Source of the DNA: Mustelus asterias
Taxonomy: Eukaryota
Length of the DNA: 64,000 bases
NCBI RefSeq assembly: GCF_964213995.1
Contig: NC_135804.1
Coordinates: 67,890,001-67,954,000 of the forward strand
Direction of reading: 5' to 3'
This document shows positions 1 through 64,000 of the stretch, in pieces. Both the position numbers and the translations under genes were made by a program. A model generated the notes under the pieces. It was given only the letters and a program-made list of their open reading frames with translations. It made no database searches and was not told the origin of the DNA. Numbering within the stretch: the stretch's first letter is position 1; each line of letters begins with the position of its first letter.

Positions 1-1727
1 ACAACCACCTGTCAAAAATACCAATTTTGTATCCATTTGGATACCCCTCGTTGGATCACGTGAGAGTTAACCTTATGCAACAACCGACCATGCGGTACCT
101 TGTCAAAGGCCTTGCGAAAGTCCATGTAGACAACATCAATTGCATTGCCCACATCTACCTTCTTGGTTCGCCATTCAAAAAACTCAATCATGTCATAGTG
201 GACATGCCACATTTCGTTCACCTTCTGAGAATGTAGGGAGGATGTTGGGCTTTCTTATCTATAGCATCGGCGTGGAAGCACCAGGACAGGTTGCTGGTGA
301 TCTGGACATATAGAAACTTGAAGCTCTCGATCATTTCCACTTCATCCGTGTTGATGGAGGCAGAGACATGTCTTCCTGAGGTAAATGATTATTTCCTTCA
401 CTTTGAGGAAGATTTTATTGTCATCCCACGAATCTGTCAAATTCTCTCTCTCTTTCCTGTATTCTGTCTCAGCATCGCTTGAGATCTAATCCATATGTGT
501 GATCGCATTCTTTGTGCTGATGATACAATTCCTTTCTGATATTTTGATGAAATAAAGGTTTGAATATGAGATATTTATGAAATCCATAAACCTGTTCCTC
601 TGTGCTCACTCATTTTATGCAATTGCTTAACAAACAAAATTGTTTCGTGGGAGTTAGTCCGAGGTCACCAAATGAAATGTACCATTTACTGTGAGTACTG
701 TTTTCGCCAGTGGAGATAGTAACGTAGGGACAAATGTTTCCAGCAGACGATTGGTCACGTTGAGACAACCAAACACACAAAAATTAATGCAGATGAAATC
801 GAGAAGCTTATTGCCAATAATGAGCAATTGAACAAAAATGTGCTCAGTGTCGAGAAGCAACTTCCATGCACAAAAGATCAATTTGCCAGTGAAAAGCTGG
901 AATTGATATGAACAATTTCAAATGTGTCGCATCAATGATAATCTGGATGAAATAAATGCAACAACAATAAATCTTCCGTTAAAATTAGATTAACTGCAAT
1001 ATCAAAAAATTCCAGAATGTGTTGTGCAACAAAATATTTGAACAGGGAAAATGAATGGCCAGTGAAGCATAAGAGGTGCTTAAAAATCAAGACTGATGGA
1101 CGGTTTGAACTTCGTCGTGAGACGGTTAAGAAGATTTTTGAACTTTGATGCAATCCTGAAATTATGGAAGATGATCTTATATACTTGAAGGATCGATGAT
1201 CATGGATACTTATATACAGTTGCATGTTAGGCTGACACAGAGTGTGGAGCAGCCGGAATCCTACCAATGGTTGAGTTTACAAGAGACCATTTGAAACAAA
1301 CATATCAGTTTCATTTTCATGGCGGGTGTTTTACATCCTGTTGCACTGGTCAAGTAGCATAGCGGGGAGGGAAATTTAGCAGAAGACAAATTACTTGAAA
1401 TGTGCGTGGTCTTCCACGATACGCCCAGGCCGTTTTGTCGAACGCAATCTGCATCGCACCCAATGTGCCCGATGTGAATTAAAATGTTTGTGACATCGTT
1501 ACCATATCATTCGTGAATTCAGCATGGCCGGTTCCTCTTCCTGTACCTCCTGCCACCCATCTCCCACCCCCACAGCGTGACGTAATGTCGGCATTATTTA
1601 CACATGAGACAGAATTTTACGAAAGAAATTCTAAGTGCCAAGCTGGCGTGAAAATGGGAGAGTTTTATTTCCGTTTATTGGCCGAGGCCAAATCAATACC
1701 TTATAGACGTAGAGAAGTGGGCATCGT

Positions 1728-2235
1728 GGGCAACACGGTGGCAAAGTGGTATGCACTGCTGCCTCACAGCGCCAGGGACCCGGGTTCATTTCCGATCTCG
1801 GGTTGTGTATGAGTGGAGGGTGCACATTCTCCCCGTGTCTGCGTGGTTTTCCTCCGGGTGCTCTGGTTTCCTTCCACAGTCCTAAGGTTTTACACCCTGT
1901 TGCACTGGTGAAGTAGCATAGTGGGGCGGGAAATGTTAGCAGAAGCCAAATAACGTGAAATGTGCCTAGTCTTCCACGATACGCCCAGGCCATTTTGTCG
2001 AGCGCAATCTGCATCGCACCCAGAGTGTGCCCGATGTCATTTAAATTTTTGTGACATCGTTACAATGCCATTCACCGGTTAGGTCGATTGGCCACGCTAA
2101 ACTGACCCTAGTGTCAGGGCATTCGTAGAGTAAATACGTGGGGTCACGGGAATAGGGCCTGGATGTGATTGTGGTCAGTGCAGACTCAGTGGGCCGAATG
2201 GCCTCCTTCTGCCTGTAGGGATTTTATGGATTCTA
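1728..2235 (+). mobile_element. HE1/V-SINE-type tRNA-derived SINE interrupted by a ~187-bp insert (duplicate at 31159-31666)
   Basis: tRNA-like head (ggtggcaaagtgg ... gggttcattt), V-SINE core (tttcctccgggtgctctggtttcc) and tail gggccgaatggcctccttctg. Confidence 0.8.
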
Positions 2236-2517
2236 AGAAGTTTTTAAAAAACTGCTAGGTCATTTCTCGCCACGATGTGAAGTGGGCGGGACCTCGCCAG
2301 GAAGCCTGCAGTTCAGATCGGAGCCACAACATGCACAGGCGTCAAAACTGGACGAAACGGAGAGCTGGCCAGATTGCTTGGGACGTTGGAAAGGGACGGC
2401 AGAGCAGCCTGGGAGGCGGTGGCATTGGCTGTCAGTGCGAGGGCACTGACACAGACAACCAGAAACTAGTACAGGAAGAAACTTAATTAGCTGTTCCATG
2501 CAGCAAGGGTGAGTATG

Positions 2518-2858
2518 ATCATAGAAACCCGACAGTACAGAAAGAGGCCATTCGGCCCATCGAGTCTGCACCGACCACAATCCCACCCAGGCCCGACCCC
2601 CATATCCATACATATTTTACCCACTAATCCCTCTAACCTATGCATCTCAGGACACTAAGGGGCAATTTTACCATGGCCAATCAACCTAACCCGCACATCT
2701 TTGGATTGTGGGAGGAAACCGGAGCACCCGGAGGAAACCCACGCAAACACGAGGAGAATGTGCAAACTCCACACAGACAGTGACCCAAGCCGGGAATCGA
2801 ACCCAGGTCCCTGGAGCTGTGAAGCAGCAGTGCTAACTACTGTGCTACCGTGACGCCC
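2518..2858 (-). mobile_element. Full-length HE1/V-SINE-type SINE (duplicate at 31949-32289)
   Basis: The reverse strand reads ggtagcacagtagttagc (A box) ... gggttcgattccc (B box), then the V domain and a CR1-like 3' tail. Confidence 0.9.
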
Positions 2859-4481
2859 CACGCCCCTCCCCCACCCCCCCACGCTTTGCTGCTCCCACCC
2901 ATCCTCCCCACGACAACTCGGAAGACAGCTGGGATGAAGGCGATGATGGGACCTCCTGTGTTGGCACAAGTCTCGTATCAGCTTCCACTTCGTATTCCCA
3001 TCCCATCGACGATCACACTGGTGCTTCAAGTTAATGGTAGGCATCTGGGTCACTCTCTGGGGCACAGCACACACCTGCTGACGTACATCGGATGGAGGAA
3101 GGAAATTCGGAGGCCGCTGGCACGTGGAACCCTGCCAGTGAGTGAGGACTCAGCTGACCCCAGGCAACATGTTGGGCCTCTGCGGACAGTTCTCCCTCAG
3201 CTGCTGGAGATGCAGCAGCAGAGACCAGGAATGTAGGAGGGGCTGACAGCAACACTGGGCCAACGACGAGGCTGCTGGGAGGAGTCCCAAATCTTTCAGG
3301 ACCAGCTGCTATTGCTGATCTCATGTGGTTCCCAGGTCCAAAATGAAAGTGGGGTGTCAGCGGTGGAAAGCCTGGGGTAGGAAATGATCACTTGAGTGGC
3401 AGGGTCCAAGCGATGGCTATGTCACAGCTGTCCACAGGCGATTCCCAGAGGGCCACAGCTGAGTCACAGCAGGCCACAGCTAAGTCGGAGTGGGCCATAC
3501 CTGAGGGCCTCAACAAGCTTATCGAGATTCTGCAGCTGGTGGCTGAGAGGCTCGAAAGCTTGCAGGAGACCAGTGGGACAGCGCCGAGCCACAGCGGGCT
3601 ATGGCAGCAGCCCTTGGGAATGTGGCCCACTCTTATTAGGTTATGACTGAGGGAGTGCAGAGTATGGTCCAGTTTCAGAGGGCAGGTGCTGCTACCCTTG
3701 TCAGGTGCCCTCAGACTCAGAGCGCCATCGCTGAGCACTGAGCAGGAGGCCGAACGCAGGTGGGCCTCCAGAACTGGCAGGGCCCGGTGATGGTGGAGCT
3801 TCTGCAGTTCAGTGCAGAAGCACCAGCATCCCATTGAGTGACCCAGGGGCCCACAGGAACCCCGAAGGAGGAGGAAGGTCTGGGGCCCATGTCGGGGCAT
3901 TGCACCCCAGAGATGCAGCTGTGACTATAGCTTCTGACTCCCTCCTTCCTGACACCTTCCTGACTATCTCAGGGGCATTGTGATGAACAAGATGACATGG
4001 ATACGTTTGTGACATCTGAAAGCCAGACGGGGTCCTCAATGTTCAGGCCCTCCAGAGGACGATTGCCAAAGGGCATCACAGAGCAGAGCACAGGGCAAGG
4101 TAGGCAGCTGCCCTCCTCCTCCTCTGGCGTACATCCTGGGGAGACACCGAGACACAGTAGAGTTAAGAAGCTATAACGTCACCAAAATGGCATGGGTAAA
4201 GGACCGCAACTGTTAAATTGAGGAATTAGGCACTGTAAAGTTTCACTTCCACTTATTATATATGAGCACTTAGTTTGAGGGCCCAGTTATTGACAGCAAT
4301 AAATGTTGCTGCCCCCACAGCTGTTTCTAAATTGTCTGTGATTAGCCTCCAATAGGGATGACCATACCCCGATCTTCACCAGAGGGACTATGCATGTTGA
4401 TGTTCATGGAGGAGGGCCCTCAGTGCACCACATTTTGAAAATCAACGCATTCCAATCATCCACTGGCGACAGCATGTGGCA

Positions 4482-4735
4482 GAAAGAAGTCTCACAAAAC
4501 CAGGTTAAAGTCCAACAGGTTTATTTGGGAGCAAACACCACTAGCTTTCGGAGAGCTGCTCCTTCGTCAGGTGAGAGGGAGTTCTGTTCACAAACAGGGG
4601 AAATAAAGACACAAACTCAATTTACAGAATAATGATTGTAATGCGAATCTTTACAGCTAATCAAGTCTTAAAGGTACAGACACTGTGAGTGGAGAGAGCA
4701 TTAAGCACAGGTTAAAGAGATGTGCATTGTCTCCA
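4482..4735 (-). mobile_element. Penelope-like element fragment (pLTR-type) with 14-bp flanking direct repeat (duplicate at 33913-34166)
   Basis: Flanked by gacagcatgtggca at 4468-4481 and 4736-4749. The minus strand has a hammerhead core followed by AATAAA. Confidence 0.7.
4539..4573 (-). ncRNA. Minimal type I hammerhead ribozyme motif (duplicate at 33970-34004)
   Basis: Minus strand CAC-CUGACGA-A-GGAG-CAGCU-CUCC-GAAA-GC-UA-GUG: core boxes, stem I, stem II and a short palindromic stem III (AGCU). Confidence 0.7.
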
Positions 4736-5109
4736 GACAGCATGTGGCAAGCAGGGCACCGACTCACAACATCTCCAATGACGTCCCCAGAATCAAGGAG
4801 ACATACTCCCATGCCACCCTTGCATGCCACAAGGTCCTGCATTGGTATTTATTCTCCCTTATCCCCACCCTGTTCTGGACCCAGGTGCGAGCGGGCATGC
4901 AGAGCTCAGATAAGAGTCACACCTGTTTGCACAATAGCAGCGTCACATAGTGTCACATAACGAGTCTTGATCACCCTCCTGTCTGCCACAGAAACATGCC
5001 AACAGAGCTTATAGAGGCCCACCACTCTGGTGTAAATTTGGCGCAGGGTTGACTCGGGGTACACAACGGGGGGCAGGTGGAATCCAGCAGCAGCAACACA
5101 GGCCCCCTA

Positions 5110-5805
5110 CACCTCCTTACTTTTATCATAAGCTGACCATGGGGGACCTTATCAAACACCTTACTAAAATCCATGTATATGACATCAACTGCCCTAACTT
5201 CATCAACACACTTAGTTACCTCCTCAAAAAATTCAATCAAATTTGTGAGGCACGACTTGCCCTTCACGAATCCGTGCTGACTATCCCGGATTAATCTGTA
5301 TCTTTCTAATTGGTCATAAATCCCATCTCTAAGGACCGTTTCCATCAACTTGCCAACCACCGAAGTAAGACGAACCGGCCTATAATTACCAGGGTCATTT
5401 CTATTCCCTTTCTTAAACAGAGGGACAACATTCACCACTCTCCAGTCCTCTGGCACCATCCCCGTGGACAGTGAGGACCCAAAGACCAAAGCCAAAGGCT
5501 CTGCAATCTCATCCCTTGCCTCCTAAAGTATCCTAGGATATATTTCATCAGGCCCAGGGGAGTTACCGACCTTCAGTTTATTCAAAACTGCTCGTACATC
5601 CTCCATTGGAACATCTACTTCCTCCAACCTATTAGCCTGTAACACCTTCTCACCCTCAAAAACATGGCCCCTCTCCTTGGTGAACACTGAAGAAAAGTAT
5701 TCATTCATCACCTCCTATCTCTACTGACTCCATAAACAAGTTCCCACTACTGTCCTTGACCGGCCCTAACCTCACCCTGGTCATTCTTTTATTTCTCACA
5801 TAAGA
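5110..5805 (-). mobile_element. CR1 LINE ORF2 fragment, 3' part removed at the duplication junction
   Basis: Translates to VPEDWRVVNVVPLFKKG ... VDVIYMDFSKVFDKVPHG and ends abruptly at 5110. Confidence 0.9.
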
Positions 5806-5896
5806 ATAATGTAAAATCCACCGCCAAAATGTCTGTATGGTGGTAGTAAGTCTCAGATACGCAAACAAACCTCTATAATCGATGCGCCTCATGCAG

Positions 5897-6598
5897 ATAT
5901 TATGGTTCAGGTTAGAAACTCCAAAGTGTTTTATGAGGCCCTCCTGAGCCAGACGTTTTGCATCTTGAACATAGCTAGGATAAGCACGAGATGTTTCATT
6001 CTAGGTATTATTCAAGTGAGCCCACAAGGGAGCTTTTATGAGACAAAATTTAATTAATTATTTAATCAAAATGTATAGCAAGAAAATTGCCAAGAACGTT
6101 TATCAATTAGAAACAAGATCAAAACAGTCACACCAGTATTTAACCCTTAATGCATCTATGTAATGATGTTCCAATCAAAACCAAAATCCAATAAACAAAA
6201 TCCCTCAGACAGATTTATCACTGCACAGGCTAAAGCTCACATGATACTAGAATCCAGTGTGTTGAATTCTGCTGTCAAATGATCTTGAAAACTCAGAGCA
6301 CCCTGCAGTCGCATGAGCTCCGCAACGCACCAAACCACAGATTGATTACTGCAGCATGGCTATAAGCCTTTCTTTCATTAAACTGGTAAAATTTTCAAAG
6401 CAGAACTGGGAGAGAAACTTATTTTCTAGCTTGCTGCTGAGACTGCTTCGAAGACTGCAGCCAGACCTACCCATAGCTTTTTTCTCCACCCAACAATGAC
6501 ATCACCTAAGGCTGTGAGCATGAAATCATTTTTTAAGAAACATCTCTTAAAGGGACACTACCCTCACACAGTAAAACTATAAATGTTCCTGCCATTAC
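5897..6598. mobile_element. Probable degenerate solo LTR
   Basis: Begins tattatggttcaggttagaaactccaaagtg and ends ...ccattaca. It resembles shark Gypsy LTRs by recall only. Confidence 0.35.
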
Positions 6599-8118
6599 AA
6601 AAACAAGACAATATTCGCTAAGCAATTCTGCAGTAGCAACTGCTGATCGAATATCCCATCATCAATCTTCTGTTATGGCTGATCATCAGCACCTTCGGCA
6701 GTAAAGTTACAATGTAATGAAAAAAAAACCGATTGTTCGAGCAGTATAATTGCTGAACACGTTATACACGTTGGCTATGTTTCACATTACTTTATTTTTT
6801 TTCAAAATTTGCTGCATTGTTTCTTCTAAATTGATTACATAGTTCACTTTCCTAGTTGGAGAGCTGATGGCGCAGTGGGAATCCAACTTCTACCAATAAT
6901 TCAGAGACTCAGGATAATGGTTTGGGAACATTTGTTAAATGTCATCGTGGTATCCACTGGAAATTTAATTAACTCAATATAATTTGCAATTGAAAGCTAG
7001 TCTTATTAAAGTTGATCATAATTTGAAAAAAAATTTGATTGTTTTGCACACAGCCTATGCATCACCAAAGGTTTCCAGGAAGTAATTCTGCCATCTTTGC
7101 ATTGTCTAACATACAAGTGATTGCACACCGACAGAAATATTATTAGTTATTAATTGTCTTCTGAAGTTACCGAAGAAAGGCACTTGTGGCATGCGGCGTG
7201 CAGTTTTATAATGTACAATACACGGCCAAAATATCTGTGTGGTGGTAGTAAGTCTCAGTAATGCGAATTCAGTTCAAGAAGAATTACGGAAGGGTATCAG
7301 ATTCAGACTATGCAAACAGCACCACCAACCCGTGAATTAACTGGGATAAATGAGAAACTGCTGGAGTTCTGATCTTACAAGGGTAAAACTCCCCGAAATT
7401 AAAAATTATTTTTCGATCAGGTCTATCATCTTATCGTTCGGCTACAGGTGTCATCCACATTAAGTGTTGTATTGGTGACTGAATACATTCACACTGAAGC
7501 GAAGTACATAAAGTATGCGGATTTTAACTTCTGGTTGCAAATGCGAAGGTAAATAAATCGCATTTCAAAACTACATGCAAATTAAACAAAAACAAACACG
7601 TAATACATTTTATGAACAGGTATTCCTGAGCAGCATCACAGCAAAGCAAAAATCTTTGCAAAACGTTTCTCGTGGAATATGGGAGAGGCTGCCAAAACGT
7701 CACTGTTGCCCATATATATTTCCTTTTGAAAAGTTCGTCGTGGTCGCTTTCTTGAATGCTATTATAATTCTGCTGCGGGAAAGCCCGTTTTGTTCGTGGG
7801 AAAGGAATTTCAAGATGTTCATCATGTTCGGCGGAAACCTTCTTTCGTTTCCTCTGCCAATGTGCCAGCGTCGGTGAACGATTCTTTCAAAGTTCATCCA
7901 GACTAAGGACTAACAAGCCATTGCAAACCATAAGCCACTGCCGCAAAAGTGGACAGCATTACTGTTTGATGTGTCAAAGATTAATATTGCCACGAATGGA
8001 TATCCACTTCTTTTGCAGTTGGTGTGCACCTACAACTTCATTGACGCCAATCTAGTCAACACAGTATCAGGATGTTACATCAATCTCCAAGTGTTACGCC
8101 AGCAGGATTCGACTCATG

Positions 8119-9045
8119 GAGCCCGATTTTACCATTGCGTCGCGCCCATTTTCGGACGCAAAAACGTGGTAAAGTCGGGTGTGAGGCCATTGCGTCTGCG
8201 CAGATGCCCACTTTACCAAGGCCGGAAAATGGCCGCGATCCAATTCGCGCCCGAAACGGGCGCAACGGCGATTTAAATGAATTTGCATTCATTTAAATTG
8301 AATTAATGGGCTGCCCGCCCACGTTTATCAGCATTTTCCCCTTTACCATCAAGTTCATAAGTCCAGATATGGCGTGAAATAGACATGCTCGGCCAAGGTC
8401 TGTTTCGAGAGCTCCAGCTTCTGAAGAGGTGAGTTCAGAGCTTCCAACGGCTGTCTGACTCAGATCGGTGCTGGGAAGGGTGGGGGGGGGGGGGGGGGGC
8501 TTGGCGGGGCGGTGGAGAGAGGCGGGACAGATCATTCTGATCATTCTCTGGTCAGGCGGGGAGGGATGTCAGATCGTTTTCTGGTGGATGGGGAGAGGGA
8601 GGAATGCCCGATGGTGTCTGGTTGGGGGGAGGGCGGGGACGGGGCGGAGGCAGAGAGAGGTCAGATTGTTGTCTGGTGGGGGGGAGGAGGGAGACCTGAT
8701 CATTCTCTGGTGGGGGGAGACGGAGAGGTTGGGGGGGGGCGTTGGCAGGGGGTCACCATTGGGGGGGTGGATTGATAAGGGGTACAGTTATGTTGTGGGG
8801 ATGGGGTGATGTCTGTGGGGACCATCGCTCCTGCTTCCCACTCCCGAGCCGCAAAAAGTGGACAAAGTGGCCCGGGAGCGATGTGACATGGGCACATGTT
8901 TAATATTTTTCTCACTGCGCATGCACAATTCAAAGCTCCGATCCTTGCAACAGCGTTTCCGGCACGCTAAGCCCCGCACACATCGCATTTCAAGCTTTTT
9001 TGTCAGGCTAAGTGCGTATGGGGGCGCTTCGGAACAGATTTCCCA
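8119..9045 (-). mobile_element. Non-autonomous Harbinger-type element (MITE), copy A, truncated at its inner end
   Basis: Terminal gagcccgattttaccattg. It is the reverse complement of 9110-10357 throughout and has a G-rich internal tandem array. Confidence 0.7.
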
Positions 9046-9047
9046 AG

Positions 9048-10357
9048 GGGCCCGACTTTAACATTTTGATTCGACATGCTGAATTTGGGCGCAATTCAGA
9101 TCTGTACTGTAAAGGCGTTCTCAGGCGCCCCCATACGCATTTAGCCTGAAAAAAAAGTAATGAGTCTGAATTGTGCTGTGGGCGGGGCTTATCGCTCCAA
9201 AACGCTGCTGCTCCGATCGGAACTTTGAACTGCACATGCACAGTGAGAAAACAATTTGCAAAATGTGCCCCTGTCACATCTCTCCCAGGCTGCAAAAAGC
9301 GGATAAAGCAGCGGGGGAGTGAAAAGCGTGAACGATGGCCCCCACAGAGATCACCCCACCCCCCACAACACGACTGTCGCCATTATCCAGCCAATCCCCT
9401 CCACTACCCAGATCGATCATGACCCTGTGCCCCCTTCCCCCTACCGATTGCCCGCAGAGTGGCAGCAGACCCCTCCCTTACTTGTCACCCCCCAACCCCC
9501 CCACCAGAGATCCATCTGGCCTCCCTCCCACCCCACCAGTGAGCGATTGGGCCTCCCTCCCACCAGAGAATGATCGGGCATCCCCCCCACCAGAGGATGA
9601 TCATCCTCCCCCAACCAGATAATTTTCTGGCCTCCCCTCCCGCAACTAATGATTGGGCCTCCCCCCGCCCCCCCCCCCCCCCCCACCAAATAGTGATCGG
9701 GCCTGCCCCCGAGAGAATGATCGGGCCTCCCACCTCCCTCCCCCCTCCAGTAAATGATCAGGCCTCCCTCCTTCCACCCTCCCGGAGAACGATCTGGCCT
9801 CTCCCCACCCCACCAGAGAATGATCGGGCCTCCATCCTCCCTCCATTCTCTCCCCAGCAGCCCCCCCCCCCCACCCCCCCTCCCACCAGAGATGCATTTG
9901 ACCCTCCTCCCTCACCCTCACCAGAGGACGATTGGGCCTCTCTCCTCCCCTCCTTCGCCCCCGCAACCAGAGAATGATCTGACCCACCTCCCTTCCCCCC
10001 AACCCAACGATCTGAGTCACAGAGTCGCTGGAAGCTCTGAACATACGTCTTCAGAAGCTGAAGCGCCCGAAACACTCCTTTGCTGAACATGTCTGTTTCA
10101 CGCTGAATCTGGATGGGCGAACACAATGGTAAACGGAGAAATGCTGGTAAAGGTGGGCGGACAGCTCATTAATTCAATTTTAATGCATGCGAATGCACTT
10201 AAACCCCATTGCGCCTGTTTCGGGCGCGATTTGGATTGTGGCCATTTTCGGGCCTTGGTAAAGTGGGCATCTGCGTGGACGCGGGCATGGATCGTGTTAA
10301 TGGCCTCACGTCAGACTTTACCAAGTGTTCGCGTCCGTACAATGGTAGAATCGGGCC
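9048..10357 (+). mobile_element. Non-autonomous Harbinger-type element (MITE), copy B, both TIRs present
   Basis: TIRs gggcccgactttaacat ... atggtagaatcgggcc. Internal ~30-bp C-rich repeat (ccaccagagaatgatcgggcctccc) at about 9480-10000. Confidence 0.75.
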
Positions 10358-10359
10358 TA

Positions 10360-10620
10360 CAGAATCAAAGAATCCATACAGTCCCAAAGGATGCCATTTT
10401 GGCCTGTCCAGTCGGCACTGGCAGCAATCCCACCCAGACCCTCCCCCTGTAACCCCACGTCGTCACTCTGCAAGTCCAGCTGACACGAAGGGACAATTTA
10501 GTATGGCCAATCAACGTAACTCACACACGTTCGGAGTGTGGTATGGAATTGGAGCAAGCGGAGGAAACTAACGGAGACACGGGGAAAACGTGCAAAATCC
10601 ACAGAGACACAGATCCGCAT
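10360..10620 (-). mobile_element. Old V-SINE fragment
   Basis: Degenerate ggccaatcaacgtaac ... gcggaggaaactaacggagacacgggg. Confidence 0.6.
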
Positions 10621-11936
10621 TTAACTCTCCACAAAAACATAACTTAGCCTGGTGTGGTGGAGCGAAAGTAGCGGCTCGTGACCAGAGATGTATCTGTGGT
10701 CTTGGCTGAAGACGCGTCGCTTTGCGTTTAATGCATTTCCACTTTCCCAGTAAATTCGCATGAGCTTTTGTAGTGGAAATAGGTATTACGAGAAGAGTTA
10801 AACATATTTATCTCCATTTGCAAGAGATATAAACAGCAAAATTGAAGAATAATTTCTCAAAGGATCAAACCTCAAAATCCTTATTGAGACAGCAGCGACC
10901 GAATAAAATCTTGTTCGTTTGAAAAGTTATTACAGTGGCCCGGATTTTGTTACCTGAATAGAAGTGTTATTTAACCTTATTCATTGTTTTTTGGGGGAGG
11001 GAACTGTACAGCAAGATATGCCGAAAGACAGAATTTCCTATGTTTCCTAATGGTCATCGAAACAATCTTCAAGAATTGTCGCAAGTGGTCGATTTATAAA
11101 GCGGCAGTGCCCAGAGCTGCGCCAATTTGTGAAGATTGCTAACAAGCTGCAGAGGTTTTAGCGATCTTTGGTTTGAAGCTGTTATGAGGAGGTGCAATAC
11201 ACAACGTACAGGGACGTTGGCAGTAATTGCATGAGATGGACACAATCTGTACTTTGTAATCCAAGACAATTTGGAAATGTGTCCCTTTCCGATTTGGAAA
11301 TGTGTCCCTTTCTTCCATCTTCTTGCGTAAAATTCTTGGAAAGCACTCTCGCCGAGTGGTCCAGATGTTATATTCAGTGCCGCAGCTCAAAGACGCTTTT
11401 TGCACCGTATTAAGCTCAGTTGAGGATGGTCATCAAAGTTTGCTCTTGTCAGTGACATTCTCATGCCATTAATGTCACGCACAGGTAACTATGCCCTTGG
11501 ATACAAACATAAGTAATCACGCAGGACCACACATACAAAGCAACTTCTGAAAGAGAGGGGGACGCAGGTAGCCATATAGACTAACAGATATGCTCTTTGA
11601 GAGATGCAAAGGCAAATAAAGCAAAATGCTGCAAATGCTGAAAATATGAAGCAAAAATACAAAATTATGTATGTGTTCACGCGGAGAATGAAACAGAACT
11701 AGCGTTTCGAATCGGACGTTTTCCTGTCCTGAGTTTAAGAACAAAATCCAGGCCTTTGAATTGAAAAATTCTAACGCACGACATGTTATTCAGTCTCTGT
11801 TGTCTCACGAAGGATTCTAAGGTCTGAACCTTAGATTCTCTCCAAATATAAGTCAAGATCTGCTGATTATTCCGAACATTTCATGCATTGATTAAAGGGA
11901 GGGGCGAACGTTAAATCAAAACATACAAATACCTTT

Positions 11937-13785
11937 ATAGAAAGATAGAAGCAGGAGTTGGCCATTCGGCCTTTCGAGCATGTTCAGCTGTTCATTGTGA
12001 TCAAGGCTGATCATCAATCCAACACCTTAATCTCGCCTTCCCTCATGTCTGCTGATCCGTCTAGCCCTAAGAGCATTATCTAATTCCTTCTTGAAATCAC
12101 ACAACGTATTGACCTCAAATACTTTCTGTGGTAGTGATTTCTGAAGATTTACCACTCCCTGCGTGAAGAAATGTTACTTTACTCACTCTTAACAGGTTTA
12201 CCCATTATTCTCACACAATGCTCTCTCGTTCTGAGCACCTCCACCATCGAGAACAATATTTATTTTTCAACATCATCTAATCCTGCAAGAATTGGATAGG
12301 TTTCTACGAGATCCTCTGTCATTCTTCTAAGGTTCAATGGGTGTAATCATATCCGATTGAACCTTTCCATATATGGCAGTCCCACATTCCAGGAAACAGC
12401 TTCGAAGAACGTTTCTGCCCTCTATCACAGCACAAATATCCTTCCTCTGATAAGGAGGCCAGAACTGCACAGAATACTTCAGATGTGGCCTCAGCAACGT
12501 CATATACAATTGCAGCAACACATCCCTCCCGACTTCTACACCAAAATCCTTTTGCTGTGAAGTCCAGCATACATTTTGTCTTCGGCACTGCCTGCTGTAG
12601 CAAAACGTTTACTTGAATTGATTGATGCACAATTTGATTTGATTTGATTATTATTGTTACATGCATTTGTATTCAGTGAAAAGTATTGTTTTTTCTGCAC
12701 TATATAGACAAAGCATACCGTACATAGAGAAGGAAAGGAGAGAGTGCAGAATGTAATGTTACAGTCATAGCCAGGGTGCAGAGAAAGATTAACTTTATGC
12801 GATGTAGGTCCATTCAAAAGTCTGATGGCAGCAGGAAAGAAGCTATTCTTGATTTAGTTGGTATGTGCCAACAGATGTTTGTATCTTTTTCCCGAAGAGA
12901 GCCTGCCCGATGTGCGTGGGGTACTTAATTATGCGGGCTGCTTTTTCGGGAAGGCTGCCCTGACGTCTGCAATGGTGACCTCGCATACAAGTTCGTTTCA
13001 AGGCTTCTGGGGTGGAGAGCGTGGCATATATTGCATTGAGCTCATCGGGGAGGGTTGCGTTGGTAATGGCAATTTTACATGCCTTCATCTTGTACGCCTT
13101 GCAGAGCTTGCCATAGTCGTGGGGAGTCCGTGTTGCAAGCCTCGGACTTACGTTCGTCCTGTACTGGCTTTTGGCATCATTGTTCGATCTCCTTCGGTCA
13201 TATTTGACTTTGTTGTATAGGTCAAGGTCGCCTGACTTGAATGCTTCAGACCTGGACTTCAGCAAGCCGTGCATATCGCTGTTCACCTATAGGTTCCGGT
13301 TGGGAAACACGCGATTTGTTTCTTTGGCACACAGTCTTCCAGACATTTAGGAACAAAGTCAGTTACCGTAGTGGCGTAATCGTTGAGGCAGGTCGCAGAA
13401 TTTTTTAAATACTGACCAGTCTTCGACTGTACACTGTCCCGGAGGAGATCATCCAATTCCTCAGGGCAACATTGCACGGCTTTCATTGACGGATTCTCCC
13501 ATTTCAGTAAGCCAGGAGCAGGAGCACAGCCTTGTGGTCTGAAATGGTCTCGGTGATTATCCACCTCTCTCAATTGACCCCCTGACAAATAATAACATGT
13601 CTTCTTCTTATTTCTACTGAAGGGATAAACTCATATTTATCCACATTATATTGCACTTGCCATGCATCTCCTCACTCACTCAGTCTGTTAAAGTCACACT
13701 GAAGTATCTCTACTTTCCGTCTGATACATCACTCGCCATCCAACATTGCATTACCTACAGATGTTGAGATAATGGATTTAGAATC
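11937..13785 (-). mobile_element. Decayed CR1 3' portion interrupted by internally deleted Rex1/Babar sequence (about 12632-13590)
   Basis: CR1 motif LRPHLKYSVQFW. Rex1 tail atttgatttgatttg and motifs AFKSGDLDLY and DCVPKKQI. Confidence 0.7.
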
Positions 13786-13789
13786 GCCA

Positions 13790-15425
13790 ATACAAATGCA
13801 CCCCTCCCCGATTAGCTCAATACATTTTATGCCCGTATTGAGCAAGAGATCAGCGAGAGCATGCCTCCTACTCCAGAAGTCTCGGCCAAACTGATGTCCG
13901 AGTTCACCATCACATACGTCAGATCAACTTTCTCGAAAGTCTACCCTCGGAAAGCAAATCGTCCGGATGGGATACCCGGATGAGCACTCAGATCCTGTGC
14001 AGACCAGCTGGCGGATTATTCCCAGGCATATTTAACCTCTCTTTCCGCCAATCTGACGTCCAAATCTGCTTCAAGAAGACGACCCTCATCGCTCTCCCAA
14101 ACAAAAGCCAGGCAGCTTGCCTTAATGACTGTCATCCGGTGCCTCTGACATCCATCATTATTAAGAGCTTCGAAAGTTAGTCATGGCACAAATCAATTCC
14201 AGCCTCCCAGATTACCCAGATCCATTACAGTTCACCTATCGCTGGAACAGGTTCACGGCAGAGGCCATCACCTTGGTGCTGCACTCAACATTGGAACACC
14301 TGCATAAGAAATTCACATATGTCAGACTCCTATTTACTGACTACAGCTCAGTCTTCAACGCCATCATTCCTACAATATTCATCTCCAAACTCCATAGTCT
14401 GGGGCTCGTCTCCTCCTTCTGTGACTGGATCCTAGCCTTTCTAACTCACAGATTGCAATCAGTAAGGATAGGCAACAGCACCTCCTCCACGATCATCCTC
14501 AACATTGGTGTCCTCAGCCGCTTCGCTTACTATGCTTCGTATAAGCTGTGTGACCAAATTCCCCCCCGACTCGACTTTCAATTTACTGATGATACCACCG
14601 TCGTGGGTCGGATACCACCGTAGTGGGTCGGATCTCAAACAATGATGTGATGGATAATAGGAAAGAGATAGAGATACTGATGAATTGATGCGAAGGCAAT
14701 AATCTCTCCCTCAATGTCAAATAATTGAAGGAGATAGTCATCGACTATATCAAGGGGGATTAAGCGGAAATGGTCGCAAGGTTCAAATTTCTCGGTGTCC
14801 AGATAACCAAAAAACCTTTCTAGTCCCTCCACTTTCATGCTGTAGCTAAGAAAGCACAACAACGCCTCTACTCTCTGAGGAGGCTAAATACATTTGACAT
14901 ATCTGCTCAGACTCTCACCAACTTTCAAAATTCACCATAGGAAACATTTTTTTCTGGTTGTTTCACAGCTTGGTGTGGCTTCTGCTCTATCCAAGACCAC
15001 AAGAAACTACAAATGGCCGTCAACGACGCCCAGCCAATGTTGCAAAGTAACCTCCCATCCATTGACTCCGTCTACACTTCCTGCTGCCTTGGAAAAGCAG
15101 CCAGCATAATCAAGGAGCCCACGCACTCCCGACATACACTCTTCCACCTTTTTCCATCAGGAAGAAAGATATAAAAGTCTGTGGTCATCGACCAACCGAC
15201 TGAAGAACAGCATCTTTCCCTCTGCCATCAGACTTTTGAATAGACCTACCTCGTATTCAGTTGATCTTTCTCTGCACCTTACCGACGAGTGTAACATTAC
15301 ATCCTGCGCCACCTCCTTTCCTTCTCTATGTACGGTATGCTTTGTCTGTATAGCGCACAAGAAACAATAGTTTTCACTGTATAATAATACACGAGACAAT
15401 AATGTATCAATTCAAATCAAATCAG
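13790..15425 (+). mobile_element. Rex1/Babar-type LINE, 5'-truncated and frameshifted RT
   Basis: AACLNDCHPVPLTSIIIKSFE, DPLQFTYRWNRFTAEAI, YVRLLFTDYSSVFNAI, FTDDTTVVG. The 3' end is a (caaat)n tail. Confidence 0.85.
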
Positions 15426-15669
15426 ACCAAATTAGTTCCCACTTCCAAATCATTAACAGTCTAATGATGACCACGAAACCATTGTCAATTGTTGTAAGAA
15501 ATCATCTGGTTCACTAATGTTCATTAGGGAAGAAAATCTGCCATCCGTAACTGGACTGGCCGACATGTGACTCCAAATCCACAGCAATGTGGATTAAATC
15601 GCCTTAAGTTAGTCAATAATCGCTGGCCCAGCAAGCAATGCCCACATCCTGTGAATGAATGAAAGGAAT

Positions 15670-18600
15670 GTATCCACATTGAACTGCATGTGTATGTATA
15701 TGCCAACTCTATCAGTCTGTCCAAACCACACTGAAGCATCATTGTATCCTCCACAATGCTCACCCTCTCACCTGGAAATCATCATCTGTAAATTTCGAGA
15801 TATTGCATTTAGTTCCCAAATCCAGATCATTCATACGCAATGTGTACAGTTGAGGTCCTAGCATTGATCGCTGCACTGCCCTACCAGTCACTGCCTGCCA
15901 ACTGATAAGAGACCCATTTATTCCAAACTTTGATTTCTTCCTGCCAAACAGCTTTCCCTCCATGTCAAGACACTACCCGCAATCCTAAGCATCTCAACTT
16001 TATATTGTAGTCTGCTATTTGTGACCTTGTCACAAGATCTGTGAAAATGTAAATAAGCCACTCCCACGTGTTCACCTTCTTCAATTCTACTCGTGCCATC
16101 TTTGAAGAATTCCAGTAGATTTGTCAAGCATGATTTCCTTTCATCGATTCAAGTAAGGTTGATTTATTTGTCAAAAGTAGGCTTACATTCACACTGCAAT
16201 AAAGTTACTGTGAAAATCCCCGAGTCGCCGCACGCTGGCTCCTGGACACTGAGGGAGAATTTAGCTTGGCCAATTCACGTAACCTGCACACCTTTGGACT
16301 GTGGCAGAAAAGCAGAACACCCAGAGGAAACACACACAGGGAGAATCCACACAGGCAGTGCCCTAGGCCGGAATCGAACTCCGATCCCTGGCGCTGTGAG
16401 GCAGCAGTGCTAACCACAGTGCCACCGTGCTTGCTTGACAACATCACTGTTTTCCAAATGCTGTGCTATGAAATCCCTGATAATGAATTCTAGTAACTTC
16501 CCTACTACCAACGTTATCCTCACTTATCTATAATTCCCTGTTTTTTTCTCTAACTCTCTTCTTGAATAGATTGGTTAAACATTCTCTCGCCTCCGACCTG
16601 TAGGAACCATGCCAGAGTCCAAAGAATTTTGTAAAACGACTAAAATGGATTTCTATTTAAAGTCCCACTTCCTTAAGTATTCTGAGCTGACGAGTATCCA
16701 GCGCTGGAGATTTTTCCGCCTTCAGTCCCATAAATTTCCACAAAACCATTTCTCTATTAATACTGATTTTCTCCGGCTTCTCACTAAAATTTGTGTTGCG
16801 AAGAACTTCCGATACATTATTTCTGTCTTCCTTTGTGCAAACAGAAGCAAAGTACATATTTATTTCCTCAGCCAATTTATTGTTCCACCTTATGAAATTC
16901 CCCCCAGCTGAATGCAAAGGGCCTACATTCGTTTTTGTTCATCTCTTTTTTTTTTGCATACATTAAAAAACGTTTACAGTCAGGTTATATGTTCCCCATT
17001 AGCTTGCTTTCACGTTATAATTTCTTCCTCTTCATCAATTCCTTGGTCCGCCTTTGCTGAAAGTTTAAACTGCTCCCAATGCACAAGTCTATTTGTTTCT
17101 CTTGCGAATTTTAAAGTTTGTTATTTGAATATAAAACAACCTCTAATTTCCCTTGTTGGACATGGTTGGCCACGTTCCATTTGTACTCTCGCGCAAAATG
17201 GGAATACACAACTTTTGGAGTTAACCTGTTCATTCCTTGCATACCTACGATTCTCGCCAATTTTTACAGATGCACGATAGAAAATGTGCTTTCCGGATGT
17301 ATCACAGCTTGCTACGGCTCCTGCTCTGAGCAAGACCGCAAGAAAATATAATGGGTGTGAACGGAACCCAGTCCATCACGCAAACCAGTCTCCCATCCAT
17401 TGACTCTGGCTACACTTTCCGTTGCTACAGAAAATCCGACAGCATAATTAAGGAGCCCACGCACCCCGGACATACTCTCTTGCAACTTCTTCTGTCGGGA
17501 AAATGATGAAAAATTACTGTGGACCAGGCACAGATTGCTGAGGCACAACGCTGATCATAGGTTTCCAGTTTGAACAAACAAGCGTCTATTAGCAAAGTCT
17601 GTGTTCTGTCGTCAACCAATTTAGTATCCATCTGGCAACCTCACCTGGATCCTGTAAGATTTAACCTCATGCAACAACCTACCACGTGGTACCATATCAA
17701 AGGCCTTGCTAAAGTCCAAGTAGACAACATCCACTGCACTGCCCACATCTACCTTCTTGGTTACCCCTTCAGAAACTCAATCAAATTCATGAGACATGAC
17801 CTTCCACTGACAAAGCCAAGCTGGCTGTCCCAAGTCAATCTTTGCCTCTCTAAATACCTGTTGATCATGTCTCTCAAAATACCTTCTAACAACTTTACCA
17901 ATACAGGCATTAGTCTCACCGGTCTGCAGTTCCCAGACTTTTGAATACATCCCTTCGGAAACAAGGGCACTATATTTGCCATCCTCCAATCTTCAGGCAT
18001 CTCACCTGGGACTGCTGATAATTCAAATGTGTTTTCTAGGAGACCTGCAAATTAGTCCCTAGCCTCGCACAACTTCCTGGGGTACACTTCACCAGGTCAT
18101 AGATTAATCATAGAAACCCTACAGTGCAGAAGGAGGCCATTCGGCCCATCGAGTCTGCACCGACCACAATCCCACCCAGGCCCTACCCCCACATATTTAC
18201 CCGCTAATCCCTCTAACCTACACATCCCAGGACTCGAAGGGGCAATTTTTAACCTGGCCAATCAACCTAACCCGCACATCTTTGGACTGTGGGAGGAAAC
18301 CGGAGCACCCGGAGGAAACCCACGCAGACACGAGGAGTATGTTTTGATTCTTCTTTGCCTTATTTGCCAACGCAAGGCCGTGTCCCCTTTTTGTCCTCCT
18401 GATTCTCTCTTAACTCTATGTCGACACCCTCTATACTCTTCCAGGGATCCACCTGACCCAATTACCTATGCATGTTACATGTCTCCTTCTTCTTTTTGAC
18501 CAGGGCTTCAATATCCAGTGTCATCCAGAGTTCCCTAATTCTACTAGCCATGCCCGTCACTCGAAAAGGAATGTGCTTACCCTGAAGCCTGGCTAACACA

Positions 18601-19060
18601 ATTTTGAAGGTCTCCCACTTACCGGACGTCCCTTTGCGTGCCAACAGATCCCCAATCAACTTCTGAAAATTTCTGTCTGATAATATCAAAATTGGACTTG
18701 CCGCAATTTAGAATTTTATTTTTTGGACCAGACCTACCATTCTTCTTAACTATTTTAAAACTAATGGAATGATGGTCATTGGTCCCAAAGTGATCCCGCA
18801 CTAACACTTCTGTCACCTGACTTTCTTTATTCCTCAGGGGAGGTTACGTTTGGCCCCCAATCTCCACCTCTTGTCGGGCCATCCACATACTGAAGGAGAA
18901 ATTCCTCCTGAATACACACAAAAAATTTCTCTCCATCGAAGCCGCTAATGATATGGCTGTCCCAATCAATTTTGGGAGGTTAAAGTCCCCTACCACCCTA
19001 CCTTTCTTGGAGTTTTCTGGAATCTGCTTACATATATGTTCCTCAATTTCCCGCTGTCTT
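15670..19060 (-). mobile_element. Nested decayed CR1 ORF2 fragments with SINEs (16145-16432, 18108-18340) and a Rex1 fragment (about 17225-17510)
   Basis: Motifs TNLLEFF, ISKFTDD, PEDWRMANIVPLF and VVGDFNLP in broken frames. SINE heads and tails are recognisable. Confidence 0.75.
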
Positions 19061-19566
19061 TTAAAGGATGCAAATTTTGAGCCAACAGCCAATCAGATTC
19101 ACTGCTCTGCTTGCTCTCTGCTGGATTCTGAAAGGATGTCTGCGTCGAAGATGCAAATTTCGTGCCGACAGCCAATCAGATTCACCGCTCTGTTGTTCTT
19201 TTCTGGATATTTACGCTTTGAAACTCCGAGTGTGTCTTGTTCAGGTCCTCTATTTGGAAAGGCTGACTGCGAAAAGTATGCCAATTTTCAGCATTATTTT
19301 TCTCATAGTTAATTGCGTTCGTGAAGGTGAAAGTTATTGATCTTTTCTGTCTTGAATAACACCATGTAGAAGGTGGCTTATCTAGTGGGAGATGAAAATC
19401 AACCGGACTGCTGTGCTCGACAATCACAGAAAGGATAAAGTGGGATTAAATAAGATCCCGGTCGCTAAATAAAACCACTTTGTTAATGAAACAACTTGAC
19501 AGTTTCTTGGTAAATTTAAGTGTTCTTCTGTATACCTAATATCATTCCAGGTTTATACAACGAAGA

Positions 19567-19830
19567 GCACGGTGGCACAGTGGTTAGCACTGGGGCTGGG
19601 GTTCAATTCGGCCTGGGGTCACTGCCTGTGCAGAGTCGATTCATTCTCCCTATGGCTGCGTGGGTTTCCTCCGGTGCTCGGGTTTCCTCCCACTCTCCAA
19701 AGATATGGGCGGTACGTTGATTGGCCATGCGAGGTTGCCCCTTACTGTCGGCGGGATGGGGGGAGGGGGAGGGGCTAGCAAGGTAAATAATCGGGTTGCG
19801 GGAATGCAATGTAGGATTCTCGGATTCTAC
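19567..19830 (+). mobile_element. V-SINE, diverged
   Basis: gcacggtggcacagtggttagcactg head and V-domain core. Confidence 0.75.
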
Positions 19831-20789
19831 GATTATTTAAATAGTACCCTATTGTGGAATATGTTTCCGCATGAAAGTGCTCAGGCCCTTGGTTTAGAAG
19901 GCCGGTAAGAGGAGGAGAGTGCTGTAGTGTTTATATTTGTACGATGAATTTATCTTTGTATCTCTGTGGGGGCAAGGGTGAATTACCTATCCCGATTGGT
20001 GATAGTAAGGAAACGTCTTCAGCGGCTGAAATCCATGTGATGCACATTGACCCACAATGATTTTACGGAGGGAGGTATAGAATCTTGACCTGATAACAGT
20101 GAAAATAATTTCATTCCAAGTCAAAATAGTGCGTGACATGGAATAGAACTTGCACGAACATATACCATGCATATGTCTTTCAAGCTGCTAGATTTCATGG
20201 GCGTAGATGACACTTTCAGTTGATTCTTATAAATGTTTCACAATGCTGCTACTTGCGATGTTAATTTTTGTATTGCTTTTAATGGAAACTTGGAGAGCAG
20301 TCTTCAGTCGCCTCAATTGCAGCTTATGTTAGCAGGTTCATGTTATATGCTGAACATTTTCCTGCACTTCCTGCGTATGCAAACGAAGCATTCCCGTATC
20401 TAAAAATGGTGGACTGGCACTCGGCATCATGCAACCATCTGAAATATTAACAATTTTGACCTTAGGGAGGAGGAAATGTCATGGATGGAGCAGCTAAAGG
20501 TTTTTGGGCCTACGCCCCTGCACTAAGCAACACCTACAAATTGACTGGAGCTCATTAGCTACAAACAGTAACCTGTGGAATGTTACCCGATTCATATTGC
20601 CTTCAAAGATGTTAGGACTCCTTGATGCAAAACACTGACAAGTTTAAAATTAATATCCAATGCAGTCACTGTCACGTCATTGCTTGAGTTCAGTTGATCT
20701 CTCCATACTTTGGACAAGTAAACTGCTACTGTGTAGTGAAGAATTGCATTCATCTCATGTTTCTTGTGTCGGGTATGTTTAAAAATTTG

Positions 20790-23700
20790 AGCTGTTTTGC
20801 TTGCTATTGGAGGAGATAGTTTCGGATAATGATGTGGTTAAACAAGCCATCATAAGCGCCTATGGACTTGTGCCAGAGGCTTACAGATAGAATTTTAGAA
20901 ATCTGAGCAAGAGACAAGGTCAAACATACGTAGCAATAGAAAAAAAATCAAACAAAGTAACATTTTCAGGTGGGTAGGAAAACTGAAGGTAACACAGAAG
21001 TATGACACTCATAGGGAAACGGATATCTTGGATGAGTTCAAAAAATCACTTCCCGACGTAGTGATAACTCATGTGGAAGAACAGAGGGTAAAAACTGCGA
21101 GACTGGCACCAGAAATACCAAATGATTATCTGTTAGATGGTTAAACATGATTTGTGTTTCAAAATCTATTTCAATATGTGAGTGATAGAAACTGGGGAAA
21201 GAGAAATCATCAGGTCTCAACGGCAAAGTGTAATTCTTTGGAGACAGGAATGAGAATTTACCTCAGTTCAAATAGGGAATATGCGAAGGCGGGGTAGAGA
21301 TAAAAAAGCCTCAGATGTTTTCATTGTGATAAAGTGGGAAAAACGATGTCACAGTGTTGGTGGCTTATTAAAAGCAGCAGGAAGATAGACTTGGCAAAAT
21401 AGCCAGTGGTGTTTGGTTCAGAGTCAAAGGAAATAATGGTTAAGGATAAATTTGTGCACATCATATTTGCTGTCCAGTGATTGTCCGATCTCTTTCAATA
21501 GTTTCCTTGTCTGGATCAGGTTTACTCGTGTACAAGGAGGACTAGGTGAAGACGTTAAAGTTTTCAGGATACACAAGAAAGTCTATCTTCGATAGTGAGA
21601 CCTATATAGTTCAGAAGGGGTATTGCCAGAAAAGGTGGTAAAATGTGAAATTCATGGTGAAGGGTGTTCCATTATATGTCCAAGGTTGGAGAGTGCAGTC
21701 AAATAAATAAAGTGGTCGTAGGAGTAATAAAGAAATTAATCTTTTCTGGAATACAGTTTATCCTGTTTAAAGACATGGCTGGATCACAGGTGGGAGTGAT
21801 GGATACTGCGTTTGAAACGCCAGTGCAAAATGAGCTGTTGCAAGAAGCCATCATGGCATTTTTGCTGTCGGTGCAGTAACAAGATCAAAAAGCCACAGCT
21901 TGAGCCAGGAGGAGAAATCAAAGAGTAAAAATAAGGAGATTGAGGTTCAGTTATCATAAACCATTGTTGACCAAGTGACTGAGAAGAAACAACAACAATG
22001 GGAGAATGAAACAAATATATTTAGGCCAGCAGAATTGGTCGAATGACAACGGAAGGATGCAGATGTAAAGTAGTTGTAACAGAAAGGATACCCAGAAGGA
22101 AAATCTGCGTGTATACCACAGTATTACATTAAAAATGACATCTTGATGAGGAACGGGAGAACTTTACACGTTCAAGTAGACGAAAAATGTGCAGACGTTC
22201 ATCAAAATGTATTAGTGGTGGGTTATATAAAGGAGGTGTTGCAGATGGAGTACGAGGTTCCAGTCGGAGGTCATGTAGGAGTAAGAAAAACTTAAGCAAC
22301 TGTACAGAAACGTTTTTCTTGGACTGGATTACATGATGATGTAATAACATTTTGCCATACCCATGTCAGGTAATAAGAAAACCTCAAGCAGTAATCAAAG
22401 ACGCACATTCAATAGACATTTCAACATTTGAGGAACATTTTACGGGTGTCCCAATTGATTGTGTGGGACTCCTTCCGAGACCGTGTATGTTGACTATGAT
22501 CGGTATGTCTACTAATTTCCAGCGGCCACTCCATTAAACGATAACACAGCAAATATTGTTGCTGAGGAGAGTTACTGCTTTTGACCAGTTAGGGACTGCA
22601 GACAAAAGAAAAACAATCAAATCATTGGTCAAATTTTATGTCAAAGCTGTTCAGTGAAGTATGAATAGCTTTGGGGTAAAACAATTCCATAATCACGGGG
22701 AACGTTAGAAGGGTGGCATTGGACATTAAGGTCAATGTTGAGGGTGTATCGAAAGGATTACCCAGAAGTTGGGATAAAGAATTCCATTTGTAAATTTTGC
22801 AATTAGGGATGTAATTATTACATTTGAATAGTTTGTTGGTCATGATTTAATGAGAACCACTTAACTTTATCAAGCATACATTGGTGAGTCAGCGTTCTGA
22901 GACTGCGTTATTAGACTATGTGTCAAACATTAGGGAGAGATTAGCTATACTTGTTATGTTGGCCAGGCGCCATTTAAAAGTGGCACAGCAAGCGATCAAC
23001 TTCTAAGCAGATACGAGATCAAAAAAATCATAGCGTTGCTAGTGGAGGGAAAGAATAAGTTTTGTTAGCGCGGATAGGGAAACTCTTAAAAACAATGTTT
23101 AGTGGCTCTAATCAAATGAAAAGAAAATTGAGTGAGAGGAATTATTTGAAAATAATGCCAGAAAAAAGAACCATCACAGAGTATGTCATGTGAATATGAT
23201 CAAGTGGCATTTTGTAATGAAGGAAAGCAGAAGCAGCATGTGTTGCTTGTTACAACTGGGATAGAAAAAACAAGTAAATATATTATGAATATGAAATTCC
23301 TCCAATTAAATTGGATGAGCAGGTAGATTTGATTTGAATTGATGAGATTTATTATTGTCACATGTATTAACATACAGTGAAAAGTATTGTTTCTTGTGCG
23401 CTGTACAGACACAGCATACCGTTCATAGAGAAGGAAACGAGAGAGTGCAGAATATAGGGTTACAGTCATAGCGAGGGTATAGAGAAAGATCAACTGATGT
23501 AATAAAATGCAAGGTAAGTTCATTCAAAAGTCTGATAGCAGCAGGGAAGAAGCTGTTGTTCAGTCGGTTGGTACGTGACCTCAGACTTTTGCATCTTTTT
23601 CCTGATGGAAGAAGATGGAAGATAGAATGTCCTGGGTGCGTGGGGTCCTCAATTATGCTGGCTTTGCCAAGGCAGCGGCAAGTGTAGAGAGAGTCAATAG

Positions 23701-24050
23701 ATGGGAGGCAGGTTTGCGTGATGGATTGGGCGACATTCACGACCTTCTGTAGTTCCTTGCAGTCTTGGGCAGAGCAGGAGCCATAGCAAGTTGTGATACA
23801 ACCAGAAAGAGTGATTTCTATGGTGCATCTGTAAGAGAGTCGTAGCTGACATGGCTAGATTTCAGTAACTGGAGCAAATTGTTGAGGTACCTTCCGGAGT
23901 TATTAAAATCACATGGAGAAAAATGTGGGAATAAGCAAGTAAATACTATGAATACTGCTCCAATTCAGCATTATCTGTGTTTATATAATCCTCTCAAATT
24001 CGCACAGGTTGAGAAAGATAAGTTGATGTTTATTCATCTGAGAAGCAGCA
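20790..24050 (+). mobile_element. Decayed Gypsy (Gmr1-like, integrase before RT) internal region, interrupted by a Rex1 fragment (about 23326-23860, minus)
   Basis: AYGLVPEAYR..FRNL..RQGQTYV (SCAN-like gag), CFHCDKVG...CW zinc knuckle, integrase IDCVGLLP, then an RT N-terminus-like segment (PIQHY..YNPLKFAQVEK). Confidence 0.7.
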
Positions 24051-24205
24051 AACAAAGGTCTCCATCAGCCATGTAAAACGAGTGAAGGTGGAGAATGAAA
24101 CCCCGTGACAGGACAATGATGAGAATAAAGAAAGTGAACAGGTAGGGAGACAGGAGCAAGACAAGTTGACAGAATTGTAACCTGTTCCTGAATTTTTGAA
24201 ATTGC

Positions 24206-27200
24206 AAAGAACAAAGAACAATACAGCACAGGAACAGGCCCTTCGGCCCTCCAAGCCTGTGCCGCTCATGTGCCCACGAGAACATTCTTTTGTATCACTC
24301 TATTCCCAGTCTGTTCATGTGGCTATCTAGATAAGTCTTAAACGATCCCAGCGTGTCCACCTCAATCACCTTGCTTGGCAGTGCATTCCAGGCCCCCACC
24401 ACCCTCTCTGTAAAATACGTCCCCTGACATCTGTGTTGAATCTTGCCCCCTTCACTTTGAACCCGTGACCCCTTGTGTTCGTCACCTCCGACCTGGGAAA
24501 AAGCTTCCCACTGTTCACCCTATCTATGCCCTTCATAATTTTATACACCTCTATTAGGTCGCCCCTCATCCTCCGTCTTTCCAGGGAGAACAACCCCAGT
24601 TTACCCAATCTCTCCTCATAGCTAAGATCCTCCATACCAGCCAACATCCTGGTAAACCTTTTCTGTACTCTCTTCAAAGCCTCCACGTCCTTCTGGTAGT
24701 GTGGCGACCAGAACTGGATGCAGTATTCCAAATGTGGCCGAACCATCGTTCCATACCGCTGCAACATCATATGCCAACTTTTATATTCTATGCCCTGTCC
24801 AATAAATGCAAGCATGCCATATGCCTTCTTCACCGCCCTCTCCACCTGTGCTGCCACCTTTAAGGAGCTGTGGACTTGTACACCCAGGTCCCTCTGTGTG
24901 TCTATATTCTTGATGGTTCTGCCATTTATTGTATAGCCCCTCCTTACATTAAATCTACCGAAATGCATCACTTTGCATTTATTTGGATTAAATTCCATCT
25001 GCCATTTCTCCACCCAATGTTCCAGCCTATCAATAGCCTGCTGTATTCTTTGAGAATGTTCATCACTATCTGCAACTTCAGCAATCTTCGTATTGTCCGC
25101 AAACTTACTGATCACACCAGTTACATCTTCCTCCAAATCATTTATATAGATCACAAAGAGCAGAGGTTCTAGTACAGAGCCCTGCGGAACACGACTAGTC
25201 ACAGACCTCCAACCGGAAAAAGACCCCTCCACTGCTACCCTCTGTCTTCTATGGCTAAGCCAGTTCTCCACCCATCGAGCTAGCTCACCTTTTATCCCCT
25301 GAGATTTAACCTTTTGCACCAGCCTGCCATGCGGGACCTTGTCAAACGCTTTACTGAAATCCACATAGACGACATCCACGGCCCTTCCCTCATCAATCGT
25401 TCTTGTCACCTCCTCAAATAACTCAACCAAATTTGTGAGGCATGACCTCCCTCGTACAAAACCATGCTGTCTCTCGCTAATGAGATTGTTCAGTTCTAAA
25501 TGCTCATATATCCTATTTCTAAGAATCTTCTCCAACAACTTCCCTATCACAGACGTCAAGCTCACCAGCCTATAATTATCCGGGTTATCCTTCCTACCCT
25601 TCTTAAATAACGGGACCACATTTGTTATCCTCCAATCCTCTGGCACCTCACCTGTGTCCAGTGAAGAGACAAAGATTTCTGTTCGAGGCCCAGCAATTGC
25701 ATCTCTCGCCTCCCTGAGGAGTCTAGGATAGAAGCCATCCAGCCCTGGGGATTTGTCTGCCTTAATGTTTCCTAAAAAACAAAACACTTCCTCCCTTGTA
25801 AGTGAGATTTTTTCTAACGGGTCAACACATCTCTCTGAGACAATACCAGTCAACATGCCCCTCTGCTTTGTGAATACTGATGCAAAGTATTCGTTTAGGA
25901 TCTCACCTACTTCCTTTGGTTCTAAGCACAATTCCCCTCCTGTGTCCCTGAGAGGTCCGATTTTTTCCCTAACAACCCTCTTGTTCCTAACGTTTGTATA
26001 AAATGCCTTAGGATTCTCCTTAATCCTGTCTGCCAAGGACATTTCGTGATCCCTTTTTGCCCTTCTAAATCCCTGTTTGAGTTATTTTCGACTTTCTCTG
26101 TATTCCTCCTGTGCTCCATCTGTTTTTAGCTGCCTGGACCTCATGTATGCCTCTTTTTTCTTTTTGATTAGACGCCCAATTTCACTGGTTATCCACGGCT
26201 CCCAAATCCTACCTTTGCTATCCTTCCTCTTTACAGGCACATGCCTGTCCTGCAGTCCTATCAACTGCTCCTTAAAAGACTCCCACATGCCAGATGTGGA
26301 TTTACCCTCGAACAGCCTCTCCCAATCAACAGCCACCAAATCCTGCCTAATCCGGCTGTAGTTCGCCTTCCCCAATTCAGTACCTGTAGGACACCACTCA
26401 TCTTTTCCCATTACTATCCTAAAGTTTACAGAATTGTGGTCACTATTTGCCACATGTTCCCCTACTGCAACTTTGATGACCTGAGCGGACTCATTCCCCA
26501 GTACTAGGTCCAGTATAGCCCCCTCTCTAGTTGGACTGTCAACATATTGTTCCAAAGAACTGTCCTGTACACAATTTATAAATGCTTCCCCATCCAGGCC
26601 CCCAGCCCTAAGCGATTTCCAGTCTATTTGAGGGAAATTAAAATCTCCCACTACAACAACCCTATTTTTTCTGCACCTGTCCAGAATCTCCTTACATATC
26701 CGTTCCTCATCTTCCCGTGGGCTGTTGGGAGGCCTGTGGTATACCCCCAGCATAGTGACTGCGCCCTTCCTGTTTCTGAGCTCCACCCACAGTGACCCGT
26801 TACCTGACCCTTCCATATTGTCCACCCTCTGTACCGCTGTAATATGATCCCGAACGAGCATTGCTACTCCCCCATCTCTCCTCGCCCCTCCTCCGTCTCA
26901 TCTAAAACACTTATACCCCGGAATATGCAGCTGCCAGTCCTGTCCTTTTAACCAAGTCTCCGTCACTGCAACCACATCCAAGTTCTGCGCAAGCATTAAG
27001 ACTCTAAGCCCTTCTGTCTTGCCCGTGACGCTCCTTGCATTGAAGCATATGCATTCCAGACTTCCAGGCCCACTCAGGTCATCATCCCCCAGAATGCCCT
27101 TCCTCTAAGATAGCCTTGTCTTGGCCCCAACCTCGTCCCCAGCCTCTATGCTTATTGACCTATTGGTCTGATCCCCACCCCCCTGCCACATTAGTTTAAT

Positions 27201-27825
27201 CCCATCCGAACCACACTCGCAAAACTCCCAGCTAGGATATTCGTACCCCTCCAGTTTACGTGCAACCTGTCCTTCTTGTACGGGTGCCATCCTCTCTTGA
27301 AGACTTCCCAGTGGTCCACGAATTCGAAACCCTCCCTCCTGCACCAGTCCCTTAGCCACGCGTTCAGCTGTGCAATCTCCCTGTTCTTAGCCTCACTGAC
27401 TTGTGACACTGGGAGTAGTCCAGAGATCGCTACCCTAGAGGCCCTGCTTTTTAGCCGAATACCCAACTCCCTGAATTGCTCTCGCAGGACCTCCCTGCTC
27501 TTTCTGCCTACGTCATTTGCACCAATGTGGACAATGACGTCTGTCTGGTTACCCGCCTTCTTTAGGATGCTTCCTACCCGCTCAGTGACATCCAGGACCC
27601 CGGCATCAGGGAGGCAGACTACCATCCTGGAGTCTCGGTCACGCCCACAGAACCGCCTCTCTGTGCCTCTAACCATTTCATCCCCCACTACTATTGCTCT
27701 CCTCGTTCCCCTCTGTCCCTTCTGAGCCACAGGGCCCGATTCCGTGCCAGTGAACTGGTCACCGTGGCTTACCCCTGGAGGGTCATCCCCCACCCCGCCA
27801 CAGTATCCAAAATGGTATACTTACC
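24206..27825 (-). mobile_element. Young CR1 LINE, 5'-truncated in ORF1: SGNH esterase ORF1 (27191-27793), APE (26082-26861), RT (24366-26042)
   Basis: ORF1 VVGDEMVR / VHIGANDV / DRLH; APE VVVGDFNFP and SDHN; RT VPQGSVL and FADN (catalytic D lost). The 3' tail is (ttctttg)n. Confidence 0.95.
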
Positions 27826-27904
27826 TAAATATAAATAGCGGGGTTGTCAAAAACAGCTGACCAACTATGCGAAGGAAAATGCAGATCAGTCAACAATCAT
27901 GTTT

Positions 27905-29620
27905 TTAAAAATTTATTAATGTCACGTGTATTAGTATGCAGTGAAAAGTATTGTTTCTTGCATGCTATACAGGCAAAGCATACAGTACATGCAGAATAAA
28001 AGGAAGAGTGCAGAATGTCGTGTTTCAGCCATAGCTAGATTGTAGAGAAGGATTAACTTACTACGAGGTAGGTCCATTCAAATGGCTGATGGCAAAAGGG
28101 AAGTAATTATTATTGATTGGTACATGACCTCAGACTTCTGTATCTTCTTCCCAACGGAATAAGGTATGTCTGAGTTTCACAGGGTCCTTGATTATGCTGA
28201 CTGCTTTTCCGAGGAAGTGCTCAGTCTCGACAGAGTCAATGGTTGGGAGGCTTGTTTGCTTGATGGATGGGGTGTCGTTCATGATACTTCGTACTTTCTT
28301 GCGGTCTTTGACAGAGAAGTAGCCATGCCAAGCTGTGGTACAGCCAGAAAAAAATGCTTTCTGTGGTGCACCTCTAAAGCTTGGTGAGTGTCATCGAGTC
28401 ATAGAGTCATAGAGGTTGACAGCATGGAAGGAGGCCCTTCTGCCCAACGTGTACATGCTGCCCTTTTTTAAAAATCCCTCAACTCATCCCAATTGCCTGC
28501 ATTTGGCCCGTATCCCTCTATACCCATCTTACCCATGTAACTGTCTAAATGCTTTTCTAAAGTCAAAATTGTAACCCGCCTCTACAACTAACTCTGGCAG
28601 CTTGTTCCAGACATTCACCACCCTCTTTGTGAAAACATTGCCCCTCTTGATACTTTTGTATCTCTCCCCTCTCGCCTTAAACCTATGCCCGCTAGTTTTA
28701 GACTCCCCTATCTCTGGGAAAAGATATTGACTATCTAGCTGATGTGTGCCCCTCAATATTTTATAGACCTTCATAATATCACCCCTCAGCCTTCTGTGCT
28801 TCACGGAAAAAAGACTCAGTCTGTCCAGCCTCTCCTTATAACTCAAACCATCAAGTCCCGGTAGCATCCTAGTAAATCTATTCTGCACTCTTTCGAGTTT
28901 AATAATATCCTTTCTGTAAGAGGTGACCAGAACTGTACACAGTATTCCAAGTGTGGCCTTACCAATGTCTTGTACAACTTCAACAAGACGTCCCAACTCC
29001 TGTATTCAATGTCCTGACCAATGAAACAAAGCATGCTGAATGCTTTCTTCACCACTCTGTCCACCTGTGACTTCACTTTCAAGGAGCTATGAACATGTAC
29101 CCCTATATCTCTTTGTTCTGTCACTCTCCCTAGCACTGAGTAAGTCCTGCGCTGGTTCAATCTACCAAAATACATCACCTCGCTTTATCTAAATTAAATT
29201 CCATCTGCCATTCGTCAGCACACAAGCCCAATTGTTCAAGATCCCGTTGCAATCGGAGATAACTTTCTTCACTGTCCACTATGCCACCAATCTTGGTGTC
29301 ATCTGCAAATTTACTAACCTCCTATATTCTGATCCAAATCACTAATATAAATGACAAATAACAGCGGACCCAGCACTGATCCCTGAGGCACACCGCTGGT
29401 CACAGGCCTCCAGTTTGAAAACCAAACCTCTACAACCACCTGTCAAAAATACCAATTTTGTATCCATTTGGATACCCCTCGTTGGATCACGTGAGAGTTA
29501 ACCTTATGCAACAACCGACCATGCGGTACCTTGTCAAAGGCCTTGCGAAAGTCCATGTAGACAACATCAATTGCATTGCCCACATCTACCTTCTTGGTTC
29601 GCCATTCAAAAAACTCAATC
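27905..29620 (-). mobile_element. Rex1 3' fragment (27905-28395) followed by a CR1 3' fragment (28400-29620)
   Basis: LVRPHLEYCVQFWSP and VDVVYMDFRKAFDKVPHG, with a CR1 tail of short repeats at 28395-28415. Confidence 0.8.
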
Positions 29621-32600
29621 ATGTCATAGTGGACATGCCACATTTCGTTCACCTTCTGAGAATGTAGGGAGGATGTTGGGCTTTCTTATCTATAGCATCG
29701 GCGTGGAAGCACCAGGACAGGTTGCTGGTGATCTGGACATATAGAAACTTGAAGCTCTCGATCATTTCCACTTCATCCGTGTTGATGGAGGCAGAGACAT
29801 GTCTTCCTGAGGTAAATGATTATTTCCTTCACTTTGAGGAAGATTTTATTGTCATCCCACGAATCTGTCAAATTCTCTCTCTCTTTCCTGTATTCTGTCT
29901 CAGCATCGCTTGAGATCTAATCCATATGTGTGATCGCATTCTTTGTGCTGATGATACAATTCCTTTCTGATATTTTGATGAAATAAAGGTTTGAATATGA
30001 GATATTTATGAAATCCATAAACCTGTTCCTCTGTGCTCACTCATTTTATGCAATTGCTTAACAAACAAAATTGTTTCGTGGGAGTTAGTCCGAGGTCACC
30101 AAATGAAATGTACCATTTACTGTGAGTACTGTTTTCGCCAGTGGAGATAGTAACGTAGGGACAAATGTTTCCAGCAGACGATTGGTCACGTTGAGACAAC
30201 CAAACACACAAAAATTAATGCAGATGAAATCGAGAAGCTTATTGCCAATAATGAGCAATTGAACAAAAATGTGCTCAGTGTCGAGAAGCAACTTCCATGC
30301 ACAAAAGATCAATTTGCCAGTGAAAAGCTGGAATTGATATGAACAATTTCAAATGTGTCGCATCAATGATAATCTGGATGAAATAAATGCAACAACAATA
30401 AATCTTCCGTTAAAATTAGATTAACTGCAATATCAAAAAATTCCAGAATGTGTTGTGCAACAAAATATTTGAACAGGGAAAATGAATGGCCAGTGAAGCA
30501 TAAGAGGTGCTTAAAAATCAAGACTGATGGACGGTTTGAACTTCGTCGTGAGACGGTTAAGAAGATTTTTGAACTTTGATGCAATCCTGAAATTATGGAA
30601 GATGATCTTATATACTTGAAGGATCGATGATCATGGATACTTATATACAGTTGCATGTTAGGCTGACACAGAGTGTGGAGCAGCCGGAATCCTACCAATG
30701 GTTGAGTTTACAAGAGACCATTTGAAACAAACATATCAGTTTCATTTTCATGGCGGGTGTTTTACATCCTGTTGCACTGGTCAAGTAGCATAGCGGGGAG
30801 GGAAATTTAGCAGAAGACAAATTACTTGAAATGTGCGTGGTCTTCCACGATACGCCCAGGCCGTTTTGTCGAACGCAATCTGCATCGCACCCAATGTGCC
30901 CGATGTGAATTAAAATGTTTGTGACATCGTTACCATATCATTCGTGAATTCAGCATGGCCGGTTCCTCTTCCTGTACCTCCTGCCACCCATCTCCCACCC
31001 CCACAGCGTGACGTAATGTCGGCATTATTTACACATGAGACAGAATTTTACGAAAGAAATTCTAAGTGCCAAGCTGGCGTGAAAATGGGAGAGTTTTATT
31101 TCCGTTTATTGGCCGAGGCCAAATCAATACCTTATAGACGTAGAGAAGTGGGCATCGTGGGCAACACGGTGGCAAAGTGGTATGCACTGCTGCCTCACAG
31201 CGCCAGGGACCCGGGTTCATTTCCGATCTCGGGTTGTGTATGAGTGGAGGGTGCACATTCTCCCCGTGTCTGCGTGGTTTTCCTCCGGGTGCTCTGGTTT
31301 CCTTCCACAGTCCTAAGGTTTTACACCCTGTTGCACTGGTGAAGTAGCATAGTGGGGCGGGAAATGTTAGCAGAAGCCAAATAACGTGAAATGTGCCTAG
31401 TCTTCCACGATACGCCCAGGCCATTTTGTCGAGCGCAATCTGCATCGCACCCAGAGTGTGCCCGATGTCATTTAAATTTTTGTGACATCGTTACAATGCC
31501 ATTCACCGGTTAGGTCGATTGGCCACGCTAAACTGACCCTAGTGTCAGGGCATTCGTAGAGTAAATACGTGGGGTCACGGGAATAGGGCCTGGATGTGAT
31601 TGTGGTCAGTGCAGACTCAGTGGGCCGAATGGCCTCCTTCTGCCTGTAGGGATTTTATGGATTCTAAGAAGTTTTTAAAAAACTGCTAGGTCATTTCTCG
31701 CCACGATGTGAAGTGGGCGGGACCTCGCCAGGAAGCCTGCAGTTCAGATCGGAGCCACAACATGCACAGGCGTCAAAACTGGACGAAACGGAGAGCTGGC
31801 CAGATTGCTTGGGACGTTGGAAAGGGACGGCAGAGCAGCCTGGGAGGCGGTGGCATTGGCTGTCAGTGCGAGGGCACTGACACAGACAACCAGAAACTAG
31901 TACAGGAAGAAACTTAATTAGCTGTTCCATGCAGCAAGGGTGAGTATGATCATAGAAACCCGACAGTACAGAAAGAGGCCATTCGGCCCATCGAGTCTGC
32001 ACCGACCACAATCCCACCCAGGCCCGACCCCCATATCCATACATATTTTACCCACTAATCCCTCTAACCTATGCATCTCAGGACACTAAGGGGCAATTTT
32101 ACCATGGCCAATCAACCTAACCCGCACATCTTTGGATTGTGGGAGGAAACCGGAGCACCCGGAGGAAACCCACGCAAACACGAGGAGAATGTGCAAACTC
32201 CACACAGACAGTGACCCAAGCCGGGAATCGAACCCAGGTCCCTGGAGCTGTGAAGCAGCAGTGCTAACTACTGTGCTACCGTGACGCCCCACGCCCCTCC
32301 CCCACCCCCCCACGCTTTGCTGCTCCCACCCATCCTCCCCACGACAACTCGGAAGACAGCTGGGATGAAGGCGATGATGGGACCTCCTGTGTTGGCACAA
32401 GTCTCGTATCAGCTTCCACTTCGTATTCCCATCCCATCGACGATCACACTGGTGCTTCAAGTTAATGGTAGGCATCTGGGTCACTCTCTGGGGCACAGCA
32501 CACACCTGCTGACGTACATCGGATGGAGGAAGGAAATTCGGAGGCCGCTGGCACGTGGAACCCTGCCAGTGAGTGAGGACTCAGCTGACCCCAGGCAACA

Positions 32601-34540
32601 TGTTGGGCCTCTGCGGACAGTTCTCCCTCAGCTGCTGGAGATGCAGCAGCAGAGACCAGGAATGTAGGAGGGGCTGACAGCAACACTGGGCCAACGACGA
32701 GGCTGCTGGGAGGAGTCCCAAATCTTTCAGGACCAGCTGCTATTGCTGATCTCATGTGGTTCCCAGGTCCAAAATGAAAGTGGGGTGTCAGCGGTGGAAA
32801 GCCTGGGGTAGGAAATGATCACTTGAGTGGCAGGGTCCAAGCGATGGCTATGTCACAGCTGTCCACAGGCGATTCCCAGAGGGCCACAGCTGAGTCACAG
32901 CAGGCCACAGCTAAGTCGGAGTGGGCCATACCTGAGGGCCTCAACAAGCTTATCGAGATTCTGCAGCTGGTGGCTGAGAGGCTCGAAAGCTTGCAGGAGA
33001 CCAGTGGGACAGCGCCGAGCCACAGCGGGCTATGGCAGCAGCCCTTGGGAATGTGGCCCACTCTTATTAGGTTATGACTGAGGGAGTGCAGAGTATGGTC
33101 CAGTTTCAGAGGGCAGGTGCTGCTACCCTTGTCAGGTGCCCTCAGACTCAGAGCGCCATCGCTGAGCACTGAGCAGGAGGCCGAACGCAGGTGGGCCTCC
33201 AGAACTGGCAGGGCCCGGTGATGGTGGAGCTTCTGCAGTTCAGTGCAGAAGCACCAGCATCCCATTGAGTGACCCAGGGGCCCACAGGAACCCCGAAGGA
33301 GGAGGAAGGTCTGGGGCCCATGTCGGGGCATTGCACCCCAGAGATGCAGCTGTGACTATAGCTTCTGACTCCCTCCTTCCTGACACCTTCCTGACTATCT
33401 CAGGGGCATTGTGATGAACAAGATGACATGGATACGTTTGTGACATCTGAAAGCCAGACGGGGTCCTCAATGTTCAGGCCCTCCAGAGGACGATTGCCAA
33501 AGGGCATCACAGAGCAGAGCACAGGGCAAGGTAGGCAGCTGCCCTCCTCCTCCTCTGGCGTACATCCTGGGGAGACACCGAGACACAGTAGAGTTAAGAA
33601 GCTATAACGTCACCAAAATGGCATGGGTAAAGGACCGCAACTGTTAAATTGAGGAATTAGGCACTGTAAAGTTTCACTTCCACTTATTATATATGAGCAC
33701 TTAGTTTGAGGGCCCAGTTATTGACAGCAATAAATGTTGCTGCCCCCACAGCTGTTTCTAAATTGTCTGTGATTAGCCTCCAATAGGGATGACCATACCC
33801 CGATCTTCACCAGAGGGACTATGCATGTTGATGTTCATGGAGGAGGGCCCTCAGTGCACCACATTTTGAAAATCAACGCATTCCAATCATCCACTGGCGA
33901 CAGCATGTGGCAGAAAGAAGTCTCACAAAACCAGGTTAAAGTCCAACAGGTTTATTTGGGAGCAAACACCACTAGCTTTCGGAGAGCTGCTCCTTCGTCA
34001 GGTGAGAGGGAGTTCTGTTCACAAACAGGGGAAATAAAGACACAAACTCAATTTACAGAATAATGATTGTAATGCGAATCTTTACAGCTAATCAAGTCTT
34101 AAAGGTACAGACACTGTGAGTGGAGAGAGCATTAAGCACAGGTTAAAGAGATGTGCATTGTCTCCAGACAGCATGTGGCAAGCAGGGCACCGACTCACAA
34201 CATCTCCAATGACGTCCCCAGAATCAAGGAGACATACTCCCATGCCACCCTTGCATGCCACAAGGTCCTGCATTGGTATTTATTCTCCCTTATCCCCACC
34301 CTGTTCTGGACCCAGGTGCGAGCGGGCATGCAGAGCTCAGATAAGAGTCACACCTGTTTGCACAATAGCAGCGTCACATAGTGTCACATAACGAGTCTTG
34401 ATCACCCTCCTGTCTGCCACAGAAACATGCCAACAGAGCTTATAGAGGCCCACCACTCTGGTGTAAATTTGGCGCAGGGTTGACTCGGGGTACACAACGG
34501 GGGGCAGGTGGAATCCAGCAGCAGCAACACAGGCCCCCTA
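29432..34540 (+). repeat. Segmental duplication copy 2 (matches 1-5109)
   Basis: Same sequence as 1-5109. Here the Harbinger transposase continues uninterrupted past 34540. Confidence 0.97.
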
Positions 34541-35800
34541 GTTGGCGAAGCTCGTGTTGCTGAGGGCCTCCCTAGCCGCCCTTACATGCCAGATTCTTGC
34601 TGCTGCCAACCATCCAGCACCTGGGTGGTTGTGGTTGTGGTGGTGGTGGTCATCGTCACCTTCCACTTCCTCCACATCCTCCTGGGTAGCCTCCTCCCCA
34701 CCTCCCCAGCATTGTCCATCTGGTTGTGCTTGACATCCTCGTCCTCAAGGGAGTTTCCCCGTTCATGTGACAAGTTGTGCAGGGCACAGCAGACCACCAA
34801 AATATTGGACACTGTCAGGGATCTATACTTTCAAGGCATTGCCAGAGTAGATACCTGATCAGCATTTTCAGGAGCCCTGTGTGCTGCTCCATGATAGACG
34901 ACATGGCAGCATGGCCGTTATTGCATTGGGTGTCCGCCTAGGTCTCAGACCTCCACACAGGCATCACCACCGAAGCCTGAATTGTGTACCCCATGTCTCC
35001 CAGCAGCCATCCCTGCACCCTGGGTTCCTCACCAAAGCCCCTGGCATATCAGGGCTTCCCAAAGTGAAACTACTGTGCATGCTTTCAGGATGTCTGGCAC
35101 ACATGTGCATGACGCATAGCTCATGGTCACACACCAACTGCACATTGATGGATTTTCCTGTTGGTGAAGTGGGCTGAGTTCTTCTCAGGGACCTCATGGT
35201 GACATGGAAGCACTCGAAAGCCCCCTGCACGTTCTATATCCCCACAATGGCAGCAAATCCTACAGCCTGGGATTCTTGCTGATCCTGTCCCACACCAAAT
35301 TTACTGTACTGGGCTGTCAGAAATACATGGCATCTGTGACTTCGTGTACACATTTGTGGACAGAGGACTGGGAGATGCCACAAAATTTCCTGCTGGCTGT
35401 CTGGAAGGATGCGGTTGCATAGACATTTCGGTCTGCCATCACCTTTATAACCACCGGTAGTAGGTGCTCCCCTGTGCTCAGAGGTAACAAATCCTTCAGT
35501 AAATGTCACAGGTGGCACACTGTCCCTTCTGTTGGCAAAGATGTCACAGGATGCGACATCCGAGAGTTGATAAAAAGGCACTCGCATCCTGAACTGCCAG
35601 GGTCTCAGTTCCGTTATTCTGTTGCCCTTCTCCTCCTGGACTGTCAGCCAACCTCCTGCCTCCGATGGGCATCTCCGTCTCCTGCAGCAGCTAGTGGCAT
35701 TGGCTGGCCGTGTTATGCCTGCAGTTCATGCTATTTTTCCTCCACTGCTCCAGCAACCACTAAAATGCGTGCAGCGTCTGTAAGTTGCATCTCTAATGAA
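34541..35800 (-). mobile_element. Harbinger (HARBI1-like DDE) transposase pseudogene
   Basis: Frameshifted motifs MQGAFECFHV, KSINVQLVCDHELCVMHMCARHPESMHSS and ILVVCCALHNL, followed by an acidic tail. Confidence 0.85.
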
Positions 35801-35825
35801 ATTAATAATCTGGTGGAGTGGTGCG

Positions 35826-36605
35826 GTGGCTTGTGGAAGGTCTAACACAGATAGGACATATACAGTAAATGGCAGAACCCTTAAGAGTATTGAAAGGCAG
35901 AGGGACCTGGGTATACAGGGACACAGGTCACTGAAAGTGGCAACACAGGTGGAGAAGGTAGTCAAGAAGGCATATGGCATGCTTGCCTTCACCGGCCAGG
36001 GCATTGAGACTTTAAATTGGCAAGTCATGTTGCAGCTTTACAGAACCCGAGTTAGGTTGCACTTGGAATATAGTGTTCAATTCTGGTCAGCACACTACCA
36101 GAAAGATGTGGAGACTTTGGAGTGGTACAGAAAAGATTTACCAGGGTGTATCCTGGTATGGAGGGCATTAGCTATGAGGAGAGATTGGAGAAGCGTGGTT
36201 TGTTGTCACTGGAACGACGGACGTTGAAGGGCGACCTGATAGAAGTCTACAAGATTATGAGGGTCATGGACAGAGTGGATAGTCAGAAGCTTTTTCCCAG
36301 GGTGGAAGAATCAATTACTAGGGGCATAGGTTTACGGTGCGAGGGGCAAGGTTTAAAGGAGATGTACCAGGCACGTTTTTTCCACAGAGGGTGATGGTTG
36401 CCTGGAACTTGTTGCCAGGGGAGCTAGTGGAAGCAGATACGATAGTGAGTTTTCAAGTGCGGCTGGACAAATACATGAATAGGATGGAAATAAAGGGATA
36501 TGGTCCCTGGAAGGGTAGGAGGTTTTAGTTTTAGTTCAGGCGGGCAGGTTTGGAGGGCCAGCGGGCCTGTTCCTGTACTGCAATTTTCTTTTCTCTTTGT
36601 TCTTT
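35826..36605 (+). mobile_element. CR1 3' fragment
   Basis: VKKAYGMLAF and HLEYSVQFWSAHYQKDV, ending in a tctttgt tail. Confidence 0.9.
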
Positions 36606-36989
36606 GGACTGAATGACCTACTGCCTGGCCGCACTTCGAAACTGCTGCAAACTTTATTTTAACAGGCTAAATGTTTTATTCCCCGACTGCAGTTGCCACG
36701 AATGAGGTCGTTAAGGCAAGTAAACCCGGTCAATGACATTGAGATGAATGCAAAATTTAAAAAAAATGACGTCTCACCCGTTTTGTGCGAGTTCCCGATT
36801 GTGGCCACTTTTTCGCTGGAAAGTTGGGAACGGCGCGAAAACGGGCGCCATTCGCATTCGTCGAATCAGTCCCGATTTTACGAAATCAACTCGCAGAAAC
36901 TCGGGCCGGATGAAATCGGTAATGCCGCGGTCTCTATGTCTGAGACAGGTGCAGCAGTAGCGAACCGTAGCGTGGAGGTAAGACTCATG

Positions 36990-38090
36990 GGCCACGCCCG
37001 CTTTCTCAACTCTCGTGATGTTACCTACAAAAGATTCTCGGCGTGATCAACCTTCCACCCATTTCCGGCAACTGGCTCAATATTTTAGTTAATTTTATTA
37101 AGATGCTTAATTCCATATGATTAGTGAGCCGGGAGAGGTTCTCTGCGGCATGGAAAACACCTGCTGCCCATGAACGAGGAACACTGATGTTCCCCACGCC
37201 GGTATAAGCGGAGGCCACTGAGGTCCACCGGGAAGTCGAGGGCAAGTTCCAGCCTCTCAGTGTTAGCCTGGCACCTTGGCATTTCCCAGGGGCACGGGGA
37301 GGGGGGTGGGCTGGAGGGGGGCGGGGGGGGGGGGGGGCTGCCACAGACAGCCAGGTGGCATTGGCTGCCAGGCGTCTGGGCCGTCGTCAGTCTCAGATGC
37401 AATAATTGTCTCGCTCTGCTCCACAGCATCCAGCAGACTGGTTAGCTCGGCATCAGTAAGACATAGAACAGTCCTCCTTGGTGTCATCTTCGGGACGTGA
37501 CTGCCTGTCTGTCCATCCTTGGCGCTCATATAGAGCTGTCCCCACTTAAAGCAGTTTTGACGAGCCATGCGCTCGTTCAGTCTATTTCAGCGATAATCAT
37601 GTCAAGGCTGTTTGTTTTCAACAGGGGGGTGAGGCAAGAGCTACTCTGCAACGGAGCTGATGATGTTTACTCTGCAGAGGGGACGATCAGGTTGGGGGGC
37701 GGGGGGGCGGGATTATGGGATGAACTCTACATGGGACGATATCCGGCGAGTAGGTTGATTCTGATGGGGTGTACTCTGCAAGCAGGGCTGACCAGTGATG
37801 GGGCGGGGGGGGGGGGGGGGTAATACTGATGTGGTGAACTCTGCAATGGCCTATGTCCGGGGTGGCTGAGGCTGTCGATGTGGGACGCAGAAGTTGGGGG
37901 GGCGTCCCGCCATTCCCATGGTGGGGAGGCCATGTCCGTGGGGCATAGGGCGTGCTGGATACATAAACAGGAGATCTCCTGGTATGTTGGGAGATCATAC
38001 ACATTCGCACTCATGTCCTGTGCAGTGTTTCGCCGGCCTCTGTGGCGGGATTAGGCTGCGACCATCCACTACTAGCATGAATCTCCTCGC
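36990..38090 (-). mobile_element. Harbinger-derived element with a Myb/SANT-like ORF remnant
   Basis: MTPRRTVLCLTDAELTSLLDAVEQ resembles the N-terminus of the Harbinger Myb/SANT accessory protein. G-run-rich interior. Confidence 0.55.
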
Positions 38091-38329
38091 GGCCTTTGTA
38101 TTGCAAGGAGCAGTAAATTATCAAAACTCAGATTGCTCAAAAAACCGACGAGGAAACCTGCCGTTTTCATTCCATTTCATTTAATAGTCATTGCAAAATT
38201 CTAACTGTATTAGATAATTGATCAGGCATTTTCCCAAACAATTTTAAGCGCTAAACGGAAACATAAAAACGGATTGTAAAGTTTAGATAGGTGTGTGCAG
38301 AGAGAAGAATTGTGACACAAACATATGTA

Positions 38330-40150
38330 GGCCCCTTACACTCAGAAAGGGGAGAATTTATAACGGAAACAAAGAAATGGCTGATGAACTACATTTCTCG
38401 TTTGTTTCTGTCTTCACAAAGGAATACATGAATAATGTACGAGATGTTCCGAGAGAAAAACGTTTTAGATAGGAGCTGAAGGAAATCAGTATGAATAGAA
38501 AAATAATTTTGGGGAAATTGACGGGATTAAACGTCGATACATCTTCAGTTCCTGATAAACGTCATCTCAGAGTAGTTCAGGAAGTGGTCCTGGAAATAAA
38601 GCATTCGCTGGTGGTTATTTCCCAAGATATTTTGAATTCTGGCCTAGATCGTACAAATTGGAGGGTAGCTAATGTAAGCCCACTATTCAAAAAGGGAGGT
38701 AGGCAGCAAACAGGGAACTAGAGACCAATTAACCTATTGTCAGTTCTGGGGAAGTTGATAGATTCAATTATGTAAGATTTCACAGCTCAGCATTTAAAAA
38801 GCAGGAGCATAATCAAACAAAGCAACACGGAATTATGAAGGGAACCATACTTAATGAAACTATTGGAATTCTTTGAGGATGTACCGAGTGGATTTGATGA
38901 TGGAGAAACGGTGCATCTGGATGTTGTCACGTTAAAACGGGTGGCATTGTGCTTGCGTCCTGAGGTGGATAGAAAGCTGGTTAGCAGGTGTGAAGAATGT
39001 ACTTGGCATAAATGTATCTTTTTCCGACTGACAGGAGTGACTATTAGGTATTGAAGATATATGTGCTGATCATGTTATATATTAATGATTTACAAGAGAA
39101 TACTAAATGTTTTATCTCCGCGTTATCCAATAATACAATGTTGGGTTGGAGGGTGAGCTGTGAGGAGGATGCAGAGATGCTTCTGCATGATTTGGAAAGG
39201 CTCAGTGAGTCGGCATATGCATGGCAGATGCAATATAATGTGAATGAAAGTGAGGTCATCCAGTTCAGCAGCGATAACAGGAAGACAAATTATAATTTGA
39301 ATGGGTGTAAATTGAGAGATGTGGATAATTATTGAGGCCTTGCTGTCCTTGTGCATCAGTCACTGAAAGTAAGCATACAGTTACATCCAGCTTGCAGTAA
39401 AGAAGGCAGATGTTGTGTAGACTTCCATAGCGAGAGGATTTAAATTTAGGAATAGAGATATATTCCTGCAATTTTACAGGGCTCTGGTAAGTTCCTTACC
39501 AGAGCCCTGTAAAATTGCAGGAATATATCTCTATTCCTAAATTTAAATCCTCTCGCTATGGAAGTCTACACAACATCTGCCTTCTTTACTGCAAGCTGGA
39601 TGTAACTGTATGCTTACTTTCATGTCTGGAATATCGTGTGCAGTTTTGGTGTTCTTATCTGAGGAAGAATGCCCTTGCTATGGGGAGTGCATCCAAGATT
39701 TATCAGGCTGATTCCTGGGATGGTTAAGATTATATTCATTGGAGTATAGAAGAATGAGAGCGAATCTCATAGAAACGTATCAAATTCTAATGGAATTTCT
39801 GAATGGTAGATTCAGAAAGAATGTTTTTGATAGGAAGGAGGTTCAGTACTAGGGGTGAGAGTTTTAAGTTAAGAGCTAAACCTTTTAGAATTGAGGACAT
39901 GAGACCGTTTGCCATACAACGAGTAGTGAATCTGTGGAATTCACTGCCAAAGGTAGTAGAGACCAACACATTGAGTGATTTCAAAAATAAATTAGAAATA
40001 GCTTTTGGGTTAAATGGATCAAGGGAATTTGGGGAAGTTGGGATCAGGATATTGAATTCGATGATGATCTATGATCAAAATAATTGGCAGGGCAGGTTGG
40101 AAAGGCCGACTGGCCCACTCTGCTTTCACATTTCTAAACTTCTAGGTTTT
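38330..40150 (+). mobile_element. Old CR1 ORF2 3' half
   Basis: NWRVANVSPLFKKG, LLEFFED, LYINDL and QRVVNLWNSLP in broken frames. Confidence 0.85.
39364..39622. repeat. Perfect inverted repeat, 128-bp arms, 3-nt spacer (TTC)
   Basis: 39364-39491 is the reverse complement of 39495-39622. ORFs 39265..39471(-) and 39515..39727(+) begin with the same 36 aa. Confidence 0.95.
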
Positions 40151-40189
40151 TATGTTAACATGGCAAGATGGCGCACGGCACTGGTCATG

Positions 40190-41100
40190 GTGTCGGTTTT
40201 CTACCGTCCAGACGCATATGGACCTTTGTTGCTGGGTTTGCCCCTTGCCCTCCCCCATCCAGAGCAAATAGATTTTTTTGCTTGGAGCCATTAGGCCTGC
40301 CATTCATTCTTGCAGTTGCTGCTGTGGAGGAGGAAGAGTAGTAGTGAATCGTCCACGCACTTCAAGGCACGCGGGGGTCAGAGGCTGCAGCAGGAGGCCA
40401 GGGTTCCGTCGGTCTGGGTCAGGAGGCGGCCACTCATCTGTCGATTCGGGCGCCAGAGGATGGAGAAGATGGAGACCCTGGCAATTCAGGACACATATGT
40501 CCTTCAACGAGCTGTTGGATGCCATGTGCAGGTTCCGGCTCGGCTCCGTGAGGAGATGGTACGGTCCTGTGTCACGTGCTCGCAGAATGGTCACCTTGAA
40601 GGATAGGGGGACACATGCTCCCAGTTGCGGCGGAGGTTGCGGTGTGCCTGAGGTGACAAAGGTCTTGTTCGTCTGGGCAGGCCCTTACACCTAATTCGAC
40701 GGAGCCAGGCCCAGCCAGAAGCCCGGGCCACAGGCTTTGCCGCTGTCGCCAGGATTCTGAATGTGCACCTGGTGTATTGATTGCACACACAGCAACCTGT
40801 GATTCCCCAAAACAACAGACACCGCAGTTCGTGCACAGCAAGGAGTTCCAGATGAAAATCATGCATGTGTGTGCACGCCACCCGGGTAGCGTACATGATT
40901 GCTACATCTTCATGCAATTCTTCTGGCGTTTTATCATAGAATCTCTAACTTGCGGAGCTCCATCAGCCCTGGCGAATTTGAGGAGCAGCCAAGGCTACCG
41001 GGATGGCTCGTGGGGGACAAGGTCTACCCGTTAATAACGTGACTGTGGCATGAGTGTGGAGGTCAGAGACCGATACAGAGACCCCTTTCATTGCACTGAG
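40190..41100 (+). mobile_element. Harbinger transposase pseudogene fragment
   Basis: IDCTH-like segment, IMHVCARHPGSVHDCYI and GWLVGDK.YP motifs. Confidence 0.75.
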
Positions 41101-41466
41101 TGTATACGATGCATTTTCAAACTCGCCCATAAAACAGATCTGAATCTATCCCGTTTCCTCAATGGTTCGGCACTTTATTTTCGCTAAGTCGTGTCCTTAA
41201 AATTGTTTCCATCAGATCGCCCCTTTAGGCTGAACGGCCTGTACCTGCCCCAATTACTTTGCTCATGACTTCAACAGTTTGTAACGAGGAGAAGTCCCAG
41301 TTGCAAGTTAATTGAACAAGAATAATAGCCAAGTAATCAACTAATAATTTATGCGGGAGCGTTGTTTGGAGATGGGGAAGGAGGGACGAACAAACGAGTT
41401 ATTATGAGGCTAAAATCACGAACGTTTTCATCTGTTGCTGAAGATTAAAACTTCGATTAAGATTAC

Positions 41467-41506
41467 CTGGAGAAATACTAAACAAGTAAAGAAGAAATCG
41501 AAACAT
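41467..41506 (-). other. Candidate orphan signal-peptide exon MFRFLLYLFSISP(G)
   Basis: ATG at 41506, hydrophobic core and phase-1 donor cag|GTAATC in non-repeat sequence. No downstream exon was found. Confidence 0.4.
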
Positions 41507-42879
41507 GGATGTTGCTGTGTAGTTGGTTGGTTATCAATTGATCTTGGTCGGGGACGCAAGGGTTACTCATGGTAGCGTGGGAACCAACTTTTATTGGTGA
41601 CTTCTACACTGGCTGTTAGTCGCAGTCACACACAACACAGACAGTAAATAAAAGGGCCATGAAGGAAGTTAGTGCAGTGCAATATTCCAAAAATCAATCA
41701 TGAAAAAGATGAAATTAAAGCAGGGTTGTGATGGCGCTGGCAACATGCATTTGACACATCCTCACGAACGCCTTAACTTTCATTTAGTTCAAAACTATTT
41801 CCAAGTTTTTCACGTGCCTTGTGGCACGTGATGTTGATAATAGATTATAATGCCAGAGATGATGTCTCTAACCATTGAGTTGGAAAATGTTATCTGACCT
41901 TCCTCATTCCGTATGCCATATATCTGTTCATAAAGCAAATAGTGGGCAGATTTATTTATAATGACTCTCAATTTGACCTCCACTTACGAATTTCCACCAA
42001 TACTATCACACGCAGGTTTCCTCACGACATCTACCTGTACGCACGCATCTGTCCTCCTGAAAGTGAAGGTTTTGCTCTCAGTTCTTTATATAAATCTAAG
42101 GAGAAGGTATCGCAAACTCGCTCTCAACGAAACGGTCCCACTTCTCAAATATGAGACTATGTAAGTTCCAGGTATAGCCCTACCAGCGCTACCTGCAGTT
42201 ATGGAGAATTTGCTGCTTAGCCAAATCTCTGGCTGGCATTCTCTGATCTCGTGTGTGGCTCGGAGTCTCCTTCTGCAAGTGAATGAAGGATTGGCTGAGC
42301 TCCATTCACAGCATCAGCACCTGAAAGTCCCAACCGCCGATGCCGTTGGGGACTCCCGGCCGAAGTGTCTGTTCTCTCTCCGTAACTTCTGCTGCACAAA
42401 TTGATCAGCGAGATCTTCTACTTATTAACGTATTCGAAACCACAATCCGCAGTGTGACCCTTGATATCATTGTACTCCAATTGGTGTTAATGAGGCGATG
42501 CTTATTCGTAATTGGCTGAGGGATTGTGTGATCGGTATGGGAGTCCAAACCGGTACGATCAATTTCTAATGGACTTCTCGAGTATGATGGTCATCCGCTG
42601 ATATTATTTCCAAATTTCCCCTGACGGAACCACTATGTTGTCAATTGCTTGCTGGATCATCCCTCTCAGTATTGAATGTCTTTGTTACTTCCATCATCTC
42701 TGTTAAGATGAAAGAAAGTTTCTTGGCAATTTCCTTGGCAGTTTGTTCAGGAGAGAACACATTGCTGGCCATGCCACCATGATAGATATGTTGAGCTGAT
42801 AGTTTCAAATCTCATTTGATCGGCATTGATTCAGGCGTTTGGCATTATCACTTTGAATCTTTTGAATCTCTTCAAAGTG

Positions 42880-43900
42880 TGCACGCCATCGGGAAAACAG
42901 GAATGTTTCCCGGAGGCAAATGCAGCGCTCGTCAGGCCCCATTCAGTCTATGCTAATGGTAGATAACTCCTCTCCTTCCCCGCGGGTACGTCTCTTATGT
43001 TCCGGTCCCAGCGGCGCCTAGTTCGCTGTTGTCGGGATTCAGCACTCAGACCAAATAAGAGGGAGCACCATTTTAAGCCCTCCCACCAGCACCCAACATA
43101 TTTTCAGTCAGCACCAGTTTTTTTTTTTCCGAAGAGTTGCCCCAAGTTTCTTGGACGATGTTCGAAACCGTGGAGGAGAAGAGGGCCATCCTCTTTCCAA
43201 ATGTCATGCCATGACCACTTCGTGTTCTAGCAGAAGCCTGTGATGACATGGCAGAGGAAGTAAGCTCTAACATCATTAACAGGCGGACCTTACAAATGAC
43301 GCAGGTTGATGAATGCCCTCCTCCGACTGTGGTTAGTACCCACCTGCCTGCTGCTGGCATCACTCCCGTCGGTATTCTTTGACATTTCACCTTATATCCC
43401 TAAAAACATCAAACGCACGAACTCCACTCCTCTCCCTCAGACTCCTGCCAAAAAATCAAAGGTTCGGCACAGTGCTCACACGTGTATGCCATCGCCTGTC
43501 TACCTTAGTATCCTCGTCATACCGCAATCTGATAATGCCGTTCGTGTGTCTCCATCAGCTAAGATATCCCGCAGCTGCAAGGAACACAGGAGGCGGGTGT
43601 TGGTATAGCTGTGCTTCGGGCCCTTACTCCCTTTGAGGAGAGGAGCCTGGAAATAGTGGGCCCCAAAGCGAGATGTGGTAAGATGTTAGTTCGAAATGCC
43701 CCGCGGAATTTGAGACTTCCATCCACCTTTATCCACTATCTCAAGTGAATCTATCATTTCCCACAAACCTGATATACGCCAACGGTAACACCATGTATTT
43801 ACTCTTCCAGGATCTCCATCAGTGACACAGAACCATCTGATGTATTTGTCCCGTTAAAGCCGTGCTCCGGCTATCTGGCGATCGAACTCTCGACTCCAGA
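42880..43900 (+). mobile_element. Decayed Harbinger Myb/SANT accessory ORF region
   Basis: APVFF ... VEEKRAILFP ... DMAEEVSS ... RRT fragments across frameshifts. Confidence 0.5.
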
Positions 43901-45032
43901 ATTTGAAGAATTTGAAGTTAATGGACATTTAAACCAGGCGTGACAATGGTCATGCTTAACAATATAAAGCTGTGATATCAGATTGTCATCCATTAAAATA
44001 GAGGCAGAATATCCGGGAGGGAGTTGGAGGTGAACGGTGGTAGTAGAAGGACAGTGTGAACAGTGGAGATATAAGATGCTGAGATAGGCAGATAAATGAT
44101 TCAGTCAGCCCAAAAAAATGAGATTTGGCATTTAGCTTGGCTGGGAGTCAATTTAAAAGCTTGATATTTCAATATGATTACTTATACGAGCATAAATCTG
44201 GAACAATATCTGGACGCAGGAAAGGCAAGAGGAAATAATGTTTTCTGACGAATTAGCAGACTGCTGACTCGCCATTTCGGAATATCCAGAATGAGTGAAC
44301 CGCTTTGGAGGAAATCAATGGGCTTTGGAGGAAATCAATGGGCTCAGTCGTGAAATGATGTGGCACCTGCCCCAGACGTGCTAAATCGTTTCGCAACGAT
44401 ATCACAAGCTGAGCACGAGAAGGATCAAGGATGGAAAACCAATTTTAAAAACCTGTGAGGTCAGAAGGCGACTATTTATTGAAAATGTTGCAATTTGAAA
44501 AATGAAAGATACATGGATATTTTCACGTCACACATCAAAGGAGGAGTTGGGAGAGGCGGGTGGTGGTGACAATGATAGCACACATAGAGATTTAAACGAT
44601 TCCTGGAATGATAATCAAATGAAATCCAAATTCATGTGAGAAAATAAGATGAACATTAGCAAATTAAGGAGCGAATCAAGCGTATCACGTCTGGATATTG
44701 GGTAGAGCAAAGATTAGCCAATCTATTAAAATTAAAAGTAAATTAGAGTAGAAAATGACGCAGTCTTTCTTTCATGTTATCCATATATGTGGAATGGCTA
44801 GAATTCGGAAATCCGACGACGGATGAGCATGGTCAACAACGATGGAGTGCCTTGCGTGGAGTGAGTTTCAAGGCAAACAGGAAATCCACAAGATATATTT
44901 GGAGAAAAAATCCACCTGCGATTTTCGAAAATGTCAAAGGCCTGATGTAAAGGCAGTTACCGAGGAAAAGATACACGAAGGTGAATACATCGATTATGCA
45001 GTCATCGCGCAACACTTCCTTGTTTGCTTAAT

Positions 45033-45161
45033 TTAGCTTTTCGTTTTCACGGCTGCGTATGTTAACCTTGTTTCTCCGAATGTCGTTTTTGACGATGACC
45101 TGGAACCTGCCAGATTCAGAGCAACGTAAGTCAATTTGCTCTCAGCGGTGCTCTGTCTGGT
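45033..45161 (-). CDS. Exon 7, terminal cytoplasmic exon with ITIMs LTYVAL and LTYAAV
   Basis: TRQSTAESKLTYVALNLAGSRSSSKTTFGETRLTYAAVKTKS*. Acceptor tttacAG, TAA at 45035-45033. Translated by hand. Confidence 0.87.
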   Translation of the reverse strand, partial: TRQSTAESKLTYVALNLAGSRSSSKTTFGETRLTYAAVKTKS

Positions 45162-48100
45162 CTGTAAATCAACGACAGGGAGTATTTTACTATTTATTAA
45201 CTTAAATGTATCGAAATTGCATCAAGTTGATTTTCAATACAATCTCAAAAGCAAATTATAGCAGACAAGATTAAAGTTTCCACGTGGGAATTGAGATTTA
45301 CCTCTGTATATACCGTGTGTTCTCTGTGTTGTTTCGGCATTTCGCCACGCTTGGAACCGGTCAGATAAAGAGCAGCGTACAGCAGTTTGCCTTCGGCTGA
45401 ATTTCGTTCCTTCTAGGAATTCAATGTTTAGTATTCAGTAAGTTTCATCTTTCGGACACAAAATCTTGCATACATACATACAAATTAGAAACCGAAGCAG
45501 GCCGCTCAACCTCTAAAACCATTTTGCTATTCCTTAAGACATGTTTGATCCCCGTGTGGCCTCAATTTCACTGTCCTTTCTGCGCCCTGAATCTCCAAGC
45601 CTTACAAACTGCCCTAATTCAGTAAGCTCCACAAATATCTACGAATTTCCGTATCGCTCTAACCTCCTAGAGTTCCTTGGCATTTCCCAGCCATTATTCA
45701 CAGTAGTTCTTTACTTTGTAAAAATAACAAATCAAATTAGTGTTTTTTCAGTTTTCTCTCCTGTCAATCAAAAAGTGATCGAAGTCAACCTTGAAGTAAT
45801 TGAATGAATTTGCCTTCACCGCTCTCTGATTAAATCAGTTCTACAGATGCGTGGCCCACTGAGAGGGAAATAAATCAAATCTCCTCATCCTTGTCTTAAA
45901 TGGTAAATCATGCTTTTTCAAACGGCATCACGTATTTTTACCCTTTGCTACAAAGTATCACATTTTTGCAACGTCCATTCTGTCAAGACGACTCAGCATT
46001 TTCTACTTTTCAAAAGATCACTTAGTCTTCTAAAGTGAGGAGGGTACAGGCCCAATCTGTTAAAAATGTCCTCATTAAATAACACGCTCATCCCAGCAAT
46101 CAATCTGGTGAAACTTCTCTTAATTATTTGAACTGAAGTTATTTTATTTCTTCATGAAGGACCAAAGCTGCGTACAATACGTTTGGGCGGGAATTTTACC
46201 GGCACGCCCACGCCGATTCCGGGGGCGGTCGCGACTCGGAGGACGGCTTCCTCCGAAGGCCTCGGGCGGGATAGTACAGACCTCGGGCGGAGGTGCCGGT
46301 CAGATTCTTCCTTCGGCACCAATTCTCAGCTGCAGCACTACACTTTATAATCCACTCCTCTTGCAATGAACGGTAACATTCCATTGGGCATCCCAGCTAC
46401 TTATGCGCCTTCTCAACCATATATTTCGGTTCATATTATTGTGTTCTGATTCATGTACCGGGACATCCGTATGTCTCTGTACATCAGAGTCTAAAATATC
46501 TTCGCATAAAAAAAATATGTGTTTTATTCTGACTGCTAAAATGGACAAATTCGCGATCTCTCACGTCATCTGTCATTTTTTGCACACTCTTTACCTATCC
46601 GTGACCCTCTGCAGACTCCATATTTCCCCCTTGCCACTTACTCACCCATCTACTTTCTTTCATCAACATCTTTAGCAGCCATGCGTATAGTGTTATCATC
46701 CAAGTCGTTGATATCAATTGTAAATAATTGAGGACCCAAGACTGATACACATGACACTACAATTGATACATATTTTTCCAACCAGATAAAAGGCCAAAAT
46801 GTGCCTACTCTATGTTTCCTGACAGCTAGATAGTCCTTGATAGATGCTATCACCTGTGTCATGTGATCTTGCTCTGTGTGGAACCTTTGATGTCGAACAT
46901 GATGGAATGTCTTTTCGAAATCCACAGGATCCACAGTAACTCCACAGGTTCGGTTTTATTCACTTTGCTTGTTACTTTCTCAAATAACTCATACATTATG
47001 TAATAATAATTTCCAGGTTACAACGCCATGTTTACTCTGCTAACCTCCATCAGATTTCCCAAGTGCCCTGTTACAACTCCTTTATTAATGGATTCCAGCA
47101 TTTTCCCAATGGCAGATGTTAAGCTAATTGCCCTGTAGTTTCTGGAATACTGTTTCCCTCCTTTCTTGAGCAAAGGAGCTACATTCGCTGTTTTATTCAA
47201 ATCTAATGTGTCGCTGCCAGAATCTAGGACATTTTGAAAATTTAAATCCAAGTCATCCAATATCTCAGCAGTTACTTATTGTAAGACCGTCGTAACAGTT
47301 GCATCATGCTTGGGAATTTTCAGATTTTTCGTTATATTATTTTTTCAGCAGCATCATCCTGCTGAAAGTAATCGTTTTATGCTCTTGCTTCCGTTTCGCA
47401 TCGCGATATCCAATTATTTCTGGTATATGCTTTGTATCCTCGACAGCGATATATGTTCCGTTGATTCTGCTTTCGCTTGATTGGCAATCCTAATTCGTCA
47501 GACTCGCTCTTTGGAGGAGCAGCACATTATAAGTAGTTGCTTTTACATCACCTGTGGAAACTCTTCCGATTTGTGCTGCATATTAATAGCTAACGATCGG
47601 TCCTGCTCTGATGTTTCACTTCATTTTTAGCCATTATTCGCTGTAATTTATGCAACTTGTTCGTCTAACCTGCCAGTAAACTTCAGGGAATTGATTTTGT
47701 TTATTTCAATTTGATCCTGTTGATAACTTCCTTAGTAAGCCGCGGATAATATGTCCGTCCCCTCGAGATGTTTTATTCTTTCTGACTCAAATGGCTGAGA
47801 ATTAGAAAACATCTCCTTAAGTTTCTGATAAAAGCACGACAGCTGTGGATGCTGGAATAACAACAGAAAATGCTTGAAAATCTTAGCAGGTTGACAGCAT
47901 CTGTAGAGAGAAAATAGAACGAAGTCCAGATCACCCTTCGTCAGAGCTTCGTCAGATCCCTTGTCAGCATTTTGCAATGACAAAGAATCGAGGATGGAAG
48001 TAGCAAAGATCAAAGACCATAACAGCACAGAAACAGGTCGTTTGGCCCTGCAAGCTGAAATGTCAGCTTGTGAAAGAGAAAGACGGGCTGCCTGAACAGT

Positions 48101-51100
48101 ATAAATAGATTTTTTTTCTGAATCGCCTGGTGGATACATTTTTTTATTCTTAAGCAAAGAATAACGGGTGATCTCATTTTAAACCGCGTAAGAAGGATAG
48201 GCAACAGTGTTGCTCTCTATTTTCGTTACCGATTCTACACTGAGATTAGAAATTTGAATTTTATTTGTAATATAAATGCCGTGGCACGTTTTCACCATGC
48301 TGCAGCTTGGTTTGCACAACAAGAAATGCAAATCTGCGAACCTTATTCTCACTATCTTTAGTAGCCGAAAAAGGTATGTCATTTTAGCTAATATAGATGG
48401 AAAGTTAAAACTGTATTGAACTATTCAAAAAGCTGGCAGAGTTTGCAAACGCTTCGACCATTTTTCTAATTTTACTTGTTTATACATAAAGTTGCGCTTT
48501 TCCAGAAAAGGGGAAAAGTCAAGTCCAAATCCCCACATGTTTAAAAGAGATTTATTTAATGTGATGTCATTCACCTGAACTTGAGAACACAAGTTCAGGA
48601 TTGAGAACAAAATGTGCTTACCTCATCTGTCCGCTGTGTAGTATTTATTGATTTTTTCTTTGCACCTGGTGAAATTCGAAAAGGATAACGTATAAATAGG
48701 GGGCATATTTGCATTTGACCCGATGTCAATTAAGTAAAATGCAATTCATGCCAGCAAGTTATAGTGATACGCTGATTTCGTAATATATCACAAAATGTTC
48801 AAACCAAACGAATTTGTTTCGCTATCGCTTCTGTATTAAAGCTACGCAGGCACCATTGCACTATTTAAGTTACATTTTTATGGTTAGATAATGCAGTTCG
48901 GAAAATGAAGCTGTGAGCATTATAATGTCAGATGCTCATGTAATACTTGAGTTGAAGCAACATGTAAGTGTGAAGGTATTTTTCCGTCAGCTAATTATGC
49001 GAATTATACCAAAAAGCAGCTTTGCTCCCGCTTATAGTTACTCGAATCGGATATTTTAAGATTTCGCCTACCAGTAAATTATTTCCTTCAGTGTGAAAAT
49101 TCTCATTCATACCTTTGCACTTTATGACTCCAATCACTAGCATTAGGGTCAAAAATAGAATTGCAAGTACACCACCGGACCATCCACCGACCATAAGAAC
49201 ATTGATTTTAGAGGGATTAGCTATCAAAATTAGAAAATGTCATGTCAACCATATGTACACAGCTATCAATATCAAATGCATAATTTTCAATTACGCTGTG
49301 AATCGAACATCATGATACAAAATATAAAACTTCAGTACATCATTTTCATTATCGATATTTATGCAGCTGTTTTACGAATCGTTCGAAAAAACGTGGTTGA
49401 AACATATAGATCATAGAATCCTTGAGTCGTAGAATACCTACAGGGCAGAAGGAGGCCATTCATCCCATCGAGCCTGCACCGACAAAATTCCCACGCAGGC
49501 TCTATCCCCGCAACTCCACGTATTTACGTTTCTAAGGCCCCTGACACCAAGGCACAATTTAGCATTGCCCACCTAACACACACATCTTTGGAGTCTGGGA
49601 GGGAACCGGAGCAGCCGAAGGAAACCCGCGCTTTCGCAGGCAGAATGTGCAAACTCCACACAGTCATCCGAAGGCCGAATTGAACACGGGTCCCTCGCAC
49701 TGTGAGGCAGCTTACCTCTGTGCAAGCCTGTTGGAGAAAGAGCAGCAATGTTGAAGAAGGTGCCCATTGAATGGGCACATTCCCATTCATGACTATACAG
49801 AATGCAATCGTTTTCAACTGATTGTGCCAATCAAAAAACAATTAAAATGTTGTTCCAAGTTTCATTGCACCACACGCAGAAAAGGTCCAAACAAATCGCT
49901 TGAGATCATCTTTCAAGGAAAGATGCATTACCGTGTATTTACTCATCTTCTCACAATTACCTGTGACCCTATTTTTAGTCGCATTACGAGTGAGTAACAA
50001 CTTTATAAATGAGGAATCAAGTTGGTTTAGTTCGTATCTGCAGCTATATGAAAAGATTCAATTGTTCGATTCCATAGCTCAGCGATCCATTATTTTTCAG
50101 TGCCTCGATTGAACATCGATGCTGCATCATTTTCTAAGTTGCAATTTTATGCGGTTAATCTGATTTATGGGAGCAATACTGAAGACTCAAACCCATTATT
50201 GGTTAGGTTGCATGATGCAGTCTACAACATATCCTATTTTAAAACCAAATGATTCGAAACCTTCGCCCAAAGAATACAATAAGTTTCATCAATATATGAG
50301 CATCAAGCTACTCCAGTAATCACTTCCTATGCACCATCGTTTTTCATGCATTTTTGTGAAGGGCGAAAGACTAAAAACTATCATATTTCATATAAGATTA
50401 CCTTCATCAAAAAACGTGTAGCTGGCATTTGCTGGCATTGAGCTTGAAACGTGATAAACTTGACAGATATAAACTGTGCCTTGTTCGATCGCCTGCTGTT
50501 TCAGGTTGCTGACAACTTCAAAAAGCCCCTCGGAATTTGCTTGTTGTTCATTTTGGAATCCGCTGAGAATTTGAGCACCGTTTTTATGCCAGGTGAGGTT
50601 AAATCCTTTCGGGTAAAAAGCTGCAGTTTTGCACTGGAGCCTAATAGTAGCAGATGAGATCTCTTCGGATGATATGGACATAATTTTCAGGGGAGCCGCT
50701 GGAGCTAAATTCAAGATAACAAGACAGATAAATTGAAAAAGTGAGCTTCTGCTCTAAAAAATTGTAATTTTATTAATTACGTACAGCTTGTTCTTGGCAA
50801 GCAAGTTTCTTTAATAATCAGTATTTTTATATTGCTGCGCGGTGTTTTTCATAGATTTTCTAGGTCCCTCCACCCGTACGCTATTAAAGGACTACCAGCA
50901 TGTTTAGCAAAATTGACTTGCATAATTTGTCCCTCTTTATTTAAACCTATGTGTTACAGTCGGTATACTGCATTTAAGGATTTAGCGATTGGGAGAAGGG
51001 GGAGGGCCGGGGGTAGAGGAAAGGTGATAGCGTAGCGATATTATCGCTTGGCAACTAATCCAGAAAATCAACTAATATTCCCGGAACTGGCAAGTGGTGG

Positions 51101-54100
51101 AATTTGAATTCCATTCGCAATATCTGGAACTAAGAACCGACTGATCACCATGAAACCATTGTCGATTGTCTGGGGAAAAACGCGCATCTGGTTCAGTAAT
51201 GTATTTTAAGGAACGAAATCTGCCGTCTTCTCGGTCTGGTCTACACGTGACTCCAGATTCACAGCAATGTTTACGGAGTGCTTATACTTCAATGCAAGGA
51301 GCGTAGCAGGTAAGCCTGACGAATTTAGGGCCTTAATGCTCACGAGGAATTTGGATGTGGTTGCGGTGACAGAGACTTGGTTGAAAGAGGGACAGGACTC
51401 GCAGCTGAATATTCCGGGGTACAAGTGTTTTAGGCGAGACAGTGGAGGGGCCAAAAGAGGTGGGGGGGGGGGGTAGCAGTATTAGTTGGAGAGCATATTA
51501 CTGCGGTGCAGAGGGAGGACAATTCAGAGGGGTCGTGTAACGAGTCACTCTGGGTGGAGCTTAGAAACAGGAAGGGCGCAGTCACTATGTTGGGGGTATA
51601 CTACAGGCCCCCCAACAGCCCAAGGGAAGTGGAAGAACGGGTATGTCAGGAGATACTGGATAGGTGCAGGAAAAATAGGGTTGTTGGAGTGGGAGACTTC
51701 AATTTCCCCGGTATAGACTGGAAATCGCTGAGAGCTGGGACTCTGAATGGGGAGGAATTTGTAAAATGCATACAGGAGGGTTCTTTGGAACAATATGTAG
51801 ATAGCCCGACTAGAGAGGGGGCTATACTGGACCGAGTACTGGGGAATGGGCCTGGTCAGGTCTTCAAAGTTTCCGTAGGGGAACATGTGGCAAATAGTGA
51901 CCAAAATTCTGTTAGCTTTAGGATAGTGATGGAAAAGGATGAGTGGTGTCCCAAGGGTAAGGTGTTGGATTGGGGGAAGGTTAACTTTAGTGAGATTAGG
52001 CAGAAATTGGCAGCTCTTGATTGGGAGAGGCTGTTTGAGGGTAAATCCACATCTGGCATGTGGGAGTCTTTTAAGGGACAGTTGTTAGGGCGACGGGACA
52101 GGCATGTGCCTGTAAAAAAGAAGGATAGGAAGGGTAGGATTCGAGAACCGTGGATAACCAGGGAAATTGAGGGACTGATCAAAAAGAAAAGAGAGGCGTA
52201 TGTTAGGTCCAGGCAGCGAAAAACGGAGGGAGCTCTGGAGGAGTACAAAGGAAGTAGGAAGTAACTCAAATGGGGAATTAGAAGGGCAAAAAGGGGTCAC
52301 GAAATGTCCTTGGCAGACAGGATTAAGGAGAATCCCAAGGCATTTTATTCATGCGTTAGGAACAAAAGGGTTGTCAGGGAAAAAATCGGACCTCTCAGGG
52401 ACAAAAGTGGGGAATTATGCTTGGAGCCCAAAGAAGTAGGGGAGATCCTAAATGAATACTTTGCGTCGGTATTCACAAAGGAGAGGGATGTGTTGACTGG
52501 GAGAGTCTCGGAGGGGAGTGTTGAACCGTTGGTGAAAATCTCCATTACATGTGAGGAAGTGTTAGGTTTGTGAGAGAATATAAAGGCTGACAAGTCCCCA
52601 GGGCCTGATGGAATCTATCCAAGGCTGGTCAGGGAGATGAGAGATGAAATCGCTGGGTCTCTGACGCAAATCTTTGTCTCGTCACTGGACACAGGTGAGG
52701 TCCCAGAGGATTGGAGGATAGCTAATGTGGTCCCCTTGTTTAAGAAAGGTAGGAAGGATAACCCGGGTATTTATAGGCCGGTGAGCTTGACGTCCATGGT
52801 GGGGAAGTTGTTGGAGAAGATTCTTAGAAAAAAGATGTATGCGCATTTAGAAAGGAATAAACTCATTAACGATAGTCAGCATGGTTTTGTGAGAGGGAGG
52901 TCATGCCTCACTAACCTGGTAGAGCTTTTTGAAGAAGTGACTAGAATGGTTGACGAGGGAAGGGCCGTGGATGTCGTCTATATGGACTTTAGTAAAGCGT
53001 TTGACAAAGTCCCGCATGGTCGGCTGGTGAAAAAGGTTGGATCTCATGGGTAAAGGGGGAGGTGGCTAGATGGGTGGAGAACTGGCTTGGTCACAGAAGA
53101 CAGAGGGTGGTAGTGGAAGGGTCTTTTTCCGGCTGGAGGCCTGTGACTAGTGGTGTTCCGCAGGGCTCTGTATTGGGACCTCTGCTGTTTGTGATTTATA
53201 TAAACGATCTGGAAGAAGGTGTAACTGGGGTGATCAGTAAGTTTGCGGACGACACAAAATTGGCAGGACTTGCAGATAGTGAGGAGCATTGTCAGAGGCT
53301 ACAGAAGGATATAGATAGGCTGGAAATTTGGGCAAAGAAATGGCAGATGGAGTTCAATCCTGATGAATGCGAAGTGATACATTTTGGTAGAAATAATGTA
53401 GGGAGGAGCTATACGATAAATGGTAGATCAATAAAGTGTGTAGATACGCAGAGGGACCTGGGTCTGCAAGTCCACAGATCCTTGAACGTGACGTCACAGG
53501 TGGAGAAGGTGGTGAAGAAGGCATATGGCATGCTTGCCTTTATAGGACGGGGCATAGAGTATAAAAGTTGGGGTCTGATGTTGCAGATGTATAGAACGTT
53601 GGTTCGGCCGCATTTGGAATACTGCATCCAGTTCTGGTCGCCACACTACCAGAAGGACGTGGAGGCTTTGGAGAGAATACAGAGGAGGGTTCCCAGGATT
53701 TGCCTGGTATGGAGGGGCTTAGTTATGAGGAGAGATTGGGTACACTGGGGTTATTCTCCCTGGAAAGACGGAGGATGAGGGGAGACTTAATAGACATGTA
53801 TAAAATTATGAAAGGCATAGATAGGGTGAACGGTGGGAAGCTTTTCCCCAGGTCGGTGATGACGTTCACGAGGGGTCATAGGTTCAAGGTGAAGCGGGGG
53901 AAGTTTAACACAGATATCAGGAGGAGATATCTGACACAGAGAGTGGTGGGGTCCTGGAATGCGCTGCCAGGCAGGGTGGTGGAGGCAGACACACTGGGAA
54001 CGTTTAAGACTTATCTAGATGGCCATATGAACGGAGTGGGAATGGAGGGAATCAAAAGAATGGTCTAGTTTGGACCAGGGAGCGGCACGGGCTTGGAGGG

Positions 54101-55358
54101 CCGAAGGGCCTGTTCCTGTGCTGTATTGTTCTTCGTTCTTTGTTCTAATGTTGTTTACTCTGAGCAAGGACAACTAAGGATGGACATTAAATGCTCGCCA
54201 GCCAGCGAAGCCCAAGTCCCACGAATAACTAAAAAAGAAACAATTGTTGACACCAGCCATTCAGGAATAAACGTGGATGATAGAAGCTTGAAAGGCGCCT
54301 CCAAACGTTTGGATTGTGAGCCCCACTCGCTTGTAATTTGCGAAAGGGCATTAAAAATGCAAATATTGCGAGCGACTATAAAATTATTCATCCCGTTACA
54401 ACGTTCCCACATTGAAAACGAATTTTACTTATTAGTTTTGCTTGGCAAACTTCAAGTCAAGTAGCATTTCTTTAAGATAGGGATTTGATAAACTTTTCAG
54501 TGTCGTTGCAACTGCAAGTTTTCCACTTTGTTGAACATCTGTTCTTCTAATCAAGTGAATGTGCTTTCAGCGCTCTGCATTTATTTATTTTAATGGTCTA
54601 TTAACCTTCTTTTATTGACTCCATCTACTATGCATGACATATTTTCAACTTACCATATATGAGTACTTGCACCGCAATATCTTTCACAATCATCCGATGC
54701 TGAATTTTGACTGCACAGTGATATGTTCCGGCATCCGGTATGTTGACATTCAGGAGTTGAAGGTACGCTCCACCTTTCATTATCTGGAAGCGTTTTCCGC
54801 TGTCCTCCTGCAGCAACCTCTTATTACCATCTTTCCACCAGAAAGCCGTTGCGTTTATAAAGTCGGTATGGAAAGGGAAAGGACATCGCAAGGTTACGTT
54901 TGTGCATCTGAGCGCCTTTATTGGTTCAATATCCGATGTGCCCATAGCAACTATAAACAAAAATGAACACACACATACTAAATCATACATATGCAATAAA
55001 AGTTGATGTATACTACGAAAATAACATCACCCGTTCAGTCCACATATACCGTAACAATTTAATGTGCCTCACTGCTAGAATTATTCTCGAGTTCCAGCAT
55101 TTGTATTTCGACTTGAGATTTCTAAATATGTTTTACTCACCCAGACCCTTCCGACCACTAGGAACACGTGGCATGGCAATAAACACAATTTTAAAAAAAA
55201 TAAAGACATTCACTTTTCCGCCAACTATGAGATCACCTTACTGTTGCGTCTGGCTCGCGAATAGTCATAGAAAACAAAATGAAAACATAAAATAGAAATC
55301 TACCTGGAAGGAAAATCGACAAAAAAACTTTGCCCCAAAGCGAACAACCCATGACCAT
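45033..55358 (-). CDS. Seven-exon IgSF inhibitory receptor: leader-V-C1-TM-cytoplasmic ITIMs, 348 aa (SIRP-like / V-C1 type)
   Basis: Exons 55304-55358, 54654-54950, 50402-50704, 49113-49220, 48622-48665, 45302-45412 and 45033-45161. All introns are GT..AG with phases 1,1,1,1,0,0. The joined length is 1047 nt with no internal stop. Confidence 0.88.
45302..45412 (-). CDS. Exon 6, cytoplasmic, ITIM LLYAAL plus TVYTE
   Basis: KERNSAEGKLLYAALYLTGSKRGEMPKQHREHTVYTE. Acceptor ttcctAG, donor gag|GTAAAT, 111 nt, phase 0-0. Not in the ORF track; translated by hand. Confidence 0.8.
45470..47450 (-). mobile_element. Old CR1 fragment in intron 5, containing a ~130-bp MITE (46185-46315)
   Basis: LGPQLFTIDINDLD and TANVAPLLKKGG. 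MITE termini gggcgggaattttaccggcac / gtgccggtcagattcttcc. Confidence 0.7.
48622..48665 (-). CDS. Exon 5, short cytoplasmic exon GAKKKSINTTQRTDE
   Basis: Acceptor tttcaccAG, donor gag|GTAAGC. The 44 nt convert phase 1 to the phase 0 required by the next exon. Confidence 0.8.
49113..49220 (-). CDS. Exon 4, transmembrane segment
   Basis: ANPSKINVLMVGGWSGGVLAILFLTLMLVIGVIKCK: hydrophobic and uncharged, with a basic stop-transfer. Acceptor ttttgatAG, donor g|GTATGA, 108 nt. Confidence 0.9.
49405..49715 (-). mobile_element. V-SINE in intron 3
   Basis: Tail gaaggaggccatt, V core and B-box remnant. Confidence 0.75.
50402..50704 (-). CDS. Exon 3, C1-set Ig domain
   Basis: LQCKTAAFYPKGFNLTWHKNG ... 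NSEGLFEVVSNL ... YICQVYH carries the FYP and CxVxH C1-set signatures. Acceptor atttAG, donor g|GTAATC, 303 nt, phase 1-1. Confidence 0.93.
51272..54146 (+). mobile_element. Young CR1 LINE (APE plus RT, several stops), antisense in the V-C1 intron
   Basis: [31 protein letters not shown] and FADD. The tail is (ttctttg)n. Apparent aatgtt target-site duplication inside an older repeat. Confidence 0.95.
54654..54950 (-). CDS. Exon 2, V-set Ig domain
   Basis: Motifs NVTLRCPF (B-strand Cys), FWWKDG (C-strand Trp) and LQLLNVNIPDAGTYHCAV (DxGxYxC). Acceptor tttgtttatAG, donor g|GTAAGT, 297 nt, phase 1-1. Confidence 0.93.
55304..55358 (-). CDS. Exon 1, signal peptide MVMGCSLWGKVFLSIFLP
   Basis: ATG at 55358, hydrophobic core, phase-1 donor cag|GTAGAT. 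It joins the V exon to give ...IFLP-VAMG|TSD, a plausible signal cleavage site. Confidence 0.75.
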
Positions 55359-56289
55359 ATGGACGCAGAGACAATGATAGATAATACGCTGAGATTATAT
55401 ACCGAACAGACGGATATCCGTCGGATGGGCGGCTCCGATTTGATTATAAACGACTACTGATCAGTAAGCAAATGACAAGATAATGCTGAGTGAAACAAAT
55501 GCATATCTTTTCGAACAAGATATTCCGGCGTGTGAGTGAGCTGAAGTAGTAATGGGAAACAGAAGGCAACGATATCAAAACAGACTGGTGAGGGAGGGGC
55601 GTGGTGAATGGGACTGGTCCCGGGCGGTATCGATGAACAAATGGTATATGACACGTCAAGTACATGAATCGCCATTTTGTCAGCCACCATGGGGGAATAA
55701 TGTTGCATGTCTTCACAATATAGGTTCCCCAAATATTTGTGTTGGGTGCACTGTAGGCCTACGTTGATCGTTTAAAGTGCCATTGGTCCGAACCGTCTGG
55801 TTGATTCAGGCAGCAAACAGGTGAGAAGTGAGTAGAGCCTGTCGGATAAATATTAATTATATTGCTTGATGCACAATCAGATTGTGGGAAATTAGGCAAT
55901 TTCCCGGTAATGGAATATCTGTGGAAATTTCCGAATTTGACTTCTAGTGGTTTTTGCTATTTTTCTGCGCGGAGTGTAGACGCGGGGTTTATTCAATTAT
56001 GCGCGCAGTTGGAGGTGGGGCCCAGCTGGTGCTAGACCTCGCCAGTTAGCTTTTAAGCTGTCTTCATTTCCAACTGCAGGCCTGCAGCGTCGGTTTAAGA
56101 CACTCTTCTCCAAGCATCCTACGAATGAGAATAAACCCGGGACAATATACAAATTGCTGGGTTAAAAATGAGATGTACACTTCTCACAAATCAATCAATT
56201 TAATACATTTTGCTGATACATTGTATTTTCCTCTGGAGAAATTCGAACACTATCACTAACAAGAAACTGATCTTCACATGGACTATAGA

Positions 56290-59200
56290 TATGAAAATCA
56301 GGTATCAGGTGAAAGTCACAGCCAACGACACCAAAGTAGCATTTGACCGAGTGTCAAGGAGCTCTAACTTAACTGGCGACAATGGGAATTAGAGGGAAAC
56401 GCTCCGCTGACTGGAAGCATACCGCATATCTGGCACAACAAAGGATGTTTTTGGTGAATTTAGGTCAATTATCTCAGTTCCACGACAACACTGCAGGAGT
56501 TACTCGGTGTGATGTCCTGGACCCAAACATCTTCAGCTGCTTCTTCGATGACCTTCTTTCCATCATAAGGCCGGAAGTGTGGATTTGTTTTCAGGTGACT
56601 GCTGAATATTGACAAGAATTTGCGACTCATCAGATACTGAAGCAGTCTATAGAAAAAAATACAGCAAGGCCTACACAATATTCAGGCATTAGCTGAAAAC
56701 AACAGAAAAAGAACATTCACGCCACACAAGTGCCGAGCATCTCCAAAAAGGGACTATCTAGCCTGTCAACGGTGCATCACGTTAACATCGCTGAGTCTTC
56801 CACTGTCAACATCCTGGGGGTTACTATAGAATAGAATTTGAACTGGTCTAGCCACATACAAGAGTGCTTTGCGTGGCAATTCAAAGGCTAGGTATCCTGC
56901 GGCGAGAAACTCTCTTCCTGGTTCCCCAATGCTTGCCCTTCATTTATAAGGCGCAGGTCTGGAGTGTGATGGAAGACACACCGCTTGTCTGGGTGAGTGC
57001 ATCCGCCACAACATTCAGTAAGTTCCACATATTCAGGACAATGCAGCTCGCTGGATTGCTACACCCTCCGCATCATTTAATCCGTCTACCAGCGACGAAT
57101 ACTTGCAGCCTTGTGCAGCAACTGTAAAATGCACTGCACTACAAAGTGAACGAATGTTCCTGAGGTTGTAGTGTCATCGAGAAGGCAAGAGTTGCAGATA
57201 TATGCTGGAGCAGAAAAGTTCCAAGTGACTTTGGCAAAACACAAGAACTAAACAATGATCATCTGCAATGCAAAATAATCCAACCATTGATTCTTGACAT
57301 TCAATGTCATTCCCCTCAGTGAAAACCACACGACCAACATCCAAAGGGTTTTCATTTACCAGAAACTTAAGTAAACCATCCATATAAATAGTTGGCATGC
57401 ACATGAAATCTGTAAAATAAAGGGGTTCATAATTTGAAGTCATACCCAGCACAAAGTAATATGGTTGCGGTTGCAGGAGGTAAATAATCTAATCTCCTGG
57501 ATATCACTGCAGAAATTCCGCAGGGCAATGTCCTCCGATGAACTGCTTCATCAATAAGCTGTCTTCCATCATCAGGTAAGAAGTGGGATAGTTCTTTGAT
57601 GTTTGCAAAAGATTCAAAATTATTCGAGGTGCTTCAGACTCTGAAGCAGCTAATGTCAAAACGGAACAGGTCCTGCACAATATCCGGGCTTGAGCAGACA
57701 TCAGCCATTGGCAATACACAAGTACTAACCAATGCCCAGCTACAATAAGCGATAATCTAACCATTGTGTATTGACTTTCAATGTCATTTACTTCAGCAAA
57801 TTACACAGAATCAACATCCCAGGGGTTACCATTTACGAAAGATTTAAGTAGACTTTCGTTTCAAATATTTTGGCTACAGAAACATTTAAGAGGCTAGGGA
57901 TGCTGCAGCGAGTTCCTCACATGCTGACTTCCCAACGCCTGCCCACTATCAACAAGGCATAGCTTAGGAGTGTGATGGAATATCATTTATGAACTGGATG
58001 AATGAAGCTCAAATATTACTAAAGAAGCTCAGCACATTCAGAAACACATCCTGGAAGTTCCCCTCATCAGTCACTTTGCAGACTTGGAAATCTATTGCCA
58101 TTCGGTCAAAATCCTGGATCTTTCATCTCCCTCAGACCAAACGGCGCTGTTGGTGCACCTGTAACTAGGGGACTGCAGCCTTGCAAGAGGCAGTTCACCA
58201 CCACCTTTTGAAAGGCAACGAGGGATGGTCAACAAAATTTGGCCTAACTATCGATGTTCGCAAAGCATAAGTTAAGTTACAAACTGACCTATGGTCTTCA
58301 ATGCGAGCATGAAATGTTGATGGATGCATGCTTCTCGACAACGCACTCCCAACCTCGGTCGTTGTGTACTTGAAACAACATTGATTGAAAATGCCCCAAA
58401 TTGCATTGCTTATTGTTTTACCAGTTCCATCAGCTCACCGTAATTTTGACACCAGTTAGTTCAGACTCTCTTTGTACAAGGCTCAATTATGTTTTGTAAC
58501 GCAGGCAGTTGCATGAAATCTGGAAACTAAAAGTGTTCATTATTTGTAGTAATACCCAACACAAAGTAATATGGTTGCGGTTGCAAGAGGTCAGTCATCT
58601 AATTTCCAGAACATCACTGCAGGAATTCCGCAGGGCCGCGTTCACAGGTGAACTGCTTCATCAATGCCCTGTCTTCCGTCATAGGATAAGAAATGAGGAA
58701 CCTTTTTGATGTTTGCAAAAGGTTCAAAATTATTCGTACTTGACTTTGGAGCACCTAATATCTAAACAGAACAGGCCCTGGACAATATCCAAGCTTGGGC
58801 AGCGAAGTGCCAGCTGACGTTGGCAATACACAAGTGCGAAACAATGACTGGCTACACTAAGAAGTAATCTAACAATTGCGACTTCACATTCAGAGTAATT
58901 TCCATCAGTGAATCTCACACTATCAATATCCGAGAGGGTTACGATTTAATGGAAACTTAAGTAGACTATCCATATAAATATTTTGGCTGCAAGAACAGTT
59001 CAGAGGCTAGGGATGCTGCGGCGAGTTACTCGTCCGCTGTGTCCAGAACACCTGTCCGCCACCAAAAAACCATACGTCATGTGATGGAGTATCTTCTATG
59101 GTCTGGATGAATGTAGGTCAAATATGGCTAAATAAGCTCATCGGATTCAAAAACGAACTTAAATTGCATCGCGTCCACAAATATTCCATCCTTCTAACAT

Positions 59201-59560
59201 GGACGAACAGTGCAGCAATCTGTACCATGCAAAAGATGCACTGCTGTAAATTCCCAGAGTCTCTGAGGCAGCACGTTCCAAGCTAATCACTGCTCCGATC
59301 TGGAAGGAAAAGGGAAGCAGGAATATGTAAACATCACCATCTGACAGTTTCCCTTCAAGTCACTCACCATCCTGACGTGCGACTATATCACCGTTCCTTC
59401 ACTGTCGCTGGGTCAAAATCCAAAAACGCCCTCCATAACCGTACCGTGCCTATAAATGCACCAGATGGCCTACAACAGTTCAATAAAGTCATTAAATCCC
59501 ATATTCTGAAGGACAATAAAGATGGGCAATAAATCCTGGACTTGCAATTACTCCCACATC
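56290..59560 (+). mobile_element. Cluster of decayed CR1-like LINE 3' fragments including a local ~1.1-kb duplication
   Basis: Repeated ..actgcaggagtt/aattccgcagggc.. RT-derived blocks near 56490, 57505 and 58615. Confidence 0.65.
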
Positions 59561-59718
59561 GTGTAAACTTATCAAAAAGATTTATGAAGTTCAAAGAGCT
59601 CTTGAATAACTGGTAGATATAGCAAATTTAGACTTCACAATACTTGTCCTGAATTTTGGATTAATGGTCTGGAGGCTAAAATAAAATAGTATTTGTATTG
59701 ATCGTAACTGGTGACGTT

Positions 59719-60031
59719 GGGCGGCACGGTAGCACAGTGGTTAGCACTGCTGCTTCACAGCTCCAGGGTCCTGGGTTCGATTCCCGGTTCGAGTCACTGT
59801 CTGTATGGAGTTTGCACATTCTCCTCGTGTCTGCGTGCGTTTCCTCCGGGTGCTCCGGTTTCCTCCCACAGTCCAAAGATATGCGGGTTAGGTTGATTGG
59901 CCAGGTTAAAAATTGTCCCTGAGATGTGTAGTTAGCGGGTAAATATGTGGGGGTAGGGCCTGGGTGGGATTGTGGTCGGTGCAGACTCGATGGGCCGAAT
60001 GGCCTCCTTCTGCACTGTAGGGTTTCTATGT
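59719..60031 (+). mobile_element. Full-length young HE1/V-SINE-type SINE
   Basis: gggcggcacggtagcacagtggttagc A box, gggttcgattccc B box, V core and tail. Confidence 0.9.
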
Positions 60032-60261
60032 TCTTCTTCTATGTTGTTTGTTGAAGTAATGTCGGAGAAAATCTGGTTATTGAGCGGTTTTGGTCGTCAA
60101 TTGCTCAGGTGTTTTGGTAGCGTTCCTTCCGTCCTTCCGCCTTAATCCTGAATATTTCATGCACACATGAATTTATCAATATGGCAGCATCACGCAGTCA
60201 TATAAAACGTAAAAAAAAGTTATTGTTAATTGGCAATAATCTTCAGTCTGATTCAGCACTT

Positions 60262-62410
60262 TATTTGATTTGGTTTGATTTGACTTGTTATTTGCATATG
60301 AACTGGGGTACAGTGAAGAGTTTTGTTTCTTGTGCCCTGTTCAGGCAGAACATACCGTTCATAAAATACATAGCATAAAAAGGAATAATAGGGTGCAGAA
60401 TATATTGTTGCAGTTACACGTAGGGTGAAGAGAAAGATCACCTTAATAAATGATGGGCCATTCAAAAGTCTGATGATTCTGTTAATATGTGCTTTCAGAC
60501 AGTTGTATCCATTTTACCGACGGAGAAAGGTGAAAAAGTGATTATCTTTTGTGTGCGGCTTCTTTCCCGAGGGACAGCGAAGGATACAGGGAATCAATGG
60601 ACAGGAAAATTGTTTGCGTTGTTGGCTAGGCGAGGGTCACAATCCTTTGTAGTTTCTTGCGGTCTTGGGCAGAGCAGAAGCCACAACAAGCAATGAAACA
60701 ACCGGAAAGGATACTTTCTATGCTGCATCTGTAAAAATTGGTAAACGTCGTAGTGGAGCGACCAAATTTCCTTAAGCATATAAGAAAGTTGCTGAGCTTT
60801 CTTAAATATAACGTCGGCTGGAGGGACCAGGACATATTGTTGATGATCAGACCACCTCGAAACCTGAAGCTCTCGACTATCACCGCTTCATCATCGCTGA
60901 TGTAGGCATGGTATATCCTCCACTACTTTCCAGAAGTCGATGACTAGCTCCTTCGTTTTTCTGACAGTGAGGGAAAGCGGAGAACAGCAAAGAGATATAG
61001 AATTTGGTGAAATGGTGCAACGACCATAACCTCGCCCTTAATGTCATTAAAACGGTGGTAATCGACTTCGGAAAAAGATAATAGCTAAGAAACCGACCTA
61101 AAGGAGTGACTTGAGGACAGTATTCAACTAAAATGTCGAAGCTAAGTGAATGTCAGAGGTATATCGTGTTCGGAAAATAAGTTTACTTGGTTTAAATACT
61201 GCGTGTTGTAATTATCTGGACCATTTTGTTGTCTTCTTGAAGTTTCATGATTAGCGTGGTAATGCGATTTTTTTTTTGCTGTGATGTCTGTCAAATTCAC
61301 TACTTTCATGCATTTGCTTCATTATTTCACGTTATTTGGGGGCCACTTGCTAGTCTAAGTGAGGTTATCAATCCCTGATTGTCCTTTCAAACATGGTAGT
61401 GACACATTTTCTTATAATGCCGCAGTACATGTCCTGCAGTTGCACCTACAGCGCTGGCAGGAAGAGAGTTCTAGATTTATGACGGTACAACAGCTAGGGA
61501 ATGGCAATGTTCCATGGTAGCATGGTGTGTGGTTTAGCGGGAAACGTTCAAGTAGAAGTTGTTGGAACTGAACTCATTCAGGCATGTTAAGGGTATTCCA
61601 TCGCATCAATCTCCTGCATTGTTTCGTGCTGGTGTTGGACTACATTTGCAGAATGACAAGGTGAGTTACTGGCGAAGTATCCGCAGCGTCTGACTTGTAA
61701 CTGTAGCCACAGTAATTATATGGCTTGTTTCGTCAGTTTTCGGTAAATTGTATCTCTTAGGATGTTGGTAGTGGGGCGCAGTAAGTAAAGGTGAGATTGT
61801 TGGGTTATTTTTTGTCGGAGATGGACATTGCTTGGCACTGCCATGGTGCTCGAGTTCCTTGCAATTAATCAGACTTAATCTAAAAGTTACCCGATAAATT
61901 TTGCACATGGACACGAATAGCTTCAGTATCCGAATAGTTGATGGTGCGGGAATAGTGCTGAGCTGCCGCAATCAGCGGAGAATATTTGAACAACTGACTT
62001 AAATTGGAGGAAACGTCATTGATGAAACGTCTGAAGATGGTTGGGCCCAGAACGGAACACTGCAACCTCCCGCAACTCCAGCTAGCTAACGTTCTGTTGG
62101 ATGTGTGCGTGACAATCAACCCCACCCTCCAATTCCCAACCCCTCAATTCCTCTTAACTCAGTTTAGGTGGGGCTATTGATAATACACTCGCAGAAATGA
62201 TGCCCTGATGTCAAAGGCATTCACTTTCACCGCGTGTCTCGAATGTATCTATTATATCCATACGCATAATAAGTCTGTAATGAGGTAAGGATATGAATGT
62301 TTCTGGTGGGAAACAAAATGGACGCCAGCGATCTGGTTATTGCCATCAAAGTGCTGCTCGGTCGCATTGTCGAGCAAATCTCCCATTTCTTTGTTGATGA
62401 TCTGGACTAG
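60262..62410 (-). mobile_element. Rex1 3' fragment (60262-61060) and old CR1-like fragment (61340-62410)
   Basis: FTNFYRCSIESILSGC (Rex1) and SVLGPTIFRRFIND (CR1-like). Confidence 0.65.
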
Positions 62411-64000
62411 AAAATAGACGAATAATTAATTTCTGAGAAACGACGTGAATCGCATGCCTTAGAATAACAAGAATCCGACCTGCTTTGAAAAGAACGCTCG
62501 TGATTCTGCAGTGTAACCATAATATATGCAGATAGACCAGAGCGAAATGTTTCCAACACCGGCTTGGAACATGAAAAATATGTGCATAGCAGTAAAAGTT
62601 TACATAGCAGTAAACGTATAAAAGTTACAAACAAAAATGAACGTCATGACCATCTGTCAGCTCGAGACTGTCCATTTTCCATTGTGCGGCTGAAAGGACA
62701 TGTTTCGCAATAAACTGACATTCTGATGTTCCTGTGGTTACCTTATGTCAGTAGAACCAAAAGCTCATCCGGTGGATAGCTTTTTTTGCGAGAAAAATGC
62801 AAAGGGGCAGTTACATTTGAAAGAAAATCATAAATTTATTGAATTTAATCATGTTACTGATGTAAGAATTTAATGATTGTTTTTGTTTCAGCTTGCTTAC
62901 AGTTTATCTCTCAAAATCAACTTTGAATACAGAGATGCATTCATGGTTACGAGGTGGCGCTTCTTGATCCGGAGCATATTTCTTCGATATCGGGTGAGTA
63001 CACAACTTGAAAGCCAAGAAATAAATTATGCCGTTCAAGTAAACAGACGGGAATTGTGTGTTATTCATTGACAAACTAAATATGCACATTCGTCCGGTGA
63101 AAATCCTGGAATTTCCTCCCTTACGGCATTGTGGGTCAACCCACATCACATGGAATGCAGCGATTCAAGAAGGCAGCTTTCCACCACCTTCTCAAGGGCA
63201 ATTCGAGATGGGCAATTAATACTGGCCAGTCAGCGACGCCCATGTCCCACGAATAAATAACAATTAACGACTGTGTTGAATTTGTAGGAGATGTGAATTG
63301 AGTCATATTTGGTGCTTTGCAGGCGACTCCGGCTAACCAATTACGCACCATATGTTCATCCCATGACGGAATGCATTGGAGTAATGTGAGGAATAAAAAT
63401 GGTGATCCATTCAGCTGGACTGTTCCTCTTGTGAAACATAAAATATTTATGAGGAACCAGTGAAGTCTTTAAGCTTCCAAAACCTCTTTGGCATTGACAT
63501 TAATAGGGTCTTTCATTTGATACGGCGGAGAAATGTTTTGTAATTGTCATTAAAAGAGCACGGATACCGGATTCGGACGGCTGTTTTAAGGCCTGATTCG
63601 TACCGACTGTCTAATACTTTACGGAAAGCGATTAATAATTTGAGCCGACTCCTAAAATGGAGACGCCTGCGGGGAAATACATATTTTGAAAATAAAAGAT
63701 TCGCAATTGATAAATCGGAAACTGAATTTGCATTAATCCCCAGGGTGCTCACGAGCGTGGTGACGACAGATTCTCTGCGCCGAACTGAGCACGTTATATA
63801 AATATGGGCATGATAAGTGGCGAGTTTTAAAACAGATGACCCAAGCACGGAACCGGAGTTTTATCAGTGCTCAAATTCTTTGTTGCATCTAGTGTGTTCT
63901 CTCGTTAGTTGATATCTCATTGATTCAATCGAACTGCATGAATATTGACATCTACCATGCGGAGTCACCGTTATGGGCGGACGTCCATCTCTTGACATTT

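Follow-up and report, generated by a model that had tools for sequence, protein, structure and literature searches.

The window, a 64,000-nucleotide stretch of the Mustelus asterias genome (NC_135804.1, positions 67,890,001 to 67,954,000), carries on its minus strand a gene for an Ig-C1-transmembrane (TM) receptor with a predicted inhibitory tail built from repeated exons. Six exons (exons 2–7) join as a single open frame of 329 residues followed by a stop codon. A scan for ATG/donor combinations returned eight candidate leaders, and the one nearest to the Ig exon (exon 1, 55304–55358) has an ATG, a hydrophobic stretch and a phase-1 donor, CAG/GTAGAT (slashes mark splice sites). Exon 2 (54654–54950) encodes the N-terminal Ig domain, which is V-like and lacks the J-type glycine motif; its matches to the Pfam Ig, V-set and I-set models fall below the curated cut-offs. 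Exon 3 (50402–50704) encodes a C1-set Ig domain (Pfam C1-set, E 1.7e-11, above the cut-off). Exon 4 (49113–49220; phases 1-1) encodes the TM segment, whose core contains no charged residue; it has weak matches among the paralogs and lies outside the cover of the contigs from sequencing run X3. It is followed by a short cytoplasmic exon of 44 nt (exon 5, 48622–48665; phase 1 to 0), by tail exons 6 and 7, and by a 3′ UTR (44467–45032) with an AATAAA at 44480–44475. A possible 12-nt in-frame micro-exon between the C1 and TM exons (49716–49727, minus strand) sits at the edge of a high-copy repeat, has no X3 RNA support and has a donor score of 10.2; donor scores here and below were computed from approximate consensus frequencies and are usable for ranking only. 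A degenerate copy of the start of exon 5 and its acceptor lies at 48092–48133 (minus strand; 7 of 2,000 shuffles reach its score), is followed by GC in place of GT and is bypassed in the X3 contig.

Four sequencing runs contain the stretch, none of them catalogued as RNA. The introns are covered without splice joints in X1, X2 and X4, and X3 is treated as RNA-like solely from its splice joints. Contig 17 of X3 (853 nt, depth 2) joins 48667–48622, 45412–45302 and 45161–44467 with canonical intron ends and no mismatches, thereby linking exon 5 to exon 6 and removing the last intron. It ends 8 nt beyond the distal AATAAA, although a contig end is no proof of a transcript end. Contig 22 covers the C1 exon, also without mismatches to the window. 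The X3 base at 48631 and the base at 50418 in the C1 contig match this gene copy and differ from three near-identical copies elsewhere in the genome; because these bases fit only this copy, it is taken as the likely source of the contigs. A spliced form that includes exon 6 thus exists and most likely comes from this copy. The first-pass annotation had predicted a phase 0-0 exon 6 and a spliced 45302/45161 junction, and both are present; one of its refuting conditions, that exon 6 is never included, is contradicted by the same contig. This spliced form is the one tail isoform observed (a single X3 contig, depth 2). Because contigs lose minor forms, the X3 contig says nothing firm on intron retention or exon skipping, and the missing X3 cover over the intron was given no evidential weight.

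The tail exons share a 37-codon module with two tyrosines. Exon 6 (45302–45412; 111 nt, phase 0-0) is the internal copy, which contains the ITIM LLYAAL and ends in TVYTE at the donor GAG/GTAAAT. A GT-AG intron of 140 nt (45162–45301) separates it from the coding part of exon 7 (45033–45161), the terminal copy, which contains the ITIMs LTYVAL and LTYAAV and the stop codon. The acceptor at the start of exon 6 is a tandem one (TAG AAG, 45415–45410, minus strand), and the X3 contig takes the first AG. As claimed in the earlier annotation, exon 6 read through its donor aligns with exon 7 without gaps, with 13/42 identities and with Tyr 12, Tyr 35 and Val 38 shared. The local protein score of 51, compared with a shuffle mean of 19.3 (SD 3.9), was matched by 0 of 10,000 shuffles, and the score of the DNA alignment by 0 of 2,000. 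The DNA likeness is uneven, with 40 of 63 bases identical in the first 63 nt and 14 of 48, near background, in the next 48. No clear homology was detected between the flanking intron and UTR sequences of the two exons (193 and 479 of 2,000 shuffles reach the score), and the score for the last 60 nt of the introns preceding them was matched in 27 of 2,000 shuffles. Shuffle-tested alignment found no homology of intron 6 to intron 5 or the 3′ UTR, which a recent whole-exon duplication would be expected to leave, and a search for a decayed first-type module inside intron 5 gave no convincing match. The exon alignments support the interpretation that a two-tyrosine signalling exon is present twice, as exons 6 and 7. 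The terminal-exon duplication originally proposed for this tail is supported by this homology and appears wider than claimed, since the layout is family-wide.

In a genome search, contig C4 yielded 57 C1 exons and 54 first-domain exons related to those of this gene, and most of them fall in two clusters (58.8–60.0 and 67.6–70.0 Mb). The C1 and first Ig exons of the gene are homologous to those of the clustered paralogs and its tail carries the two-tyrosine module, which places it in the clustered family. Three more copies of the gene (G000:C4:67784570, 67845541 and 69287370; L003/L009, L002/L011 and L004/L010, respectively) have tails that are 97–100% identical. The L010 copy has a stop in exon 6 and has lost Thr at −2, and a deletion at the end of exon 7 lengthens the tail of the L009 copy. 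A module-profile scan of 10–30 kb downstream of the 57 C1 matches plus the window (58 loci) gave 41 matches, 20 non-terminal and 21 terminal, in 23 loci. In the remaining 35 loci no module was found within this range; these may be short-tailed genes or have tails farther away. Module number varies from one to three, and the repeated two-tyrosine exon recurs across paralogs and other species, a comparison that the first-pass annotation had called for. L026 has three modules, and L042 carries near-identical module exons at 4084–4209 and 4786–4911, 702 bases apart, which represent a very recent repeat of the exon duplication.

The position of the donor relative to the second tyrosine is constant among the internal copies. 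Two of the 20 non-terminal modules are shortened (L022 and L024), and 18 reach the position of the second tyrosine, which is retained in 17 (His in one), often together with Thr at −2. All 18 have GT exactly at Tyr+3, with donor scores of 7.2–9.4. Many are recent duplicates, so that the 18 amount to about nine distinct types and cannot be counted as independent; for the second copy of L042, with no later exon detected, the donor was the sole ground for classing it as internal. Among the terminal modules, 19 of 21 were scorable; GT is present at the same site in 8 of the 19, and none scores above 4.1. Four of them have latent donors scoring 3.3–4.1 (GAA/GTAAAC and GAA/GTGAAC), one change away from a strong donor.

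Database proteins from chimaera, sharks and rays carry the repeated two-tyrosine module, with junctions read off annotated proteins, not DNA. In the chimaera protein P0002 the module repeats every 37 residues, as here, and the apparent junction reads TVYAQ/T. For 14 proteins chosen for having repeated modules, 26 of 27 leave-one-out tests told first modules from second ones across species; module similarity is 41.8 within genes versus 40.2 between genes. The modules thus sort by position, with no greater likeness between two from one gene, a pattern that suggests a single old duplication, probably before the split between chimaeras and sharks about 400 million years ago. By similarity, the first half of exon 6 falls with second-type modules (32 vs 15); against its own exon 7 it scores 46, compared with at most 38 in 13 other genes, and support for placing exon 6 in the module tree is weak (53–66). 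A later duplication of the terminal exon and a conversion of the 5′ half of exon 6 from exon 7 would both fit this oddity. In the three-module proteins P0183, P0182 and P0132 (chimaera and Heptranchias), read at the protein level only, the second junction seemingly falls two residues later, and the +3 residue of the middle module would therefore lie in its own exon. The Heterodontus models P0012 and P0015 have an extra VG at the module junction, as if the donor lay 6 nt downstream, and His in place of the tyrosine there.

In the minus-strand sequence of the window, the exon 6 donor GT begins the Val codon of TVYTEV, in agreement with the first-pass annotation. Its account of the spliced product was also accurate: splicing changes this motif to TVYTET and adds the two ITIMs of exon 7, and the tail motifs read, in order, LLYAAL, TVYTET, LTYVAL and LTYAAV. 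Three of these, all except TVYTET, match the ITIM consensus (S/I/V/L)xYxx(I/V/L) (PMC12151841, excerpt). The ITSM consensus TxYxx(V/I) is matched by TVYTEV in the DNA and is unmet in the spliced product. If the last intron were retained, the tail would end in TVYTEV plus 17 residues, in a read-through frame of 18 codons from the Val followed by TGA (45245–45301, minus strand); this short isoform is hypothetical and without RNA sighting, there being no read-through contig in X3 (depth 2). Any Tyr-x-x before a phase-0 donor reads as YxxV, because GT starts the codon and every GTN encodes Val. The read-through ITSM is therefore no evidence of selection.

Based on these findings, we consider constitutive splicing of exon 6 to exon 7 likely; the predicted inhibitory tail would then contain three ITIMs plus TVYTET as a weakened site. 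At the duplication of the terminal exon, a ready AG/GT donor would have been provided by the Glu/Gln-Val codons in the last motif, and this donor, which plausibly arose from the motif's own Val codon, would cut the motif just before the Tyr+3 residue. The codon that opens the next exon would then determine the +3 residue, which would vary between genes by point mutation (Thr, Asn and Ala versus Ile and Val), not between transcripts. Fifteen junctions could be reconstructed in this genome, with Thr as the +3 residue in 13, Ala in 1 and Ile in 1, the last in a stop-containing exon. The residue is Thr in 5, Asn in 2, Ile in 2 and Val in 2 of 11 tyrosine-bearing relatives from five other species, a count read from proteins, with two His-bearing Heterodontus proteins omitted. 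Four of these 11 preserve a consensus ITSM or ITIM in the spliced protein, the first codon of the next exon giving Ile or Val. Because Thr, Ile and Val codons are single-base steps apart, the motif likely changes between genes by mutation of that codon. ITIM receptors recruit SHP-1/SHP-2-type phosphatases after phosphorylation, and the three ITIMs of this tail, once phosphorylated, would be predicted to do the same.

The first-pass annotation had instead proposed a toggle between an ITIM+ITSM isoform and a triple-ITIM isoform, in which regulated retention of the last intron, or polyadenylation within it, yields the short form beside the three-ITIM form. A transcript whose stop codon has no exon junction downstream should escape nonsense-mediated decay, and this would hold for retention here, as the intron is short and last. 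Moreover, the second tyrosine is conserved in internal modules. The intron also contains the AATAAA that had been suggested to serve a short isoform (45198–45193, minus strand), and the hexamer is kept in all four near-identical copies. However, copies that are 97–100% identical share features that mean little, and an AATAAA turns up in 15% of shuffled versions of the intron, which is 70% AT. In 11 paralog introns from outside the four-copy group (108 to 1,828 nt), AATAAA follows the read-through stop 7 times, compared with 7.1 expected, so the hexamer is present but its occurrence among paralogs is at chance. Read-through tails among paralogs range from 1 to 73 residues, with 5 versus 42 in close paralogs, and neither a conserved alternative tail nor a conserved poly(A) signal was found among the paralog introns examined. 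The read-through motif of paralog L044, TVYAQV, equals ITSM1 of CD229, which binds SAP with a KD of 3.4 uM (PMC4610628, excerpt), and the chimaera UniRef model P0131 continues as TVYTQV into non-module sequence; the latter may, however, be a gene-model error, with no transcript seen for P0131, and the Val is automatic with any phase-0 GT. The exon 6 donor is of ordinary strength in this gene, scoring 8.8 compared with 7.8–10.6 for the four other donors, and X3 shows the spliced form as the sole form. These results do not support the toggle, which we regard as unlikely. Two other in-frame sites were considered as donors: a downstream one at 45283, which would retain the Val, was rejected with a score of 0.2, and an upstream GT at 45313 scores 4.3 and is not seen in the X3 RNA contig. 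A broader proposal, that throughout the family a donor has occupied the final residue of a switch motif since before the chimaera/shark split, with retention giving a SLAM-type ITSM tail and splicing an ITIM-rich one, and with some genes having fixed the 'on' state via the first codon of the next exon, is improbable. Splicing might also tune the number of ITIMs, not the type of motif, with exon 6 as a cassette. Its phase 0-0 permits this, since the skipped product stays in frame with two ITIMs 23 residues apart, and the family itself spans tails of one to three modules. The single X3 contig nevertheless retains exon 6, which has canonical splice sites and a strong donor, and proteins with one module (P0013, for example) differ in sequence from those with two (for example P0012), so that they are apparently separate genes; we find skipping very unlikely.

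Constitutive splicing does not fully account for one observation, namely that the second tyrosine and Thr at −2 are kept despite the non-canonical spliced motif. One reading of this, possible if somewhat doubtful, is that the spliced TxYxxT is itself a working non-canonical docking site, for example for a SAP-like adaptor recognising positions on the N-terminal side of the tyrosine. Besides the 17 of 18 internal copies here, 12 of the 14 first modules in database proteins have the tyrosine, and Thr occurs most often at +3, from chimaera to this shark. Most SH2 domains need and bury a hydrophobic residue at pY+3, which argues against such a site, whereas SAP also reads flanking residues through contacts outside the pY and +3 pockets (PMC7337045, excerpt). 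Some relatives, however, carry His instead of the tyrosine (P0012, P0007/L057), and L022 and L024 have a shortened module. A docking site of this kind would be compatible with constitutive splicing and would alter only the interpretation of the second tyrosine.

The closest resemblance is to V(J)-C1-TM receptors of cartilaginous fish, which share with this gene the C1 family, the two-tyrosine repeat, its 37-residue period and the apparent junction at Tyr+3; a J-type motif ends the V domain in 33 of 46 relatives but is absent from the first Ig domain here. Relatives such as XP_042196355.1 and XP_007902824.2 (Callorhinchus), XP_067853494.1 (Heptranchias) and XP_051884095.1 (Pristis) bear automatic NCBI/UniRef names, including 'tyrosine-protein phosphatase non-receptor type substrate 1-like' (SIRP-like) and 'tapasin-related protein-like'. 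SIRP proteins have a V-C1-C1 ectodomain and a tail with repeated tyrosine pairs. SIRP alpha (SHPS-1) is thus like this gene in its V plus C1 ectodomain type and its paired tail tyrosines, but has two C1 domains, whereas here a single C1 exon lies between the first Ig and TM exons and there is no J motif. SIRP is named among VJ-joined IgSF genes (PMC11599192, excerpt). No SIRP chain was found among the PDB matches of relative P0118 at E values up to 1e-12. As a linkage marker we used NSFL1C (SEP domain), which we take to be a neighbour of SIRP; SEP-domain matches, which are domain-level and not named genes, occur on C7 and C20 and not on C4. The second SIRP-neighbour marker, PF11566, has one match, on C20, that is not assignable to a gene. 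By analogy, the receptor may work like a SIRP-type ITIM receptor. PRARP, said to have been described by Fu and colleagues in 2019, reportedly has a V-C1 layout with inhibitory motifs. It is a non-rearranging VJ gene family (PMC10751288 and PMC11599192, excerpts), and kinship of the present family with it is a lead only. PMC12227049 (excerpt) mentions neither SIRP, ITIM nor PRARP, and the main texts searched, mostly of open papers, contained nothing on the tail exons of this family or on a donor inside an ITSM.

The PD-1-like tail suggested by the first-pass annotation stands in the DNA, where an ITIM is followed by an ITSM, but fits the hypothetical retained tail only. PD-1 has tyrosines Y223 and Y248, and its motifs have other consensus sequences (PMC12151841, excerpt). 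The two motifs of the retained tail are 23 residues apart, and the observed spliced tail has no ITSM. PD-1 itself has a single V domain and lacks C1 (PMC11599192, excerpt), and the Ig plus C1-set ectodomain encoded here rules out PD-1 identity. In CEACAM1, regulated splicing produces long and short cytoplasmic isoforms that differ in ITIM content (PMC4113144, excerpt). Those isoforms are demonstrated and regulated, whereas here one form is seen and the proposed change affects one motif residue at the junction.

The gene offers a clear case of exon duplication extending an inhibitory tail, the new donor probably having come from the Val codon of the motif itself; the shark receptor family to which it belongs is large and has been little described. 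The splicing switch proposed earlier probably just reflects how splice sites are spelled. There is also a warning here, as any Tyr-x-x before a phase-0 donor will mimic an ITIM or ITSM when genomic sequence is read through or gene models are poor. Were retention both real and regulated, one altered residue at the junction would shift the receptors between adaptors (SAP versus SHP), and this in a family of ancient origin.

Elsewhere in the window, two stretches of 5,109 bases (1–5109 and 29432–34540) are 100% identical, either because they duplicated very recently or through an artefact of assembly, and the first of them may reach past the window start. Positions 39364–39622 form a near-perfect palindrome of 259 bases that is 98.8% self-complementary. 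Two LINE-type retroelement copies (24205–27820 and 51275–54142) are 84% identical; the former matches RVT_1 and a GDSL-like esterase domain, and the latter sits in the intron between the Ig exons of the receptor gene.

What the first reader, a model, noticed from the sequence alone, without database searches (positions are those of the whole stretch)
45033..55358. Non-rearranging V-C1 inhibitory receptor in a cartilaginous fish
Seen: a phase-consistent 7-exon ORF with one germline-complete V-set exon (no separate J exon or RSS seen), a single C1-set exon, an uncharged TM and three ITIMs (LLYAAL, LTYVAL, LTYAAV). Known: C1-set domains are restricted to jawed-vertebrate immune molecules (Ig, TCR, MHC, b2m, tapasin, SIRP, B7-H6), and ITIM pairs recruit SHP-1/2. 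Inference: this is an antigen-receptor-shaped (V+C1) innate inhibitory receptor. It may be a shark-specific, uncharacterised SIRP-like family, since mammalian SIRPs are V-C1-C1. Such a gene bears on the origin of antigen receptors.
Basis: partly seen in the sequence, partly recalled or inferred. Interest (0 to 1): 0.82.

Follow-up and report, generated by a model that had tools for sequence, protein, structure and literature searches.

The report
Shark SIRP-like inhibitory receptor gene
This is an intact gene for a cell-surface immune "brake" receptor from a family found in sharks, rays and chimaeras that resembles the mammalian checkpoint receptor SIRP-alpha but is shorter, and it seems not to have been studied.

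Summary
The 7-exon, 348-codon minus-strand model is real as sequence. All splice sites are AG/GT, the phases fit, and every exon lies in the same order on a 357-aa horn shark protein (XP_067905931.1). Exon 3 is a true C1-set domain by Pfam, PDB sequence search and fold search. Exon 2 is V-like by homology, but it is short (Cys-Cys 56 residues), its model folds like an I-set domain, and its J-like strand is degenerate in this copy. The tail has three ITIM-consensus motifs and four tyrosines spaced 23/14/23, against 24/17/24 in rodent SIRP-alpha.

The gene belongs to a multigene family seen in 17 cartilaginous-fish species. NCBI mostly names its members "SIRP-alpha-like". A family profile aligns with rodent SIRP-alpha from leader to C-terminus (hhalign 99.4%). 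Some relatives carry an Arg-containing membrane span and a short tail, so this looks like a paired-receptor system.

Nine literature searches found no paper on the family.

No RNA run was available, so splicing and expression in this species are untested.

The scan has noted similar V(J)-C1-ITIM genes elsewhere in this same genome (unchecked notes).

The parts
55304..55358 (-). Exon 1: start codon and signal-peptide leader (MVMGCSLWGKVFLSIFLP + 1 nt), phase-1 donor GT
   Evidence: By eye, the leader starts MVM like P0012. No BLAST hit at E<=1e-3 for this 18-aa piece.
54654..54950 (-). Exon 2: N-terminal Ig domain. It is V-like by homology and I-set-like by fold, and the G strand lies in the same exon. 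Canonical Cys22-Cys78, an extra Cys15, two N-glycosylation sequons.
   Evidence: 52-58% identity to the eight nearest of the 15 closest relatives, 43-49% to the other seven; 86.2 bits to the family V HMM
50402..50704 (-). Exon 3: single C1-set Ig domain (Cys24, Trp38, Cys80; two N-glycosylation sequons)
   Evidence: PF07654, 44.8 bits, cut-off 21; 53-68% identity to close relatives; 129.5 bits; top folds are MHC II beta-2 and Ig CL
49113..49220 (-). Exon 4: stalk plus uncharged transmembrane helix, ending in the KCK stop-transfer
   Evidence: 40% identity to P0012 residues 229-258
48622..48665 (-). Exon 5: 44-nt juxtamembrane exon (GAKKKSINTTQRTDE) that moves the phase from 1 to 0
   Evidence: first candidate listed, with a GTAAGC donor, and the length that gives 348 aa; maps to P0012 residues 265-277, between the TM and e6 matches.
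45302..45412 (-). Exon 6: first two-tyrosine module. LLYAAL (45368-45385) and, 23 residues later, TVYTE (45302-45316), which the splice completes to TVYTET.
   Evidence: 49% identity to P0012 residues 279-315
45033..45161 (-). Exon 7: second two-tyrosine module. LTYVAL (45117-45134) and, 23 residues later, LTYAAV (45048-45065), then the stop codon at 45033-45035.
   Evidence: 54% identity to P0012 residues 317-357, which reach its C-terminus. Similarity of e6 and e7.
44475..44480 (-). Candidate polyadenylation signal AATAAA, 555 nt after the stop
   Evidence: Motif only; no transcript evidence.
51275..54142 (+). Degraded LINE (endonuclease plus reverse transcriptase) inside the intron between e2 and e3, antisense to the gene. 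Context only, not part of the coding gene.
   Evidence: (84% identity to the copy at 24205-27057)

Best explanation
The locus encodes an intact 348-aa type I membrane glycoprotein. It is one member of a multigene family of Ig-superfamily receptors found across cartilaginous fish and homologous along its whole length to SIRP-alpha (SHPS-1).

Its parts are a short V-like domain with the G ('J-like') strand in the same exon, one C1-set domain, an uncharged transmembrane helix, and a tail made of two duplicated two-tyrosine modules. It is germline-complete and does not rearrange.

Inferred mechanism: an unknown ligand binds the N-terminal domain. Src-family kinases then phosphorylate the ITIM tyrosines. 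The 23-residue spacing lets the tandem SH2 domains of SHP-1 or SHP-2 dock, and the phosphatase damps activating signals in the cell that carries the receptor.

Relatives with an Arg in the membrane span and a short tail probably act as activating partners through an ITAM adaptor. That would make this a paired-receptor system like SIRP-alpha and SIRP-beta.

Shown here: gene structure, domain types, motifs, family membership, homology to SIRP-alpha. Inferred: expression, phosphorylation, SHP recruitment, ligand, pairing.
For: - Gene structure: all splice sites and phases fit, the reading frame is open through 7 exons, and the total is 348 aa.
- Collinearity: e2-e7 match P0012 (Heterodontus XP_067905931.1, 357 aa) in order at 28-122, 126-225, 229-258, 265-277, 279-315 and 317-357.
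- Independent family HMMs: 86.2 bits for e2 and 129.5 bits for e3.
- C1-set identity: Pfam 44.8 bits against a cut-off of 21. The AF2 model has pLDDT 88.3, and all listed Foldseek matches are MHC class II chains or Ig light chains.
- SIRP homology: hhalign of family profile A1 against rodent SIRP-alpha gives 99.4%, E 1.1e-21, 337 columns including the tail. PDB SIRP-alpha 2wng scores 96.7 bits with V+C1 contiguous. The P0012 search reached rodent SIRP-alpha at E 1.5e-11 as its only hit outside cartilaginous fish, 1 of 18.
- Tail: tyrosine spacing is 23/14/23 here and 24/17/24 in SIRP-alpha.
- Paired forms: 12 of the 198 proteins on hand have R-x(14-20)-[DEN]H membrane spans with tails of 6-54 aa.
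- Polymorphism: of 40 shown differences out of 84, four are exonic (two synonymous, L>M, R>L). No listed stop or indel falls in an exon.
Against: - No RNA run exists for this organism in the index. The four runs laid are genomic contigs, and none of the 9 listed joints lies at an exon border. Splicing and expression here are therefore untested.
- The window copy has Cys where at least 90% of relatives have Gly (position 15). It has also lost the G-x-G of the family's J-like motif, which could mean relaxed constraint.
- The N-terminal exon is below all Pfam cut-offs.
- The family V HMM scores the SIRP-alpha V domain at only 14.3 bits.
- In the C1 tree the link to SIRP C1 domains has only 53% support.
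- SHP binding, the ligand and the cell type are inferences from motif knowledge, not results.
Confidence: 0.72

Rival explanations
1. It is the direct cartilaginous-fish orthologue of SIRP-alpha itself: the same gene lineage and a CD47 receptor on myeloid cells. It would have lost one C1 domain and part of the V domain, and then expanded by tandem duplication.
For: Full-length hhalign match including the four-tyrosine tail. NCBI names most members 'SIRP-alpha-like'. In the C1 tree the family lies on the same side as the rodent and lungfish SIRP C1 domains.
Against: There is one C1 domain instead of two. The V domain lacks the stretch where SIRP-alpha has C'-C'', and the family V HMM gives the SIRP-alpha V domain only 14.3 bits. 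Tree support for the SIRP link is 53%. CD47 binding is untested.
Confidence: 0.2
2. It looks intact but is a non-functional or silent copy, a young pseudogene in a fast-evolving multigene family.
For: The conserved Gly15 is replaced by an unpaired Cys and the J-like G-x-G is lost. A 2.9-kb LINE sits in the e2-e3 intron. There is no expression evidence.
Against: There is no stop or frameshift in 1047 nt across 7 exons, and all 12 splice dinucleotides are intact. The AF2 models of both Ig exons are confident, with pLDDT 90.9 and 88.3. Relatives P0162 and P0165 also lack the G-x-G. Among the shown differences from other individuals or haplotypes, none breaks the frame.
Confidence: 0.12
3. It is a B7-family or NCR3LG1 (B7-H6)-like ligand (IgV-IgC-TM) that is recognised by a receptor on another cell, rather than being an inhibitory receptor itself.
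For: The V exon alone hits CD276 and PD-L1 in the PDB sequence search. Pfam C2-set_3 (butyrophilin Ig-C) scores 27.2 bits on e3. NCBI calls several relatives 'NCR3LG1-like'. CD276 scores 89 bits to the family profile.
Against: The CD276 score is summed over a four-domain chain. C1-set beats C2-set_3 on e3, 44.8 against 27.2 bits. The tail aligns with SIRP-alpha's four-tyrosine tail. Arg-TM short-tail partners are a hallmark of paired receptors, not of B7 ligands (this last point is from recalled knowledge).
Confidence: 0.05
4. It is a relic of the antigen-receptor lineage, a UrIg/UrIg2-type non-rearranging VJ-C1 gene, rather than a SIRP-like receptor.
For: UrIg2 (PDB 9dmx) scores 109 bits to the family profile over three stretches. 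The family consensus has a J-like NGTGxxLxV motif. Multi-C1 shark proteins top the C1-exon search by summed score.
Against: UrIg and UrIg2 have a typical VJ domain and several to eleven C domains (PMC12227049, section 7). This gene has one C1 and a shortened V. In the C1 tree the multi-C1 shark proteins fall on the other side from the family. UrIg2's score comes from several domains.
Confidence: 0.03

Closest known systems
SIRP-alpha (SHPS-1, PTPNS1) and the SIRP paired-receptor family
   Same: Order of parts: leader, V-type domain with a J-like G strand, C1-set domain, TM, and a four-tyrosine tail in two modules. Spacing is 23/14/23 here and 24/17/24 in SIRP-alpha. Full-length profile match at 99.4%. 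Relatives with a basic residue in the TM and short tails recall SIRP-beta.
   Different: One C1 domain instead of two. The V domain is about 12 or more residues shorter where SIRP-alpha has C'-C'', and its model is nearest to I-set folds. The third tyrosine motif is TVYTET. The ligand is unknown. The family is large and divergent, and was seen only in cartilaginous fish.
UrIg / UrIg2 (non-rearranging shark VJ-C genes; PMC12227049)
   Same: Germline-joined V with the G strand in one exon, C1-set constant domain, split leader, membrane-bound form, found in cartilaginous fish.
   Different: UrIg2 has a typical VJ domain and 9-11 C domains, and no ITIM tail is described in the section read. This gene has one C1, a shortened V and ITIMs. 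The C1 domains fall on opposite sides of the tree.
Ig light chains and TCR chains (V-C1)
   Same: The same two-domain order. Ig light chains match the family profile across V+C1 at up to 83.9 bits. The C1 model superposes on Ig CL at TM 0.80-0.83.
   Different: No RSS and no separate J segment. The V domain has no C'-C'' (CDR2) stretch. Ig and TCR chains lack an ITIM tail (recalled).
B7 family (CD276, PD-L1, NCR3LG1/B7-H6)
   Same: IgV-IgC-TM layout. Weak sequence hits of the V exon to CD276 and PD-L1. NCBI names some relatives NCR3LG1-like.
   Different: The constant domain scores higher as C1-set than as the butyrophilin-type Ig-C domain. The tail and the whole-length match point to SIRP.
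Teleost NITRs (recalled, not tested here)
   Same: Non-rearranging V domains with J-like motifs, inhibitory (ITIM) and activating (charged TM) forms, large fast-evolving families.
   Different: As recalled, NITRs pair the V with an I- or C2-type domain, not a C1-set domain. No NITR sequence was on hand to compare.

Membership tests
Cartilaginous-fish V-like/C1/TM receptor family (NCBI 'SIRP-alpha-like' models such as XP_067905931.1) | N-terminal Ig exon matches the family V profile | tested here: met
   86.2 bits, E 1.1e-25, with an HMM built without the window. 52-58% identity to the eight nearest of the 15 closest relatives, 43-49% to the other seven.
Cartilaginous-fish V-like/C1/TM receptor family (NCBI 'SIRP-alpha-like' models such as XP_067905931.1) | Single C1-set exon matches the family C1 profile and falls inside the family clade | tested here: met
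   129.5 bits. In the C1 tree the 40 family rows are one side of a branch (SH-aLRT 93), and the window sits in a 14-row clade with 99% support.
Cartilaginous-fish V-like/C1/TM receptor family (NCBI 'SIRP-alpha-like' models such as XP_067905931.1) | Same exon order through the TM and the two-tyrosine tail modules | tested here: met
   e2-e7 are collinear on P0012 to its C-terminus.
Cartilaginous-fish V-like/C1/TM receptor family (NCBI 'SIRP-alpha-like' models such as XP_067905931.1) | J-like NGTGxxLxV motif in the G strand | tested here: not met
   The window reads VKDIAVQVLIY at that place. Relatives P0162 and P0165 in the same clade have also lost it, so the motif is not universal in the family.
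SIRP family | N-terminal V-set domain with C' and C'' strands | tested here: not met
   Cys-Cys span is 56 residues. The AF2 model shows no C'-C'' hairpin. The top Foldseek hits are I-set domains. hhalign puts a gap opposite SIRP-alpha's C'-C'' stretch.
SIRP family | Two membrane-proximal C1-set domains (V-C1-C1) | tested here: not met
   There is one C1 exon, and no other family-like Ig exon in the window. Relatives also have one C1; 89 of the 93 family-like proteins have one C1 hit of at least 40 bits.
SIRP family | Cytoplasmic tail with four tyrosines in two ITIM-type pairs | tested here: met
   LLYAAL, 23 residues, TVYTET, 14, LTYVAL, 23, LTYAAV. This aligns with ITYADL/TEYASI/LTYADL/SEYASV of rodent SIRP-alpha. 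The test is at motif level only.
SIRP family | Whole-length sequence homology to SIRP-alpha | tested here: met
   hhalign 99.4%, E 1.1e-21, 337 columns. The test was done with the family profile, not with a joined window protein.
SIRP family | Binds CD47 and recruits SHP-1/SHP-2 | not testable with these tools
   Needs binding assays.
SIRP family | Orthologous (syntenic) position | not tested
The window itself holds no other recognisable gene.
C1-set Ig domain (PF07654) | Score above Pfam's gathering cut-off, and a C1 fold | tested here: met
   44.8 bits against a cut-off of 21. Foldseek top matches are MHC II beta-2 and Ig CL, TM 0.75-0.85.
V-set Ig domain (PF07686) | Score above Pfam's gathering cut-off | tested here: not met
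   22.1 bits against a cut-off of 26. Ig_3, ig and I-set are also below their cut-offs. Relatives do carry precomputed PF07686 hits.
Rearranging antigen receptors (Ig/TCR) | RSS next to the V segment and a separate J segment | tested here: not met
   The G strand is in the V exon and is followed directly by a GT donor. No heptamer-spacer-nonamer in the window. The only heptamer near the exon is the reverse complement of the H-C-A codons.
UrIg / UrIg2 | Typical VJ domain followed by several C1-type domains | tested here: not met
   There is one C1 exon. The description of UrIg2 was read in PMC12227049, section 7.

The most novel reading that the evidence does not exclude
The family may be the surviving cartilaginous-fish form of the lineage that also gave rise to SIRPs. 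Its members are a short VJ-like domain plus one C1 domain on either an ITIM tail or an Arg-containing membrane span. Their one-V, one-C1 layout would then be the ancestral layout of an innate paired receptor of the kind from which antigen-receptor chains were built, rather than a shortened SIRP. If so, sharks keep a large, diversifying set of pre-RAG-style V-C1 receptors next to the rearranging ones.
Probability: 0.18. Interest if true: 0.75.

Novelty: new variant of a known kind. Interest (0 to 1): 0.5.

Why it matters
C1-set domains occur only in a few jawed-vertebrate immune molecules, and non-rearranging V-C1 genes are candidates for relatives of the gene that the RAG transposon invaded (PMC12227049, abstract and section 7; PMC10751288, passages).

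This gene shows that cartilaginous fish carry a sizeable family of SIRP-like V-C1 receptors with inhibitory and probably activating forms. The family is fast-evolving and, as far as the searches here show, undescribed.

It offers a tractable system for three questions: how old ITIM/SHP checkpoint signalling and paired receptors are, what such receptors recognise in the oldest living jawed vertebrates, and whether SIRPs began as V-C1 or V-C1-C1 molecules.

It is not a new principle. The mechanism expected is the ordinary ITIM one, and database pipelines already call the relatives SIRP-like.

Tried and rejected
Searches and tests that gave nothing:
- V exon alone against the 5.8-billion protein set: no candidate. 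That tool sees only proteins of 55-175 aa for this query, so the blank says little.
- Paralogues in the window: none with the gene's own exons or with the family HMMs.
- RNA evidence: no holder on record as RNA. The four runs are genomic contigs from one study. Their 9 listed joints have sides of 20-23 letters, join repeats and miss all exon borders.
- VLYAAL at 46157-46180: no usable splice sites and only 8 residues of similarity. I did not take it as an exon.

Readings considered and set aside:
- UrIg/UrIg2 identity, rejected on domain number and V type.
- B7/NCR3LG1 identity, rejected mainly on the tail and the full-length SIRP match.
- SIRP sister-group in the C1 tree: unresolved at 53% support. 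The tree used 39 of the 93 family-like proteins plus the domains of 11 multi-C1 proteins (up to 4 domains each, 25 bits or more). It had no Ig, TCR, MHC, beta-2m, tapasin or B7-H6 references, because none was on hand.
- The TM/ITIM census is crude, because flanking Lys/Arg count as 'charged TM'. I rely instead on the stricter pattern count.

Tools and files not available:
- Synteny could not be examined.
- The VIA structure libraries were absent.
- Paper supplements are closed and I did not ask for them. Figs S1-S2 and table S1 of PMC12227049 may list further V-C1 genes.

What I saw of the papers:
- PMC12227049: outline and section 7.
- PMC10751288: six passages.
- PMC8236899: one passage.
- PMC12975943: a term search with no hit.
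- All others: search listings only.

Full report
**The observation**

The gene lies on the minus strand. Reading the candidate ORFs with their flanks and fixing the exon ends gave six of the seven exons:
- e1: 55304-55358
- e2: 54654-54950
- e3: 50402-50704
- e4: 49113-49220
- e6: 45302-45412
- e7: 45033-45161

A scan of the 3.7-kb gap between e4 and e6 looked for AG...GT exons that turn phase 1 into phase 0. Its first listed candidate was 48622-48665, 44 nt, with a GTAAGC donor. The seven exons sum to 1047 nt, all with AG/GT, and phases 1,1,1,1,0,0.

LLYAAL, LTYVAL and LTYAAV fit the ITIM consensus. The fourth motif reads TVYTET once spliced. It would read TVYTEV only if the intron were read through. 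The TM exon has no charge in its core. An AATAAA lies 555 nt after the stop.

Each exon was handled alone, and whole-length comparisons used natural relatives.

**Is it more than chance?**

The C1 exon was searched against 1.84 billion representative proteins. It found 543 proteins at E<=0.001 and 8 at E<=1e-30, and 150 were listed. Among them are many proteins of about 250-450 aa with one C1 match at about residues 120-220.

One of these is P0012 (Heterodontus francisci XP_067905931.1, 357 aa). It matches the window's exons in order:
- e2 at 28-122 (54% identity)
- e3 at 126-225 (60%)
- e4 at 229-258 (40%)
- e5 at 265-277 (46%)
- e6 at 279-315 (49%)
- e7 at 317-357, its C-terminus (54%)

Both proteins start MVM (by eye). 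HMMs of the family's V and C1 blocks, built from 14 relatives without the window, score e2 at 86.2 bits and e3 at 129.5 bits among 1701 six-frame ORFs. No other ORF scores above 10.3 bits. So there is one family gene in this window, and the model is strongly supported by comparison.

**Domain types**

e3 is a C1-set domain by three tests.
- Pfam PF07654 scores 44.8 bits against a cut-off of 21.
- The PDB sequence search returns Ig constant domains.
- The AlphaFold model has pLDDT 88.3. Its listed Foldseek matches are MHC class II chains (nearly all beta chains) and Ig light chains, with TM 0.73-0.85 normalised to the query.

e2 is less clear.
- All Pfam Ig models are below their cut-offs: Ig_3 23.7, V-set 22.1, ig 21.5, I-set 20.5 bits.
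- The canonical cysteines are 56 residues apart.
- The model (pLDDT 90.9) has only scattered single residues between strands C and D.
- Its best Foldseek matches are I-set domains: neuregulin Ig, MLCK, IgLON, titin and NCAM.

Relatives carry precomputed V-set hits, and the family consensus ends in NGTGxxLxV, a J-like motif. In the window that motif is degenerate (VKDIAVQVLIY), and a Gly conserved in at least 90% of relatives is a Cys. So the domain is V-derived but shortened, and 'V-set' overstates it.

There is no RSS. The one CACAGTG near the exon is the reverse complement of the H-C-A codons, and heptamers occur at about chance frequency in the window, 11 in 64 kb.

**The family**

Of the 198 proteins fetched, 93 score at least 60 bits on the family C1 HMM. 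I looked up names for 20 family representatives and saw names for the 18 + 11 hits of two further searches.

Every family member named is from a cartilaginous fish, 17 species in all:
- the chimaera Callorhinchus
- the sharks Heterodontus, two Chiloscyllium species, Hemiscyllium, Stegostoma, Rhincodon, Heptranchias, two Scyliorhinus species, Mustelus and Cetorhinus
- the batoids Pristis, Hemitrygon, Hypanus and two Mobula species

The one hit outside cartilaginous fish was rodent SIRP-alpha, at E 1.5e-11.

The names given by NCBI or UniProt are automatic. Most are 'tyrosine-protein phosphatase non-receptor type substrate 1-like' or 'SIRP beta-1-like'. Others are 'tapasin-related', 'NCR3LG1-like', 'Ig lambda-like', 'MHC class II beta-like' or 'uncharacterized'.

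Several members lie on one chromosome-scale contig in each species. Earlier unchecked notes of this scan report further such genes in this same genome, one of them 34 kb before the window.

In a quick C1 tree (69 rows, 99 columns) the family is one side of a branch (SH-aLRT 93). The window sits in a 14-row clade (99) with ITIM-tailed shark proteins, apart from the batoid rows. That fits a shark origin but does not name the species. The window's own protein was not among the hits, so this genome seems not to be annotated in that collection.

**Relation to SIRP**

A profile of 14 full-length relatives aligns with rodent SIRP-alpha over 337 columns (hhalign 99.4%, E 1.1e-21). The alignment runs as follows:
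- The leaders align.
- The V domains align, with a gap in the family opposite SIRP-alpha's C'-C'' stretch.
- The J-like strand and the PxP linker align.
- The single C1 aligns half to SIRP domain 2 and half to domain 3.
- The TM aligns.
- All four tail tyrosines align.

Tyrosine spacing is 23/14/23 in the window and 24/17/24 in SIRP-alpha.

Among solved structures, SIRP-alpha (2wng) is the best contiguous V+C1 match, at 96.7 bits. Higher-ranked chains (titin, an IgA1 chain, UrIg2, CT3) owe their scores to more domains. Ig light chains reach at most 83.9 bits.

Against this, the family V HMM gives the SIRP-alpha V domain only 14.3 bits. C1 scores to SIRP (29-56 bits) are in the same range as those to teleost and shark multi-C1 proteins (28-48 bits). 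The tree link to SIRP C1 domains has 53% support. Homology with SIRPs is well supported. One-to-one orthology is not shown.

**Paired forms**

Twelve of the 198 proteins have a membrane span of the form R-x(14-20)-[D/E/N]-H with tails of 6-54 residues. P0015, P0164 and P0166 are examples from the window's own subclade. A cruder census of the 93 family-like proteins gave:
- 41 with a TM and at least one ITIM
- 23 with a basic residue in or beside the TM and no ITIM
- 10 with an uncharged TM and no ITIM
- 19 without a TM (partial models)

The window copy is of the ITIM type. From recalled knowledge of SIRP-alpha/beta, KIR and similar systems, this pattern marks paired inhibitory and activating receptors.

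**Mechanism**

What the tail shows is two duplicated modules. e6 and e7 share 53% identity over 19 residues and about 80% over 40 nt around the ITIM. Each module has an ITIM and a second tyrosine 23 residues on.

The inferred steps are as follows. The tyrosines are phosphorylated by Src-family kinases. The tandem SH2 domains of SHP-1 or SHP-2 bind the paired phosphotyrosines. The phosphatase then damps ITAM signalling. The ligand and the cell type are unknown.

**Reads**

No RNA run was found. The four holders come from one study and at most three samples. They are genomic: contigs cover the introns, and two runs show transposase adaptor ends. None of the 9 listed joints lies at an exon border.

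Of the 40 shown differences (84 in all), four are exonic: R>L and L>M in e6, and synonymous changes in e5 and e3. The four listed indels are intronic. The exons are thus intact in other reads of this organism, but expression is untested.

**Literature**

Nine searches found no paper describing this family or SIRPs in cartilaginous fish. The library lacks most subscription journals, and supplements were closed, so absence from print is not proven.

The nearest work is on UrIg and UrIg2. These are non-rearranging shark genes with a typical VJ domain and many C domains (PMC12227049, outline and section 7). There is also a remark that several VJ-C1-type genes exist in tetrapods (PMC10751288, passages).

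**Verdict**

This is a real, intact-looking gene. It is a new instance of a cartilaginous-fish family best described as a one-C1, short-V variant of the SIRP kind of paired receptor. It is interesting to comparative immunologists but is not a new principle.

Noticed in passing
window 1-5109 and 29432-34540: Two direct copies of 5,109 bases are 100% identical and lie 29,431 bases apart. This is either a very recent segmental duplication or an assembly artefact.
   Followed up: partly
window 24205-27793 (-) and 51275-54142 (+): A LINE with an ORF1 carrying a GDSL-esterase-like domain, an endonuclease and a reverse transcriptase, including an open 558-aa RT ORF. The copy in the gene's e2-e3 intron is 84% identical, fragmented and antisense to the gene.
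   Followed up: partly
window 45302-45316 and the donor at 45300-45301: The exon 6 donor follows TVYTE. Read through, the intron would add V (TVYTEV, the ITSM consensus) and a stop 19 codons after the exon's last codon. Spliced, the motif is TVYTET. There is no transcript evidence either way.
   Followed up: partly
window 46157-46180 (-): A short open stretch encodes VLYAALVL, which resembles the ITIM exons, but without usable splice sites. It may be a relic of a further tail-module duplication or a chance match.
   Followed up: no
window 54714-54720: A CACAGTG heptamer lies on the + strand inside the V-like exon. It is the reverse complement of the His-Cys-Ala codons, and no nonamer follows. 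Heptamers occur 11 times in the window, about what chance gives.
   Followed up: yes
window 45382 and 45405: Reads of the same organism differ from the window at two non-synonymous places in exon 6. LLYAAL becomes LMYAAL, which still fits the ITIM consensus, and an Arg becomes Leu. The signalling tail is therefore polymorphic, or the haplotypes differ.
   Followed up: partly
proteins P0001, P0002, P0005, P0006, P0188 (other species): Shark and ray proteins with 6-12 C1-type domains, named 'titin-like', 'uncharacterized' or 'Ig mu heavy chain-like' by NCBI, top the C1-exon search by summed score. They may be UrIg/UrIg2-type genes under wrong automatic names.
   Followed up: no
window 8400-10130: A GC-rich stretch (57% GC) of low-complexity Gly/Pro-rich ORFs on both strands. 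It looks like a simple-repeat region.
   Followed up: no
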